Positions 1 through 64,000 of a stretch of 64,000 nt of DNA are shown piece after piece. This stretch comes from an uncultured bacterium. Its GTDB lineage: Bacteria; Patescibacteriota; Minisyncoccia; UBA6257; 2-01-FULL-56-20. The DNA is taken from NCBI GenBank assembly GCA_963725235.1, contig CAVRXN010000002.1, positions 94,964-158,963 on the forward strand, read 5' to 3'. A program made the position numbers and the translations under genes. The notes under the pieces are model-generated. The model saw only the letters and a list, made by a program, of their open reading frames with translations, was not told the DNA's origin and ran no database searches. Each line of letters begins with the position of its first letter. The stretch's first letter is position 1.

Positions 1-1438
1 AAAATGCTTGACTTCGTGCCGGAAGAGCGGCTCGACGACGTTATCTATTTCGATCCGTCGAACATGGAGCATCCGTTCGCATTCAATCCGATGGAGCAGG
101 TTGGCACCGAGTTCCGCCATCTCGTCGCGTCAGGCATCATGAGCGTTTTCAAGAAAATCTGGATCGACGCCTGGTCGGCGCGCATGGAATATATTTTAAA
201 CAACACCTTGCTCGCGCTCCTCGAATATCCTGATTCGACATTGCTCGGCATTTTGCGGATGTTTTCCGACAAAGATTATCGCAAAAAGATTGTAGACGGC
301 TTGCAACGATCCGGTCATCAAGGGGTTTTGGCAAAAAGAGTTCGCGAATTACTCCCAGCGGCTCGAATCCGAAGCGCTTGCCGCGATCCAGAACAAAGTC
401 GGGCAGTTCGTTTCGAATCCTTTGATCCGCAATATTTTGGGCCAGCCGCGTTCAACTTTGAATATGCGGCAAATTATGGACCAGGGGAAAATTTTTATCG
501 TCAATCTGTCGAAAGGTAAAATGGGTGAGGATAATTCTACGCTACTCGGCGCCATGATCATCACGCGCTTGCAGCTCGCCGCGATGTCGCGCGTCGATGT
601 GCCGGAGGAAAAACGCCGCGACTTTTTCATGTACGTCGACGAGTTCCAAAATTTCGCGACCGGATCTTTTGCAAGCATCCTGTCCGAGGCGCGCAAGTAT
701 CATTTGTCATTAACCCTCGCGCACCAATATATCGGTCAGTTGGTCGCGACCGACGGCAGCACGAAAGTGCGCGACGCCGTGTTTGGCAACGTCGGCACGA
801 TCATCACATTCCGCGTCGGCGCCGAAGATGCCGAATTCCTCGAGAAAGAATTCGTGCCCGAGTTCGAACCCCAGGATCTCGTGAATCTCGCGAAGGCGAA
901 CATATACATCAAGTTGATGATTGACGGCGTGACCACCCGCCCGTTCTCCGCCGAAACGTTGCCGCCGCAGCATACGCCGTTGCAAACCCATCGGGATGTC
1001 ATCATCCAGAATTCCCAGCAGCGATACGGTACACCGCGGCGCGTTGTCGAAGAAAAGATTGCGAGTGAATGGCTGCAGCGTTCGGACACGGCCGTTGAAG
1101 AAAAGATCGAACGTCGCGGCGAGCGGCGGCTGGGGGACGTTTTGCGGCGCGATGGCGAACCGACGCGAGAGAGTCCGCCGCGTCAAAGCCCGCCGGCTTC
1201 ATATCAATCTTCATCGTCGCCCAAGGCGACAGCATCACCGCGTCCTGCATATAACAAGACGGTGTCCATACCGCCCGTATCTGTCCCATCGGCATCGATT
1301 CCGCCCGAGCAAGCGCCGTTGCCCGCTGCGCCACACAAAAAATTCGTTCCGCAAAAATCCAATGTCGATATCGAAGCCCTGCGCCGCGCCATTAACGAAT
1401 CATTAAAAAAGCAGCAGGATAATGGCGGCGGCCAATGA
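1..1438 (+). CDS. Type IV secretion/conjugative coupling ATPase (VirD4/TraG/TraD family), C-terminal portion; 5'-partial at window edge, one frameshift near nt ~300 (ORFs 4..519 and 422..1438)
   Basis: Frame 2 reads ...GFWQKEFANYSQRLESEALAAIQNKV...KIFIVNLSKGKMGEDNSTLLGAMIITRLQLAAMSR...FFMYVDEFQNFATGSFASILSEARKYHLSLTLAHQYIGQL..., the DEFQNF / TraG-D_C style C-terminal module of coupling proteins. The frame switch falls at a G4T4/A5 homopolymer stretch. P/S-rich tail. Confidence 0.6.
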
Positions 1439-2109
1439 AGCGGTTTCACATCATCACGATCTTCCCAGAAATATTCGATTCGTATCTCGGCGAATCGCTG
1501 TTTAAGCGCGCGCGCGCGAAGAAAATTGTTTCGGTAGCGACATACGACCTACGCGCTTTTTCGCGTGACCGGCATCAGAAAGTGGACGACCGGCCATTTG
1601 GCGGTGGGCCGGGAATGGTTTTTAAAGTGCAGCCGGTCTATGACGCCGTGGCGCATATTAAAAATAAATTAAAAAAATCAGGGGGCACACGAGCGGGCAG
1701 TCGCCGCCGCGTCCGTGTCATTCTCTTTTCGACCCGCGGCAAAAAGCTCGACGCGCCAGCCGCCCGCCGTTTATCAAAATACGACGACCTTATTTTTATC
1801 TGCGGGCGCTATGAAGGCGTCGATGAACGCGTGGCGCAGCATATAGCCGACGAGGAAATCTCGATTGGCGATTACATCTTATCGGGCGGCGAATTGCCGG
1901 CAATCGTGACGATCGAAGCGGTCAGTCGGTTCGTGTCCGGATTTCTCGGCAAGGAAGAATCGCTCGAGGAGATAAATGGATCATTTGAAACGTACACGCG
2001 GCCGGAGGTATTTATATCTAAAAAAGGCGCTAAAAAGTGGCCGGTGCCGAAAGTTTTACTATCGGGCGACCATAAAAAGATAGAGGAGTGGCGCCGGAAA
2101 ACACTTTAG
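1435..2109 (+). CDS. trmD: tRNA (guanine37-N1)-methyltransferase TrmD
   Basis: MKRFHIITIFPEIFDSYLGESLFKRA...DDRPFGGGPGMVFKV...RYEGVDERV; canonical TrmD SPOUT motifs; ATGA overlap with the upstream gene. Confidence 0.9.
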   Translation: MKRFHIITIFPEIFDSYLGESLFKRARAKKIVSVATYDLRAFSRDRHQKVDDRPFGGGPGMVFKVQPVYDAVAHIKNKLKKSGGTRAGSRRRVRVILFSTRGKKLDAPAARRLSKYDDLIFICGRYEGVDERVAQHIADEEISIGDYILSGGELPAIVTIEAVSRFVSGFLGKEESLEEINGSFETYTRPEVFISKKGAKKWPVPKVLLSGDHKKIEEWRRKTL

Positions 2110-2137
2110 AAAGATTTAATCTCGCTTTGGTATAGTG
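2105..2137 (+). promoter_or_regulatory. Conserved upstream motif TTTAGAAAGATTTAAT-TCG-N6-TATAGT (copy 1, directly upstream of the ComEC-like gene)
   Basis: 16/16-nt identity plus TCG and TATAGT blocks shared with 15580..15612, which lies upstream of abiEi. Confidence 0.35.
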
Positions 2138-2142
2138 GTTGC

Positions 2143-3555
2143 ATGACGAACCGAATTTTCATCGGCGACGTGATTGTTTATTTGGCATGCGGATTTCTGG
2201 CGGGCACGCTCGTCGCTGGTTTGGGCTGGAAATTGGGGGTTGTTGGTATCGCTGTAGTTTTGGCAGCCGCCACTCTTATCATCGCCACAAAAGAGAGCGC
2301 GCTGCGCCGCCACGGCGTAATCGCAGCGGTATTATCCGCCGCAACCATTGCCGGCTTCTTCTATTATTTCCTCATCACCAACACCCGCGCAGCCGCAGTC
2401 AATTTACCGATCGGGCAATCGCTTTCATTTTCGGCCATCATCTCCGACGAGCCGAAGGCCTCGACAAAATATCTCTTACTGCCAGCACAAGCGCAGAAAC
2501 CGCTCGCTGGCAGGCTGACCATCTTCGCACCGCTGACGAGCAAATATCAGTACGGTGACGAAATCGCGCTCGAAGGAAAAATCGAGCCCCCGGAAGAAGC
2601 AGGTGACACGCCGGCGGTTTTCCCGCAGAAGATAGCGCTTGTAGCCGAACATCGCGCGTCGCACCTGCGCGAGGCGCTAATCAATTTCAAAGCGGCGATT
2701 TTAAAAAAGTTCGACAAATTTTTATCAGGCGATGAAGCGGCGCTCGTCGTCGGAGAATTATTCGGCGGCAATGACGGAATGAGTACGACGCTGAAAGCAG
2801 CAATGTCCACATCGGGAACATCATACGTTCTATCGATGTATGGATATAAAATGTCGCTCGTCATAACGGTGATCGAGGCGGCACTCGCGACGTGGCTCGG
2901 GCGGCGAACGCGGTTCGCGCTGACAGGCAGCGCAATCCTGTTACTCGTCGCACTCTCCGGTGGAAATATTTCCGCCGTCCGCGCCGCGATTATGGCCGTC
3001 GCGGCATTGCTCGCAAAATTATCCGGCCGCGTTTTCGATCCGCGAAACACGCTTGTCCTCGTAGCCGCCGGCATGGCCCTCGTCGACCCAACACTTCCCG
3101 CGCAAGCCTCGTTCGAGCTGTCGGTTCTGAGTATCGCCGGTATCTTCTACCTCGTCACGCCGCTGCAAAACTTTTTCGGCTGGAGAAAAAATGATTCCAT
3201 CGTCAACTGGCGCGAAGCGATCATCATCGCGACCGCAACGCTCCTGCCAATCGTTCCCATTATCGCCGTTTCATTCGGCGACTTTTCGCTAACCGCATTC
3301 CCATCGAATGCATTAATCTCATTCGCAATCTTGCCAACGATGGTCCTCGGCATCGCGCTCGCAGTATTCGGTTTCGTCGCGCCGCCCGTCGCAGTCGTAG
3401 TCGCAAAAATCGGGCAGTTGATCCTTTTCTATCAACTCGCCGTCATAAAAATATTTGCCGCCATCGCAATCCCATTGCCGATCCCGCTGACAGTGCAGAT
3501 CTTTTTTGCCGTCTATTACGTCGCGTTAGTTTGGTTTATCCGCCAATATGGATAA
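2143..3555 (+). CDS. ComEC/Rec2-like competence channel protein (multi-pass membrane)
   Basis: 470-aa polytopic membrane protein; ...TSGTSYVLSMYGYKMSLV... resembles the ComEC competence-domain core (HLLAISGLH-like). Confidence 0.5.
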   Translation: MTNRIFIGDVIVYLACGFLAGTLVAGLGWKLGVVGIAVVLAAATLIIATKESALRRHGVIAAVLSAATIAGFFYYFLITNTRAAAVNLPIGQSLSFSAIISDEPKASTKYLLLPAQAQKPLAGRLTIFAPLTSKYQYGDEIALEGKIEPPEEAGDTPAVFPQKIALVAEHRASHLREALINFKAAILKKFDKFLSGDEAALVVGELFGGNDGMSTTLKAAMSTSGTSYVLSMYGYKMSLVITVIEAALATWLGRRTRFALTGSAILLLVALSGGNISAVRAAIMAVAALLAKLSGRVFDPRNTLVLVAAGMALVDPTLPAQASFELSVLSIAGIFYLVTPLQNFFGWRKNDSIVNWREAIIIATATLLPIVPIIAVSFGDFSLTAFPSNALISFAILPTMVLGIALAVFGFVAPPVAVVVAKIGQLILFYQLAVIKIFAAIAIPLPIPLTVQIFFAVYYVALVWFIRQYG

Positions 3556-3560
3556 CAAAA

Positions 3561-3590
3561 TAAAACGGGGCTCCCGGGAGCCCCATACTT
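3561..3590. terminator. Bidirectional Rho-independent terminator hairpin GGGGCTCCCGGGAGCCCC between the convergent ComEC-like and SemiSWEET genes
   Basis: Perfect GC stem flanked by A-run and T-run. Confidence 0.6.
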
Positions 3591-3846
3591 AATACTTTAG
3601 TTTCAGAATGAGCTGGGCTATGCTAATGACCAACGCAACTGCATTTGCCACGACCACCGGCTTCGCAGAACTCAAAAAGCCATAGGTGAGCCACAAAGAA
3701 CAGTTGGCGACGTAGAGGATAACGCTTGCCATCGATGCGTCGCCGACTTTTTTCGTGCGATAAAACTTGACGACTTGCGGCAGCATAAGGAATGTCCCAA
3801 TAACTGCTGCGATGTAGCCAACGGAATCTGTAAAAGTAATACCCAC
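3589..3846 (-). CDS. SemiSWEET / PQ-loop sugar transporter (3-TM half transporter)
   Basis: 85 aa, three hydrophobic helices, LPQ motif (FLMLPQVVKFYRTKKVGDASMASVILYVANCSLWLTYGF). Confidence 0.75.
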   Translation of the reverse strand: MGITFTDSVGYIAAVIGTFLMLPQVVKFYRTKKVGDASMASVILYVANCSLWLTYGFLSSAKPVVVANAVALVISIAQLILKLKY

Positions 3847-3988
3847 ATGCCCTCCCTATATCGCCGAAATAATAGCACGTCTTAATGAATTTGTCGACTA
3901 CCGAAAATTGACGAAAAATATTTTGCGATATACACTAGCCCTGCTCTTTCACACATAAGGTTGTAAATCTCACGAGAGGAGAAAGAAG

Positions 3989-4693
3989 ATGGCGATTGAA
4001 GGAATTGCGTTTGATTTAGAAGGAACAATGGTTAATGTCGAACCGGCGCATCATGGAGCATGGATTCGAGCAGCGGCGGAAATCGATGTTCACTTCAACG
4101 GCCCCGAAGATGCAATGGAACGGGTTCCAAACTTCAGCGGTGGACCCGAAGAGGTGGTTGTTCGGCAGATTTATGCGCTACGTTCTGACGGGCATGTTCC
4201 GTCCGAAGAAGAAGCGCGATGTTTCCATAAGCGGAAATGGGCCCATTACGAGGAGCTTTTGGAAGAGGCCGATCTTCAGCCACGACCCGGCTTTCTGGAC
4301 GTATACGAGAGGATTCTCTCGCTCGGATTGCCGATGACAATTGGTACGGCCGTCGAAATCGAACGGGCTCTCCCAATTTTCAGGCGTTCAGGCCTCGATA
4401 AACTTTTTCGGTTATCGGATATCGTCTTTAACGCCGACGTTAAGAATCGCAAGCCGGCGCCGGATTGTTTCATTGAGACGGCGCGCAGAATGGGAGTCCA
4501 CCCAAGCCAACAAATAGTTTTCGAGGACTCGCCGAACGGCGTGCGAGCCGGATGCGCTGCCGGTTCACGAACGATTGGAATGCCGGTTTACAAGACTGAA
4601 ACGACGATCAGCCGACTTTTTGAAGCTGGGGCTCGTCAGGTTTTCTTTAGTTGGGAAGAGGTTCCCATCGATCTGCTGATCGCCCAGATTTAA
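3989..4693 (+). CDS. HAD-IA family hydrolase (beta-phosphoglucomutase/phosphatase-like)
   Basis: FDLEGTMV (DxDGT motif I) ... KNRKPAPDCF ... VFEDSPNGVRAG (motifs III/IV). Confidence 0.75.
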   Translation: MAIEGIAFDLEGTMVNVEPAHHGAWIRAAAEIDVHFNGPEDAMERVPNFSGGPEEVVVRQIYALRSDGHVPSEEEARCFHKRKWAHYEELLEEADLQPRPGFLDVYERILSLGLPMTIGTAVEIERALPIFRRSGLDKLFRLSDIVFNADVKNRKPAPDCFIETARRMGVHPSQQIVFEDSPNGVRAGCAAGSRTIGMPVYKTETTISRLFEAGARQVFFSWEEVPIDLLIAQI

Positions 4694-4823
4694 TCAGGAG
4701 AAAGATTTTGCCTTAAGGAAGATTATGCGGCGCCACCGGTGCCGCATTTTTTTGACAAATATTCGCAAGAGGACTATGATGCAATTTCGCCGGAAGATAA
4801 AGATTTAATGTATTTTTAATCCA

Positions 4824-5342
4824 ATGCCCACCAAGGAAACCAAGAAAGTCATTCAGGCACCGATTGAATCGGTTATGCCACCGACCTTTTTCAACAGCTC
4901 CCTTGGCGCACGCCTGACCGCGCCGGAAGTCGTTCAGGAAATTATGAATTACATGGGCGCCGACCTGACGCGGCACTATAAAGTGACGATCGGCACGGAC
5001 TCGGAACTCCTGAGCAGCAAAAATGCCGACTTCGTAACGGCGATCGTCGTCCATCGGATTGGCAACGGCGGCCGCTATTTCTGGCGCCGCTTCGAGCTCG
5101 GCAAATTTCATACGCTGCGCGACCGCATGATCCAAGAAGCACTCATTTCGCTCGATATCGCAAAGGAAGTGCTGGACGAACTCAAGAAATTCCCATTGCC
5201 GGAATTCGAATTCGAGATCCACGCCGACATCGGCCCCAACGGCCCGACGAACGCGGTCATCCAAGAAGTCGTCGGCATGATCCGCGCGCATAATTTCGAA
5301 GTGCGAAGACAAAGCCGGACAGCTATGCAGCGTCAAATGTAG
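4824..5342 (+). CDS. YkuK/DUF458 family RNase H-like protein
   Basis: ...HYKVTIGTDSELLSSKNADFVTAIVVHRIGNGGRYF...; the GTDS core of the YkuK family. The overlapping minus-strand ORF 4713..5405 is judged a shadow ORF. Confidence 0.6.
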   Translation: MPTKETKKVIQAPIESVMPPTFFNSSLGARLTAPEVVQEIMNYMGADLTRHYKVTIGTDSELLSSKNADFVTAIVVHRIGNGGRYFWRRFELGKFHTLRDRMIQEALISLDIAKEVLDELKKFPLPEFEFEIHADIGPNGPTNAVIQEVVGMIRAHNFEVRRQSRTAMQRQM

Positions 5343-5374
5343 CCGACCGGCACGTATAATCATATTTTTAACAA

Positions 5375-5948
5375 ATGGACACCCTCGTCTTCGACATCGA
5401 AACACAAAACTTTTTCACCGACCCGGGCGTCGGCTGGGATAACTTTGCCGCATTAAAAATCTCCGTCGTCGGCGTCTATTCATATGCGCGCGATGAGTAT
5501 CTCGTTTTTGAAGAACATGAGATGGGCGAACTCGCTGAACTTTTCGATCAGGCAAATCGCATCATCGGTTTCAGCATGAACAGCTATGACGTTCCGGTTC
5601 TCAACCATTATTTCCAAAAAGTGGGCGGATGCCGAATATTTGGAACATGGAACGCATCGACCTGTTGCAGGAGATCGAGATGATCGCGCGACATGAAAGT
5701 CAGCTTGAGCCGGCTCGCGGAAGCGAATCTTGGCGTAAAAGAAAGATCGAAAAGGTTCCGAGGCGATTGCACTGTACCGCGATGGGAAGATGGATGAACT
5801 TAAAGAATATTGCCTAAAAGATGTCCGTCTGACGAAGGAGCTCTATGACCTTTCGCGCAAACAAAATTTTTTGATGGTGCCGGGCAAAAATACGGACGAG
5901 ACGCGTAAGATCCAGTTTGCGAACATCGCTCCAGCGGCGTTGCTATAA
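5375..5948 (+). CDS. RNase H-like 3'-5' exonuclease (YprB/PolB-exo-like), frameshifted (at least 2 shifts)
   Basis: MDTLVFDIETQNF...IIGFSMNSYDVPVLNHYFQK... continues in other frames (...ERIDLLQEIEMIARHE...KLSRLAEANLGVKKIEKGSEAIALYRDGKMDELKEYCLKDVRLTKELY...). One shift falls at an A5 run (ccaaaaag). Confidence 0.55.
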
Positions 5949-5955
5949 TAGAACC

Positions 5956-7092
5956 ATGAAGCGCATCTATCTCGACTACGCCGCCACGACGCCGGTCGAC
6001 CCGGCCGTCCTGCACGCGATGCAGCCATATTTTTCCACGAAATTTGGCAATCCAGGCTCGCTCCACTCATTTGGCCAGGAAGCGATCGGCGCAATTGACC
6101 AATCGCGTGAAACAATCGCACGCTCGATCGGCGCCGGATTCCGAGAAATAATTTTCACGGGATCCGCGACGGAAGCGAATAACCTGGCGCTGCGAGGAGC
6201 GGTTCGCGCAGGTGACGGCAATCGTCGCCCGCGTATCATCGTTTCCGCCATCGAACATGAGTCAGTTTTAGAAGCCGCCCGCGATCTGGAACGCGACGGT
6301 GTAGAGGTGATCTATCTTCCAGTTAATCGGAACGGTGCCGTCGGTCTCGCCGAGCTTAAAAAATCATTAAATGATCGAACAGCTTTGGTGTCGGTCATGT
6401 ATGCAAACAATGAGATCGGGTCGATTCAACCAATCGCGGAGATCGCAAAAATAATTCACGACCATTCGCCCAAAATAATTTTCCATACCGACGCGGTGCA
6501 GGCGTTCCAGTTTCTCGATTGCAATGTCCGCGGCCTCGGGGTGGATGTAATGACAATCTCATCCCATAAAATATACGGACCGAAGGGCGCAGGCGCATTA
6601 TACGTTCGAAAAGGCGTGAACATACAACCGATCACCGCAGGCGGCGGTCAGGAGTTCGGATTGCGTTCCGGTACGGAAAATGCTCCGGCGATTGTCGGCT
6701 TCGCGAAGGCCGTCGAACGTGCCGACGTCGCACGAAAAAAAGAATGCACGCGCGTCGCCGCCCTTCACCGTGAACTCTGGCGGGGGATAAAAAAAATCTA
6801 TCCGAAAACGGAAATAAATGGCGACGCAGCGTTGCCGAATATTCTGAATATTTATTTCCCCGGCCTCGCCGCACAGGATCTGTTAACAAGATTCGACCTT
6901 GCCGGCCTCGCTGTTTCATCCGGCTCGGCCTGTCGTTCGCGCGCGATGGAGTCGTCGTATGTTATCGAAGCGCTCGGTTATTCAAAAGAGCGCGCGAAGT
7001 CGAGCGTCCGCTTCAGTTTAGGTCGGCCAACGACAACGGGGGATATCAAGGGTGCCCTGAACCTTTTTTCCAAAATCATTGGAAGTGGATAA
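5956..7092 (+). CDS. iscS: Cysteine desulfurase (NifS/IscS, class V aminotransferase)
   Basis: MKRIYLDYAATTPVDPAVLHAMQPYF...GNPGSLHSFG...ISSHKIYGPKGAGALYVRKG; start taken at the internal MKRIYLDY. Confidence 0.9.
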   Translation: MKRIYLDYAATTPVDPAVLHAMQPYFSTKFGNPGSLHSFGQEAIGAIDQSRETIARSIGAGFREIIFTGSATEANNLALRGAVRAGDGNRRPRIIVSAIEHESVLEAARDLERDGVEVIYLPVNRNGAVGLAELKKSLNDRTALVSVMYANNEIGSIQPIAEIAKIIHDHSPKIIFHTDAVQAFQFLDCNVRGLGVDVMTISSHKIYGPKGAGALYVRKGVNIQPITAGGGQEFGLRSGTENAPAIVGFAKAVERADVARKKECTRVAALHRELWRGIKKIYPKTEINGDAALPNILNIYFPGLAAQDLLTRFDLAGLAVSSGSACRSRAMESSYVIEALGYSKERAKSSVRFSLGRPTTTGDIKGALNLFSKIIGSG

Positions 7093-7389
7093 TAATTTTA
7101 ACCATCCTTGGAGGAATGCTGGAATATCTGGGCTTTTTGGCTCAAAACCTTGCTGGTGCAAGCACTGCGTACAATTATGATCCGCTATATATCGTGTGGC
7201 AGACCAGTATGGCCGTGGGGCTGGCAGTAGCTCTACATTACGGCCGAGAAAATCTGCAGTTAAATTGTCTGTCAGCCCGTCAAATCCTAGCTCCGCCCAT
7301 TAGCAATCTCCCCCCGAGATTGACAATGGCAAGGCCTTGAACTAAAATTAAGGAAAAGTGAGTATAATATTAAATAAGCACTTAACCCA

Positions 7390-10055
7390 ATGCCAAACTT
7401 CCATCGTTTCACAATAAAAGCACAGGAGGCCTTGCAGAATGCGCAGGAGATCGCGGCAAAGAAGAATCACGGCGAACTGAAAGCGCTACATCTGCTCGCG
7501 GCGCTTATTGAAGACGAACAGTCGCTCGTCATTCCGGTTCTCGAGCGTTGCGGCGTCAATCTTAGAAAAGCTCGATGAGGAAATCGATGTCGAGCTCGAT
7601 CGCATCCCGCCGATAATGTCGCAACTCGAACGTCGGCCAGCTCTATCTTTCGCAGGAATTAATGAAGGTGCTCGACCAGGCGGCGAAAATCGCGGCTCAG
7701 CAAAAGGATGAGTTTGTTTCATGCGAACATTTATTGCTTGCGATCATCGATGTCCGGCGGAACCGCGAAATCGGTGCTCGAAAAGTTCGGCGTGCGACGC
7801 GAATCCGCATTCCGAGTTTTGGCGCAGCTTCGCGGCTCGACCCGCGTCATGGATGAAACGCCGGAATCGAAATTCCAGGTTCTTGAAAAATATGCGATCA
7901 ATCTGAGCGAGCGAGCAAAGAAGGGCGAACTCGATCCGGTCATCGGCCGCGAGGAAGAATTGCGCCGGCTGATGCAGGTGCTTTCACGCAGAACTAAGAA
8001 TAACCCATGCTTGATCGGCGAACCGGGCGTTGGAAAAACGGCGATCGTTGAAGGGCTTGCGCAAAGAATCGCTTCCGGCGACGTCCCGGAACTCTTGAAA
8101 GGAAAGCAGGTCTTGATGCTCGACCTCGGCTCGCTGATTGCCGGAACAAAGTTCCGCGGCGAGTTTGAAGACCGGTTGAAGGCCTTTATGCGCGAAGTAA
8201 AAAACGCCGCCGGCCAAATTATCTTATTCATTGACGAAATCCACACGATCGTCGGCGCAGGCGCTGCCGAGGGCGCTGTTGATGCGTCAAACCTATTAAA
8301 ACCCGCGCTCGCGCGCGGCGAACTGCACGCAATCGGCGCGACCACGATCCGCGAATACCAGAAATATATAGAGAAAGATGCAGCGCTCGAGCGCCGTTTC
8401 GCGCCGATTATGGTTGAAGAGCCAACAATCGAGGACTCGATCGCGATCCTGCGCGGCTTGAAAGAGAAATATGAAATCCATCATGGCATGCGCATCAGCG
8501 ATGAAGCGATCATCGAAGCGGTCAACTTGTCAGCGCGGTATATAACGGATAGATTTTTGCCGGACAAAGCCGTCGATTTGATCGATGAAGCCGCCGCAGC
8601 GCGTCGCCTCGAGTCCGAAAGCTTGCCGAAAGAGCTCGACCACATCCGCCGCGAGATCACCAAGCTTGAGATCGAAAAGCAGGCGCTTAACGAAAGAAGG
8701 TGAAAAAGGCAAAGAGCGGATCAAGGAGATCGACGTCGCCCTCGCAAAATTAAAAGAAGATAACGACGAAATCTCGGCCAAATGGCATTCGGAGAAGATA
8801 AAATTCGAGACGCTGCATCAGCTGCGGCAGAAAGTGGATAACCTGAAGCGTGAGGCAGAGATGGCGGAGCGGGAAGGTAATCTCGAACGCGTGGCGCAGA
8901 TTATCTATGGCGAACTGCCGCAGGCGGAAAAGGATTTCCAGATGTTTGAGAAGAAGAATTTTGGCGCGACCGCTACAACGCGATCGAAAAGGGCGAAAAC
9001 TGCCGGCGCGAATGTCTGCCGACGACCGTTTCCTGAAAGAAGCGGTCGACAAAGAAGATGTCGCCGCAGTCGTCGCCGTCTGGACCGGCATTCCGTTAAA
9101 GCGAATGCTCGAAACCGATACCGACAAGCTGATTCGGATCGAAGAAGTACTTCGCGGCCGCGTCATCGGCCAGGAAGAAGGCATCGGCGCGGTCGCATCG
9201 GCGCTCCGCCGCTCGCGTGCCGGCCTTTCCGATGAAAACCGCCCCATCGGCTCATTCATGTTCCTCGGACCAACCGGCGTCGGTAAAACCGAACTCGCAA
9301 AAGCGCTCGCCGAGTTTATGTTCAATGACGATAAAGCGCTCGTCCGGATCGATATGTCGGAATATATGGAGCGTCACGCCGTCAGCCGCTTGATCGGTTC
9401 GCCGCCGGGCTACGTGGGCCACGAAGAAGGCGGTCAGCTGACCGAAATTCTCCGCCACCGGCCATACAGTTTGATCCTATTCGACGAAATCGAAAAGGCA
9501 CATCCGGAAGTGTTTAACCTGCTCTTGCAGGTGCTCGACAACGGCCGCTTGACGGACAGCAAGGGGAAAACGGTCAACTTCAAGAACTCGATCATCATTA
9601 TGACGTCGAACGTCGGCAGTGAATATCTGAAGGCGATGTCACGCATCGGTTTCAGTGCGCCGAACGAAACGCCAGAAGAAGGGGATTATCGCGAGCGCGT
9701 ATTGGAAGCGCTCCGCCACAGCTTCCGCCCGGAATTCCTGAACCGCATCGATGAAGTCGTCATTTTCAACCCACTCCGCAAGCAGGACATCGAAAAAATC
9801 ATCGACATCCAACTCGACCTGATTAAGGCACGCCTCGAAGATCAGCATGGTATAAAGTTCGAAATCGACCCGGCCGCGCGCGCATATCTTGCAAAAGAAG
9901 GCTTTAGCGCAGAGTACGGCGCCCGTCCGTTGAAGCGAATGCTCCAAAAGGTTATCCTTGATAGGTTGGCGGATAAGATCATCCGCGGCGAAACCAAAGA
10001 TGGCGGCAAAGTTAAAGTCAATTTTAAGGCAAATTCACTGGTCTTTACTCCTTAG
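7390..10055 (+). CDS. clpB: ATP-dependent chaperone ClpB (Hsp100), frameshifted into at least 4 ORF pieces (7390..7578, 7508..7711, 7662..7856, 7708..8703, 8850..10055)
   Basis: Clp N domain ([19 protein letters not shown]), NBD1 ([20 protein letters not shown]), M-domain coiled coil, NBD2 ([17 protein letters not shown]...[10 protein letters not shown]). One frame break lies next to an A4 run. Confidence 0.85.
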
Positions 10056-10066
10056 GGCGGCGATTT

Positions 10067-10732
10067 TTGCGCTCGCTTGGTATTTCTTCCATGGCGGCTG
10101 GTTCTGGCTATTTCGCACTCGTCGCGCTCTATCTTTACTTCGTCCCGCCATTTCAAGCGGGCCGTTTGCTGTGGCCGTTCATTGCCCTCCTTATCCTGAC
10201 ATTCGCCGAACCGACGAACCCGCTATTTATCCTCATCTTCGCCATCCTCTTTTATTATCTCCTCCTAATCAAGGATCTCTTGTTGATAGACCGTAAGTCC
10301 GCCTACGAAATTCTCATCTTCGCCCTGTCGTTTTTCCTGCTGCGTGATTTTTACCGGGTCTTCGGCAGCGGCGTAAGCGGTTGGGGGATATGGTACGCAT
10401 TTCTACTCGCGGCACTCCTCGGCATTATAGCTTCCCGGTTCATGAAAGCATTCTCTATAAATGACCCGGCCGGCAGCTCCCCACATCCGCTTCGCCGAAT
10501 CATCTCCTGGCTAACATTCCTGCTTTCCTGGCAATTCCTCGTTCTTGGCCTCTTTATCCCGCTCGACTTCATTTACCAAACAGCGATCGTCTTTCTCGTG
10601 CTCGCCCTCGTAATCGATTTTGTTCCCGGCCAATACCTCGGGGACATCAGCCGCTCGAAAGCGCTCGCAACAGGCATAACCGTTTTTAGTATTTTAGTGA
10701 TTATTTTAGCCTCGGCTCGTTGGGGGCTATAA
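10067..10732 (+). CDS. Hypothetical polytopic membrane protein
   Basis: 221 aa, about 6 hydrophobic segments; no recognisable family. Confidence 0.4.
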   Translation: MRSLGISSMAAGSGYFALVALYLYFVPPFQAGRLLWPFIALLILTFAEPTNPLFILIFAILFYYLLLIKDLLLIDRKSAYEILIFALSFFLLRDFYRVFGSGVSGWGIWYAFLLAALLGIIASRFMKAFSINDPAGSSPHPLRRIISWLTFLLSWQFLVLGLFIPLDFIYQTAIVFLVLALVIDFVPGQYLGDISRSKALATGITVFSILVIILASARWGL

Positions 10733-10762
10733 ATATATTGCCGGTTTGACTTTGCCGCTTTA

Positions 10763-11497
10763 TTGCCGTATACTCCCGGCATGTTAGAAAGCGGCAAAAA
10801 CGAAGCGATTTTCAAAAAATCTTACGAGATTTCATACGCCTTGTGGCGTATCGCGGCAAATGTCCGTGAGTCAAATTTTGCCGATACTTTGAGAGGCAAA
10901 GCAGGCGCTTTGATCGGATTTTCCGCCGATGGCAATTTAGCGGCAATCGGCAAATTGATCCCGGCAACAGAACTGCTGATAAAGTTTGGCGTCGATGTAG
11001 GCGCCATAGGAATCGGCAACGGCGAGACGATATTCAAAGAAATCGGCAATTTGAAAGCGGCAATCCAAGAAGCGGCAATTGCCGGAAGCGAATCAGGAAC
11101 CGGCAAAGAAAGCGGCAATGGTAACAACGAAGTTTATCTCGGCGATATTTTTGCCGATTCAGTTGCCGATTTTGGAAAACAAGAACAGCAACACGAAGGC
11201 GCCGAAGATCCAGTTCGGCTTGATACATTCCTCGAAAACAATGCTATAAGTTCCGAACGAGAATACGATCCGGCAATTAACCAAAAAGCGGAAATGCGGC
11301 AAGCGGCAATTCTGGAAAGGATCCGGCAAATCGGCAATTGCCGGTTAGGGGATATCCAAGCGATTTTGCCGGAAACAAGCGAGCGGACGATTCGCTACGA
11401 TCTCGAGGCGCTGGTCCAAAAAGGTTTGGTCGAGCGCCTCGGGACCGGGGGACGGTCGGTCTATTATAGAGCGGCCGGCGGGAGTAATCCCCAGTAA
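10763..11497 (+). CDS. Four-helix-bundle (Avd / 23S-rRNA-IVS-like) domain fused to a C-terminal DeoR-type winged-HTH regulator; coding DNA saturated with the hexamer CGGCAA/TTGCCG
   Basis: N-terminus AIFKKSYEISYALWRIAANVRE...LRGKAGALIGFSADGNLAAIGKL resembles the Avd gene at 54998..55345. C-terminus ILERIRQIGNCRLGDIQAILPETSERTIRYDLEALVQKGLVERLG is a HTH_DeoR-like motif. Confidence 0.55.
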   Translation: MPYTPGMLESGKNEAIFKKSYEISYALWRIAANVRESNFADTLRGKAGALIGFSADGNLAAIGKLIPATELLIKFGVDVGAIGIGNGETIFKEIGNLKAAIQEAAIAGSESGTGKESGNGNNEVYLGDIFADSVADFGKQEQQHEGAEDPVRLDTFLENNAISSEREYDPAINQKAEMRQAAILERIRQIGNCRLGDIQAILPETSERTIRYDLEALVQKGLVERLGTGGRSVYYRAAGGSNPQ

Positions 11498-11618
11498 CGA
11501 GTTTGCAGTTCCTGCGTTATAATTAAGCGAAAGGTTCCATAGGTTCTGCGTGAGGCTGAACCGAAAAGAGCGTTTTCTCGTGGTTAGCGTTATGATCTCT
11601 TTTCGTGTATTCGTATGC

Positions 11619-11646
11619 CTCGCCCAGACCGGCGAGCTTTTTTATT
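11619..11646 (+). terminator. Rho-independent terminator (CTCGCC-CAGACC-GGCGAG + CTTTTTTATT)
   Basis: 6-bp GC stem followed by a T-run, ~120 nt after the regulator stop. Confidence 0.55.
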
Positions 11647-11858
11647 AAATTAACAGTTCCGCGCGGCGCGCGAACACAAGATAACGAACCCGCTTTCCTC
11701 ATTGCTTCGTGTGATGAACCCTCACTTCACCAGCGAAGAAATGGTGGAAGCGGTCCAGAAATAAATTGTTTTTACACCCAAGGTCGACGGCACTTGTATC
11801 CATAACGGGTATAAAGGTCGATAACTTAAATAAATTGTCGAAAAATAATTAATTAAAC

Positions 11859-14800
11859 ATGAGTATAGCTACAAAAAAATGGGCTTCGATAGCGCTCACG
11901 GTGTACCACAGTTTTGTGGGCAGCGGGAGTTGCTTCGTTGCCTCTCGCGAATGCACAGACGACGGCTGACCTTCAGGCTCAGATCGCGGCTTTGCTCGCG
12001 CAGATTCAACAGCTGCAGGCTCAATTGGGACCTACTTCGAGCACAACAACGTCAATGACTTCGTGCTATCCGTTTTCCAGCGACCTCACCGTTGGTTCAA
12101 CTGGCGCGGCAGTGACGGCGCTCCAGCAGATGCTGATTGCAAAAGGATACTTGACGGCGGTCTCCGCTCCGACCGGCTACTTTGGTGCTTTGACCCAGGC
12201 GGCGGTCGGCAAGTGGCAGGCGGCGAACGGCATCTCGCCGACAGCTGGTTATTTCGGTCCTAAGATCACGGGCGTTCTACGCATTCGACATGCGTAGGTA
12301 CGACGGCACGACGACACGGTACGACTGGCACGGCGGCGGTACAGTCGACGGCTCCGGCAACGGGTCTCTCGGTCAGCTTGGCTTCCGATAACCCGGCAGC
12401 TGGTTCGCTCATCACGAGCGCTTCGGTGGCAACGGTGCGGCTCGCGTTCCGGTTTTGGCGGTGAATTTCACTGCTGGAAACTCGGGCGCGGTCACGGTCA
12501 CGGGAGTTAACTTCCAGAAGACCGGCGTCTTGTCTGACAGTTCAGTTTCTGGCGCATACTTGATCCAGAATGGCCAGGTTATCGCCCAATACAATTCGAT
12601 CAGCAATGGCGTGATCAGTTTCTCCGGTTTGAATCTTTCAGATTCCGGCAGGCCAGACCGAGACGTACCAGCTCGCGATCGACGTTGCTGGCGGTCTCTC
12701 GGCGGGTAACACGACGGGCTTTTCTTTGAACAGCGCGTCTGATGTCACCGCATGGGATGCCAACAACAATGCGATAACGCCGACCGGCGCCTTCCCGTTG
12801 ACGGTAATACGTTCACGGTAACGTCCGTCAGCAATCCGTCGCTCGCTACCTCTCGGTCACTTCTTCCTCAATCGGAACGACGGTGACGGCGGGAACGCAG
12901 GGCAACATCGTCGGCGCATTCAACTTCTACGGTTCAGAACAAGCCGTTGTGGTTGAATGGCATCGAACTTCCACGTTATCGGTTCGGCTAATATGACGAA
13001 CCTCCAGAACGTGAAACTCTTGATCAATGGCACGCAGGTTGGCGCGACACTTGCCGTCGGTTGGTCAGAACAACATTGCTTACTTCAACCTGACGTCCGC
13101 TCCGGCGAAATTGAACACGGGTTCGAACAACGTCCAGATCTTAGCGGATGTCACGGGTTCGCCGTCATTCAACTTCCAGTTGGAAATCTTGAACGGCTAT
13201 GATGTCCTTGCGGTTGACAGCCAGTACAACGTTCCGGTCTCCGTATCGATTGACGGCGGCGGTTGATGCGCAGGTGACGATCCAGGCAGGTCAGACGACG
13301 ACTTCGCAGGATACTTCGACCCCGACTGGCAACATTGCCAAGGGTGTGTCGCAGGTTACTCTCGCGAAGTTTGACGTCTATGCGTCCGGCGAGCCGACCA
13401 AGGTCAAGTTCCTTGACTTCGACGTTGGTCTTCACGGGCGTGACGACCTCGACTCCGAACATGTTGCCATCGCCAACTTGGTGAAGAACGTCAACATCAC
13501 GGATGATTCCGGTCAGCAGGTTGGCACGACGATTAATACTCCTCCGTCCGGCAATTCGTGCGCCCAGATGGCGTCAGGTTCCGGTTACACCGGCGCTGCG
13601 AACGGCTCCTACGAACGGAACGATTACGTTCGGTAGCGGTAACCTATGTTGACTGTTTCGGTACTCCGCGTTCACCGATCAACTATGTCATCCCGGCGAA
13701 CACGACTCGCGTCTTGTCGCTCAAGGCTGACATCCAGTCGACGGCGAGCTTCCAGACGGTGACGGCGAACTTGCTCTCTGAATCCGGCCAGAACAACTTG
13801 CAGGGCCAGATTTCGAGCCAGTCAGACAGTTCATCCGGTGCAAACGGCAGCGCTCTCACGCTTTCGAACTCTAGTTTGACGGCGGCGCAGAACACGGCCT
13901 TGGCACCCAGAGCTTGTCGAAGGGTTCGAGCGAACCAGGAAATTGGTTCGTACGCTCTTACGGCGGCTTCGGCTGAAGGCGTGAACGTCAATACGGTCAC
14001 CGTCACGGTGAACGGCACTCGCTTGCGAGCTACCTCCAGAACTTGAAGTTGATCGTGAATGGTGCGCAGTTCGGTACAACCCAGCCGACAGTTATCGCTG
14101 GTGCGTACACGTTCTCGGGTTCTCCGTTCAACATTCCGGCAGGGTTCGACGGTTAACGTGAACATCTTATGCTGACATCAACTCGTCGGCTATCGCGACC
14201 ACGACAACCGGCGGTTTGACCTCGCTCACGGGTCTTAGCGGTTCGGGTGCGATTTCGAACGCTCGATTTCGCTTTCCCCGGGTCCAGCGTTCAGGGCCAG
14301 AACTTGACGATTTCCGGTGGTTCGTCTATCACGGTTACGGCCAACCAGGGTTCCAATCCTTCAGTTGGCCAGCTCTCGATGGGAACGACTGGCAATACGC
14401 TTGCTGCCTTCAACTTCCAGGAAACGGCGAACATAGAGAACATCAAGGTTACCAGCTTAATGTTGTTGACTTGTTGACGACCTCGACCTTCGGTCAGGCG
14501 ACCAACACGGCGAACGTTTTGCCTTCGTTCAACACCTTACGTTGTGGAACGGTGCGACTCAGGTCGGCGGTCAGGCCAACTATGTTGGTACAACGACAGT
14601 CAATGGCGCAGCGCCTTCCTCTACCAGTTCCAGTTCGGCAATTCGAGTCAACGTTCATTATTCCTGCGCAACGGCACGCTCTCGCGTTACCTTGAAAGGT
14701 AATGCGAATGCGTACACGGCGGGCAATACGACGGACGGTTCGATCCATACGTTCGAGGTTGCGACTTCGACGAACGTCGGTAGCGTGACCAACAACGTCG

Positions 14801-15440
14801 TACAGTTCGACGGTCGTTGCGTTGGGTCAGACATCCAACCAGCCGGCGACAGTCACTGTCTCGAGCGCCGCTGGTACTCGCAGACGATCTTGCGTAACGG
14901 CTTGGTCTTCTCGGCTGCTGCAGCTCGGCGCGAACATCGAACCGATCGAAGAGCATCGGCGACCAGCTCGCAACCTTGACCTTCACGCCGGGTAAACGGC
15001 GGATCGCTCGCGGTTAAACACGGTGACCATCAAGTTCTCGGGAAACGCGCTCGCTTCGAGCACGACTGCGCAGATGACGGCATTTGCAACGAGCACGTAT
15101 CTCTTGTTGAACGGCACGCAGTACTGCCCGGCGAGTTCGACGAATCAGCGCGACAGGAGCGATAGTGACGTGGAACTTCCTACTCGAGCCAGGGTATCAG
15201 CGGCTTCCAGGTTAACGGTAGCCCGGTAACATTTACCTTGGTCGGCAACACCACCCAGACTTGAACGTTGCGGGTAGAACAATGCGTTCAGCTTGGCTGC
15301 TTCGATTGCTGCGAATACGTCCATCCAGTACACGGATGGTACGGATTCGAACATCACGACCGCAGCGGCATCGGCTTGCCGGCATCCGATCATCACTCCG
15401 CTCCAGATCTTCAACGACCAGTTCCAACAGAACCCTAGTT
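11859..15440 (+). CDS. Very large secreted/cell-surface repeat protein with an N-terminal peptidoglycan-binding (PG_binding_1-like) domain; heavily fragmented by frameshifts (>15 ORF pieces)
   Basis: Signal-peptide-like start (MSIATKKWASIALTV...). PG-binding motif GSTGAAVTALQQMLIAKGYL...GYFGALTQAAVGKWQAANGI. Long T/S/N/G/V-rich beta-like repeats with a recurring (A/S)FNF(Q/Y) motif at ~12915, ~13170 and ~14410. End coordinate approximate. Confidence 0.5.
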
Positions 15441-15494
15441 GCTGATCTAGTCGTAGTAGGCTCTGGCGGCTTGTGACTGCCGGATCCGAAACCA

Positions 15495-15522
15495 AAAGCC
15501 CGCCCTCAAGGCGGGTTTTTGG
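15495..15522 (+). terminator. Rho-independent terminator (GCCCGCCCTCAAGGCGGGT + TTTTT)
   Basis: GC stem plus a T-run after the giant surface-protein region. Confidence 0.6.
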
Positions 15523-15579
15523 TTGGGCGAAGATGAGGATCGTGCGATGCGGATCACGCCACGCGCCGAGCGGGAAATC

Positions 15580-15612
15580 TTTAGAAAGATTTAATGTCGG
15601 CGTGATATAGTT
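15580..15612 (+). promoter_or_regulatory. Conserved upstream motif TTTAGAAAGATTTAAT-TCG-N6-TATAGT (copy 2, ~95 nt upstream of abiEi)
   Basis: Same 16-mer as 2105..2120 followed by TCG and TATAGT. Confidence 0.35.
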
Positions 15613-15706
15613 ATGAGCAGACAAGGGATTCTCGTCGATAGGGAGCGATTGACGTAGCGGCGTCTCTGGTTTACACTGAAATAGTCGATTTCATTTTCTT
15701 AACAAT

Positions 15707-16336
15707 ATGGTTAAAAAACTGAAACGTGTAGAAGTCGAAGAAAAGCTCAAATCAGCAGGGCTGGCGGTTTTTACGCCTCGCGAATTTAAGGGTATTTTTA
15801 AGGTAGCGCCCGGGGCAGCTGCGGTATTCCTGTCTCATAACGTTGGCAAAGGCGGGATATTTATAAAGATTCGCAATGGATTTTACAAAATAAAAGATGC
15901 CCATACCTCGCGCTATCTGATAGCCAATAAGCTTTACGAACCTTCGTACATTTCTCTTTCGACGGCACTATCGCATTACGGCATCATCCCGGAAGTGGTA
16001 TATGCTACGACCTCCGTTACGGCCAAGTTATCACGGGAGTTTGAAACGCCGATAGGGAATTTTATCTATCAGCGGATCAAGCAGGCGGCATTCACTGGTT
16101 ATGGCTTACGGGCCATCGATCGCGAGAACGTCCTGATCGCTGAGCCGGAAAAAGCGCTTGCAGACTATCTTTATTTCGTCGACTTAAAGAAAGTGTCTTT
16201 GAATGATCGGCTTGAACTAAAAAATATAAAGAAATCTGTTTTACTTGGGTTCGTAAAGTTATTCGAAAGGCCAAGCATGATAAAGCTTATTGATCAAATT
16301 TATGTTGAATATAAAAAACCTCGAAAAATTTACTGA
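15707..16336 (+). CDS. abiEi: Type IV toxin-antitoxin system antitoxin AbiEi
   Basis: 209 aa; wHTH N-terminus plus an AbiEi_4-like C-terminus; the downstream toxin gene overlaps it by 47 nt. Confidence 0.7.
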   Translation: MVKKLKRVEVEEKLKSAGLAVFTPREFKGIFKVAPGAAAVFLSHNVGKGGIFIKIRNGFYKIKDAHTSRYLIANKLYEPSYISLSTALSHYGIIPEVVYATTSVTAKLSREFETPIGNFIYQRIKQAAFTGYGLRAIDRENVLIAEPEKALADYLYFVDLKKVSLNDRLELKNIKKSVLLGFVKLFERPSMIKLIDQIYVEYKKPRKIY

Positions 16337-17036
16337 TCGGTCGCAGACAACCCTGCAGAATGTTGTCAGGGAATATTGCCAGCATTTGTTTTTATCATAT
16401 CTCTATAAACAGCCTGGATCAGAACGCTTGCTGTTTAAGGGCGGTACTGCGCTTAGGATTATTTTTGAAAGTCCGCGTTTTTCGGAAGACCTCGATTTTA
16501 CGGGAATAAATATTCGCACCGCAGAGATCGAAAATATTTTTGGTGATGTGCTGGCGGCCATCGAGCATACGGGTGTCCGCGTTGACCTCCAGGAGGGAAA
16601 ACCAACTACGGGTGGCTATTTAGGTATCGCGACATTTCATACATACGGGAAAGCGACTCCTATCCAGATTGAGATATCGCTTCGGAATGGTAAACGAGTT
16701 GAAGGCGTACAATCGTTGATTGAAAATGAATATATTCCGGAATATACACTTATTCATTTACCGGAAGAAGATATCGTCAAGGGGAAAATCGAGGCGCTTA
16801 TCGCCCGCCACAAGCCACGCGATTTTTACGATTATTGGTTTCTTTTGCATGGAAATTATCCTCTTGCGAAAGAAAAGAAGAATTTGGAGGCGGTATCAGC
16901 GCTGTTGCGAAGTTCCAAAGTGAATTTCCGCGCCGAGCTCCGCGAGTTCCTGCCGGCAAGCCAGGCGCGGCTTTTGGGGGATTTTAAGAAAGTGCTCGAG
17001 GCAAAAATTGCAGATTTTTTGGGGAAGCGAATCTAG
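16290..17036 (+). CDS. abiEii: Nucleotidyltransferase toxin AbiEii/AbiGii (DUF1814)
   Basis: LFKGGTALRIIFESPRFSEDLDF (GSx10DxD NTase motif), 248 aa. Confidence 0.8.
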   Translation: MIKFMLNIKNLEKFTDRSQTTLQNVVREYCQHLFLSYLYKQPGSERLLFKGGTALRIIFESPRFSEDLDFTGINIRTAEIENIFGDVLAAIEHTGVRVDLQEGKPTTGGYLGIATFHTYGKATPIQIEISLRNGKRVEGVQSLIENEYIPEYTLIHLPEEDIVKGKIEALIARHKPRDFYDYWFLLHGNYPLAKEKKNLEAVSALLRSSKVNFRAELREFLPASQARLLGDFKKVLEAKIADFLGKRI

Positions 17037-17132
17037 CGATTTGACCCCATTGTTGCAAAAGCCCTGTATTTGCTATACTTATTAAAGGAAAATTAAAGGT
17101 CGGAAATCCACGCATTTATAGAAATTTATATC

Positions 17133-17408
17133 ATGAACAAAAAAGGATTGATCGAAGCGGTCATGAAGGCCGCTGATATCGAGACAAAAGCTGCGGCGGA
17201 GCGGGCGGTTGATGCCGTTTTCGAAACCATCGTGAAAACGTTGGGCCACGGCGAAGAGGTCGCGATCACGGGATTCGGCACCTTCCGTGTTGCAAAGCGT
17301 GCTGCACGCGAGGGACGAAACCCGAAGACGGGCGAGAAGATCCAGATCAAGGCGTCCATCAAGCCGAAATTCCGCGCAGGAAAGCTCCTCAAGGAAGCAG
17401 TTCTCTAG
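17133..17408 (+). CDS. hup: DNA-binding protein HU
   Basis: MNKKGLIEAVMKAADIETKAAAERAVDAVFETIVKTL...ITGFGTFRVAKRAAREGRNPKTGEKIQIKASIKPKFRAGKLLKEAV. Confidence 0.95.
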   Translation: MNKKGLIEAVMKAADIETKAAAERAVDAVFETIVKTLGHGEEVAITGFGTFRVAKRAAREGRNPKTGEKIQIKASIKPKFRAGKLLKEAVL

Positions 17409-17414
17409 ATATTA

Positions 17415-17487
17415 GCCAGCAGAATATATAACAAAAAAACCGAGAAGCGGTAAGAACCGACTCGGTTTTTTGTTATATATTCTGCTG
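17415..17487. terminator. Long imperfect palindrome / bidirectional Rho-independent terminator between hup (+) and the minus-strand operon
   Basis: GCCAGCAGAATATATAACAAAAAAACCGAG...CTCGGTTTTTTGTTATATATTCTGCTGGC; ~30-nt arms. Confidence 0.65.
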
Positions 17488-17512
17488 GCACCCTACCTAC
17501 AGAACTGCTTCC

Positions 17513-18319
17513 TTATTGAGAGGTGGGTAAGAGTGCCTGGATCGAGGTGTTGAGGTCCGAGAACTTCTGATACGTATCCGCAAGCGATTGCAGCGACTGC
17601 TGGATCGAAGCGAGTGACTGGTCGGGGGACTGGAACTGCGCGAGCGAAGTTTCAGCGGCGGCATTTTCGCTTTGTGCATCCTCGAGCGATGAACGTGCAG
17701 CGTTCAACTGGCCTTGCAAATCATTATTCGCCGCAGCGGACTCGATGAAGTTGACGACCTGTGTCGTCTGCGTCAGCCGCGTCTCGGCCGTGTTGAAAAG
17801 CCCTTGGTTCTGCGACCACAGGATCAGGTTGTTGATCTGGCCGGTCAGCGGGTCGTAGTTCGCCGTGCGCCAGGCAACGATCTCTTGCGCAATCGCCTCG
17901 GTCGCACTGATGCCCGCGCCATTAAGCTTCGCGGACTCCAGGTTATAAAAATTAACGGCATCATCGAGCTTGCCAGAGAGCTGGCTCTGGATCGCAGCGC
18001 TCTCGCTGTCAGGCATCGAAACCGCATTGAGCGTCGTCTGGAGCGACTGCGCATCGCTTACGGCGCAAGCGATCGTCTGGCCGAGCAGCTGCTTCCGGAT
18101 CGTGAGTTCGTCGGCAACGCTTTGCGCGGCCTGGAGCTGCGCGAAGCCGGCCGCGGAAAGCGTGCAGTCAGGCGCGCCAGTCGTCGTCGCAGCCTTCGCC
18201 GTGGCAATCGGCGCGGTCTGCGCCTGCGCCGCCGTTATGGCCTGGGCGTGAGCTAAACCGCCGGCGAGCGACAGCGTGGCAACTATGACCGTCAAAATGG
18301 CCGAAGGTATTTTCTTCAT
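17513..18319 (-). CDS. Secreted alpha-helical protein (signal peptide, Q/A/S-rich), last gene of the ECF sigma operon
   Basis: MKKIPSAILTVIVATLSLAGGLAHAQA signal peptide; no catalytic motifs. Confidence 0.5.
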   Translation of the reverse strand: MKKIPSAILTVIVATLSLAGGLAHAQAITAAQAQTAPIATAKAATTTGAPDCTLSAAGFAQLQAAQSVADELTIRKQLLGQTIACAVSDAQSLQTTLNAVSMPDSESAAIQSQLSGKLDDAVNFYNLESAKLNGAGISATEAIAQEIVAWRTANYDPLTGQINNLILWSQNQGLFNTAETRLTQTTQVVNFIESAAANNDLQGQLNAARSSLEDAQSENAAAETSLAQFQSPDQSLASIQQSLQSLADTYQKFSDLNTSIQALLPTSQ

Positions 18320-18329
18320 GATAATTTAA

Positions 18330-18851
18330 TTATTGCGAAAGCTCCTGGAGCGCTTGATCGATAGAGATCGTGGTCGAGGCGGCGCCTGTAGAGCTTGAAC
18401 TTGCGCCACCGGCTGCGGCGGTCGAAGATGATGCAGTAGCCGCTTTCATCGCAGCAGCAAGCGCCGCCGGTTGCTTGGAGGCGATGGCCGCGGTTGTCTG
18501 CGGTGTCGATTCAGACGTCGACGTCGTTTCCGTATACGCGATCTGCGCAAGCTGGATCTGCATATCGACTGCCTGTGCCTCGGCTTTCAAAGTCGTCGGG
18601 TTAATAACAGAAAGCTGAACCGGCGCGACGGATGATTGGCCGGGGAATTTACCGATAATGATAAGTATGAAAAATACGGTCAACGCGACCGCAAAGCCGG
18701 TTTCGAAAATAGCGGCAAACATCCGGCCCACGCCAAAAGCCGGTCGCGGTTCGAGCGGCGTCTGCGCCAAAATCGCCCGCTTGGATATCGTCGAGCGTGT
18801 AGCATCGGGCGTAATCTTTTTAAATTGTTTTAATGTTTCAAATAATTCCAT
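18330..18851 (-). CDS. Putative anti-sigma factor (single-pass membrane protein) cognate to the upstream ECF sigma
   Basis: Cytoplasmic N-terminus, one TM helix (MFAAIFETGFAVALTVFFILIIIG), low-complexity S/T/A-rich periplasmic tail; 2-nt gap to the sigma gene. Confidence 0.5.
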   Translation of the reverse strand: MELFETLKQFKKITPDATRSTISKRAILAQTPLEPRPAFGVGRMFAAIFETGFAVALTVFFILIIIGKFPGQSSVAPVQLSVINPTTLKAEAQAVDMQIQLAQIAYTETTSTSESTPQTTAAIASKQPAALAAAMKAATASSSTAAAGGASSSSTGAASTTISIDQALQELSQ

Positions 18852-18853
18852 GT

Positions 18854-19384
18854 CTATTTCCCATCAATAATCTTTTTTAACTCTTTGATAGCGCGATGTT
18901 GCATTAATTTCACGGCGCCCTCCGTCTTCTTCATCGCAACCGCCGTTTCTTTTAGCGGCAGGTCTTCGATAAAGCGGAGAATGATAACATCCTGATAATC
19001 GGGCTTCAGCTTGCCCATCGCGCGCCGAACCGCTTCCATGTCGAGCTTCATCGGTATCGAGAACTCGGCGCTCGCAGGAGCAACGAAATACTCGGGATCG
19101 ATCGCGTCGAGCGGCGTATCATTCTTTTTCGCGCGGTAATAATCGATAACCTGATTGCGCGCGATCTGATAGAGCCAGCTCGAGAACGGATGTCCGCGAT
19201 GCTGATAGCTTCGAATATTCAACCATGCCGACAGGAATACCTGATGGGTAATATCCTCGGCCTCCTCACGGCGAGACACCTTCACCACTACGAACCGATA
19301 GATCATCGGCTGATAGTGGTCATAGAGCTCACCAAAAGCCGAGGAGTTACCCCGGACGGCGGCACTTGATGATTTTTTCCTCAC
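18854..19384 (-). CDS. ECF (sigma-70 family group IV) RNA polymerase sigma factor
   Basis: Region 2 (ELYDHYQPMIYRFVVVKV...DITHQVFLSAWLNIRSY...FSSWLYQIARNQVIDYYR) and region 4 (DYQDVIILRFIEDLPLKETAVAMKKTEGAVKLMQHRAIKELK). Confidence 0.85.
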   Translation of the reverse strand: MRKKSSSAAVRGNSSAFGELYDHYQPMIYRFVVVKVSRREEAEDITHQVFLSAWLNIRSYQHRGHPFSSWLYQIARNQVIDYYRAKKNDTPLDAIDPEYFVAPASAEFSIPMKLDMEAVRRAMGKLKPDYQDVIILRFIEDLPLKETAVAMKKTEGAVKLMQHRAIKELKKIIDGK

Positions 19385-19456
19385 CGTCTAACATATGAAA
19401 CGTAATTTTGGAGCGTTGGTTACTGTTTTTATTGCCCTGCAGGCGGCCTTTTCCAG

Positions 19457-19485
19457 CAAAAATGCCCTCACCAAAGGGCATTTTC
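19457..19485. terminator. Hairpin terminator (ATGCCCT-CACCAA-AGGGCAT) with A/T runs on both sides, downstream of the FN3 gene
   Basis: Seen in the 19385-19507 intergenic region. Confidence 0.5.
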
Positions 19486-19507
19486 ATATAGCAATCATAC
19501 CACCTTT

Positions 19508-21046
19508 TTAGAGCGAATTCAATACCGAGCGCGTATGTGGGCCGACGCTGCCCCAGCCCGTGGTCGCCGGGCCGCCGGAGCAGACAATATTTTGGGCGCA
19601 CTGGAACTGGCGGACGGCCGCCTGCGTGAGCGAGCCATAGAAGCCGGTGTTGTAGCTTGAACCCAAATCGTTTTGCGAAATGAAGAAGTTCTGGAGGGCG
19701 AGGACGGCAGCGCCACGGGCGCCGTAGGATAAGTTCGTCGTGAAATCGAAGCCAGGATTAGTGGGAGTAGTTGTCGGCGCCGGCGTTTGGGTTGGCGTTG
19801 TCGAAGTCGGTGTCGCAGGAGGAGTCGGAGTAGCTGGCGGCAGGACGACCGGCGTCGCAGGAGCCGTCGCAGGTGTCGTCACGACCGCATAGTCTGGCCC
19901 GGAAATATTATCAGCTGCATCATACGCCGTGACGTCATAAATATAATACGTTCCACTCGCGAGACCCGAATCTTCATAGGTCGTCGTCGCCGTGACCGAA
20001 GCAAGCTCCGACCCGCCGCGATAAATATAATAGCCAGCAACGCCAACATTATCGGTCGAAGGATGCCATTCCAGTACGACATCGATCGGATCGATTGCGG
20101 TCGCGGTTAAATAGGTCGGAGCAGTCGGTGGAGTAATATCCGGAGATAGCGTCATGGCGCTCGCAGGAGCGCTCTCTGCCGAAATATTGCCAACCTCATC
20201 ATATGCAGAAACATTAAAGGTATAGTTCGTCTGCGCGGATAACCCAGTCGCCTGGTACGCCGTCGTGGTCCCGACGAGGGTCGCGACGACAGAACCGTTT
20301 TCATAAATGTTATAACCACCCAATTGTATATTGTCGTTTGATGGCTGCCACGAAAGATCGATTTCGTTTGATGAAATAATCGTTGCTTTCAATTGCGTCG
20401 GGACGCTCGGTGGGGTGATGTCATAAATCGTCGTCGCCTGGATGGCAGCAGCAGCCGAAACATTGCGCGAAGCATCGTAGGCAGTAACGCTATAGGTATA
20501 CGTCGCGCCCGGCGAAAGTCCGGAATCGATATAGCTCGTGCCGGTTATCGGATTGACCGTTTGGATGCGGACGCCATTGCGGGAAACATAGTAACCGATG
20601 ACGCCGACGTTATCGGTTGAGGCAGTCCAGGATAAGGTAACCGAGCTGGATGAGTCTGTCGCTGTCAGCCCGGTCGGCGCCGTTGGCGGGACGGTATCAC
20701 CGACGACCGTAACCGCTGCAGTTGGACTCGATTGGCCAGAAATATTCCCATTAACATCGTAAGCCGAGACCGTGTAGGAAAAAGCGCCGCCGCCCGGAGA
20801 GTCGGTGTAATAGGTATAACCCGGGATGCTCGCGATGAACGCACCGTTGCGGTAGAGGTAGTAGCCATCGACGACCGAACTCGTGCTGTTCGAAGGGTTC
20901 CACGTGACGTAGATCTGCTGGGTCGAGAGTAGCGATGCGGTGATATCGGCAGGTATCGAGGGCGGAACGGTCGACTGGGCATGGGCGACGTGACCGACGA
21001 CAATCACTAAGGAGAAAAATCCTAACACAGCAAGAATATATTTCAT
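19508..21046 (-). CDS. Secreted cell-surface protein: signal peptide + 5 tandem fibronectin type-III-like repeats + P/T-rich linker + C-terminal peptidoglycan-binding domain
   Basis: Repeats of ~95 aa each carrying YY(L/V)YRNG...VSAYD.(N/A)GN(I/V)S. Linker ATAPATPVVLPPATPTPPATPTSTTPTQTPAPTTTPT. C-terminus GARGAAVLALQNFFISQNDLG...GFYGSLTQAAVRQFQ (PG_binding_1-like, the same domain type as at 11914..12297). Confidence 0.75.
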   Translation of the reverse strand: MKYILAVLGFFSLVIVVGHVAHAQSTVPPSIPADITASLLSTQQIYVTWNPSNSTSSVVDGYYLYRNGAFIASIPGYTYYTDSPGGGAFSYTVSAYDVNGNISGQSSPTAAVTVVGDTVPPTAPTGLTATDSSSSVTLSWTASTDNVGVIGYYVSRNGVRIQTVNPITGTSYIDSGLSPGATYTYSVTAYDASRNVSAAAAIQATTIYDITPPSVPTQLKATIISSNEIDLSWQPSNDNIQLGGYNIYENGSVVATLVGTTTAYQATGLSAQTNYTFNVSAYDEVGNISAESAPASAMTLSPDITPPTAPTYLTATAIDPIDVVLEWHPSTDNVGVAGYYIYRGGSELASVTATTTYEDSGLASGTYYIYDVTAYDAADNISGPDYAVVTTPATAPATPVVLPPATPTPPATPTSTTPTQTPAPTTTPTNPGFDFTTNLSYGARGAAVLALQNFFISQNDLGSSYNTGFYGSLTQAAVRQFQCAQNIVCSGGPATTGWGSVGPHTRSVLNSL

Positions 21047-21290
21047 GCTTTTATTATATCATTTTTAAATTGGCAACTGGTTGAGCGGGTAAGGGGAGTC
21101 GGACCCCTATCTGTACCTTGGCAAGGTACCATAATAGCCGCTATACGATACCCGCAGCTATTTGGAGTCCATTATACATCGGTAAATCGAGAACGCAAGA
21201 TTAATGCACCCCTGTGGATTACTCCTCTATTGCGCCGTCGCGATGTGCGGTATACTTAAATTAAATAAACGTTAAGGGAACAACGTAAAA

Positions 21291-22265
21291 ATGGTACAAG
21301 AACAATTAACAGATTATATTTCGTCACAGACGAAGCTCGGCGTTTCGCGGGATGCGATTAAGTCGGCGCTCGTTTCGGCGGGATGGGTTGCGGGGGACGT
21401 CGAGGATACGTTAAAAAAAGTGGGAGCAGGCCCTGCGGCGATGCCAGCGGGAGCAATGTCTACAGGGGTAGCGGTGGGGGCGAAGCCGGCGCAGAGCAGC
21501 CCGATGGCGTCGACCAATTCGTCAGCGAGTCCACAAACAATCAAGATGAGCGATCTCATTTCATCACCATTTTCAGGAAGCTCGGCGAAGCCAACATCCG
21601 CGGCGTCGGCAACAACAATCTCGGCATCCGCCGCCGCCGCGACCGCATCGAAGTTCGGCGGCACGATTAAAGGAAATACGTTCAGCGCGTCGCCGGCTGG
21701 AACTGCGGTCGCTGCCCCCCACGATTCGATGGAAAAAAGTGGCCACGGAATTGGAACACTCGTCATAGAAATCATCGGCATTGTTATCATCCTCGGCCTC
21801 GGCGGCCTCGCGTGGTATTTCTATTCCGGGAACGCGGCACTCGCAGCAAAAGTGGCATCACTCAATACCCAGAGTGCATCCGTGACGTCGCAGCTCGCGA
21901 CGCTGCAATCCCAGCTGACCGCGTCGAGCACGGCCGATGCATCGCAGATCTCGAATCTTACCGCGGCGAACGCAGATCTCGCGCTGAATTTATCATTCTA
22001 CGCAATCCCGCTCGGCACGCCGACTGCAACAGCCGCAACGCCACTCCCGGTAACGATTAGCGGATCGCTTTCCGGTGGCGGTAAGGTGCCGTATTCGATA
22101 TTAACCCCACGTGGTGCAAAAATCTTTATCACGAACTCTTCCGACGCGACGGTCGGGCCAGAGCTGAAAGCTTCAGTCGGCCAGACGGCCCAACTTTCCG
22201 GAACATATATTCAAGGGTCCGACGAAATGACGGTCAGCTCGGTTGCGACGACGACAACGCAATAA
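21291..22265 (+). CDS. Hypothetical single-pass membrane protein (small N-terminal helical domain, low-complexity linker, TM helix, extracellular S/T/A-rich C-terminal domain)
   Basis: TM segment IGTLVIEIIGIVIILGLGGLAWYFY; no family recognised. Confidence 0.45.
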   Translation: MVQEQLTDYISSQTKLGVSRDAIKSALVSAGWVAGDVEDTLKKVGAGPAAMPAGAMSTGVAVGAKPAQSSPMASTNSSASPQTIKMSDLISSPFSGSSAKPTSAASATTISASAAAATASKFGGTIKGNTFSASPAGTAVAAPHDSMEKSGHGIGTLVIEIIGIVIILGLGGLAWYFYSGNAALAAKVASLNTQSASVTSQLATLQSQLTASSTADASQISNLTAANADLALNLSFYAIPLGTPTATAATPLPVTISGSLSGGGKVPYSILTPRGAKIFITNSSDATVGPELKASVGQTAQLSGTYIQGSDEMTVSSVATTTTQ

Positions 22266-22278
22266 AGGCATAAGCGCT

Positions 22279-22773
22279 TTAATCGAGTAACTGGAAATTT
22301 TTTAATGTTTCTTTGTAGATATTGAGCGCCCGCTCAGCGAGGTCGCGCTTCAATTTGAATGTCGGTTGGTGGACGATATCATTCCGCAAACGATGTGCTT
22401 GCCAAATCTGGTCAAGATTCGGCAATTGTTCCGGTTTTAAGCTCTTCAACCGGTCGCCGAGATGCATGCCTCGAACGCCGCTTTCGCGAAGCGCTTCTTC
22501 GAGCAATTTATCCGCTTCGATAACGGCGACTTTCAAGTCGTTCTCGTCGCCTTTATAAAAGTGCGCCTCAATCTTCGCCCACTCTTTTCGCGCGGTCTCT
22601 TTTGGAAGATTCGTTTTTAACACGACATGGCGGAACCGCTCGACTTTCAGGCCGAGCCAGTTAGTTTTGATAATAATGACAACGATTGCGGCGATGAGCA
22701 GGGCGGAAACGACGGCGCCGATGAATTCGAGAATGCCGAGGTTCGAAATATAAATATCAGCCAACTGGTTCAT
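22279..22773 (-). CDS. Hypothetical membrane-anchored protein, co-oriented immediately downstream of gatA
   Basis: N-terminal TM helix (ILEFIGAVVSALLIAAIVVIIIK) plus a charged helical domain. Confidence 0.4.
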   Translation of the reverse strand: MNQLADIYISNLGILEFIGAVVSALLIAAIVVIIIKTNWLGLKVERFRHVVLKTNLPKETARKEWAKIEAHFYKGDENDLKVAVIEADKLLEEALRESGVRGMHLGDRLKSLKPEQLPNLDQIWQAHRLRNDIVHQPTFKLKRDLAERALNIYKETLKNFQLLD

Positions 22774-22775
22774 GG

Positions 22776-24245
22776 TTACATTCTCTCATAGAACTGGCCG
22801 ATTCCCAAGATATCCGCTTCGTGCCATTTTTTGCCGATCAGCTGGAAACCGACCGGCAGTTCACCGGGCGCGAGATCGCGCGACAGTTTAGTTGGGATCG
22901 AGATAGCGGGGAGGCCGGCGAGTTTCAAGGGGATAGTGAAGATATCGGCAAGATACATTGCGAGGGGGTCGTCAGCTTTCTCGCCAATTTTAAATGCCGC
23001 GGTTGGCGCGACCGGCGTCAGCAAAACGTCGACTTCTTCGAATGCCTTGTCAAAATCCTGCTTGATAAGCGTTCGCACGCGCTGGGCTTTATCATAGTAG
23101 GCGTCGTAGTAACCGGATGACAATACAAAAGTTCCGAGAATGATGCGGCGTTTCGCCTCCGCGCCGAAGCCGGCGCCACGCTGTTTGAAATAAAGATCAT
23201 TGAGGTTGTTGCCCTGCGCTTCCGCCGCCGGGTTGCGCGCGTAGCGGATGCCATCGTAGCGCGCGAGGTTCGAGCTCACCTCCGCCGGAACAATAATATA
23301 GTAGGTCGCGAGCGCGTAGTTCGTATGCGGGAGCGAGACCTTTTTGAATTTCATGCCGAGCGATGTCAGCTTTTCGATCGCATGTTCGACTTTGCGCGTG
23401 ACGAGCTGGTCTGTGCCACTGATGAAATATTCACCCGGAAGGCCGATGGTTAATTTTTTAATATCTTCGAGCTTAGGATTTGTTAAATTTTCATAAAATT
23501 TTTCGGTGCTGGTCGTTGCTTGGCTCGTCGCATCAAGCGGATCCGCGCCGGCAATACCGGCAAATAAAATCGCCGCATCCTCGACGGTTTTCGTTATCGG
23601 GCCAACCTGGTCGAGCGACGAAGCCATTGCCATGACGCCGGATCGCGAAACCGCGCCGTAGGTCGGTGTCATGCCGACGACGCCGCAGAAGCTCGCGGGT
23701 TGGCGGATCGAGCCCCCAGTGTCCGAACCGAGCGCGGCGATGGCGAAATGCGCGGCGACGGCCGCAACCGAGCCACCGCTGCTGCCGCCGGCGACGCGCG
23801 TGAGGTCGTGCGGATTGCGCGTTACCCCAAATGCGGAATTCTCGGTTGATGATCCCATAGCGAACTCATCCATATTCGCCTTCCCGAGAAAAACCGCTCC
23901 CGCCGATTTTAATTTTGTTATAACGCCCGCGTCATACGCCGCGACATAATTTTCGAGGATTTTCGACGCCGCAGTCGCCGGCAAATCCTTGATCAAAATA
24001 TTGTCTTTGATCGCGAGCGGGACGCCGGCGAGCGGTGCAATTGGTTCGTTTTTCGCAACAGCAAGATCCACCGCTTCCGCTTCGCGAACCGCCGATTCCT
24101 CGGCAAGCGACAAAAATGCATTGATCTCGCCGTTGTGCTCTTTAATATGCGCGAACGATGCCTGGGTTATCTCGAGTGCACTAAATTTTCCGGCCAGCAG
24201 GCCGTCATGAAATTTTTTAATAGTTAAGTCGCGGAGCGGTTCCAT
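22776..24245 (-). CDS. gatA: Glutamyl/aspartyl-tRNA(Gln/Asn) amidotransferase subunit A
   Basis: Amidase signature GGSSGGSVAAVAA; 489 aa, full length. Confidence 0.95.
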   Translation of the reverse strand: MEPLRDLTIKKFHDGLLAGKFSALEITQASFAHIKEHNGEINAFLSLAEESAVREAEAVDLAVAKNEPIAPLAGVPLAIKDNILIKDLPATAASKILENYVAAYDAGVITKLKSAGAVFLGKANMDEFAMGSSTENSAFGVTRNPHDLTRVAGGSSGGSVAAVAAHFAIAALGSDTGGSIRQPASFCGVVGMTPTYGAVSRSGVMAMASSLDQVGPITKTVEDAAILFAGIAGADPLDATSQATTSTEKFYENLTNPKLEDIKKLTIGLPGEYFISGTDQLVTRKVEHAIEKLTSLGMKFKKVSLPHTNYALATYYIIVPAEVSSNLARYDGIRYARNPAAEAQGNNLNDLYFKQRGAGFGAEAKRRIILGTFVLSSGYYDAYYDKAQRVRTLIKQDFDKAFEEVDVLLTPVAPTAAFKIGEKADDPLAMYLADIFTIPLKLAGLPAISIPTKLSRDLAPGELPVGFQLIGKKWHEADILGIGQFYERM

Positions 24246-24289
24246 ATATGAGATTTAATAAAATTTTAATTTCACGGGCGCGCGATAAG

Positions 24290-24637
24290 CTATTCAAAAA
24301 CAGGCGGCACTTTTAAGTAGCCGTCTTTCGACTCCGGGAAGGCCTCGACGCCGGCACCCTGGTTCGTGTTCTCGCGGCCGCCTTCGCGTTCGTCGCCACT
24401 CCGCGGGCTATCGACAGTATCTTCATCCGTCGCCCCATCCTCGCGAAACACATTTCGCAGATCCGTCCCGCCCGTCATGGGCGCAACCGCCGATGTATCG
24501 AGCTTCTGCAGTTCATTAAAATATTCTAAAATCGCGCCCAAATCGCGGAGCAGTTTTTCTTCTTCGCCTGGCTCGAGCTCGATGCGCGCGAGCTTCGCCA
24601 AGTGCTCCAACTCACGCTTGCCGATGGTGGATGACAT
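24290..24637 (-). CDS. gatC: Glu/Asp-tRNA amidotransferase subunit C, with an acidic C-terminal extension
   Basis: MSSTIGKRELEHLAKLARIELEPGEEEKLLRDLGAILEYFNELQKLDTSAVAPMTG; start chosen at the internal Met (reverse-complement ATG at 24635-24637). Confidence 0.75.
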   Translation of the reverse strand: MSSTIGKRELEHLAKLARIELEPGEEEKLLRDLGAILEYFNELQKLDTSAVAPMTGGTDLRNVFREDGATDEDTVDSPRSGDEREGGRENTNQGAGVEAFPESKDGYLKVPPVFE

Positions 24638-24707
24638 GAGACAATCGTAGCGCATTGCGTTTTTCTTTTCAATTCGGTAAGGTGGCAACAGATGCAGTTT
24701 TACATTT

Positions 24708-25802
24708 TTGAAGGAGGAAGCTGAGATGGGATTAATGATCGAGACAGCAGTTCCGAACAATATGCATTGTCATCCCCGACAAGGCCAGATGCGAGTTTGG
24801 ATGACAAAGATGCTCATTGAGAGTGGCTTTCAGGGTCTCGTGCTCGAAATGCCAAACACAAAACCAGATGCGCTTTTGACCGGCAAAGACGCGATTGAAT
24901 ACGGACGAATCGGCGATATACTGTTGCGTGAATACCCGGCAGAGCTGCGCTTCACGCAGGTCCTCACGATCCAAATTACCGAGCGAACGACGCCCGATAC
25001 GATTCGGCGCGCATGGCTTCTGGGCGTTCGCGTGGCAAAAGTATATCCACGTAACGTGACAACCAATTCCGAGAATGGTGTCGTCGATTACTGGAAGATC
25101 TATCTGGCACTCGCTGAAGCGCAGCGATTGGGGATGATCGTTTGTTTCCACGCTGAGCACCCCTCCTATGACGTAGAAGGATTGTTCAAGGAGGCTCGCT
25201 TCATCGAAATTCTCGATGCGATCCGGAAAGAATACCCACGTTTAAAGATGGTCATCGAGCACGTTTCAGCGGCGGCGATGATCGAATGGGTTAAAAAACA
25301 GGATCCGCGGTACGTCCGTGCGACAATTGCCCCACAGTATCTCGTGCTCACGATCGATGACATCATCGGCTACAGCGAGCGAAGCGGTTGTCTCGTAAGA
25401 GTGCATAAAGCGTGCAAGCCGATGCCGAAGTTTTTCGTCGATCGCTTGGCAGTGCAAGAGGCAGCATTTTCTGATGACATCCATTTCCTTTATGGCGGCG
25501 ATGATGCACCGCATTCCCGAAGTGCTAAGGAATGTGATGGCAGTGCATGCGGTGTGTTCAATACGACTGCTGCGTTACCATTTCTTATCCGGGAATTCAG
25601 GAAGCGCGGCGTGTTTCATCATTACGATGATTTCACATCTTATCGCGCAGCCGACTATTATGGGTATCCGCGAACAGAAAAGAAACTTATGTTCGAAGAA
25701 AAGCCATCGGTCGTGCCGCCGGATTATCTCGTCGACGGGACCGATGAGCGAGTCGTATCTCTCTTTGCGGGAGAAACGATGGATTATCAGCTGGTCAACT
25801 AA
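24708..25802 (+). CDS. pyrC: Dihydroorotase, type II (PyrC)
   Basis: HCHPR (HxH), KVYPRNVTTNSENGV (compare E. coli KLYPANATTNSSHGV), VCFHAEHP, GGDDAPHSRSAKE (compare GTDSAPHARHRKE), C-terminal LFAGETMDYQL. Confidence 0.85.
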   Translation: MKEEAEMGLMIETAVPNNMHCHPRQGQMRVWMTKMLIESGFQGLVLEMPNTKPDALLTGKDAIEYGRIGDILLREYPAELRFTQVLTIQITERTTPDTIRRAWLLGVRVAKVYPRNVTTNSENGVVDYWKIYLALAEAQRLGMIVCFHAEHPSYDVEGLFKEARFIEILDAIRKEYPRLKMVIEHVSAAAMIEWVKKQDPRYVRATIAPQYLVLTIDDIIGYSERSGCLVRVHKACKPMPKFFVDRLAVQEAAFSDDIHFLYGGDDAPHSRSAKECDGSACGVFNTTAALPFLIREFRKRGVFHHYDDFTSYRAADYYGYPRTEKKLMFEEKPSVVPPDYLVDGTDERVVSLFAGETMDYQLVN

Positions 25803-25809
25803 TAAAACA

Positions 25810-25840
25810 GGCGCCACAGAGTTGCGGCGCCATTTTTTTA
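25810..25840. terminator. Bidirectional terminator hairpin GGCGCCACAGAGTTGCGGCGCC + T-run between convergent pyrC and pyrD-like genes
   Basis: 8-bp GC stem followed by a TTTTTTT run. Confidence 0.6.
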
Positions 25841-26800
25841 TCGTCCATTAATCGTTTCGACGATTCCTTTCATTCGCCACGGTCGTAATATGGCGATGGA
25901 TCCGAGGAATATCGAATCGTTCGGAGATTCCGAGGCGCTCAGAAGCTCGTTCGCGTCTCGCAGGGACAAAATGCTGCCGATGTTGAGCGTTTTCTTAAGG
26001 CCGCGCCGGCGAGCATGCTTGATCCATCTGAGTGTAGGTTTGAAAGCCCATTTTCCAGAATATCCACCACCGCCATATTTCTGCAACGGTGAAACCGGTC
26101 CATAGATTTTTCCCCACGGGATGAACTCCGGAAGTTGTCCATAGGGGATGGTGTTCGGAATACAGAGCCCATCGCAGCTTGGGTGCGACTCGATCTCGAG
26201 CGCCGCTTCTGGGGCAATCAAGATATTTATCTTCACCATAATAGGGATGTTCAGCAACGCCAAGATATCGAGCCACGTGTACACTTCCTTGATAAGCTCG
26301 TCGAGATTGTGTTTCGTGTTGGGGCAAGAAATGTTGAGTTGCAGGCCTACGCGAGCTTTGAATAACGGAAGGTAGCGCAGAGCGAGCTTGACGAACTCAA
26401 GGACCTCTTCAAGACGCTCCTCTGCCGTCTTTGCGATTGGCATGAACGAAATGAAAAAGTTATCAATTCGTCTCTGCCATTCGCCGGTATCGAAAAGGGC
26501 TTTCGCGCCGGGTCCGGCAAGTCCCACCGCGTTGAGTAAGTTATCCTGAATCCATTGCTTTGGCGTGATGTAGATGCAATCGGGGAAGAGTTGTTTTGGA
26601 GTGAAGTTTCCCCAATCCAATTCCATGAAGCCCCGATTAAAATGGAGTGTAGTTGTTTTCGCGACGAGGCCGACACCCTTAAAATAGGGTTTGACACCGA
26701 AAGCGCCTGCGATACGGTGGTATTGATATCCTTCGCCGAACCAGCCCATAGCTCCGCTCGCGCAGAGCACCCGGGGAAATTCAATATCTCTGAGTTTCAA
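25838..26800 (-). CDS. pyrD: Dihydroorotate dehydrogenase-family TIM-barrel protein (PyrD-like, class 1-like)
   Basis: LCASGAMGWFGEG..., NAVGLAGPG, LNISCPNT (NxSCPN signature), ...IGSILSLRDANELL. Confidence 0.6.
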   Translation of the reverse strand: MKLRDIEFPRVLCASGAMGWFGEGYQYHRIAGAFGVKPYFKGVGLVAKTTTLHFNRGFMELDWGNFTPKQLFPDCIYITPKQWIQDNLLNAVGLAGPGAKALFDTGEWQRRIDNFFISFMPIAKTAEERLEEVLEFVKLALRYLPLFKARVGLQLNISCPNTKHNLDELIKEVYTWLDILALLNIPIMVKINILIAPEAALEIESHPSCDGLCIPNTIPYGQLPEFIPWGKIYGPVSPLQKYGGGGYSGKWAFKPTLRWIKHARRRGLKKTLNIGSILSLRDANELLSASESPNDSIFLGSIAILRPWRMKGIVETINGR

Positions 26801-26851
26801 ATTGTCCTCCTGTAAAATGTCTGACTCGATAGTATATCACTCCTCCCGTTT

Positions 26852-28378
26852 TTACAATGATGCAAATTCCTCCCTAAACTGATCCCCTCTGTCATACTCA
26901 TTCTTGAAAATACCGAAACTGGTGGCGCCGGGGGAGAGTAACACGATGTCACCGGGTGTAGCGGCGGCGCGGGCGGCTGCGAAAGCGGCGGGCATAGTAG
27001 CGGCCATTGTCGGCGCAGGAAAATCTGCCGGCAACAAAGTTTTTAATTTTTCACTTGCTTTGCCTTCAAATAAAATGAGAGTTTTTAACGATTTTTTAAC
27101 GCGCAGGTCGGCGATCTCGTGGGCGAGTGCCGCGAAATCGAGATCTTTATCGCTGCCGCCGGCGATTAAAATAATTGGCCGATTTTGCTGCACGAGCGCC
27201 CGCAACGCCGCAATCGTCGCATCGGGCGTCGTCGAATTCGAATCGTTATAAAAAGCAACGCCATTTTTTTCGCCGAGCAATTCGAGTCGGTTGGGCAATG
27301 CCGTAAACGTTTTTAATACTTTTTTAATAATTTCCTCCGAAACACCAAGTGCACGAGCTGCAGAGATAGCGCAGGCAGCATTCGCGCGGTTATGCTCGCC
27401 GAGCAGAGCAATTTCCCATAAAGGATCAAGTCGTGCAGGCATAATCCATAATCCTGGCACTGCGACACCTCCAAGGAATGCGGTTTCAATATGCTGTTTG
27501 ATTTCCTCCGGAGCGATGAATGCATCGCCGCTCTCAGGTCGCTGGAATCGCGCAATCGCAGCCTTGTCAGCGAAGTAGCGTTCCATATCGCCGTGATAAT
27601 AGTTCATGTGGTCCGGCATGAAGTTGGTCCAGACGGCGATATCGGGGCTGACACGGCTTTCTTCGAAACCTTGAAGCTGCCATGAGTCGAGTTCGAGGAT
27701 GATGACATCGCCTGCAGCAACTTTTTCGATAAGCGGTAATGTCGCGGTGTCGCGTTCATTGCCGCCGAGGTAAACGTTTTGCGCTGGAGCGCCGCCACCA
27801 AACGCGGCACGGACCATTTCATAGATAAGGTGCGTCGTCGTCGACTTGCCGCGCGTGCCGGTGATGCCGACGATCGTGACGCCGCGAGCGTCGGACGCCG
27901 CCGCGCCATCGTCGCCGCCCGGAAATTTTTCCCGACACAGCTCGACGAACAACGACGCATCCATCTTGACTGGAATGCCAAGTTCGCGCGCGTGCGCGAG
28001 GAACGGTGAGTCGAGCGGTGCGTTTGGTGCGCGTAAAATAAAATCGCGGCCCTCGAAATCCTCGAGCCGATGGCCGCCGAGATGATAGGTGATGCGAGCG
28101 GGCGCACCGTCCGGTCCGCGGACGTCGGCGAGTGCGGCAATCGATGGCGCGAGTTCGGTTTCGGCGCGGAGGTCGGTAATGATGAGATCGGCTCCGGCGG
28201 CTGCGAAGAAGCGCGCGTCACCCAAGCCGCGCCCGAGCAGGCCGAGCCCCATCAAAGTGATTTTTTTGCCGCGGAACCGGGCAGCGCCGACGGCAGCGCC
28301 GCTGTTGGTCAATGATGAATCCATAAAATCCATACTAGCAGAAATAAAAAGCCCGCGCGATGGTGCGCGGGCGACCAA
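26852..28378 (-). CDS. murD: UDP-N-acetylmuramoylalanine--D-glutamate ligase MurD
   Basis: N-terminal Rossmann fold KKITLMGLGLLGRGLGDARFFAAAGADLIITD; Mur ligase P-loop GITGTRGKSTTTHLIYEM; 508 aa. Confidence 0.85.
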   Translation of the reverse strand: MVARAPSRGLFISASMDFMDSSLTNSGAAVGAARFRGKKITLMGLGLLGRGLGDARFFAAAGADLIITDLRAETELAPSIAALADVRGPDGAPARITYHLGGHRLEDFEGRDFILRAPNAPLDSPFLAHARELGIPVKMDASLFVELCREKFPGGDDGAAASDARGVTIVGITGTRGKSTTTHLIYEMVRAAFGGGAPAQNVYLGGNERDTATLPLIEKVAAGDVIILELDSWQLQGFEESRVSPDIAVWTNFMPDHMNYYHGDMERYFADKAAIARFQRPESGDAFIAPEEIKQHIETAFLGGVAVPGLWIMPARLDPLWEIALLGEHNRANAACAISAARALGVSEEIIKKVLKTFTALPNRLELLGEKNGVAFYNDSNSTTPDATIAALRALVQQNRPIILIAGGSDKDLDFAALAHEIADLRVKKSLKTLILFEGKASEKLKTLLPADFPAPTMAATMPAAFAAARAAATPGDIVLLSPGATSFGIFKNEYDRGDQFREEFASL

Positions 28379-28389
28379 AGGCGGGCGGG

Positions 28390-29046
28390 TCAGTTTCTAG
28401 TTTTAGCGACGACGATAACTTGTCGCCTCCAGCGAGAGAGAAAATCAGCAATGGTCGCGACTTTTTTTGCCGGCGGCTTCGACATCGAGATCAGCTCATA
28501 TTTAACGAAGCGGCAGATCTTTTCAGGGATCACGAAGTTGGGTTCATCTTCGCGGCTGGGATCTCCATGGAGCAGAGTCAAACAAAGACCCGAGCGAACG
28601 CTTTGTTGAAGCTTCGACAGGGCGTTTTGCAATGAGCACGGTTCCTCCCAGTTTGCAGAGAAACCGTGAAGACTGTAGCGACGCAGTACGCGTTTGGCGA
28701 GCTTCTCGATGTTCCATCCATCTTTCGGATCGAATGCACCTTCTGACTTCGCGACCTCGGTGAGCTTATCTACTTCGGGAATGTTTGGATTGAATGGATC
28801 CATGATCATTTTCAATCCGATAATGACTGAGATATCAGGAAATACAAGACGTGCCGGAGCGCTTACGACAGGCGATGAAGCGGTTGCAGTAGCGTTCAAA
28901 GATTTTCTCCTCGGTAGAATTATTCCGTCGCGTGAAACAACAACGGGACTGCCCTCATCATAGAAAATATTTTCACCAACTACAATAGTGTGCATAACTT
29001 TTTCGGTGAGGGGCGCCGAAAACTTTTTGACAACACGCACCAACAA
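28390..29046 (-). CDS. Hypothetical protein
   Basis: 218-aa ORF with no recognised motifs; the true start may be the internal MHTIVVG. Confidence 0.35.
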   Translation of the reverse strand: MLVRVVKKFSAPLTEKVMHTIVVGENIFYDEGSPVVVSRDGIILPRRKSLNATATASSPVVSAPARLVFPDISVIIGLKMIMDPFNPNIPEVDKLTEVAKSEGAFDPKDGWNIEKLAKRVLRRYSLHGFSANWEEPCSLQNALSKLQQSVRSGLCLTLLHGDPSREDEPNFVIPEKICRFVKYELISMSKPPAKKVATIADFLSRWRRQVIVVAKTRN

Positions 29047-29219
29047 AGAGTATAATTGCCAGGTGAAAGTTTCACGTTCGGCTCACGCCGATAGCGCGGG
29101 AGGGTTGGGAAAGGTTTTCCGGGAAGCCCCATAAGCTTCCGAAGCAAGTCCGAGTCTTGCCCCCGCAACCACTTATATTAAATCTTGCTTAAATCGCAAT
29201 TTTTTGGCATAATTCCCAC

Positions 29220-30791
29220 ATGCCGAAAGTTACTGCATCAAAAACTCAATCACGTACACCCCAACAGGAAGCATTGCTCAAGCCGCGACCGCCGGTCGTG
29301 GTTGTCGTTGGGCACGTTGACCACGGCAAGACGACTTTGCTCGACTACATCCGAAAGGCGAATGTCGCAGGACGCGAGGCAGGCGGAATCACTCAGGCTG
29401 TTGGCGCATATGAAATTGAACACACGCCGAAAGGCGCATCCGCTGGCGACAAAAGCGCCGTCCGCAAAATAACCTTCATCGACACGCCGGGCCACGAAGC
29501 GTTCAGCGCGATGCGTTCGCGTGGCGCGACGATCGCGGACATGGCAATCCTCGTCGTTGCGGCGGACGAAGGCGTCAAACCGCAAACGCGCGAAGCGATA
29601 GAAATTTTACAAAAAACAGAAACGCCGTTCATAGTCGCGCTCAACAAGATCGACAAAGCCGGCCCGACCGGCGTAGAAAAGGCGAAGGGCTCACTCGCGG
29701 AAGCAGGCGTCCTCGTCGAGGGCTACGGCGGCCAGATCAGCTGGCACGGCATCTCGGCAAAAACCGGCGAAGGCGTCGATGACTTGCTCGACTTAGTTTT
29801 GCTCGCCGCCGACATTGAAGAATTGACCTACGACTCCGGCGCGGCAGGAACTGGATTTGTATTAGAAGTCCGGCGCGATCCACAGCGCGGCATCGAGGCC
29901 TCCATCATTATTAAAGACGGCACCGTCCGTCGCGGCGATGCGATCGCAACAGCGACCGCGCTCGGCAAAGTGAAAATTCTCGAAAACTTCGCGGGCATTG
30001 CGGCGGGCGAGTTAACACCATCCGCACCAGCACTCGTTATCGGCTTCGAGACGCTCCCGAACGTCGGCGAAGAATTCACCGTCGGCGCGCTCCACGATCC
30101 GAACCGCCCAGCCCCAACAATCGCGCGGCAAGTTACCGGCATCGCCCCGAAAAACGCGAACGCGTTAAATTTAATATTAAAAGCATCCGACGCCGGTTCG
30201 CTCGAAGCGCTTTCGGTCGTATTACGAAACGTTCATACGCAAGGCGCCGGTGGCGCCGTCGCAGCCGGAACATCCGGCGCGAATAAAGAGGTGCACATCG
30301 TCGATGAATCCGTCGGCGACATCAGCGACGGCGACGTCCGCCATGCATCCTCGACCGGCTCGACGATCATCGGCTTCAAGAACCGCGTCGAAAAAGGTGC
30401 GCGTATGCTCGCCGACGCGCAATCCGTCGAGATCATCACGTCGAACATCGTCTACGATCTCTCGAAAGCCGTCGAAGAATTCCTGAGCGGCACGCGCGGC
30501 CCCGCCGCATCCGGTGAGCTCGAAGTGCTCGCCGTCTTCAACCAGGACAAGCTTGACAAGCAACTCGTCGGCGGCCGCGTCATCGCCGGCACGTTCCGCG
30601 GCAAAGCTGCGTGTGATATTTTGCGGGGCAGTGCTGAAACTCCGGCGCTGACGGTTGCGACCGGCAGAGTCACTGAACTTCGCGAAAAGAAAACCGAAAT
30701 CACGAGCGCCGAAAAAGGAAAAGAGATCGGCGTCTTGATCAGTGCGCCTATCGCCGTGCAAGTGGGGGATCGGTTGGTGATTAGGAAATAA
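29220..30791 (+). CDS. infB: Translation initiation factor IF-2 (short form lacking the long N-terminal domains)
   Basis: [20 protein letters not shown]...[16 protein letters not shown]...NKIDK; G-domain followed by beta-barrel domains; 523 aa. Confidence 0.9.
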
Positions 30792-30795
30792 AAAA

Positions 30796-30815
30796 GGCGC
30801 GGACGAATCCGCGCC
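30796..30815. terminator. Hairpin GGCGCGGACGAATCCGCGCC between convergent infB and the minus-strand membrane-protein gene (the A-run on the plus strand gives a T-run for the minus gene)
   Basis: Perfect 8-bp stem. Confidence 0.5.
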
Positions 30816-30833
30816 GAAGGACGAACAAGAAAA

Positions 30834-31298
30834 TCACTCGATAGTAACCTGTTTAGGTCTTGCATGGGATTTCCGCTTAGCGTAGATTTTTCTGCCGAAA
30901 AAGATGCCTACGACGGTTGCTATCCCATATGCACTCAGGCTTCCGACAACGACCATAAGGATGATCTTCGCTGTTGCAGATGGATCGTGGTGGTAAATCT
31001 CATCATAGAAAGTTGCCGTACCGCCACCGCTGGCAGCCGCAACGATTACGGCAGCAACTTGCATCCACAAGATAAATTTATAGGGTGGAGCTAAGGTGCC
31101 GTCGTCATCGCAAAGGAAAGTGTTCCAGAGGGCGTTGGTTAGAAATCCTACACCAACCAACGAAATTAAAAAAGCAAATCGAGGATCGAGCCCTCTCTCA
31201 GAAATCAGTTCGGTGAGTTTCATGACGCCGGCGCCGAATAACGTACCAACCAGCGTAACTATTGCCATTACTCCCAACATACGATCCTTTCTCGCCAA
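30834..31298 (-). CDS. Hypothetical 4-TM membrane protein
   Basis: 154 aa, four hydrophobic segments, basic C-terminus. Confidence 0.45.
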   Translation of the reverse strand: MARKDRMLGVMAIVTLVGTLFGAGVMKLTELISERGLDPRFAFLISLVGVGFLTNALWNTFLCDDDGTLAPPYKFILWMQVAAVIVAAASGGGTATFYDEIYHHDPSATAKIILMVVVGSLSAYGIATVVGIFFGRKIYAKRKSHARPKQVTIE

Positions 31299-31403
31299 TC
31301 TAATATCGACGAACTAACCAAAAATTAGCACAAGGCAATCGTTTTGGCAATACAACACGTTGCGGGACGGGCATGAAACCTTTATCATTCTTTCCATCAC
31401 CCC

Positions 31404-32450
31404 ATGCTATCCCTCTTCATTCCGCTCGGTGTTCTTATTTTGTCCGGCCTCGTGACGCTGTCCGCGGTCGCGCCACACTCGTTCCACCTCCAATTGATCT
31501 GGGTCGCCGTCGGCGTCGCGCTGATCGCCGCGTTCACGGTCTTCGACTGGCGTCTCGTCTTCAACCATCGCTGGGTTATCTGGGGTTTCTACGGCCTATC
31601 GCTCCTCTTAATGTTATTCACATATCTCAAAGGCCCGACGATCCGCAACGCGCATAGCTGGCTCATCATCGGCCCGATCACGGTCCAGCCGGTAGAGTTT
31701 ATGAAAATTGCATTAATTTTTCTCTACGCGAACTATTTCAGCCGCCGCCATCTCGCCGTCGCCCGCTGGCGAAACATCATCACGTCATTTTTCTTTTTCA
31801 TCATCCCCGCCGCAATCGCCGTGCGCTTGCCCGACCTCGGTTCAGCCGTCATCTTCTTCGCGATCTGGTTTGGCTTCCTCGTTCTAATCGGTTTGCCACT
31901 GCGCCGCATCGCGGCAACACTCGCCGTCCTGCTCGTCGCCTCAGTTTTTATCTGGACCTATGTCATGAAGCCATATCAAAAAGCGCGCATCGAAAATTTC
32001 CTTTACCCGCAAAAAAATTCGTTGGGCATTAACTACAGCTCGGCACAGGCGCGCATCGCGATCGGCTCCGCCGGCTGGCTCGGCAAGGGCTACGGCCAAG
32101 GCACACAAACCCAGCTCGGCTTCCTCTCCGAGCCAACCGAAGACTTCATCTTCGCCGCTATAATAGAGGAGTGGGGAATGCTCGGCGGCCTCGTCGTCAT
32201 CGCTGCGTTCTGCTACTTGATCTACCAAATCCTGCAAATCGGCGCACTCGCCGATGAAAATTTCGAAAAGTTCATTTGCCTCGGCGCCGCGATGATGCTC
32301 ACCGTCCAATTCCTCCTAAACGGCGGCTCCGCAACCGGCCTAACACCCGTCGTCGGCGTCACGTTCCCATTCGTGAGCTACGGCGGCTCAAGCATGGTCG
32401 TCGACATGTTTTTAATCGCGGTGGTAAACTCGATTCGGAAGCGGACGTAG
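31404..32450 (+). CDS. ftsW: SEDS-family peptidoglycan glycosyltransferase (FtsW/RodA)
   Basis: 10-TM profile; ...IGSAGWLGKGYGQGTQTQLGFLSEPTEDFIFAAIIEEWGMLGG... (SEDS core). Confidence 0.85.
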   Translation: MLSLFIPLGVLILSGLVTLSAVAPHSFHLQLIWVAVGVALIAAFTVFDWRLVFNHRWVIWGFYGLSLLLMLFTYLKGPTIRNAHSWLIIGPITVQPVEFMKIALIFLYANYFSRRHLAVARWRNIITSFFFFIIPAAIAVRLPDLGSAVIFFAIWFGFLVLIGLPLRRIAATLAVLLVASVFIWTYVMKPYQKARIENFLYPQKNSLGINYSSAQARIAIGSAGWLGKGYGQGTQTQLGFLSEPTEDFIFAAIIEEWGMLGGLVVIAAFCYLIYQILQIGALADENFEKFICLGAAMMLTVQFLLNGGSATGLTPVVGVTFPFVSYGGSSMVVDMFLIAVVNSIRKRT

Positions 32451-32466
32451 CGAGTATTAAATTTTT

Positions 32467-33234
32467 ATGAAAAAACCATTTGGCTTCGTCATAGGCATTG
32501 TCCTTATCGCAATCCTTCTCCTCGGTATTATTTTTTGGCTTCATCGGTTGCTCACCCCGCCGGCGCGCGCAGAAGAGCTCGTCACCATCCCGCCCGACGC
32601 GACCGCCTACGATATCGATCGGATTCTCGCCGGCGTAAACGTTTTGCAGCAAGGCCAATTAATAAATTCAACCTCCGCCGTCGCACTCGAAGGCGAATTA
32701 TTTCCCGACACATATTATTTCTACGCGAGTTCGACGCCGGATGAAGTCATTCAAAAAATGACCAACGATTTCGCTGCGAAAGCACAGCCATTCTTCGCTG
32801 CCCAGAATGTAACCGGCATCGTCGAAGAACAGGACCTTATCATCGCCTCACTCATCCAAAAAGAAGTCGCGAGCTCGACCGACCAAGCGATCGTCGCGGG
32901 CATTATCGAAAAACGCCTGGCGGATAACATCTATCTCGATATCGATGCGACAATCTGCTACGCGAAGCAGCAGAAAGCGCCAACCTCGACCGCGAACTGT
33001 TCGCCGCTTACAGCCGCCGATCTGAAAATCAATTCGCCCTACAACACGTACACACATTACGGCTTGCCGCCAACGCCGATCGGCAATCCCGATGCTAGCG
33101 CAATAACCGCCGCGCTCAATCCGGCAACCTCGTCGTACCTCTATTATCTAAGCGATCCTAAAACCGGCGCGACGGTTTATGCGATGACGTTGGCGCAACA
33201 AGAGGCGAATGAGAAAAAATATTTGGATAATTAA
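32467..33234 (+). CDS. mltG: Endolytic murein transglycosylase MltG (YceG family)
   Basis: N-terminal TM; LFPDTYYF; SPYNTYTHYGLPPTPIGNPDASAITAALNPA...YLYYL. Confidence 0.9.
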   Translation: MKKPFGFVIGIVLIAILLLGIIFWLHRLLTPPARAEELVTIPPDATAYDIDRILAGVNVLQQGQLINSTSAVALEGELFPDTYYFYASSTPDEVIQKMTNDFAAKAQPFFAAQNVTGIVEEQDLIIASLIQKEVASSTDQAIVAGIIEKRLADNIYLDIDATICYAKQQKAPTSTANCSPLTAADLKINSPYNTYTHYGLPPTPIGNPDASAITAALNPATSSYLYYLSDPKTGATVYAMTLAQQEANEKKYLDN

Positions 33235-33306
33235 AAATTCATTAAATAAAAAAGCGGCGCGACCATGAGATCGCGCCGAAGATGGATTGATGGCTTTTGC
33301 TACGCA

Positions 33307-33621
33307 TCAAAAATGCTGGAATCTGACGACGGAGTAAATGCGATGCGAAATAATGTAGGCGACCCCCATGACGATGGCGCCGGCCGCGAATATATAAAAT
33401 ATCGTGCGACGATTGTCTATTATAATCCCACCGACGGCGCCAAGTACCAAGAAGACTGTTGCCAACACGATTATTTCCCAGGGAGCCATCCACCATCCTA
33501 TAGCCCCTCCTGCAATGACGAGGAACAAGCAGAGAAAAATAGTGGCGTTTCGGGCCGATTTCATATTGGGTGTCATAAAGCCTCCGCGGGGAGGATAGCA
33601 TGGCCCAGGGGTACTTGACAA
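33307..33621 (-). CDS. Small hypothetical membrane protein (3 TM), low confidence
   Basis: Hydrophobic ORF, preferred over the overlapping non-hydrophobic ORFs 33242..33631(-) and 33265..33618(+). Confidence 0.3.
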   Translation of the reverse strand: MSSTPGPCYPPRGGFMTPNMKSARNATIFLCLFLVIAGGAIGWWMAPWEIIVLATVFLVLGAVGGIIIDNRRTIFYIFAAGAIVMGVAYIISHRIYSVVRFQHF

Positions 33622-33866
33622 GGATTCTCAACCGACTATAATTAGGATTAATGAAAGCTTAAAACGGTTTCCTTTCGTGAGGAAGGGAAAGTCCGTTTTT
33701 TGCGTTTTGCGCTGTATTAGATAACGTTAGGAGTGTTTTGGGAAGGGCTGATTTCGGCGGCCCGCATGAGGAACCAGAACATGTGCGACCAACAACTTAA
33801 TATGTTTTTAATAAATCGTCGGGTTTTGCTCGGCAAATATAAATTAAATTTTAATTAAAACGTCGC

Positions 33867-40712
<6,846 letters not shown>

Positions 40713-40740
40713 AAGAAGGCGTGAAACAAATAACAAAAAG

Positions 40741-40770
40741 AAACAGCCATTTCATGGCTGTTTCTTTTAC
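40741..40770 (+). terminator. Rho-independent terminator after rpoC (AAACAGCCAT-TTC-ATGGCTGTTT + CTTTT)
   Basis: 10-bp stem. Confidence 0.65.
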
Positions 40771-40779
40771 TACCGATCT

Positions 40780-41031
40780 TTAAACGCTTGCAGTAACCCT
40801 CTCAACTTTCCATGTCCGCCCATCTTTGATGGCTCGGAAACATTTCTTGCCTTCACGAAGAACGCCGCGAATTAATTTGCGATTTGCTCGATTTAACTCG
40901 GGATCTGCGGCATCTTCAAAAATAAGATGGCCTCCGATGGAAATTTTCTCGGAAACTTCCGGGTGAACCAATGAATACTTAAGGAAAGCGGCTGACAGAT
41001 CAAAATTTCTTTTTATGATTCTTTCGGACAT
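40780..41031 (-). CDS. Hypothetical protein, translationally coupled partner of the upstream DUF4160-like gene (TAATATG junction)
   Basis: 83 aa, MSERIIKRNFDLSAAFLKYSLVHPEVSEK...; no family assigned. Confidence 0.4.
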   Translation of the reverse strand: MSERIIKRNFDLSAAFLKYSLVHPEVSEKISIGGHLIFEDAADPELNRANRKLIRGVLREGKKCFRAIKDGRTWKVERVTASV

Positions 41032-41032
41032 A

Positions 41033-41380
41033 TTAATTGCGAAAATAGAATTCTGTGAATTGTTGTCGACTTTTTTCGATTTTTTGTATGGTTTCGGTTA
41101 GTATCATACTGGGCTCTCCTCGGATATCTTCAATGCGAACCTCTCCTTTGTGATAGCCATAAACATGACAATGAGGCTGGATGTGGGCATTGTCATATCT
41201 CCTTATAACGATCCAACGATCTTTTAGTTTCCGAAGATAAACCACGCTGAATTTTCTGACTCGAATCCCGTTCCTCCACATTCTTACTTCCATTCTCTCC
41301 CTCTCTGACCAAGTTGTTCCCCACTCTTCATACCGTCGCGGACCACCACGCATTTCATTATGCGTTTTATTTTTATTCAT
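41033..41380 (-). CDS. DUF4160-like protein (HxxPHxH motif)
   Basis: ...IVIRRYDNAHIQPHCHVYGYHKGEVRIEDIRGE...QQFTEFYF matches the DUF4160 core (YxxDHxPPHFH...). Start chosen at internal Met; the 5' part of the 166-aa ORF is probably untranslated. Confidence 0.5.
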   Translation of the reverse strand: MNKNKTHNEMRGGPRRYEEWGTTWSERERMEVRMWRNGIRVRKFSVVYLRKLKDRWIVIRRYDNAHIQPHCHVYGYHKGEVRIEDIRGEPSMILTETIQKIEKSRQQFTEFYFRN

Positions 41381-41634
41381 GCGAATTTGATTTAATAAAT
41401 TTTTAATAAATGGCCAAAAACGGCGAAAGCGCCCTTGTAATAAGGACGCTTTCGGGGCCAGCTGGCGCTCGGGTTGAACCAAGCCCCGCGGGTTCCACCA
41501 GGCCGACATTGTCATGTCGGGCATATTTATCATGGACGTTCCGCAGAAAAGGTCAAAAAGTTTTTAATGATTTTTTAATAAGTTTGAATAAAATTCTTAT
41601 TTGACGGGGCTAATATATAAGCCATATACTCATA

Positions 41635-41904
41635 TTGGCACAGAAAGGAAATGTCATGCCTATACCAGCGGCAACTTCGAGCGACGTTTTATTATGTGAT
41701 CTCCTCAAAAAGCAGGTTGACGACTTTGAGGCATGGATTGACCTCTCTGAATTGAGCAGCAACCCCTTCAAGGGCGACCTGGAATATTTGGAAAATCACT
41801 CGCTAATAGAATGCCGGTCAGATGCCCGACAATTGCGGCTTACGCCACTCGGAGTGTTCACAGCACTTTTGTTCGAGCGCATACCGGATGGCTGTAGCGT
41901 CTGA
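41635..41904 (+). CDS. Hypothetical small protein
   Basis: 89-aa ORF upstream of rpsF; no motifs. Confidence 0.3.
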   Translation: MAQKGNVMPIPAATSSDVLLCDLLKKQVDDFEAWIDLSELSSNPFKGDLEYLENHSLIECRSDARQLRLTPLGVFTALLFERIPDGCSV

Positions 41905-41994
41905 TCGTCAAGCCCATGCAACATTGGCGCCCACTGCAAGCTGGGCGCCTTTTCCATATTTGCATTTTCCCTGCGACATGCTACAATATCCCAC

Positions 41995-42444
41995 ATGGAC
42001 GAAAAGGATAAAAAGGAATACGAATTGGGCGTACTCGTCGCGAACGAGGATGATGTGGCGCCGGTTATGACGGCTTTGCGTGGGCATAATGGCGAGGTTT
42101 CGGTTGAACCGCGCGCCAAGCGGCTGACACTCGCCTACGAAATCAAAAAGCACAAAGAGGCGGTCTTTGCGTACTGCACGTTCAAGGCGGTGCCGACCGA
42201 CGTCAAAAACTTGGAGCAGGATTTGCGGACCAAGAACGATATCATCCGTTTCCTTATCGTAAAAACCCCGAAGCCTGATCTGGCCGCCGAGCGGCGCACG
42301 TTCACGCCGGCCGAATCAGCGACCCAGCGCCGGACGCGCACGATGCGCCCAGGCGTGGCGCCTTCAGCCGACGCGAAGCCAGCTGCTCCGAAGCCACTTT
42401 CGAACGAAGCGCTTGAGAAGAAGATCGAGGAGATTCTCCAGTAG
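41995..42444 (+). CDS. rpsF: 30S ribosomal protein S6 (with a C-terminal extension)
   Basis: YELGVLVANEDDVAPVMTALRGHNGEVSVEPRAKRLTLAYEIKKHKEAVFAYCTFKA...DIIRFLIVK. Confidence 0.8.
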   Translation: MDEKDKKEYELGVLVANEDDVAPVMTALRGHNGEVSVEPRAKRLTLAYEIKKHKEAVFAYCTFKAVPTDVKNLEQDLRTKNDIIRFLIVKTPKPDLAAERRTFTPAESATQRRTRTMRPGVAPSADAKPAAPKPLSNEALEKKIEEILQ

Positions 42445-42471
42445 AAAAAGCCCGTTTTGCTGGGCTTTTTT
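42445..42471 (+). terminator. Rho-independent terminator (AAAAAGCCCGTTTTGCTGGGCTTTTTT)
   Basis: Hairpin plus T-run after rpsF. Confidence 0.6.
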
Positions 42472-42546
42472 CTTTAGATTTTTTTAATGCACTTTGTGGT
42501 AGAGTATTAGCATCTCGTACAAAAAATTATAAACTAATATAAATAC

Positions 42547-43065
42547 ATGGATTTAAACAAAGTCATGTTGGTGGGGCGGGTGACGGCGGATCCGCAGGTG
42601 CGGACGACCCCGGGCGGGCAGTCGGTCGCGACGATCGGTGTCGCGACGAACCGCGTTTGGAATGATAAAAATAATCAGCGCCAGGAAGAAACCGAATTCC
42701 ATAACGTCGTGTTGTGGGGTCGGCAGGCCGAGATCGCCGGACAATATTTGAAGAAGGGCGCGATGGTGCTGATCGAGGGGCGTTTGAAAACGCGTGCGTG
42801 GACTGATAAGAATGGCCAACAGCGCCGGACGACCGAAGTCATGGCCGAGCGCATGCAGCTCGGGCCACGGCCGCAAGGGCAGGGAGGGGGACAAGGTGGT
42901 GGGAACAGTTTTGGCGGAGGTCAGAGTTCAGCGCCAAGCTTCGACAGCGCTCCTTCACAGCCCAGCGGTCCATCATCTGGCGTAGATAAAGCCGCCGAGG
43001 AAGAAATCCCGGTCATCAGCTTGGACGACGAAGAAGAGATCAAGGCAGAGGATATCCCATTTTAA
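42547..43065 (+). CDS. ssb: Single-stranded DNA-binding protein
   Basis: OB fold MDLNKVMLVGRVTADPQVRTTPGGQSVATIGVATNRVWNDKNNQRQEETEFHNVVLWGRQAE...; G/Q-rich linker; acidic C-terminal tail ending DIPF. Confidence 0.95.
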   Translation: MDLNKVMLVGRVTADPQVRTTPGGQSVATIGVATNRVWNDKNNQRQEETEFHNVVLWGRQAEIAGQYLKKGAMVLIEGRLKTRAWTDKNGQQRRTTEVMAERMQLGPRPQGQGGGQGGGNSFGGGQSSAPSFDSAPSQPSGPSSGVDKAAEEEIPVISLDDEEEIKAEDIPF

Positions 43066-43070
43066 CGATT

Positions 43071-43424
43071 ATGGAGAAGGAACCAATGACATTGGAAAAA
43101 GTGGGGTCAAGCGTGGGACGGCTTGAGGCCACAGTCGAAAAACTGGCTGACCGACTCGATAAATTTGCCGATAACGTCGATCAGCGCTTCGACGCCATCG
43201 ATCAGCGCTTCGAATCAATTGATAGTCGCTTTGAAGCGATGGATGCGCGTTTTGAGCGAGTCGAAGAAAAGATTGATACCGTAGATCGCCATAGAGGAGT
43301 TCTCATGGAAGAGATGGAGGGTCGGCTAATGACAGCGATTCAAGGACAGGGCATCATGCTCGAATCATTGGATCGCCGTGTGACACGCATCGAAGGAAAA
43401 CTCGAGATCGAGAGTCCGGCATAA
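43071..43424 (+). CDS. Hypothetical coiled-coil protein with 7-residue DxRF(E/D)x(I/M) tandem repeats
   Basis: [28 protein letters not shown]; sits where rpsR is usually found. Confidence 0.45.
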
Positions 43425-43470
43425 GGTCGCGCTATTTGCATCTTCCGGAGAAATCCGGTATACTTTCCCC

Positions 43471-43896
43471 ATGGCAAAAAAGATCAAAACGACCTTGATT
43501 CTCCAGCTTCCGGCTGGTAAAGCGACTCCCGCGCCGCCGGTGGGTACGGTTTTGGGACCTCAGGGTATCAACATCCAGGATTTCTGCAAACAGTTTAACG
43601 ACGCGACCCGTGAAATGGGCGGCGACATCGTTCCGGCGAAGATCACGATCTTCGAGGACCGTTCATTCTCATTCGTCCTGAAAACCCCACCGGCGAGCAT
43701 GTTGCTCAAGCAGGCGGCTGGTATCGAGAAAGGCGCGGCAAATCCGTTAACGCAGAAAGTAGGCAAGGTGACGCGGGCGCAGGTGCGCGCGATCGCTGAA
43801 CGGAAGATGCCGGACCTGAATGCGAATGATCTTGATGCGGCGGAGAAGATAATTTCCGGCACTGCACGTAACATGGGGATTACGATCGAGGGATAG
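43471..43896 (+). CDS. rplK: 50S ribosomal protein L11
   Basis: [46 protein letters not shown]...[28 protein letters not shown]. Confidence 0.95.
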
Positions 43897-43934
43897 TGAT
43901 AGTTTTTCGGAGAAATTAATAATGCATCACCTGC

Positions 43935-44279
43935 ATGTCCAATGCTGACAATCTTGTTTTTGATATAAGAGATTATCGCGGCCGGCGAGTAATTTTCACG
44001 AAGAAAAAGCTGGAGGAAAAGAAAGCCGACCATCCAGAGCTAAATCTTATGCAGTTTATTGCAACGATTCAGCAGGCTATTCGAGAACCCGAAGAGGTTT
44101 GGCCAGATTACTTCGAAAGGAACAAAAAACACTGCTACTATGGCAAGTATGAGAGTGTTTATGCTAAAGTTGTAGTATATGTTGGGATGCCTCATGGGGG
44201 ACCTTTCCAGGTTGTTTCTGCGTATATTATCGACAAGATCAAGGAGAAAAAATATAAAGATCTAGTCAGGATCGTTTAG
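43935..44279 (+). CDS. Hypothetical basic protein in a low-GC insert (possible RelE/BECR-like toxin; speculative)
   Basis: 114 aa, K/R-rich; ...FTKKKLEEKKADHPELNLMQF...; GC clearly below the flanking DNA. Confidence 0.4.
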   Translation: MSNADNLVFDIRDYRGRRVIFTKKKLEEKKADHPELNLMQFIATIQQAIREPEEVWPDYFERNKKHCYYGKYESVYAKVVVYVGMPHGGPFQVVSAYIIDKIKEKKYKDLVRIV

Positions 44280-44290
44280 TAACAATCATC

Positions 44291-44692
44291 ATGGAATTAA
44301 CCATCGAACAAAAGAAAAAAGTTTTGGATTTCTCATCCAATTTTTCGGAAATCGCCCAGCGGGAAGGGTGGGTTTCGAATTATGACACCGAAACAGACGG
44401 GATGTCGGTTCGGCTACCGAAATTATCCTTGGATGCAGAAAAGAAATATATCAATGATGAGTTTGCATTTTACTTCAATGAGAGAGATGAGATTGAAGGC
44501 GTTTTTATTGAATATTTCATGACGAATTTCGTTGCGCATCATAAGGATATCGAGAACGTTAAAAAGGAACTACAAAAGGAAATCGAGAACAATAAACAGG
44601 AAAGCGCCATTGTGCAGCTGGAGGCGGCGGAAACTAAAAAGATGATCCCTGAGTTGGAAAGTGTGTTGATAAATTCTTTCGTTTCGGCATGA
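44291..44692 (+). CDS. Hypothetical acidic protein paired with 43935..44279 (possible immunity/antitoxin; speculative)
   Basis: 133 aa, E/D-rich; 11-nt gap to the preceding gene; followed by a terminator. Confidence 0.4.
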   Translation: MELTIEQKKKVLDFSSNFSEIAQREGWVSNYDTETDGMSVRLPKLSLDAEKKYINDEFAFYFNERDEIEGVFIEYFMTNFVAHHKDIENVKKELQKEIENNKQESAIVQLEAAETKKMIPELESVLINSFVSA

Positions 44693-44694
44693 TA

Positions 44695-44736
44695 AAAACT
44701 GCCCGATCCGTAATGGTCGGGCAGAGTTCTTTTTGT
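44695..44736 (+). terminator. Rho-independent terminator (CTGCCCGATCCGTAATGGTCGGGCAG + TTCTTTTT)
   Basis: 10-bp stem. Confidence 0.6.
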
Positions 44737-45152
44737 TGATTAGCTTTTGTATCAGATCGGAGCGATCATGTACATGGAGTGATATTCCGTGCTCCAGCCA
44801 ATCCTCAGTTCCGATAAATGCTTTCCGGGGAAACAGTGGGAAGCGTGGCTGAGAATCTGGTCAAAAGTGATGCAACCCAAGATAGAGATTTCTTTATTCT
44901 GAGATCGAGTTTCCGGAAATGGAAAATTATGCCGGCGGATTCTGATCTCAAAAACGCTCTCGTGCCGAACCTGTGCTGGAAAATAGATTTCAGCGTCTGG
45001 TACCCGTGGCCATTGTTTCCGAATTCGTACGAGGATATCCTGTAAGGTTACGTCACGCACATCGAGTCGGAGTAAGTCTTGTCTTTCGCTAGTTATGCTC
45101 GGTATCATCAATATGAACCCTCCTCAGGGACTACGCTCTATTCTACGAATGA

Positions 45153-46481
45153 TCAAAGATTTGTCAATTTCGTACGAATTTTCTTCGCGGTTTTTGGTTC
45201 ACTCAGGCGCCGGCGATATTTTTCAGTCGTACAAACGCGAAACGCCAGATACGACTGGGCAACCTCCTCGATGTTTTTGAAATGCGCCGGGTAGCGGGAT
45301 TTTAATGAGACAAGTTGGCCGCGGCGGCCGCGCGCAGCACTCGGTCCACCATAGATCATAATATCTTTTGCCTCGAAGCGGTCGGTCGACGAAATCGGAA
45401 CGACAAGGATTGCGCCAGCAGGAATTCCGGCAAGCGCCGCAATCTCGGCCTCAACTCGCTCCAATCCTTCCTGATTTTCATTTTGCAGCGATCGATCGGC
45501 AGCGAGCCGCTTAATCGCCCGCGCATCCGCGCCAAAAACGGTAATATGTTTCCCGGCTCGCGTGCCGATATGCTCGAAATTCTCTGGACGAATAACAATG
45601 GCCTCGCGGAACAAATCACGCGACCGCAATAACCCGTACAGTTCGCGAACAATATCATCCTGCGAATAGCGCATCATGCCGATCAACTCGGAGTCCGTGA
45701 GATCAACGAGTTCGGTGCCATCGAGTTCGCCCGCGAGAATCAGATGGTAAACCATTTTCTGGACCATCCGCTGGGCGATCGCGGAGGTTTTCCGCAAGTA
45801 AACATTCTTATAAATTTTCAAATAATAATTCTGTACTTCGATCGCATTGTCGACCGCTTTCTCGTCAATCGCAAGCTGGCCGTCGATAAAATAAATATGT
45901 TGGCGGAGATAATCGACGCCGATCGGGCGCGACAAAATAGTAAACAAACCGTCGCGCTCGAGGTAGTCGAGTTTTTCCATCCCGAGATTTTTGTCGCTCA
46001 CGCCGAGATAAATTGGGTTGCGCCGTGCGGCAAAACTTTCGAGCAATTTGAAATCTATGTCGGCGGCTTCGATCTCGACGCGGCGGCGCCGGATGATATC
46101 GAAACTTAACGCTGCGTTCGCACTCATTCCTTTCGTAGCGCCGCGGATCTCGGCCGGCAATTCGCAGAGCGGCTCGGTGACGTGCGAGAACGGAGGATGA
46201 CCGATGTCGTGATACAAAGCGTAACCCGCCAAAGCGTCGCCTTCGCGCTGCGAAATAAATCCACGCTTGACCCAGCGCTCCGCGAGCTCGCGCGTCGCAT
46301 GATACGCGCCGAGCGAGTGCGCCTTCCGCGAATGGGTCGCCGACGGGAAGGTCAGGTATGACATCCCGAGCTGGCGCTTATCATCGAGCGCCTGGAACTC
46401 GCGCGTGTCGATCATCGGTAGAACGGCGCGAACGTCGATGATGCCATAAATCGGATCGGCGATGACTTTGGGAGATTTCAT
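45153..46481 (-). CDS. HD-domain phosphohydrolase (dGTP triphosphohydrolase-like)
   Basis: ...HSRKAHSLGAYHATRELAERW...ALYHDIGHPPFSH...; 442 aa. Confidence 0.65.
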   Translation of the reverse strand: MKSPKVIADPIYGIIDVRAVLPMIDTREFQALDDKRQLGMSYLTFPSATHSRKAHSLGAYHATRELAERWVKRGFISQREGDALAGYALYHDIGHPPFSHVTEPLCELPAEIRGATKGMSANAALSFDIIRRRRVEIEAADIDFKLLESFAARRNPIYLGVSDKNLGMEKLDYLERDGLFTILSRPIGVDYLRQHIYFIDGQLAIDEKAVDNAIEVQNYYLKIYKNVYLRKTSAIAQRMVQKMVYHLILAGELDGTELVDLTDSELIGMMRYSQDDIVRELYGLLRSRDLFREAIVIRPENFEHIGTRAGKHITVFGADARAIKRLAADRSLQNENQEGLERVEAEIAALAGIPAGAILVVPISSTDRFEAKDIMIYGGPSAARGRRGQLVSLKSRYPAHFKNIEEVAQSYLAFRVCTTEKYRRRLSEPKTAKKIRTKLTNL

Positions 46482-47035
46482 AATGGCAATTTTTTAATCT
46501 CGTCGATTTCGGCGAGGACCTTGTCCAAAACTTCATCCTCCGTAAAGCCCGTCGTATCAAACACGAAATCATAATGCCGTTCATCCAAAAAATTCTGGAT
46601 GCCGTAGAGTTCGTGGTAACGCTCGAGTTCGGCGCGAGCGCGTTCCGCATTCGCGGCAAATAATTCACTAACGTCCCGCCCGGAATTTTCCGGCCGTCGC
46701 GCCGACCGTTGCGCACCAACTTCCGGGTCGACGGCGAGAAAAATATTAAAAATATGGAACGGCGATCCCTTCGCGAAAAACCATGCGATGCGTCCCTGGA
46801 CAACCAAATTGTCATGCTCGTGCATCGTTTTTGCCTGCCGTTCATCAAGCGATCGCTCGAGATCCGGCTCAGCTTTCAGCTTCTTATAAAACTCCTCGAT
46901 CGACATGCCGCGCTCTTCCGCGAGTTCGCGCATCAGGCCGCCCATATATAATTCTTCGTAGCCAAGCGCTTTCGAAAGCGTCGCCGCGAGCGTCGTTTTA
47001 CCTGCGCCCACGTTGCCGCCGATGGTGATGATCAT
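46478..47035 (-). CDS. cmk: Cytidylate kinase-like P-loop NMP kinase (AAA-type)
   Basis: MIITIGGNVGAGKTTLAATLSKALGYEELYMGGLMRE...; 4-nt overlap with the HD gene. Confidence 0.55.
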   Translation of the reverse strand: MIITIGGNVGAGKTTLAATLSKALGYEELYMGGLMRELAEERGMSIEEFYKKLKAEPDLERSLDERQAKTMHEHDNLVVQGRIAWFFAKGSPFHIFNIFLAVDPEVGAQRSARRPENSGRDVSELFAANAERARAELERYHELYGIQNFLDERHYDFVFDTTGFTEDEVLDKVLAEIDEIKKLPL

Positions 47036-47132
47036 ATGGATATTATAGCGCAAAAAGTGCAAAAAATAAGGCAATTTTTCTTGAGAATTTTTTAATGATG
47101 TTTTTGTTACAATGGCTGGGCGGTGGGGGCGG

Positions 47133-48392
47133 TACGATTACCGGGCTGGGTTCGCCAACCAAGTCCGTGGGGTTTAACTCCCCAGGCCTCCACCGCGCTC
47201 AGAGCTTGGCTGTCTAGGTTCAGATACATATGAGACAGTTAGGTTTGTAAGATAACGACGTTTTTGGTTGGTAGTCCATTCGCTTTGATCTTGAGGGAAT
47301 ATTCGTTGGGCGTGAGCTGTCCCAGTGATTCATGCGGCCTCACCGTGTTCCAGATGTTCTCCCAGTCCCTGATCCTCCGCTGCATGACGGGTAACAGAGA
47401 AGATACGTTCCCTTGCTGGTAAAATTCGCGTTCATCGGCGCCATGTGACCGTTCGACGTAGGTGTTTTCCTTTGGAGTACGGGGATGGATAAAGTACTGC
47501 GTGATCGATCGCGCCTTACATGCCCGCTCGAATTCTTTCTGAAATGGCGCGCCATTGTCCGTCTGTATCGCCTCAATGGGATACGGGAATGACATCACGC
47601 ATTCCCCAAGGAATCGTGCGCCGCTCCGTGATGATTGCGACGGGTAGACTCTGAGTACGCGCCGCTTCGAAAGGACATCAATTGCGGTGAATTGGAAGAA
47701 TTTCCGTCCGCCGGGAAGCATGATGTATTTTGTATCCATCTGGATGAGCTGCCCTTCGTAGTGGATGCGCAATCCCCTGGGAAAACGAAGCTTGGGGCGC
47801 AACGCAGACTTCCGCTTCTTGCGTGAAACTTTCCGGTCAATGAGGCCTCTTCGTTTCAAGATCCTGCCGACCGTGCTCGCCGAGACGATGATTCCTTCAC
47901 GTTTGAGCATCACGGCAAGCTTGTATTTCGACCATGCCGGATATTGCTTGCGCAAGGCGACAGCCCGTGTGATGACTGGCCATGGCGTTGTTGGTTTGCG
48001 CAATCGTTTCGGTTTGCGCGAACGTTCATTCAAGCCGAGAACGCCCCGATCCGCACATCGTTCAAGCCAGCGGATGAGCGTCATGCGCCCGATGCCGAAA
48101 TGCCGGGCAGTGAGCGATTGGTTTTTCCCATGTGCCCGATGCCAGTCGAGAATCTTGATGCGACGCTTTGCCTGTTCAGTGAGTTTGTCTGCGAGGGCGG
48201 AAGATGCTGCGATACTCCCTGCCCCCGGAAGGAGGTTGCCGTATATGGTCATACGGCAACCCTGATATTTTCCTTTCATATTTTCAAGGGTCTGCTTGTA
48301 TCATATGTTATGGACCAGTACATTGGCTTGACATGGGTTGGGAGATTGATAAAATGTAGGCAAGGTTGGCGAACCCAGAATCGGTATCGTGC
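47133..48392 (-). mobile_element. IS481-family insertion sequence (single DDE transposase ORF) with imperfect terminal inverted repeats; boundaries approximate
   Basis: Left CGATTACCGGGCTGGGTTCGCCAACC (47137-47160) versus the reverse complement of right GGTTGGCGAACCCAGAATCGGTATCG (48363-48388). The 15-nt core CTGGGTTCGCCAACC is identical. Sits between divergent cmk and gatB. Confidence 0.6.
47239..48279 (-). CDS. IS481-family transposase (HTH + rve/DDE integrase core)
   Basis: N-terminal HTH (SLTARHFGIGRMTLIRWLER); catalytic core ...LIQMDTKYIM...FTAIDVLSKRRVL...IQTDNGAPFQ...RTPKENTYVERSH...; 346 aa, intact. Confidence 0.8.
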   Translation of the reverse strand: MKGKYQGCRMTIYGNLLPGAGSIAASSALADKLTEQAKRRIKILDWHRAHGKNQSLTARHFGIGRMTLIRWLERCADRGVLGLNERSRKPKRLRKPTTPWPVITRAVALRKQYPAWSKYKLAVMLKREGIIVSASTVGRILKRRGLIDRKVSRKKRKSALRPKLRFPRGLRIHYEGQLIQMDTKYIMLPGGRKFFQFTAIDVLSKRRVLRVYPSQSSRSGARFLGECVMSFPYPIEAIQTDNGAPFQKEFERACKARSITQYFIHPRTPKENTYVERSHGADEREFYQQGNVSSLLPVMQRRIRDWENIWNTVRPHESLGQLTPNEYSLKIKANGLPTKNVVILQT

Positions 48393-48462
48393 TTGGACTT
48401 AGCGAAAGACCCAGAAATGGGCCTTTTGTTTTATTGATTCCTCGCGATTTTTTCTCTATACT

Positions 48463-49918
48463 GTGCCATATATGGATTACCATCCCACCATCGGCCTCGA
48501 GGTTCACGCGGAGCTCAAGACGCGGACAAAAATGTTCTGCGATTCGCTGAATGATCCGGACGAGAAGCATCCGAACGTGAACGTCTGTCCGGTGTGTCTC
48601 GCGCATCCGGGGACGCTGCCCGTGCCGAACAAGCAGGCGATCGAGTATGTGTTGCGCGTCGGTCTCGCGACGGGCGGGACGCCGAACGCGCAGACGAAGT
48701 TCGACCGCAAAAATTATTTCTATCCCGACCTGCCGAAGGCATATCAGATTTCGCAGTCGGGCCAGCCGCTCGTGGCTGGTGGTATGCTACGCGATATAAA
48801 AATAAATCATATTCATCTCGAAGAGGATGCTGGTGCGCTCGCGCGACACGACGGAAGGATTTTCGCTCGTCGATTATAATCGCGCGGGTGTGCCGCTGAT
48901 GGAGCTTGTGACGGAGCCGGACATGCATACGGCTGAGGATGCGGTCGCATTCATGCGCGAGCTGCAGTTGGTCCTGCGCTATCTCGGCGTTTCGGATGCG
49001 GATCTCGAGCGCGGGCAGATGCGTGCGGATGCGAATATTTCGATTTCGCCAACGACTGGTGAGGGTGCGGGCAAACTTGGCACGCGCGCCGAAGTGAAAA
49101 ATTTAAACTCGTTCAATTCCGTCGCGCAGGCGATCAATTACGAGATTCGCCGGCAAACGGAATTGCTCGAGCGCGGCGAAACGGTTGCGCAGGAAACGCG
49201 CGGCTGGGATGATGCAAAACAGAAAACGACGTCGCAGCGCTCAAAGGAGGAGGCGCAGGATTATCGCTATTTCCCGGAGCCGGATATTCCGCCATTCGAT
49301 ACGAGTGTATTTGATATAGAGCGGTTGCGGGCGGAGTTGCCGGAATTGCCCGCCGCGCGGCGCACGCGGTTCGCCGCCGAATACGGACTCGATGCGAAGC
49401 AGACGGAGATTTTGGTAAGCGAGCCGGCGCTGGCAAACTTTTTTGAGGAAGCGGTGTCGGAGCTGCGCGAGCAGATGCCGGATGAGTCAGCGCCAAAATC
49501 CGCCGTCGCGACGCTCTATAATTATTTAACATCCGACCTGCGCGGGTTGATGAATGCCGGCGCGACAAATTTCGCGGATTTGAAAATCACGCCGGAACAT
49601 CTAGCGCATCTCGCCGCGCTCCTCGAAGCGAAGAAGCTGACGAGCCGCCAGGCGAAGGACATCCTCGCGAAAATGTTCGAGACCGGTGCCGATCCGACCG
49701 AGATCGTCGCGAGCGAGAACATCGGCGTCTCGGATGACAGTGCCGAGATCGAAGCAGTCGTCGCAGCCGTTATCGCCGAAAACAAATCAGCCGCCGACGA
49801 TTACCGCCGCGGCAAGACAGCCGTGTTGCAGTTCCTCATTGGCCAGGCCATGAAAGCTTTGAAAGGACGTGCGCGGCCGGAGGTGCTGAAGGAGATGCTT
49901 GAGAAGGGGCTGGGGTGA
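48463..49918 (+). CDS. gatB: Asp/Glu-tRNA amidotransferase subunit B, one frameshift near 48845
   Basis: MPYMDYHPTIGLEVHAELKTRTKMFCDS...NVCPVCLAHPGTLPVPN...HLEEDAG | ...TTEGFSLVDYNRAGVPLMELVTEPDMHTAEDA...; frame break in a GCGCTCGCGCG stretch. Confidence 0.85.
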
Positions 49919-49977
49919 TATAAAGAATAAAAATAGAATGGGCCACCGGATTTCCAGTGGCCCATGCGAAGGGCTGA

Positions 49978-50250
49978 TCACAGCTCTCCGGGGAATTTTC
50001 CTTCGAGAGGGGCAGTGATGTCGCACATGATGATGCAGAAGTAGATTGCCCATCCCACACAGCCCAGGCCGTACAAAAAGAAATTACTTGCTGAGTTATG
50101 ATGACGTTCTCTTGCCATCATTGGTACGCACATCGATGTCGAGATGAGTATCGCGATGGCATCTATCCGCGTCATCGGAATGTAAACTGCGGCCACGACA
50201 AGTAGTGCCACGATGGCAAGACCAGCAAGGAACCAGACAGTCTTTTTCAT
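49978..50250 (-). CDS. Small hypothetical membrane protein (3 TM, Cys-rich)
   Basis: 90 aa hydrophobic ORF. Confidence 0.35.
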   Translation of the reverse strand: MKKTVWFLAGLAIVALLVVAAVYIPMTRIDAIAILISTSMCVPMMARERHHNSASNFFLYGLGCVGWAIYFCIIMCDITAPLEGKFPGEL

Positions 50251-50354
50251 AGAGCCTCCTTTAGGTTCTGATTGTATTATATATTAAAATATGCAATCGT
50301 CAAGTATCTCGAAAAAATAACGAAATAAAGGATAATTAAAATATCGTAAAATTT

Positions 50355-50645
50355 ATGCCTCATATCACCGGTGAATTCACTGTAAAACTAGTTCCGAAAA
50401 CACAAAACCCCACCCGCACCATCCCACTCTTCTCCCAAATGACGAACGACAAGGAGTGGAGCGGCGATCTTGTTGCGACATCGCAAGGCGAGATGATCTC
50501 CACGGGCACGGCTGTCCCGAACTCGGCGGCCCGGGCTCCATCTCCAAAATATATCAACCTGCGTTGCTGGCTATTCTGCCCTTTGGCTAGGCGCGACGAC
50601 GCGGCAGGGAAACATTTCTATGATTTGGAGTATCAATTTTCTTGA
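50355..50645 (+). CDS. DUF3224-like protein, probably truncated or frameshifted
   Basis: MPHITGEFTVKLVP...WSGDLVATSQGEMISTGTAVPNSAA...GKHFYDLEYQF resembles the DUF3224 start and end. Confidence 0.3.
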   Translation: MPHITGEFTVKLVPKTQNPTRTIPLFSQMTNDKEWSGDLVATSQGEMISTGTAVPNSAARAPSPKYINLRCWLFCPLARRDDAAGKHFYDLEYQFS

Positions 50646-50982
50646 CCGGACTCCAATATAGGAGTATCATTCCAATTGCCTGTTCGTTCTCTCGCAGTCC
50701 AAATCTAGGAGGCAATATGAGTTCTTTAAAAACGCGCCAGCGTCGGGTAATAATTATTGTTACGACGTATCTGAGCGTTCTGCTTCTCTTCGCTCTAGGG
50801 ATTGGCATCGATCCATCACTCATGCAAAAGTATCCTGACGCTGCTTGGATACTTCGGTACTTGATGGTTGGATTTATTGTCGTTCTGGTACTTTGTGGCA
50901 TTCACATACATCAACAAAGTTGACGAAAGATTGCGATAGTCGATTTTTCTCTCGCGAGGGTAACCACTCCCTCGCCACTTTT

Positions 50983-51963
50983 TTATTTTTTCAAAAACAG
51001 GCCATCGCCAAGGAACTTTTTCACGAGCACTTCCGCTTCTTCCGTCCCATCCACCCACCTGACATTCCTATCCTTCTTAAACCACGTCATCTGTCGCTTC
51101 GCGAAATGCCATGTATTCATTTTCATTGCGGCAACGGCTTCATCCTGCGTCGAACGCCCGTCGAGGTAGTCGATGATTTCACGATAGCCGATGGCGTCGA
51201 AAGCGATGGGAAGATCGCGCGCGCCGTCGGCGCTGCCATCCGCCCGCCGATATTTTTTTAACAAATTTTTAACCTCATCCACCAACCCCGCAGCCATCAT
51301 CTCATCAATCCGCCGATCGATCCGTTCACGCAAAACTTCCGGCGCGGGCGATAAGCCAAGTATTAAAAAATCATTAACCGGCACGGAACGACGGCGCTGT
51401 TCGGTAAACGGGCGACCGGTTAACGTAGCAACTTCCAAAGCACGCACGACGCGCCGCGGATTTCGTCCATCGACGATATACGCAGCTTCTGGGTCTAACG
51501 AAACGAGTCGTTCAAAAACCGAAGCGAGGCCGTGCGCAGCTATATCAGCTTCAATCGAGGCGCGCAATGCAGGATTTCCAACAACGGCAGGGATGTCTAA
51601 GTTGTCGACGACGGCGCGAATATACAAGCCGGTACCGCCGACCAATATCGGCAAGCGACCGCGCGCGACGATGTCGGCAATCGCCGCGTCGGCATCGCGC
51701 TTAAACTCCGCGACCGCGTAATCCTCATCCGGATTACGAATGTCGACGAGATGGTGGGGGACAGCGGCCCGTTCGGTGGCGGTCGCCTTCGCCGTTCCGA
51801 TATCCATGCCCCGATAAATTTGGCGCGAGTCGGCGGAGATGATTTCACCATTAAATTCGCGGGCGATGGCGATTGATAGCGATGTTTTCCCGCTGGCGGT
51901 TGGTCCGACGATAGCGATGGCTTTTGGACGGTGCGCTGGAGACGACGGTGATGAAGTTGACAT
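50983..51963 (-). CDS. miaA: tRNA dimethylallyltransferase MiaA
   Basis: IAIVGPTASGKTSLSIAIAREFNGEIISADSRQIYRGMDIGTAK...HHLVDI. Confidence 0.9.
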   Translation of the reverse strand: MSTSSPSSPAHRPKAIAIVGPTASGKTSLSIAIAREFNGEIISADSRQIYRGMDIGTAKATATERAAVPHHLVDIRNPDEDYAVAEFKRDADAAIADIVARGRLPILVGGTGLYIRAVVDNLDIPAVVGNPALRASIEADIAAHGLASVFERLVSLDPEAAYIVDGRNPRRVVRALEVATLTGRPFTEQRRRSVPVNDFLILGLSPAPEVLRERIDRRIDEMMAAGLVDEVKNLLKKYRRADGSADGARDLPIAFDAIGYREIIDYLDGRSTQDEAVAAMKMNTWHFAKRQMTWFKKDRNVRWVDGTEEAEVLVKKFLGDGLFLKK

Positions 51964-52398
51964 ATGGATAGATTATATGATAATATCGGATTTAGAAATA
52001 GTAGTCATTCTAAAAACGAATCGGGAGGTTGCATGAGAAGCTTTCGCCCACGTTCAAGAAGAAGATATGTGCCCTCATTTCCAATGAGCGGAGTGATTAA
52101 TTTTCAGCCACATATTTTTCCACCTATTCGACCGCGGTTGTTTATCCCGCCGAAGGTTCGCAAGGGACAGCGAGTGAAGTATTTGAGCAAGCGACAGCGG
52201 AAATACGGCGAATGGCAACCGCGCATTAATGCCCTCGTCGTAAGTGGAGGTGAAAACGGGTGTTATCTATATCGGCCAAAACAACCCGGCGACATCTTTT
52301 TCCGGCCGTGGGGAAGTGTTCAGGTGCTGCCATGACCGAGGACGCTTGACGTCCTTCGATAAGCTTTTCTACGCTATTGCGCGGAGGAGCTTATTTTT

Positions 52399-53709
52399 TT
52401 ATATTTTTCTTTCTTTAATCTCCCCCGAAATTTTTTTCACAAAATCCTCAACCGACATCGCGCCTTCGTCCGTCGCTTTCTCGCCATCACGCCCACGCGT
52501 GCGAACGGCGACGGTACCGGCGGCAACTTCTTTTTCGCCGACGACCAAAACATATGGAGTTTTTAATAATTCGGCTTCACGGATACGCTTGCCGAGCGAT
52601 TCGGTTGCGGCGCTCAACTCGGCGCGGATGCGTGGTACGCCCCCGACAACCGCAGCGGCAAAATGTTCATCCGCTCGCCGCAATTTTTCAACAACGCCGC
52701 GTGCGTACTCGTCAAACTTTTCGCTGACCGGCAAAACGGCAACCTGCACCGGCGCAAGCCAAACGGGGAATGCGCCCGCGTATCGCTCGATCAAAAATGC
52801 CATGACGCGCTCGAGCGCGCCGATCGAGGAGCGATGGACGGCGAATGCGCGTTTCGCCGAGCCGTCAGCGGCAACATATGTCAGGTCGAAACGGTCGGGC
52901 ATGCAGAAATCATATTGGACCGTGAACGCGGTGTCTTCTTTGCCGTTCACGTTCTTCATTTGAATATCGATTTTCGGTCCATAGAATGCAGCTTCGTTGG
53001 CAGCTTCGACGAACGGCTTGCCGCGCTTCTGCAGTAATTTACGCAATAAATCCTCACCCTTCTCCCAGGCGGCATCATTCTTATAATATTTGTCCGAAGT
53101 GTCGGAGCGGTCGCCGAGCGACAACCGATAAGAATAATCGACGCCCTGGACGAGTCCGAGAACACCCGTAACATATTCGATCAAGTCCAGTGCTTCACCA
53201 ACTTCTTCGACTGCTTGCTCTTCGGTTGCACAGATAATATGTGCATCCGCGAGACAGAACGACCGAACGCGCTGCAAACCCATCAATTCGCCGGACTGTT
53301 CGTAGCGATATAATTTAGCAACTTCGGCAATGCGCATCGGCAATTCGCGATAGCTGACCGGTCGGCGCAAATATAATTCGAAGTGGTGTGGGCACGTCAT
53401 CGGCCGGAGCATATACTGCTCTTTATCGATCTCGATCGGCGCATACATCGAGTCGGCGTAATGCGGATAATGGCCGGACTTGCGGTAAAGGTCGAGCTTC
53501 GCGATGTCGGGCGTGTAGACGTGAAGATAGCCGCGCTTGATTTCTTCATCGACGACAAACCGCTCGAGCTCGCGCCGGATCGTTGCGCCTTTCGGTGTGA
53601 AAAGTGGGAGCCCTTTACCGACCGCGTCGCTGAACGCAAACAGATCGAGCTGTGGACCCAGCACTTTATGGTCGCGCTCTTCCGGAGCAATGTTAGGGAT
53701 TTCAGGCAT
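52399..53709 (-). CDS. thrS: Threonyl-tRNA synthetase, N-terminally truncated type (catalytic + anticodon-binding domains only)
   Basis: RDHKVLGPQLDLFAF...LPLFTPKGA...YRKSGHYPHYADSMY...YMLRPMTCPHHFELY...YRYEQSGELMGLQRVRSFCLADAHIIC; 436 aa. Confidence 0.85.
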   Translation of the reverse strand: MPEIPNIAPEERDHKVLGPQLDLFAFSDAVGKGLPLFTPKGATIRRELERFVVDEEIKRGYLHVYTPDIAKLDLYRKSGHYPHYADSMYAPIEIDKEQYMLRPMTCPHHFELYLRRPVSYRELPMRIAEVAKLYRYEQSGELMGLQRVRSFCLADAHIICATEEQAVEEVGEALDLIEYVTGVLGLVQGVDYSYRLSLGDRSDTSDKYYKNDAAWEKGEDLLRKLLQKRGKPFVEAANEAAFYGPKIDIQMKNVNGKEDTAFTVQYDFCMPDRFDLTYVAADGSAKRAFAVHRSSIGALERVMAFLIERYAGAFPVWLAPVQVAVLPVSEKFDEYARGVVEKLRRADEHFAAAVVGGVPRIRAELSAATESLGKRIREAELLKTPYVLVVGEKEVAAGTVAVRTRGRDGEKATDEGAMSVEDFVKKISGEIKERKI

Positions 53710-53841
53710 ACGGTTGATGATAGCGCGAAAATCAGCGGTTTTGAAGGGGGATTGACAGAATTGTTTCGGATATGGTAAAATGCTCGCAGAGCAGGTAGCA
53801 AATCCTGCAATCTCAACTCAATCAAAAGAAAGGGGTGTGTC

Positions 53842-54567
53842 ATGGAAAACGTCAAACCTTCGGCCGTCGAAGCACCGGCAGTAATCATCAGGCCGACCGG
53901 CTTGGATCGCGATTATTTCTCCGCCGATGACTGGCAGCAGTCACGCGGCGTTACGTTGACCGACGAGCAACGTGATCTGATGCCGAAAGTGCCATGGGAT
54001 AATGATTTACTCATGTCTCCGTGCCCGTTTGATAAGAAACAGAAGAAACGGATCGGGGAAACGCACTACGGCTTCATTGGATTCGCGAGCGTTGCAGGCG
54101 AAGGCGTCCCGAGCGAGATGGTGAACTTGCTCAAACTACAGCGACTGTATCCTGCGGATCAACAGCCAAAATTCGTTTCGTACGCTCCGGATTCCTGGTA
54201 TTCGCACCAGGATTTCGCAAACCTCATCGCGCTGGAGTTTTGCTACTATCTTCTCCTGCGCGAGATCGTTCCGCGTTCGAATGGCCTTGTGTTCACGGAG
54301 CAGCAAGCAATGCTGCCACCGGGATATAAAGTGCCTTCGGCAATCGCAGAAACCGCAAAGGACTTGTTCATTTATGACAAGCTCAAGGTTTACGTGAATC
54401 CAAGGCATTACGCGCGAACTGCCGATCTCGATTCGCATGGCTCTCGCGTGTACGTCGGCCATTGCGACGCGAACGGTGTCTTCATCAACCGCTGGTACGA
54501 CGACAGGCCGCGCGACGGCATCGGTGTCGGCGCTGCCCGGGAGTTCGAAACGAACCTTGCGGCTTGA
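53842..54567 (+). CDS. DGR target (variable) protein; the C-terminal ~38 codons are encoded by the variable repeat
   Basis: 241 aa; the C-terminus ...DSHGSRVYVGHCDANGVFINRWYDDRPRDGIGVGAAREFETNLAA overlaps VR. Confidence 0.75.
   Translation: MENVKPSAVEAPAVIIRPTGLDRDYFSADDWQQSRGVTLTDEQRDLMPKVPWDNDLLMSPCPFDKKQKKRIGETHYGFIGFASVAGEGVPSEMVNLLKLQRLYPADQQPKFVSYAPDSWYSHQDFANLIALEFCYYLLLREIVPRSNGLVFTEQQAMLPPGYKVPSAIAETAKDLFIYDKLKVYVNPRHYARTADLDSHGSRVYVGHCDANGVFINRWYDDRPRDGIGVGAAREFETNLAA
54425..54540 (+). repeat. DGR variable repeat (VR), 116 bp
   Basis: 101/116 identical to TR; all 15 differences are at positions where TR has A (VR has C/T/G). Confidence 0.85.
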
Positions 54568-54600
54568 GTCATCGATCCTTTTGTTTGCTTTTCTTCCCTT

Positions 54601-54639
54601 GGGCCTTCGGCGCATTTTTGCCGGAGGCCCTCTTTTTTG
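54601..54639 (+). terminator. GC-rich hairpin (GGGCCTTCGGCG-N9-GCCGGAGGCCC) + T-run, ~60 nt after VR: target-gene terminator and candidate DGR IMH-associated hairpin/cruciform
   Basis: 10-11-bp stem with one mismatch, followed by TCTTTTTTG. Confidence 0.5.
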
Positions 54640-54869
54640 AAAGACTAAAATATGCTAAAATATTTTTATCTTGCTCGTGCAGGTGCGACCATGGTTTCGC
54701 CTCGCAAGGTATCTCACCTGAGATTTCGCCAGCGTGCCGCCGTCTGTCTATTGATTGCGGCAGAGTGCGACGATGGATAGAGATCGAACTTCTTGCCTGC
54801 TTCTCGTATAAAAAATCAGGGACAAAGAACATTTTCCGAGTTCCGGTGAATCTGATGGCAGTGGGCAAT

Positions 54870-54985
54870 ATCTCGATTCGAATGGCAATCGCGTGAACGT
54901 CGGCAATTGCGACGCGAACGGTGTCAACATCAACAACTGGAACGACGACAAGCCGAACGACAACATCGGTGTCGGCGCTGCCCGG
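54870..54985 (+). repeat. DGR template repeat (TR), 116 bp, Asn-codon (AAC/AAT) rich
   Basis: Translates in the VR frame to ...NGNRVNVGNCDANGVNINNWNDDKPNDNIGVGAARQS*; lies in the intergenic region between the target gene and avd/RT. Confidence 0.85.
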
Positions 54986-54997
54986 CAGTCATGATCT

Positions 54998-55345
54998 CTA
55001 CTCCCGAATGGATTTAATCCAACCTCCGAGCATTCGACCGATCTCGTCGGTCATTTCTTCAAGTTTCAGGTATTTCTTCATATCGATAACTTTCGCATCT
55101 TTTGCGAGGCGGAAGAATACTCGGAGGAGATTAAGTTTTGTGCTGACCTGTTTCAAGACGGGAATTTTCTCGGATTTATAAAGTTCGCTCGCAGCGAGGA
55201 TCCCTTCTATAACATCGAGGATAGTTTTCTCGGCGCGTTCCCAAATCGTATGCCGATCTTGTTTATTAATTCCGTTCCGGTAGCCATGGAAAAGCTGATA
55301 GAGATCGTACGATTTTTTAAAAATTGGAATATCGAAATTATCCAT
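54998..55345 (-). CDS. avd: DGR accessory variability determinant (Avd; four-helix-bundle protein)
   Basis: MDNFDIPIFKKSYDLYQLFHGYRNGINKQDRHTIWERAEKTILDVIEGILAA...; 115 aa, basic, on the opposite strand between TR and RT. Confidence 0.75.
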   Translation of the reverse strand: MDNFDIPIFKKSYDLYQLFHGYRNGINKQDRHTIWERAEKTILDVIEGILAASELYKSEKIPVLKQVSTKLNLLRVFFRLAKDAKVIDMKKYLKLEEMTDEIGRMLGGWIKSIRE

Positions 55346-55352
55346 TTTATTT

Positions 55353-56404
55353 ATGAAGGTATATCGCGATGTTTTTGATAGGATTATTAGTGTGGAAAGT
55401 ATTTTTGCCGCTTGGGATCAGTTTAAGCAGGATAAAAAGAATAGATCGGATGTCGCGAAGTTTGAGCAAAAGCTCGAAGAGAATTTGTTCCAATTGTGCC
55501 GCGATCTCAAGAATAAAAACTATCGTCATGGACCATATTACGGCTTTTATATCCATGACCCAAAGCAACGTCACATTCATAAGGCCACCGTCCGAGATCG
55601 TATTTTGCATCATGCCATTTTTTCGATTTTGAGCCCGATGTTTGAAGAGATGTTTATCTCGACGTCGTTTTCCTGCCGAGTTGGATTTGGAACGCACAGA
55701 GGCGTCGATATGCTCGCGCAGATGATTCGCAGAGTTTCGAAAAATGGCAGCCAGCAATGTTACGTTTTGAAATGCGATATTAAAAAATTCTTCGATAGTG
55801 TTGACCACGAGATACTCCTTAGCATTTTGAATCGGAGGGTCAAAGATGAAGACGCGGTGTGGCTCTTGCGCGAAATCGTAAAAAGTTACGTAATTAAACG
55901 AGAGAGAGAGAGAGAGTTCAAAGCCAAATTCAAAAAACTGGCATTCCAATCGGCAATTTGACTTCCCAGCTGTTCGCGAATGTCTACATGAATGAGTTCG
56001 ATCAATTCATTAAGCATGGTTTGCATATAAAACATTATGCCCGTTATACCGATGATTTTGCAATAGTGGCTTCGAGCCACTCTGAGTTAAAAAATCTTAT
56101 CGAACCGATAGAGCAATTTCTCGAAAGTCATCTGAAATTACAACTTCATCCGAAGAAAATTTCGGTCCGAACTATAAATCATGGCATTGATTTTCTTGGC
56201 TATGTAATATTTCCAGGCCATCGTTTGATTCGCACAAAAACCCGCAGACGAATTTTTAAAAAGTTCAAATTGAAAGTTGAGGCATATCGTTTGGGCCACA
56301 TTTCCGAAGATTTTTTGATGGCATCGCTCCGATCATATCTTGGCGTTCTGTCTCATGCAGATACTTATCATCTTGCGGAAGAGTTGAAAAATGCGCTATT
56401 ATAG
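55353..56404 (+). CDS. DGR reverse transcriptase, frame broken inside a (GA)8 tract at 55900-55916
   Basis: RDRILHHAIFSILSPMFEEMFISTSFSCRVGFGTH (compare Bordetella Brt RDRLVQHALCNI...YACRPDKGTH); GIPIGNLTSQLFANVYMNEFD (DGR hallmark); YARYTDDFAIV (YxDD). Confidence 0.85.
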
Positions 56405-56408
56405 AGCC

Positions 56409-57725
56409 ATGCTCGATATTAAGTTCATCCGGGAAAACGCGGCTGCGGTGCGCGATGCGGCGACGAAGAAGAATCTGGATCCGAAGGTGATCGATGAGCT
56501 TTTGGCTGTCGATGAGACGCGGCGCGGATTGATGACCCAGCTCGAGATGGTGCGCGCAGCGCAGAAGAAGGCGACGAACCGCGAGGAGGGTACGCGGCTG
56601 AAAGAGGAGTATAAGAAGATCGAGGCAGAAGGTGACTTCGCCGGTATCGAGAAAAAATTCACCGAGCTGATGGCTCGCGTGCCAAATATTATTTCACCCG
56701 ACACGCCGGTCGGCAAAAGCGAGAATGAGAATAAGGAAGTGTTCAAATGGATCCCCGGCGGCGGCAGCGAACCGAAACAATTCGACTTCACCCCGAAGAC
56801 GCACATCGAGCTCGGCACCTCGCTCGACATCCTCGACTTCGATCGTGGAGCGAAAGTCGCCGGCTTCCGCGGATACTATGTAAAGAACGAAGGAGTTCTG
56901 CTCGTCATGGGCATGATGATGTACGCGGTGCAGAAAATGGTTGAAAAAGGTTTCATGCCGATGATCCCGCCGACACTCGTGAAACAATTTCCGTTGTTCG
57001 GCAGTGGATATTTCAAAGGAACTGAATACGACGCAGCGGTTGATGAGATATATAAAGTGGCGACTCCATCAACCGTGGCAGGTGATAGCGAGGACAAATT
57101 TTTAGTCGGTACATCCGAGCCCTCGCTCCTCGCATACTACGCGGACGAAATTTTGCGCGGCGAGCAGTTGCCGATGCGGCTCGCGGGCTACAGCCAGTGC
57201 TATCGGAGCGAGATCGGCAGTTATGGCCGCGACGTCAAAGGAATGTATCGCGTGCACGAGTTCCAAAAAGTGGAACAGGTCGTGCTCGCGCCGGCTGACA
57301 TCGAAGCGGCGAACAAGTTGCAGGATGAGATGGTCGCGATCTCGGGCGAGTTGCATCAGGATCTCGGCTTGCCATATCGCCGCCTCGCGATCTGCACAGG
57401 CGACTTAAGCGCCGGAAAATATCGTCAGTTCGACACCGAAGCGTGGCTGCCGGGCATGAAGCGCTGGGCCGAGACCGGTTCGGCGAGCAACTTCCTCGAC
57501 TGGCAATCGCGCCGGTTGAACGTTAAGTACACCGTGCCCGCGGGCGAGCCCGATGCCGACGGCGCCAAGCCGGGCGAGCGAAAGTTCGTATATATGTTAA
57601 ACAACACCGCGCTGCCCTCGCCGCGCATCTTCATTGCGATCTTGGAAAATTATCAAACCGCAGACGGCCGCGTTGAAGTGCCGGAAGTGCTACAGAGGTT
57701 CGTTGGGAAGAAGATGATTGGGTAA
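56409..57725 (+). CDS. serS: Seryl-tRNA synthetase
   Basis: MLDIKFIRENAAAVRDAATKKNLD (coiled-coil N-arm); class II motifs (...YSQCYRSEIGSYGRDVKGMYRVHEFQKVEQV...); C-terminus ...PEVLQRFVGKKMIG. Confidence 0.9.
   Translation: MLDIKFIRENAAAVRDAATKKNLDPKVIDELLAVDETRRGLMTQLEMVRAAQKKATNREEGTRLKEEYKKIEAEGDFAGIEKKFTELMARVPNIISPDTPVGKSENENKEVFKWIPGGGSEPKQFDFTPKTHIELGTSLDILDFDRGAKVAGFRGYYVKNEGVLLVMGMMMYAVQKMVEKGFMPMIPPTLVKQFPLFGSGYFKGTEYDAAVDEIYKVATPSTVAGDSEDKFLVGTSEPSLLAYYADEILRGEQLPMRLAGYSQCYRSEIGSYGRDVKGMYRVHEFQKVEQVVLAPADIEAANKLQDEMVAISGELHQDLGLPYRRLAICTGDLSAGKYRQFDTEAWLPGMKRWAETGSASNFLDWQSRRLNVKYTVPAGEPDADGAKPGERKFVYMLNNTALPSPRIFIAILENYQTADGRVEVPEVLQRFVGKKMIG
57677..57725 (+). repeat. Direct repeat copy 1 (serS 3' end), 49 bp, 42/49 identical to 59701..59749
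   Basis: GTGCCGGAAGTGCTACAGAGGTTCGTTGGGAAGAAGATGATTGGGTAAA. Confidence 0.7.
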
Positions 57726-57727
57726 AA

Positions 57728-58567
57728 ATGAACGAGACCGAAGTATACAATAAACTGCAAGATTGGGCTGAAAAGAACGAAAATATTCGAGCTATGGTTT
57801 TGACCAGTTCGAGGACTGCGAAGGATCCGAATGTTGATATTTTTTCCGATTATGACATCGAGTTTTACGTTAAAGACATGCGACAATTTCTTACGGACGA
57901 TTGGTTGTCATTCTTTGGTGATATTCTGATTAGATGGCCGTTAGAACCAATCATCGAGAACAACAACAATGTCACGCGTTTGGTGCTTTTTAATAACGAA
58001 GTAAGAATTGATTTTCAGATTACAGATAATGTAAAGATTGATGGAGCAAGATATGATAATGGATTCAAGGTTCTATTGGATAAGGATGGTATCGCGAAAG
58101 ACATAAAACTAGCAACTTATAGTCAATTCGTGGTTAAAAAACCAACGGAGAAAGAATTTATTGAACTCATAAACGACTTTTTCTGGGACGGAACTTATGT
58201 TGCAAAAAATCTCTGGAGAGATGAACTTTACTACGCCAAGTATATGATGGATAGTGTTATACGTTTTGAATATCTGCAAAAAGTAATTGAATGGTATATA
58301 GGAGTCGACCATGATTGGTCAGTCAATACAAATAAGTATGGGAGATTTTTCAAGCGATATCTCGATGAGGCACTATGGAAAGAGTTAGAGTCGACTTTCA
58401 GTGGAGCAAGCATAGAAGAAAACTGGAATGCCTTTTTTAATATGGTTACTCTTTTTAGCAAGTTAGCAAAAGAGATAGCTGCTAAATTAAATTATAATTA
58501 TCCATTAGACATTGAAACTAAAGCAGTTAAATACTATAAGAAAGTTAGAGGATTGGAAGGGAAATAA
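57728..58567 (+). CDS. aadK: Aminoglycoside 6-nucleotidyltransferase ANT(6) / AadK-AadE family (streptomycin adenylyltransferase), low-GC
   Basis: ENIRAMVLTSSRT...DIFSDYDIEFYV, FKVLLDKDGI, KPTEKEFIELINDFFWDGTYVAKNLWRDELYYAKYMMDSVIRFEYLQKVIEWYIG, KYGRFFKRYLDEALWKELESTFS; collinear with B. subtilis AadK. ATG is 2 nt after the serS stop. Confidence 0.8.
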   Translation: MNETEVYNKLQDWAEKNENIRAMVLTSSRTAKDPNVDIFSDYDIEFYVKDMRQFLTDDWLSFFGDILIRWPLEPIIENNNNVTRLVLFNNEVRIDFQITDNVKIDGARYDNGFKVLLDKDGIAKDIKLATYSQFVVKKPTEKEFIELINDFFWDGTYVAKNLWRDELYYAKYMMDSVIRFEYLQKVIEWYIGVDHDWSVNTNKYGRFFKRYLDEALWKELESTFSGASIEENWNAFFNMVTLFSKLAKEIAAKLNYNYPLDIETKAVKYYKKVRGLEGK

Positions 58568-58715
58568 ACGATATTCAGTTGGGTTGTGTCTTTAGCAGTT
58601 TATAGGCCAATATCGGCCATTTTTCTTATCATAAACTCCAAAGATTAAAAAATTATTAAAAAAGATTTGCATTGTATTTTGAGGGCAGTATGATTGATAG
58701 AAACATAATAAAAAC

Positions 58716-59699
58716 ATGACAAAAAAGAAAAATATAAAGCAGGAAATTGTTATTTATCAGGGCAAAAATGGTGCGATTGAGTTGCGTGGTGATTTTTCGC
58801 GGGAAACGCTTTGGGCAACCTTGCAGCAAATTGCCGATCTTTTTGACACGGATAAATCGGGCATTTCCCGCCATATCAAAAGCATATACGAAAGCGGAGA
58901 ATTGCCTCGGGAGGGAACTGTTGCAAAAAATGCAACAGTTCGAAAGGAAAGCACAAGGGACGTATTTCGTCAAGTCGAATACTATAATTTAGACCTCATT
59001 TTATCGGTCGGATATCGTATTAACTCGCAAAAGGCGACAATTTTCCGCCGCTGGGCAACAGAAGTCCTTCGCCGCCATATCACCGAGGGTTACACAATAA
59101 ATAAAAAGCTCATCGTCAAGAATTACGACGCATTTCTGAAGGCAGTGGAAGAAGTGAAGTCATTACTTCCCGAAGGTAACCTGATCGCTGCTGGCGATGC
59201 GTTGGAATTGGTGAAAATGTTCGCGTCGACATGGTTCGCGCTCAATGCGTACGACAAAGAGGAGCTGCCAATGTCGGGAGCGACGCACAAACAAGTTGCG
59301 TTCACCGGAGAAGAGCTGGCGAAAGCAATCGGCAAATTGCGCGAAGAGCTGGCCTCGAAAGACGAAATCGGGCTTTTCGGTATTGAACGAAACGAAAAAA
59401 GCATTGCGGGGATCGTCGGCAATATTTTCCAATCGTTTGGCGGAAAGGATCTCTATCCGACCGTCGAAGAAAAAGCGGCACATCTTTTATATTTCATCGT
59501 AAAGAATCATCCATTCGCCGATGGCAACAAGCGGTCGGGTGCGTTTGCGTTTGTCTGGTTTTTGAACAGTGCGAAGCTGCTCAACCCGGCGCGCTTTTCG
59601 CCGGAAGCTCTCACGGCGCTCACGTTATTGGTCGCCGAAAGCAAATCGACCGACAAAGATAGGATCGTTGGATTGGTATTGCTGTTGCTGAAAAAATAA
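58716..59699 (+). CDS. RhuM-family virulence protein with a C-terminal Fic/Doc domain
   Basis: N-terminal KilA-N/RhuM-like (IVIYQGKNGAIELRGDFSRETLWATLQQIADLF...YYNLDLILSVGYRINSQKATIFRRWATEVL); C-terminal HPFADGNKRSGAFAFVWFL (Fic/Doc HPFx[DE]GN[GK]R). Confidence 0.75.
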   Translation: MTKKKNIKQEIVIYQGKNGAIELRGDFSRETLWATLQQIADLFDTDKSGISRHIKSIYESGELPREGTVAKNATVRKESTRDVFRQVEYYNLDLILSVGYRINSQKATIFRRWATEVLRRHITEGYTINKKLIVKNYDAFLKAVEEVKSLLPEGNLIAAGDALELVKMFASTWFALNAYDKEELPMSGATHKQVAFTGEELAKAIGKLREELASKDEIGLFGIERNEKSIAGIVGNIFQSFGGKDLYPTVEEKAAHLLYFIVKNHPFADGNKRSGAFAFVWFLNSAKLLNPARFSPEALTALTLLVAESKSTDKDRIVGLVLLLLKK

Positions 59700-59700
59700 T

Positions 59701-59749
59701 CGCGCCGGAGGTGCTGCAGAAGTTTGTGGGGAAGAAGGTGATTGGGTAA
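59701..59749 (+). repeat. Direct repeat copy 2 (displaced, diverged serS 3' end remnant encoding PEVLQKFVGKKVIG*)
   Basis: GCGCCGGAGGTGCTGCAGAAGTTTGTGGGGAAGAAGGTGATTGGGTAAA. Confidence 0.7.
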
Positions 59750-60350
59750 AGTTGCTTTTTATTCTTGTTTATTTTATAACCAAAGCAGAGAAAGGCGGTT
59801 TATTCTCGATTTACAATTTGGAACGTTGCTTCGCAGGACTGATGTAGTTGTTAACGCAGAAGAAGGAGATTTAGGGCACGCGCTCGACAAGATTATCGGC
59901 TGTACTCTTTTCGTGTGGAGTTTAAACGGAGAGGGCATGAAAGGAATTGTTGTAGATTGTGACTCCGACGAAGTGAATCATGTTGGGGAAGAATACGGAG
60001 CCAATCGTCGCTTTCTCCAGGATGAAACTTACTTTTGTATCTACCAACACCCCGAAGGCGATCTCTACGACTGTGATTGCTGTCGAATCGACATAGGCAT
60101 ACTTCACACTGTGTGGCTTCTCGAAGACGGGTCGGGAAGAGTTCGCGATTTAAGTTTCGAAGCATTGCAGCGTACAGGAAAACATATCTTAACTCCTGGG
60201 CCGCATTGGCAGAGGGCAATTGCGTGCCAGTCCTGTGCAACTCGAGATCTCAGGATGTCTCGGCAGTATGGACGGAAGTCTCCACTATAAAAAGGATTTA
60301 AGCAGATGTTTAACTATCGGCGCCCACTGTATTAGCTGTGGCGCCTTTTT

Positions 60351-61367
60351 TTACACCTCCATCACCCACTCTTTGTACTTCTCATCTTCACCCAGCTGCA
60401 CTTTTCGATATTGTTCCGCTATTTGTTTCGTTAACTGACCAGACGCCCCGGCTGAAGCCCCGCTCCCAATCATCCTCTTATCCACCGACAACACCGGAAT
60501 GAGCCGCGCGGAACTGCCGCACAAAAACATTTCATCGGCGATGTAGAGTTCGCTACGATCGACGGTGCGTTCGACGACGTGGACGCCGAGGTCGCGCGCG
60601 ATCTGGATGATGCTGGCGCGCGTAATGCCTTCGAGGAGATCGGAGCTTGCGGAGGGCGTTATCAATTTTGGGCCGGAGCCGGCTGCGCCAGCGCCAGCGC
60701 CATCGGAGCCGGCGCGAACGAGAAAAATATTCGAGACGGTTCCTTCGGTGACATGGCCGTCGGCGTCGAGAACGATCGCGTCGTCGTAGCCGTTCAAGAT
60801 CGCTTCATTTTTTATCAACGACGCGTTCGCGTAGCCGCCGTTCACTTTCGCGCGCGAGGGGATTGCGTTGTCGGGGTTGCGCGTCCAGCTCGAAACGCAG
60901 AGATTGACGCCGTCGCGCGGCAAGATCGAACCCATTGGGTAGACATAGGCGGACAGCGAGTGTTTCAGGCCGTGGATTTTTGTTCCGGCGATCAGCTCGT
61001 CGACGAAGATCGTGACGCGGATTAACACATCCTCGGCGAGCGGTTTATCAGCCGGTGAATTCCGCCGCAACAACTCCAGCATCGTCGCCTCGAACTTTTC
61101 ATAGGGCCACGCAGCCGCGAAGTTATTGAAGTCCATAATCTTCGCGGAATTTACGAGCCGCGTGTAATGGTCGCGCAGGCGGAATAATAACAATTTGCCC
61201 GCGCCCGCGCCGCCATCCGTTGCTGGCTTCCAATTCGCCGCAAAGACCGTATAGACCGATAAGCCATACAAAACAGGGGACGACGCGATGCTGACGTTCG
61301 CCTGCGAGAACGGGACGAAGCCGTCACGGAAAAACGCCTGGCCGGATGTGTAATCGAATGAGGACAT
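60351..61367 (-). CDS. ilvE: Branched-chain-amino-acid / class IV (fold type IV PLP) aminotransferase
   Basis: ...YGLSVYTVFAA..., ...EAILNGYDDAIVLDADGHVTEGTVSNIFLVR..., ...LEGITRASIIQIARDLG...; Gly/Ala-rich insert AGSDGAGAGAAGSGP. Confidence 0.75.
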   Translation of the reverse strand: MSSFDYTSGQAFFRDGFVPFSQANVSIASSPVLYGLSVYTVFAANWKPATDGGAGAGKLLLFRLRDHYTRLVNSAKIMDFNNFAAAWPYEKFEATMLELLRRNSPADKPLAEDVLIRVTIFVDELIAGTKIHGLKHSLSAYVYPMGSILPRDGVNLCVSSWTRNPDNAIPSRAKVNGGYANASLIKNEAILNGYDDAIVLDADGHVTEGTVSNIFLVRAGSDGAGAGAAGSGPKLITPSASSDLLEGITRASIIQIARDLGVHVVERTVDRSELYIADEMFLCGSSARLIPVLSVDKRMIGSGASAGASGQLTKQIAEQYRKVQLGEDEKYKEWVMEV

Positions 61368-61402
61368 GAAGTATTCATAGTATAATTGAGAGACAGCACA
61401 CC

Positions 61403-62209
61403 ATGCAAATCGACCGCTACGTCGCCGACCGTCGCCGCCGGCAAAAAAAGCGCAAGAAATATTTTTGGGCCATCGCCGGATTTCTCGCGGTATATTTCAT
61501 CGCGTTCGGCATTTTTTATCTGATCGTCCGCTCGCCGGCGTTTCAGGCAGAGAAAATAACCGTCGAAGGCAACAGCGCCGTCTCGACGCCGGAAATTATG
61601 GATCTCCTCCATTCGAGCATCATCCGAACCGGCGCGTCGATCGACAAACCGAACAGCGGCCTCGCCGCCATGCTCGGATTTAATAGTTTATTCATCTGGC
61701 CGCGCGCATTGCCATCGTCAACCGTCGCCACGATTCCCCAGCTCGCCGGCGTGACGATCGCCAAAAATTATTTCCTGCACACGATAACCGTGACTGTCAC
61801 CGAGCGCCAACCGTTCGCCGTCTGGTGCGTGATGCCCGATGATGATTGCTACTGGTTTGACAACACCGGCATCGCGTTCGAACGCACGCTCGATACCGAA
61901 GGCGGTGCGATCGATGTCATCCATGACTATTCGTCGTCGACGGCCGACAACGCAACAATCGCGATCGGCGAACCCGTCCTTGCTCCCGAGTTTATGCCGA
62001 ACCTCATCTCGATCCTAAAGGCGCTCCAGCAAAGCGGCGTCGGCGTGTCCGACATTTCGCTGCAAAATATTTCGCTGCAGCAGATAAATGTGACGACCAC
62101 CGAGGGCCCAATGCTCTACTTCAGCTTACGTTTCCCGGCGGACAGCGATATGCCGGTCCTGCAAAGCTTGATCGCAGAAACCCGGCTTCGACAATTTACA
62201 GTACATTGA
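61403..62209 (+). CDS. ftsQ: Cell division protein FtsQ/DivIB-like (TM + POTRA)
   Basis: Basic N-terminus, TM helix (FWAIAGFLAVYFIAFGIFYLIV), POTRA-like AEKITVEGNSAVSTPEIMDLL. Confidence 0.55.
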   Translation: MQIDRYVADRRRRQKKRKKYFWAIAGFLAVYFIAFGIFYLIVRSPAFQAEKITVEGNSAVSTPEIMDLLHSSIIRTGASIDKPNSGLAAMLGFNSLFIWPRALPSSTVATIPQLAGVTIAKNYFLHTITVTVTERQPFAVWCVMPDDDCYWFDNTGIAFERTLDTEGGAIDVIHDYSSSTADNATIAIGEPVLAPEFMPNLISILKALQQSGVGVSDISLQNISLQQINVTTTEGPMLYFSLRFPADSDMPVLQSLIAETRLRQFTVH

Positions 62210-62251
62210 TTTCACGGTCCAAAATCGTGCATACTATAAATAGTAAATATC

Positions 62252-62898
62252 ATGGGAATCTTGCCGGTCATTAACTGCACGGACTTCGCCGGTGTGCAAA
62301 AAATTCTTGAAAAAACAAAAACGTTCCTGCCGGAAGGAAGCTTTTTGCACTGCGACATCGCCGACGGAACATTTACTTTTAATAAAACGTGGAACAATCC
62401 GACCGAGTGGGCGAATCTGCGCTCGCCGTACAATCTAGAAGTGCATCTGATGATCGATCATCCGGAGCGGCAGATCGAACCATGGATCGCGGCCGGCGCC
62501 CGTCGGTTCGTGATTTCATTCGAAACAATTAACGACGACTCGCTCGTCGCAATTTTCGACGCGTGCGATAAGCGCGGCGTCGGCGTCGCTTTGTCATCCA
62601 ATCCGGAAACGACGGTCGACCGCCTTGCGCCATATTTAAAACATTTTCCGATGTTCCATGTTTTATCCGTTCATCCTGGCTTACCCGGCCAGCCGTTTCT
62701 GCCATTAACGATCGAAAAAATTTCATGGCTCCGGCGCGAGTACCCGCATGCTATAATTGAAGTTGACGGTGGCATGAATGCCGAAACTGCGCGAACGGTC
62801 AAAAAGTGCCGGCGCCGACCTCATCGTCTCATCAAATTATATTTTCGGCGAGCGGCACCGATCCGAAATTCGCGTATGGGATTTTGAAACAGATTTAA
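62252..62898 (+). CDS. rpe: Ribulose-phosphate 3-epimerase, two frameshifts near the 3' end (one at an A5 run ~62800)
   Basis: ...LHCDIADGTF..., EVHLMIDHPE, GVALSSNPETT, FHVLSVHPGLPGQPF, IEVDGGMNAETA; the terminal ...GADLIVSSNYIF and ...SGTDPKFAYGILKQI* lie in other frames. Confidence 0.8.
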
Positions 62899-63773
62899 TG
62901 CGATTTTTAATGGAACATCTGACCGATAAAAAATTAAAGAATCTCGAGTTCATGGCGAACCGCCTGCGCCAGGACGTCATCGAAATGGTTTCGCACGCCG
63001 GCTCGGGGCATATCGCGGGGCCGCTCGACATGGCGGAAATTTTTACCGCGTTGTATTTTCATATTTTGAACCACGATCCGCAAAAACCGAACTGGCCGGA
63101 TCGCGACCGGCTCGTGCTTTCGAATGGCCACATTTGCCCGATCCAGTACGCTGCGCTCGCGCACGCAGGATATTTTAAAGTGGAGGAATTGAAAACGTTG
63201 CGCCAGCTCGGTACGCGCTTGCAGGGTCATCCGCATCGCGGCGTTTTGCCCGGCGTCGAAACGACGTCGGGCCCACTCGGCTCCGGCATTTCGCAGGCGA
63301 GCGGCATCGCGCTCGCGCGCGACGAATGGACGGTGCGTAAATGGCGAACGTACTGCCTAACCTCCGACGGCGAACACAACGAAGGCAACACCTGGGAGGC
63401 GATCAAGTTCGCCGGCAAGAATCGTCTCGAGCAACCTGACCGTCATCGTCGACCGCAACAACATCCAGATCGACGGCTTCACGGAAAACATCATGCCGCT
63501 CGAACCGTTCCGCGAGAAATATGAATCATTCGGTTGGCATGTGCTCGAGATCGACGGCCACAACTTCGAAGAAATCATCGCCGCCGTCGCCGAAGCGCGC
63601 GCGATCCACGAAATGCCGACCTGATCATCGCGCACACAATCCCGGGCAAAGGCGTCGATTTCATGGAGAACGATTATCTCTGGCACTCGAAACCGTTCAA
63701 GCCGGGCGAAGCGGAGAAGGCGCTTGCGGAATTGCGGACGCTTCGTGGTAGAATTAAAAGCGAGCACGAATAA
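62898..63773 (+). CDS. tkt: Transketolase N-terminal subunit (split Tkt), frameshifted (at least 2 shifts); start overlaps the rpe stop (TAATG)
   Basis: MRFLMEHLTDKKLKNLEFMANRLRQDVIEMVSHAGSGHIAGPLDMAEIFTALYFHIL...DRDRLVLSNGHICPIQYAALAHAGY...GHPHR...ETTSGPLGSGISQASGIALA...IIAHTIPGKGVDFMENDYLWHSKPF. Confidence 0.8.
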
Positions 63774-64000
63774 TCATGAAAGATAGTTAAATTTTGTTCT
63801 CGGGTTGGGTACGGCGATCATTCTCGGCGCGCTGATCATATTGGGCATCAAGGCATTTTATCCGGAGCCGGTAGCGCCGAACGTATCCGAGGATAACGCC
63901 AGTCGGCGCCGATCGTGCCGTGCGCTTCGAGCGGACATCCAGTGCCAGCAGAATAACGCGCAGCTCGAGGCGCAGCAGCAGGCCCAGCAAACGCCGCAGC

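What the first reader, a model, noticed from the sequence alone, without database searches (positions are those of the whole stretch)
57677..59749. ~2-kb low-GC islet (ANT(6) aminoglycoside nucleotidyltransferase + RhuM/Doc-Fic protein) inserted at the 3' end of serS, flanked by diverged 49-bp direct repeats
The last 49 nt of serS, including the stop codon, recur at 59701-59749 with 42/49 identity, encoding PEVLQKFVGKKVIG* versus PEVLQRFVGKKMIG*. This is the classic footprint of an integrative element that targets a gene's 3' end and supplies a replacement terminus. Between the copies lie an AT-rich aadK/aadE-family ANT(6) gene, whose ATG is 2 nt after the serS stop and so is read-through or translationally coupled, and a 327-aa RhuM-family protein with an HPFADGNKR Fic/Doc motif. 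No integrase lies between the repeats, so the islet is either degenerate or mobilised in trans. An aminoglycoside-resistance determinant in a CPR-like genome is uncommon. It is also odd that the islet sits immediately 3' of the DGR RT/serS.
Basis: partly seen in the sequence, partly recalled or inferred. Interest (0 to 1): 0.65.

Follow-up and report, generated by a model that had tools for sequence, protein, structure and literature searches.

The report
Two-gene accessory islet after serS
A 2-kb piece of foreign DNA carrying a streptomycin-adenylyltransferase-like gene and a RhuM–Doc toxin-like gene sits right behind the essential serS gene of a CPR bacterium, bracketed by two slightly different copies of the last 47 bases of serS; it is an ordinary kind of small genomic islet in an unusual host and target site.

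Summary
The last 47 nt of serS (57680-57726) recur at 59704-59750 with 41/47 identity. Nothing else in the 64 kb comes within 12 mismatches. Between the copies lie an intact PF04439 ANT(6)-family gene, with the lowest GC in the window (0.35), and an intact RhuM–Doc gene that matches PADLOC candidate defence family PDC-S23 over its full length.

About 96 related Patescibacteria serS loci lack both genes and lack a second serS end. In the closest relatives the gap between convergent serS and an ilvE-like aminotransferase holds different cargo each time, including the SoFic defence gene. So this is a hypervariable accessory slot.

The downstream copy encodes the C-terminus conserved in the closest relatives, and matches the nearest relative at 45/47 nt. 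The in-frame copy has two unique substitutions. That fits an incoming DNA that supplied a replacement terminus through a single crossover.

No integrase, same-lineage empty site, free attP copy or excision junction was found, so site-specific mobility is unproven. Homology-facilitated illegitimate recombination remains a serious rival.

Streptomycin resistance is not established: 42.6% identity to AadS, below NCBIfam cut-offs. The adjacent DGR is a separate insertion.

Verdict: a new member of a known kind, of modest interest.

The parts
56409..57725 (+). serS (seryl-tRNA synthetase, 438 aa), the target gene. Its last 46 nt plus one base form the left repeat.
   Evidence: PF02403 plus PF00587. 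It is 87% identical to L097 and 79-80% to L095 and L081, full length with no frameshift.
57680..57726 (+). Left direct repeat (attL-like). This is the in-frame serS terminus, PEVLQRFVGKKMIG*, with two substitutions (R, M) seen in no relative.
57728..58567 (+). ANT(6)-family nucleotidyltransferase (279 aa) of the AadS-like branch. Its ATG is 2 nt after the serS stop and no terminator lies between them. GC 0.35.
   Evidence: PF04439 E 8e-78. NCBIfam AadS 270.7 bits against a cut-off of 450. PDB 8vxb at 6e-39 and 2pbe at 8.5e-35. D37, D41, D43 and D95 are invariant in 120 homologues. 42.6% identical to plasmid AadS.
58568..58715 (+). AT-rich spacer (GC 0.29). It holds a weak hairpin plus U-tract around 58604-58625 and a promoter-like TTTGCA-17-TATGAT at 58666-58694, ahead of the RhuM-Doc gene.
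   Evidence: hairpin z -2.4. These are consensus matches only.
58716..59699 (+). RhuM/Fic/DOC fusion protein (327 aa) with a Doc-type motif, HPFADGNKR. Candidate anti-phage or toxin gene (PADLOC PDC-S23).
   Evidence: PF13310 plus PF02661. PDC-S23 at 4e-107 over the full length. Doc family chain 9vzc. More than 7,900 homologues, many in Patescibacteria.
59704..59750 (+). Right direct repeat (attR-like), a non-coding remnant of a serS 3' end. It encodes the clade-consensus PEVLQKFVGKKVIG* and begins 4 nt after the RhuM-Doc stop.
   Evidence: 45/47 to L097, 43/47 to L095 and to L092.
59751..60350 (+). Remainder of the lineage-specific slot. It contains an orphan Cys-rich ORF (59937-60290, 117 aa from the internal ATG) and an intrinsic-terminator-like hairpin at 60319-60345 followed by U7.
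   Evidence: No Pfam, NCBIfam or PADLOC hit and no homologue. Hairpin -15.8 kcal/mol, z -3.3. Homology to relatives resumes only at the aminotransferase stop.
60351..61367 (-). Class IV (ilvE-like) aminotransferase, convergent with serS. It marks the conserved right border of the variable slot.
   Evidence: PF01063. NCBIfam ilvE-type hits below cut-off. Orthologues at 69-76% in L081, L092, L095 and L097.

Best explanation
The segment 57727-59750 (2,024 bp: ANT(6), spacer, RhuM-Doc and one repeat copy) is horizontally acquired DNA. It entered the extreme 3' end of serS by one reciprocal crossover of the Campbell type. The crossover joined the chromosomal serS terminus to a 47-nt serS-terminus homologue carried on the incoming, probably circular, DNA.

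The crossover left serS intact with a slightly foreign terminus. It pushed the old terminus 2 kb downstream, where it survives as a non-coding remnant.

The insertion landed in a slot between convergent serS and an ilvE-like gene. Close relatives fill this slot with different accessory genes.

ANT(6) has no promoter or spacer of its own. It is most likely expressed by read-through and termination-reinitiation from serS. RhuM-Doc has its own AT-rich, promoter-like leader. The whole unit ends at the hairpin-U7 at 60319-60352.

The recombinase is not encoded in the islet. It was either supplied in trans, as for a CIME-like or mobilisable islet, or the event was RecA-mediated.

Shown: the repeat, the gene identities, the absence of the insert from relatives, the variability of the slot, and the similarity of the remnant to relatives' termini.

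Inferred: a circular intermediate, the single crossover, the direction (which copy is native), the expression mode, and the functions of both cargo genes (streptomycin-type adenylylation; Doc-type phosphorylation of a translation factor as a toxin or abortive-infection effector).
For: - The repeat is unique in the window and far beyond chance.
- The mismatches are mostly synonymous. Both copies keep the reading frame and TAA. So both derive from functional serS termini of different lineages, not from one duplicated sequence that decayed.
- The downstream copy matches relatives' termini better than the in-frame copy does: L097 45 against 42, L095 43 against 40, L092 43 against 37, each out of 47. 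Its peptide is identical in six relatives. R and M in the in-frame copy occur in none of about 96 serS sequences.
- None of about 96 related loci has ANT(6), RhuM-Doc or a second serS end.
- The slot content differs in each close relative: a 186-aa membrane ORF in L097, a 139-aa ORF in L095 and L092, and SoFic in L081. Many others have serS directly followed by ftsQ.
- ANT(6) has the lowest GC in the window, so the acquisition is foreign and probably recent.
- A second assembly shows the same structure.
- The gene junctions are tight: 2 nt on the left and 4 nt on the right. The repeat is therefore the only non-coding sequence available as a recombination site.
Against: - No integrase or resolvase was found in the islet or among ten candidate ORFs in the window.
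- No empty site from the same species was found. The orphan ORF that would mark one has no homologue.
- All six metagenomic matches to the terminus pattern are ordinary serS ends. None is a free attP copy, and none is in viral contigs.
- The in-frame copy's 42/47 identity to L097 equals the 87-89% identity of the neighbouring serS sequence, so it could simply be native. The downstream copy's 45/47 is only marginally unusual (p about 0.07).
- ANT(6) (GC 0.35) and RhuM-Doc (GC 0.47) have different compositions, so the 'element' may be composite.
- RhuM-Doc genes elsewhere in CPR are solitary and carry no common flanking sequence.
Confidence: 0.5

Rival explanations
1. The remnant is a by-product of homology-facilitated illegitimate recombination, or of flank-mediated slot replacement. 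Under this reading there is no dedicated attachment site. DNA from a related Paceibacterota genome recombined through homology in serS or in the aminotransferase gene. Its other end joined illegitimately 47 nt before a serS stop, so that a fragment of one serS terminus was stranded inside the slot. Either segment could be the newcomer: ANT(6) plus RhuM-Doc, or remnant plus orf117.
For: - The slot turns over completely between close relatives, with borders exactly at the serS stop and the aminotransferase stop. This is the pattern expected for exchange through flanking core-gene homology.
- No recombinase or free att copy was found.
- The in-frame terminus is as similar to L097 as the rest of serS is.
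- No other serS locus shows a duplicated terminus, so the site is not used recurrently.
Against: - The repeat's right end coincides exactly with the gene end (stop plus 1 nt) in both copies. The left end is sharp, and the cargo is packed to within 2-4 nt. That is neater than a random illegitimate join would usually be.
- No elevated-divergence tract is visible in serS just upstream of 57680, relative to L097. The comparator is only 87% identical, however.
Confidence: 0.33
2. Local duplication followed by divergence. A 47-nt duplication of the host's own serS end arose at insertion, as a long target-site duplication or by replication slippage. The two copies have since diverged by 13%.
For: Both copies share F at the Y/F position, as do the closest relatives, so both come from the same narrow clade.
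Against: - 13% divergence implies a long residence, yet ANT(6) is still 17 GC points below the genome and is intact.
- A non-coding remnant decaying neutrally should not keep its frame, its stop codon and the clade-consensus peptide, or stay closer to orthologues than the selected copy does.
- No known transposition mechanism makes 47-bp target duplications (established knowledge).
Confidence: 0.07
3. Assembly artefact: a chimeric join of two populations at the shared serS terminus.
For: The window shows many split housekeeping genes, which suggests an indel-prone assembly.
Against: - An independent Logan assembly (6.9 kb) spans serS, both repeats, both genes and the downstream core genes at 99.84% identity.
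- The repeats differ at 6 of 47 positions, and both junctions lie inside one contig in both assemblies.
Confidence: 0.02
4. The repeat is a product of the neighbouring diversity-generating retroelement, that is, a VR/TR-like pair.
For: A functional-looking DGR lies immediately upstream of serS.
Against: - The real VR/TR pair is 54425-54544 and 54870-54989, and every mismatch there falls at a TR adenine.
- The serS repeat mismatches are A/G, A/G, G/A, C/T, T/G and A/G, which is not adenine-specific.
- The repeat is 2.7 kb from the TR and brackets foreign genes.
Confidence: 0.01

Closest known systems
CIMEs and mobilisable genomic islets at the 3' end of protein-coding genes. Examples, recalled from memory and not tested here: the CIME elements derived from ICESt1/ICESt3 at the 3' end of fda in Streptococcus thermophilus, and SCCmec at the 3' end of rlmH/orfX.
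   Same: - Small cargo-only DNA bracketed by imperfect direct repeats that duplicate the last codons of a housekeeping gene.
- The gene stays intact because the element supplies a replacement end.
- No recombinase inside the element.
   Different: - No cognate integrase-bearing element or second att-carrying partner was found.
- The host is a Patescibacteria (CPR) genome and the target is serS. I found no example of this target in the loci or papers searched here, which was not a literature survey of integration sites.
- The unit is only 2.0 kb.
- Mobility is not shown.
Core-gene-flanked hotspots for defence and accessory genes (integration hotspots without integrases). The concept is recalled from the literature.
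   Same: - The interval between conserved serS and ilvE-like/ftsQ genes carries different cargo in each close relative.
- That cargo includes the validated defence gene SoFic and a PADLOC candidate.
   Different: This locus additionally preserves a duplicated gene terminus, a physical scar of one insertion event. Hotspots usually lack such a scar.
AadS / ANT(6) aminoglycoside 6-adenylyltransferases (PF04439; NCBIfam NF033387; PDB 8vxb, 2pbe)
   Same: - Full-length domain match.
- All residues invariant in the subfamily are present, including the DxD pair and the third carboxylate.
   Different: - Only 42.6% identical to AadS, and 270 bits against the equivalog cut-off of 450.
- The nearest relatives (59-68%) are unnamed metagenomic proteins in unrelated contexts.
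- Substrate and resistance phenotype are untested.
RhuM/Fic/DOC fusion proteins (PADLOC PDC-S23). RhuM was proposed as a toxin domain often fused to DOC (PMC3710099).
   Same: - Same two-domain architecture over the full length.
- Doc-type HxFx(D)GNKR motif.
- 60-70% identical to thousands of homologues, many in Patescibacteria and often beside restriction-modification, Fic or MazE genes.
   Different: Nothing distinctive in the protein itself. Only its position, inside a repeat-bounded islet at serS, is unusual.

Membership tests
Site-specific integrative element targeting a gene 3' end | Direct repeats (attL/attR) that duplicate the 3' end of the target gene and keep it intact | tested here: met
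   47 nt, 41/47 identical; serS is full length.
Site-specific integrative element targeting a gene 3' end | A tyrosine or serine recombinase encoded within the element | tested here: not met
   Only two ORFs lie between the repeats, both assigned to other families. None of the ten candidate window ORFs tested is a tyrosine or serine recombinase; one rve transposase lies at 47239-48279.
Site-specific integrative element targeting a gene 3' end | An unoccupied site in related genomes, with the flanks joined through a single att copy | tested here: inconclusive
   All relatives lack the insert and have a single terminus. However, the sequence downstream of the terminus differs in every lineage, so no exact empty site exists. 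No same-species variant was found.
Site-specific integrative element targeting a gene 3' end | An excised circular form or attP junction, or recurrence of the same att-bounded unit elsewhere | tested here: inconclusive
   No free copy of the terminus pattern occurs in metagenome or viral contigs. Raw reads could not be examined.
CIME / trans-mobilised islet | att-flanked cargo without a recombinase, plus a cognate integrase-bearing element that uses the same att site | tested here: inconclusive
   The first half is met. No cognate element was detected in the window, in about 100 loci or in the viral collection.
Integron gene cassette | An attC site (imperfect palindrome that folds as single-stranded DNA, with R/L boxes and GTTRRRY) at the cassette boundary | tested here: not met
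   The repeats do not fold better than shuffles (z +1.0 and +1.3). No GTTRRRY core occurs at the junctions.
DGR variable/template repeat pair | Mismatches confined to adenines of the template copy | tested here: not met
   C/T and T/G mismatches are present. The true VR/TR pair lies at 54425-54989.
ANT(6) aminoglycoside 6-adenylyltransferase (PF04439) | Full-length domain with the nucleotidyltransferase carboxylates | tested here: met
   E 8e-78 over 2-272 of 279 aa. D41, D43 and D95 are invariant in 120/120 homologues. The 'SS' in place of 'GS' is the majority state of this branch, 102/120.
ANT(6) aminoglycoside 6-adenylyltransferase (PF04439) | Equivalog-level similarity to a characterised resistance enzyme (NCBIfam cut-off) | tested here: not met
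   AadS 270.7 against 450; ANT_6 174 against 420; AadK 123 against 600. 42.6% identity to AadS.
ANT(6) aminoglycoside 6-adenylyltransferase (PF04439) | Streptomycin adenylylation or a resistance phenotype | not testable with these tools
   This needs expression and MIC or enzyme assays.
RhuM/Fic/DOC (PADLOC PDC-S23) | N-terminal RhuM domain plus C-terminal Fic/Doc domain with an HxFx(D/N)(A/G)NKR motif | tested here: met
   PF13310 over 68-141 and PF02661 over 219-283. HPFADGNKR is present. PDC-S23 matches at 4e-107 over 8-326.
RhuM/Fic/DOC (PADLOC PDC-S23) | Anti-phage or toxin activity | not testable with these tools
   PDC systems are candidates only; no paper mentioning PDC-S23 was found. 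The toxin role of RhuM is a published proposal (PMC3710099).

The most novel reading that the evidence does not exclude
The 2,024-bp unit is a minimal, recombinase-free, circularisable two-gene cassette. Its only non-coding feature is a 47-nt mimic of the serS terminus. An unidentified recombinase supplied in trans, by the CPR host or a helper element, would insert it so that promoterless cargo is fused to the transcript of an essential gene. That would be a cassette system for defence and resistance genes in ultra-small genomes. The repeat-separated accessory modules seen in L090 might be a related phenomenon.
Probability: 0.1. Interest if true: 0.65.

Novelty: new member of a known kind. Interest (0 to 1): 0.33.

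Why it matters
Mechanisms of gene gain in CPR/Patescibacteria are poorly documented, because these genomes are tiny, uncultured and carry few recognisable mobile elements. This locus preserves a clean physical scar of one acquisition event next to an essential gene. It also shows that the serS-downstream gap is a turnover slot for defence-type genes (SoFic in one relative, RhuM-Doc here). If the islet proves mobile, it would point to a trans-acting integration system in CPR. If the ANT(6) homologue is active, it would be a divergent streptomycin-modifying enzyme wired to serS expression. As it stands, this is a tidy example of a familiar pattern and not a new principle.

Tried and rejected
- Same-species empty site. 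Exact-protein look-ups of ANT(6), RhuM-Doc and the aminotransferase found only the source contig and one Logan contig of the same strain.
- orf117 as a marker of the ancestral arrangement. It has no homologue at all.
- Free attP or other copies of the terminus. The back-translated 45-nt pattern gave six metagenome contigs, all ordinary serS ends, and no viral contig.
- Phage or plasmid carriage. There are no close ANT(6) or RhuM-Doc relatives in IMG/VR. One 126-nt phage match lies inside the Doc domain. Plasmid hits reach at most 42.6% identity.
- Functional pairing of the two cargo genes. Neither gene's homologues have the other as a neighbour, so I treat them as independent cargo.
- A general 'repeat-flanked RhuM-Doc islet'. 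L090's 29-nt flanking repeat turned out to be a four-copy dispersed element. The repeat in L102-L105 is terminator-like. L087, L088 and L098 have none. Nothing is conserved up- or downstream of the gene.
- Other duplicated gene termini. A self-BLAST of 107 sequences found none at serS elsewhere. The L049 hit is a low-complexity intergenic repeat.
- Donor tract inside serS. The sliding identity against L097 and L095 shows no step at 57680.
- Rfam families, tRNA genes, an integron attC-like fold and a DGR origin for the repeat were all negative.


Full report
**Observation.** The window contains a 47-nt direct repeat, 57680-57726 and 59704-59750, 41/47 identical. No other 47-mer in the 64 kb lies within 12 mismatches of it. 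The expected number of such pairs by chance is about 2e-8. Identity collapses to chance level immediately outside both ends.

The left copy is the in-frame end of serS, including TAA and one further base. It encodes PEVLQRFVGKKMIG*. The right copy is non-coding and would encode PEVLQKFVGKKVIG*. Four of the six differences are third-codon positions. The other two are conservative replacements, R/K and M/V.

An independent short-read assembly from Logan run ERR11523662 (L001) covers serS, both repeats, both cargo genes and the downstream core genes at 99.84% identity. Its only differences lie far downstream. The structure is therefore not a misassembly.

**Cargo: the ANT(6) homologue.** ORF 57728-58567 is a full-length PF04439 protein (E 8e-78). 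Its nearest solved structures are ANT(6)-Ib (8vxb, 6e-39) and AadK (2pbe). In an alignment with 119 homologues the carboxylates D41, D43 and D95, and also D37, are invariant. The 'SS' that replaces the canonical 'GS' is the majority state of this branch (102 of 120).

It is nevertheless not an equivalog of any characterised enzyme. It scores 270.7 bits against the AadS model cut-off of 450 and is 42.6% identical to plasmid-borne AadS. Its closest relatives (59-68%) are unnamed metagenomic proteins in unrelated neighbourhoods: a SusD/TonB locus, a glycosidase locus, and an M23-peptidase contig on which the homologue carries an in-frame TAG. Its GC content (0.35) is the lowest in the window, whose mean is 0.523 with sd 0.047.

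**Cargo: the RhuM-Doc protein.** ORF 58716-59699 combines PF13310 (RhuM) and PF02661 (Fic/Doc). It has the Doc-type motif HPFADGNKR. It matches the PADLOC candidate single-gene defence family PDC-S23 end to end (4e-107). Its only PDB sequence match is a death-on-curing protein.

The family is very large, with more than 7,900 proteins at E below 1e-30. It is well conserved (60-70% identity) and frequent in Patescibacteria. RhuM has been proposed as a toxin domain often fused to DOC in restriction-modification neighbourhoods (PMC3710099). In the other CPR contigs I examined the gene is solitary. It sits among housekeeping genes or beside type I or HinfI restriction-modification, other Fic genes or MazE, never with ANT(6). 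The GC of this gene (0.47) is much closer to the host's. The two cargo genes probably have different histories.

**Expression signals.** These are consensus matches and inference only. No terminator separates serS from ANT(6), and the ATG is 2 nt past the stop. A weak hairpin with a U-tract follows ANT(6). A TTTGCA-17-TATGAT motif precedes RhuM-Doc. The only strong terminator-like hairpin, followed by U7, is at 60319-60352, at the end of the slot.

**Genomic context.** The genome belongs to the Patescibacteria. The related serS loci carry titles such as Paceibacterota, Parcubacteria and Minisyncoccia. Across about 96 related loci the backbone is thrS (-), serS (+), then ftsQ. It is often direct, or with D-amino-acid or cell-wall genes between serS and ftsQ (alanine racemase, glutamate racemase, class IV aminotransferase).

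None of these loci has ANT(6), RhuM-Doc, orf117 or a second serS terminus. The closest relatives share the window's arrangement of serS, a gap, then the convergent aminotransferase and ftsQ. The gap holds something different each time:
- L097 (serS 87% identical): a 186-aa membrane ORF.
- L095 and L092 (79% and 77%): a 139-aa ORF on the minus strand.
- L081 (80%): a full-length SoFic defence protein (PADLOC 1.7e-114).

Nucleotide homology between the window and L097 stops at the serS stop and resumes at the aminotransferase stop. So 57727-60350 is a lineage-specific accessory slot, and the serS remnant divides it in two. One part is ANT(6) plus RhuM-Doc. The other is an orphan ORF with the terminator. 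That ORF has no homologue in 5.8 billion proteins.

**Which copy is native?** The remnant's peptide is identical to the serS C-terminus of six relatives. The R and M of the in-frame copy occur in none of the serS sequences collected. At the nucleotide level the remnant is closer than the in-frame copy to every near relative: L097 45 against 42, L095 43 against 40, and L092 43 against 37, each out of 47.

The case is not closed. The in-frame copy's 89% identity to L097 equals that of the adjacent serS sequence (87-89%). The remnant's 45/47 is only marginally above expectation (p about 0.07).

If the remnant is native, the distribution of variable positions hints at a crossover between repeat positions 8 and 12. 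Position 7 of the in-frame copy agrees with L097, while positions 13-35 of the remnant do. This rests on one comparator and is weak.

**Mechanism.** A single reciprocal crossover between the chromosomal serS end and a 47-nt homologue on a circular DNA reproduces every feature:
- the two chimeric repeats;
- an intact serS;
- cargo packed to within 2 nt and 4 nt of the repeats;
- a unit length of 2,024 bp.

The 13% divergence between the copies, together with the unameliorated GC of ANT(6) and the preserved frame, stop and consensus peptide of the non-coding copy, argues that the copies were already different when joined. That speaks against a target-site duplication that later diverged.

What is missing is everything that would show site-specific mobility:
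- No tyrosine or serine recombinase lies in the islet or among ten candidate ORFs elsewhere in the window. One rve transposase lies at 47239-48279.
- No same-species empty site was found.
- No free copy of the terminus pattern was found. All six metagenome matches are ordinary serS ends, and there are no viral matches.
- The repeat does not fold like an integron attC site.

The main rival is therefore homology-facilitated illegitimate recombination, or flank-mediated slot exchange. Under that reading the stranded terminus is a passenger scar and not an attachment site. The complete turnover of the slot at fixed borders in close relatives suits that view.

I put the Campbell-type insertion at about 0.5, the illegitimate or flank-mediated route at about 0.33, and duplication followed by divergence at about 0.07. 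The remaining tenth is split between the two minor rivals (assembly artefact and DGR origin, about 0.03 together) and possibilities I have not considered.

**Relation to the DGR.** A genuine DGR lies between thrS and serS. The VR at 54425-54544 and the TR at 54870-54989 differ only at TR adenines. The Avd gene scores 76.9 bits against NF033474, just under the family cut-off of 80. The RT is split by a frameshift near a (GA)8/A6 tract.

Relatives have thrS and serS adjacent, so the DGR is a second, separate insertion on the other side of serS. The serS repeat mismatches include C/T and T/G, so the repeat is not a DGR product.

**Comparison with known systems.** The islet works like a cargo-only islet at the 3' end of a housekeeping gene. 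The CIME elements at fda and SCCmec at rlmH are examples I recall from the literature and did not test here. It fails the membership tests that need a recombinase or a demonstrated cognate element.

The slot behaves like the integrase-free, core-gene-flanked hotspots described for defence genes. ANT(6) is a divergent member of PF04439. RhuM-Doc is a typical member of its family. Aminoglycoside-modifying-enzyme-like genes, adenylyltransferases included, have already been reported across CPR genomes (PMC8651080), so the presence of one here is not in itself surprising.

**Verdict.** This is a new member of a known kind: a small repeat-bounded accessory islet in a variable slot. The host group, the serS target and the unusually clean scar are notable, but there is no evidence of a new mechanism. 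Interest 0.33.

Noticed in passing
window 53842-56404: A complete diversity-generating retroelement lies between thrS and serS. The target gene orf241 has its VR at 54425-54544. The TR is at 54870-54989, and every mismatch falls at a TR adenine. Avd (54998-55345) is on the minus strand. The RT is at 55353-56404. Relatives have thrS and serS adjacent, so the DGR is itself an insertion.
   Followed up: partly
window ~55897-55960: The DGR reverse transcriptase is split into two ORFs (55353-55961 and 55958-56404) by a frameshift in or near a (GA)8 run and an A6 run. This could be a real inactivation or phase switch, or an assembly indel. The Logan contig starts inside the GA run and cannot settle the question.
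   Followed up: partly
window 7708-10055, 33959-39374, 48463-49918: Several housekeeping genes appear broken into adjacent ORFs: clpB, what look by eye like rpoB/rpoC fragments, and gatB. This suggests an indel-prone assembly. The window also differs from L001 by three indels at 62170-62250 that change the ftsQ end.
   Followed up: no
L081 713-1843: One of the closest relatives with sequenced flanks carries a full-length SoFic defence gene (PADLOC 1.7e-114; Fic_N plus Fic) in the same slot, immediately downstream of serS. Fic-family defence genes therefore recur at this position.
   Followed up: partly
L090 5885-5910, 7907-7932, 9487-9512, 10905-10930: In another CPR contig, four copies of a conserved element of about 30 nt (TGCTGGAYGMAATCCGAAYSTGGTTT) separate successive 1.4-2 kb accessory modules. 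One module holds a RhuM-Doc gene and another a second Fic gene. The layout resembles a cassette array. The element is absent from the window and from the other 105 loci.
   Followed up: partly
L102-L105 (e.g. L102 2216-2251, 4235-4270, 6551-6586): A near-identical 36-nt terminator-like hairpin repeat brackets the module that contains RhuM-Doc. The module lies in a Moranbacteria-type contig next to a HinfI restriction-modification system and MazE.
   Followed up: no
window 15707-17036: A low-GC (0.42-0.44) gene pair. The second gene is an AbiEii nucleotidyltransferase toxin (PF08843, 6.7e-26), so this looks like an AbiE-type toxin-antitoxin or abortive-infection module.
   Followed up: no
window 47239-48279 (-) and 422-1438 (+): An rve-family (DDE) transposase with HTH domains, and a TraG/VirD4-like coupling-protein fragment. 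These are further signs of mobile DNA in this small genome.
   Followed up: no
window 59937-60290: A Cys-rich 117-aa ORF between the serS remnant and the terminator. It has no family hit and no homologue in 5.8 billion proteins. It may be an orphan gene or non-coding.
   Followed up: partly
L082 1082-1915: The closest ANT(6) homologue (68%) has an in-frame TAG at codon 13 where the window protein has Trp. It sits behind its own terminator and promoter region next to an M23 peptidase. Unlike the window copy, it is not fused to an upstream gene.
   Followed up: no
window 49876-49922: The 3' end of gatB (…PEVLKEMLEKGLG*) shares its first 13 nt (GCCGGAGGTGCTG) with the right serS repeat. This is probably a chance consequence of the shared PEVL peptide.
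   Followed up: no
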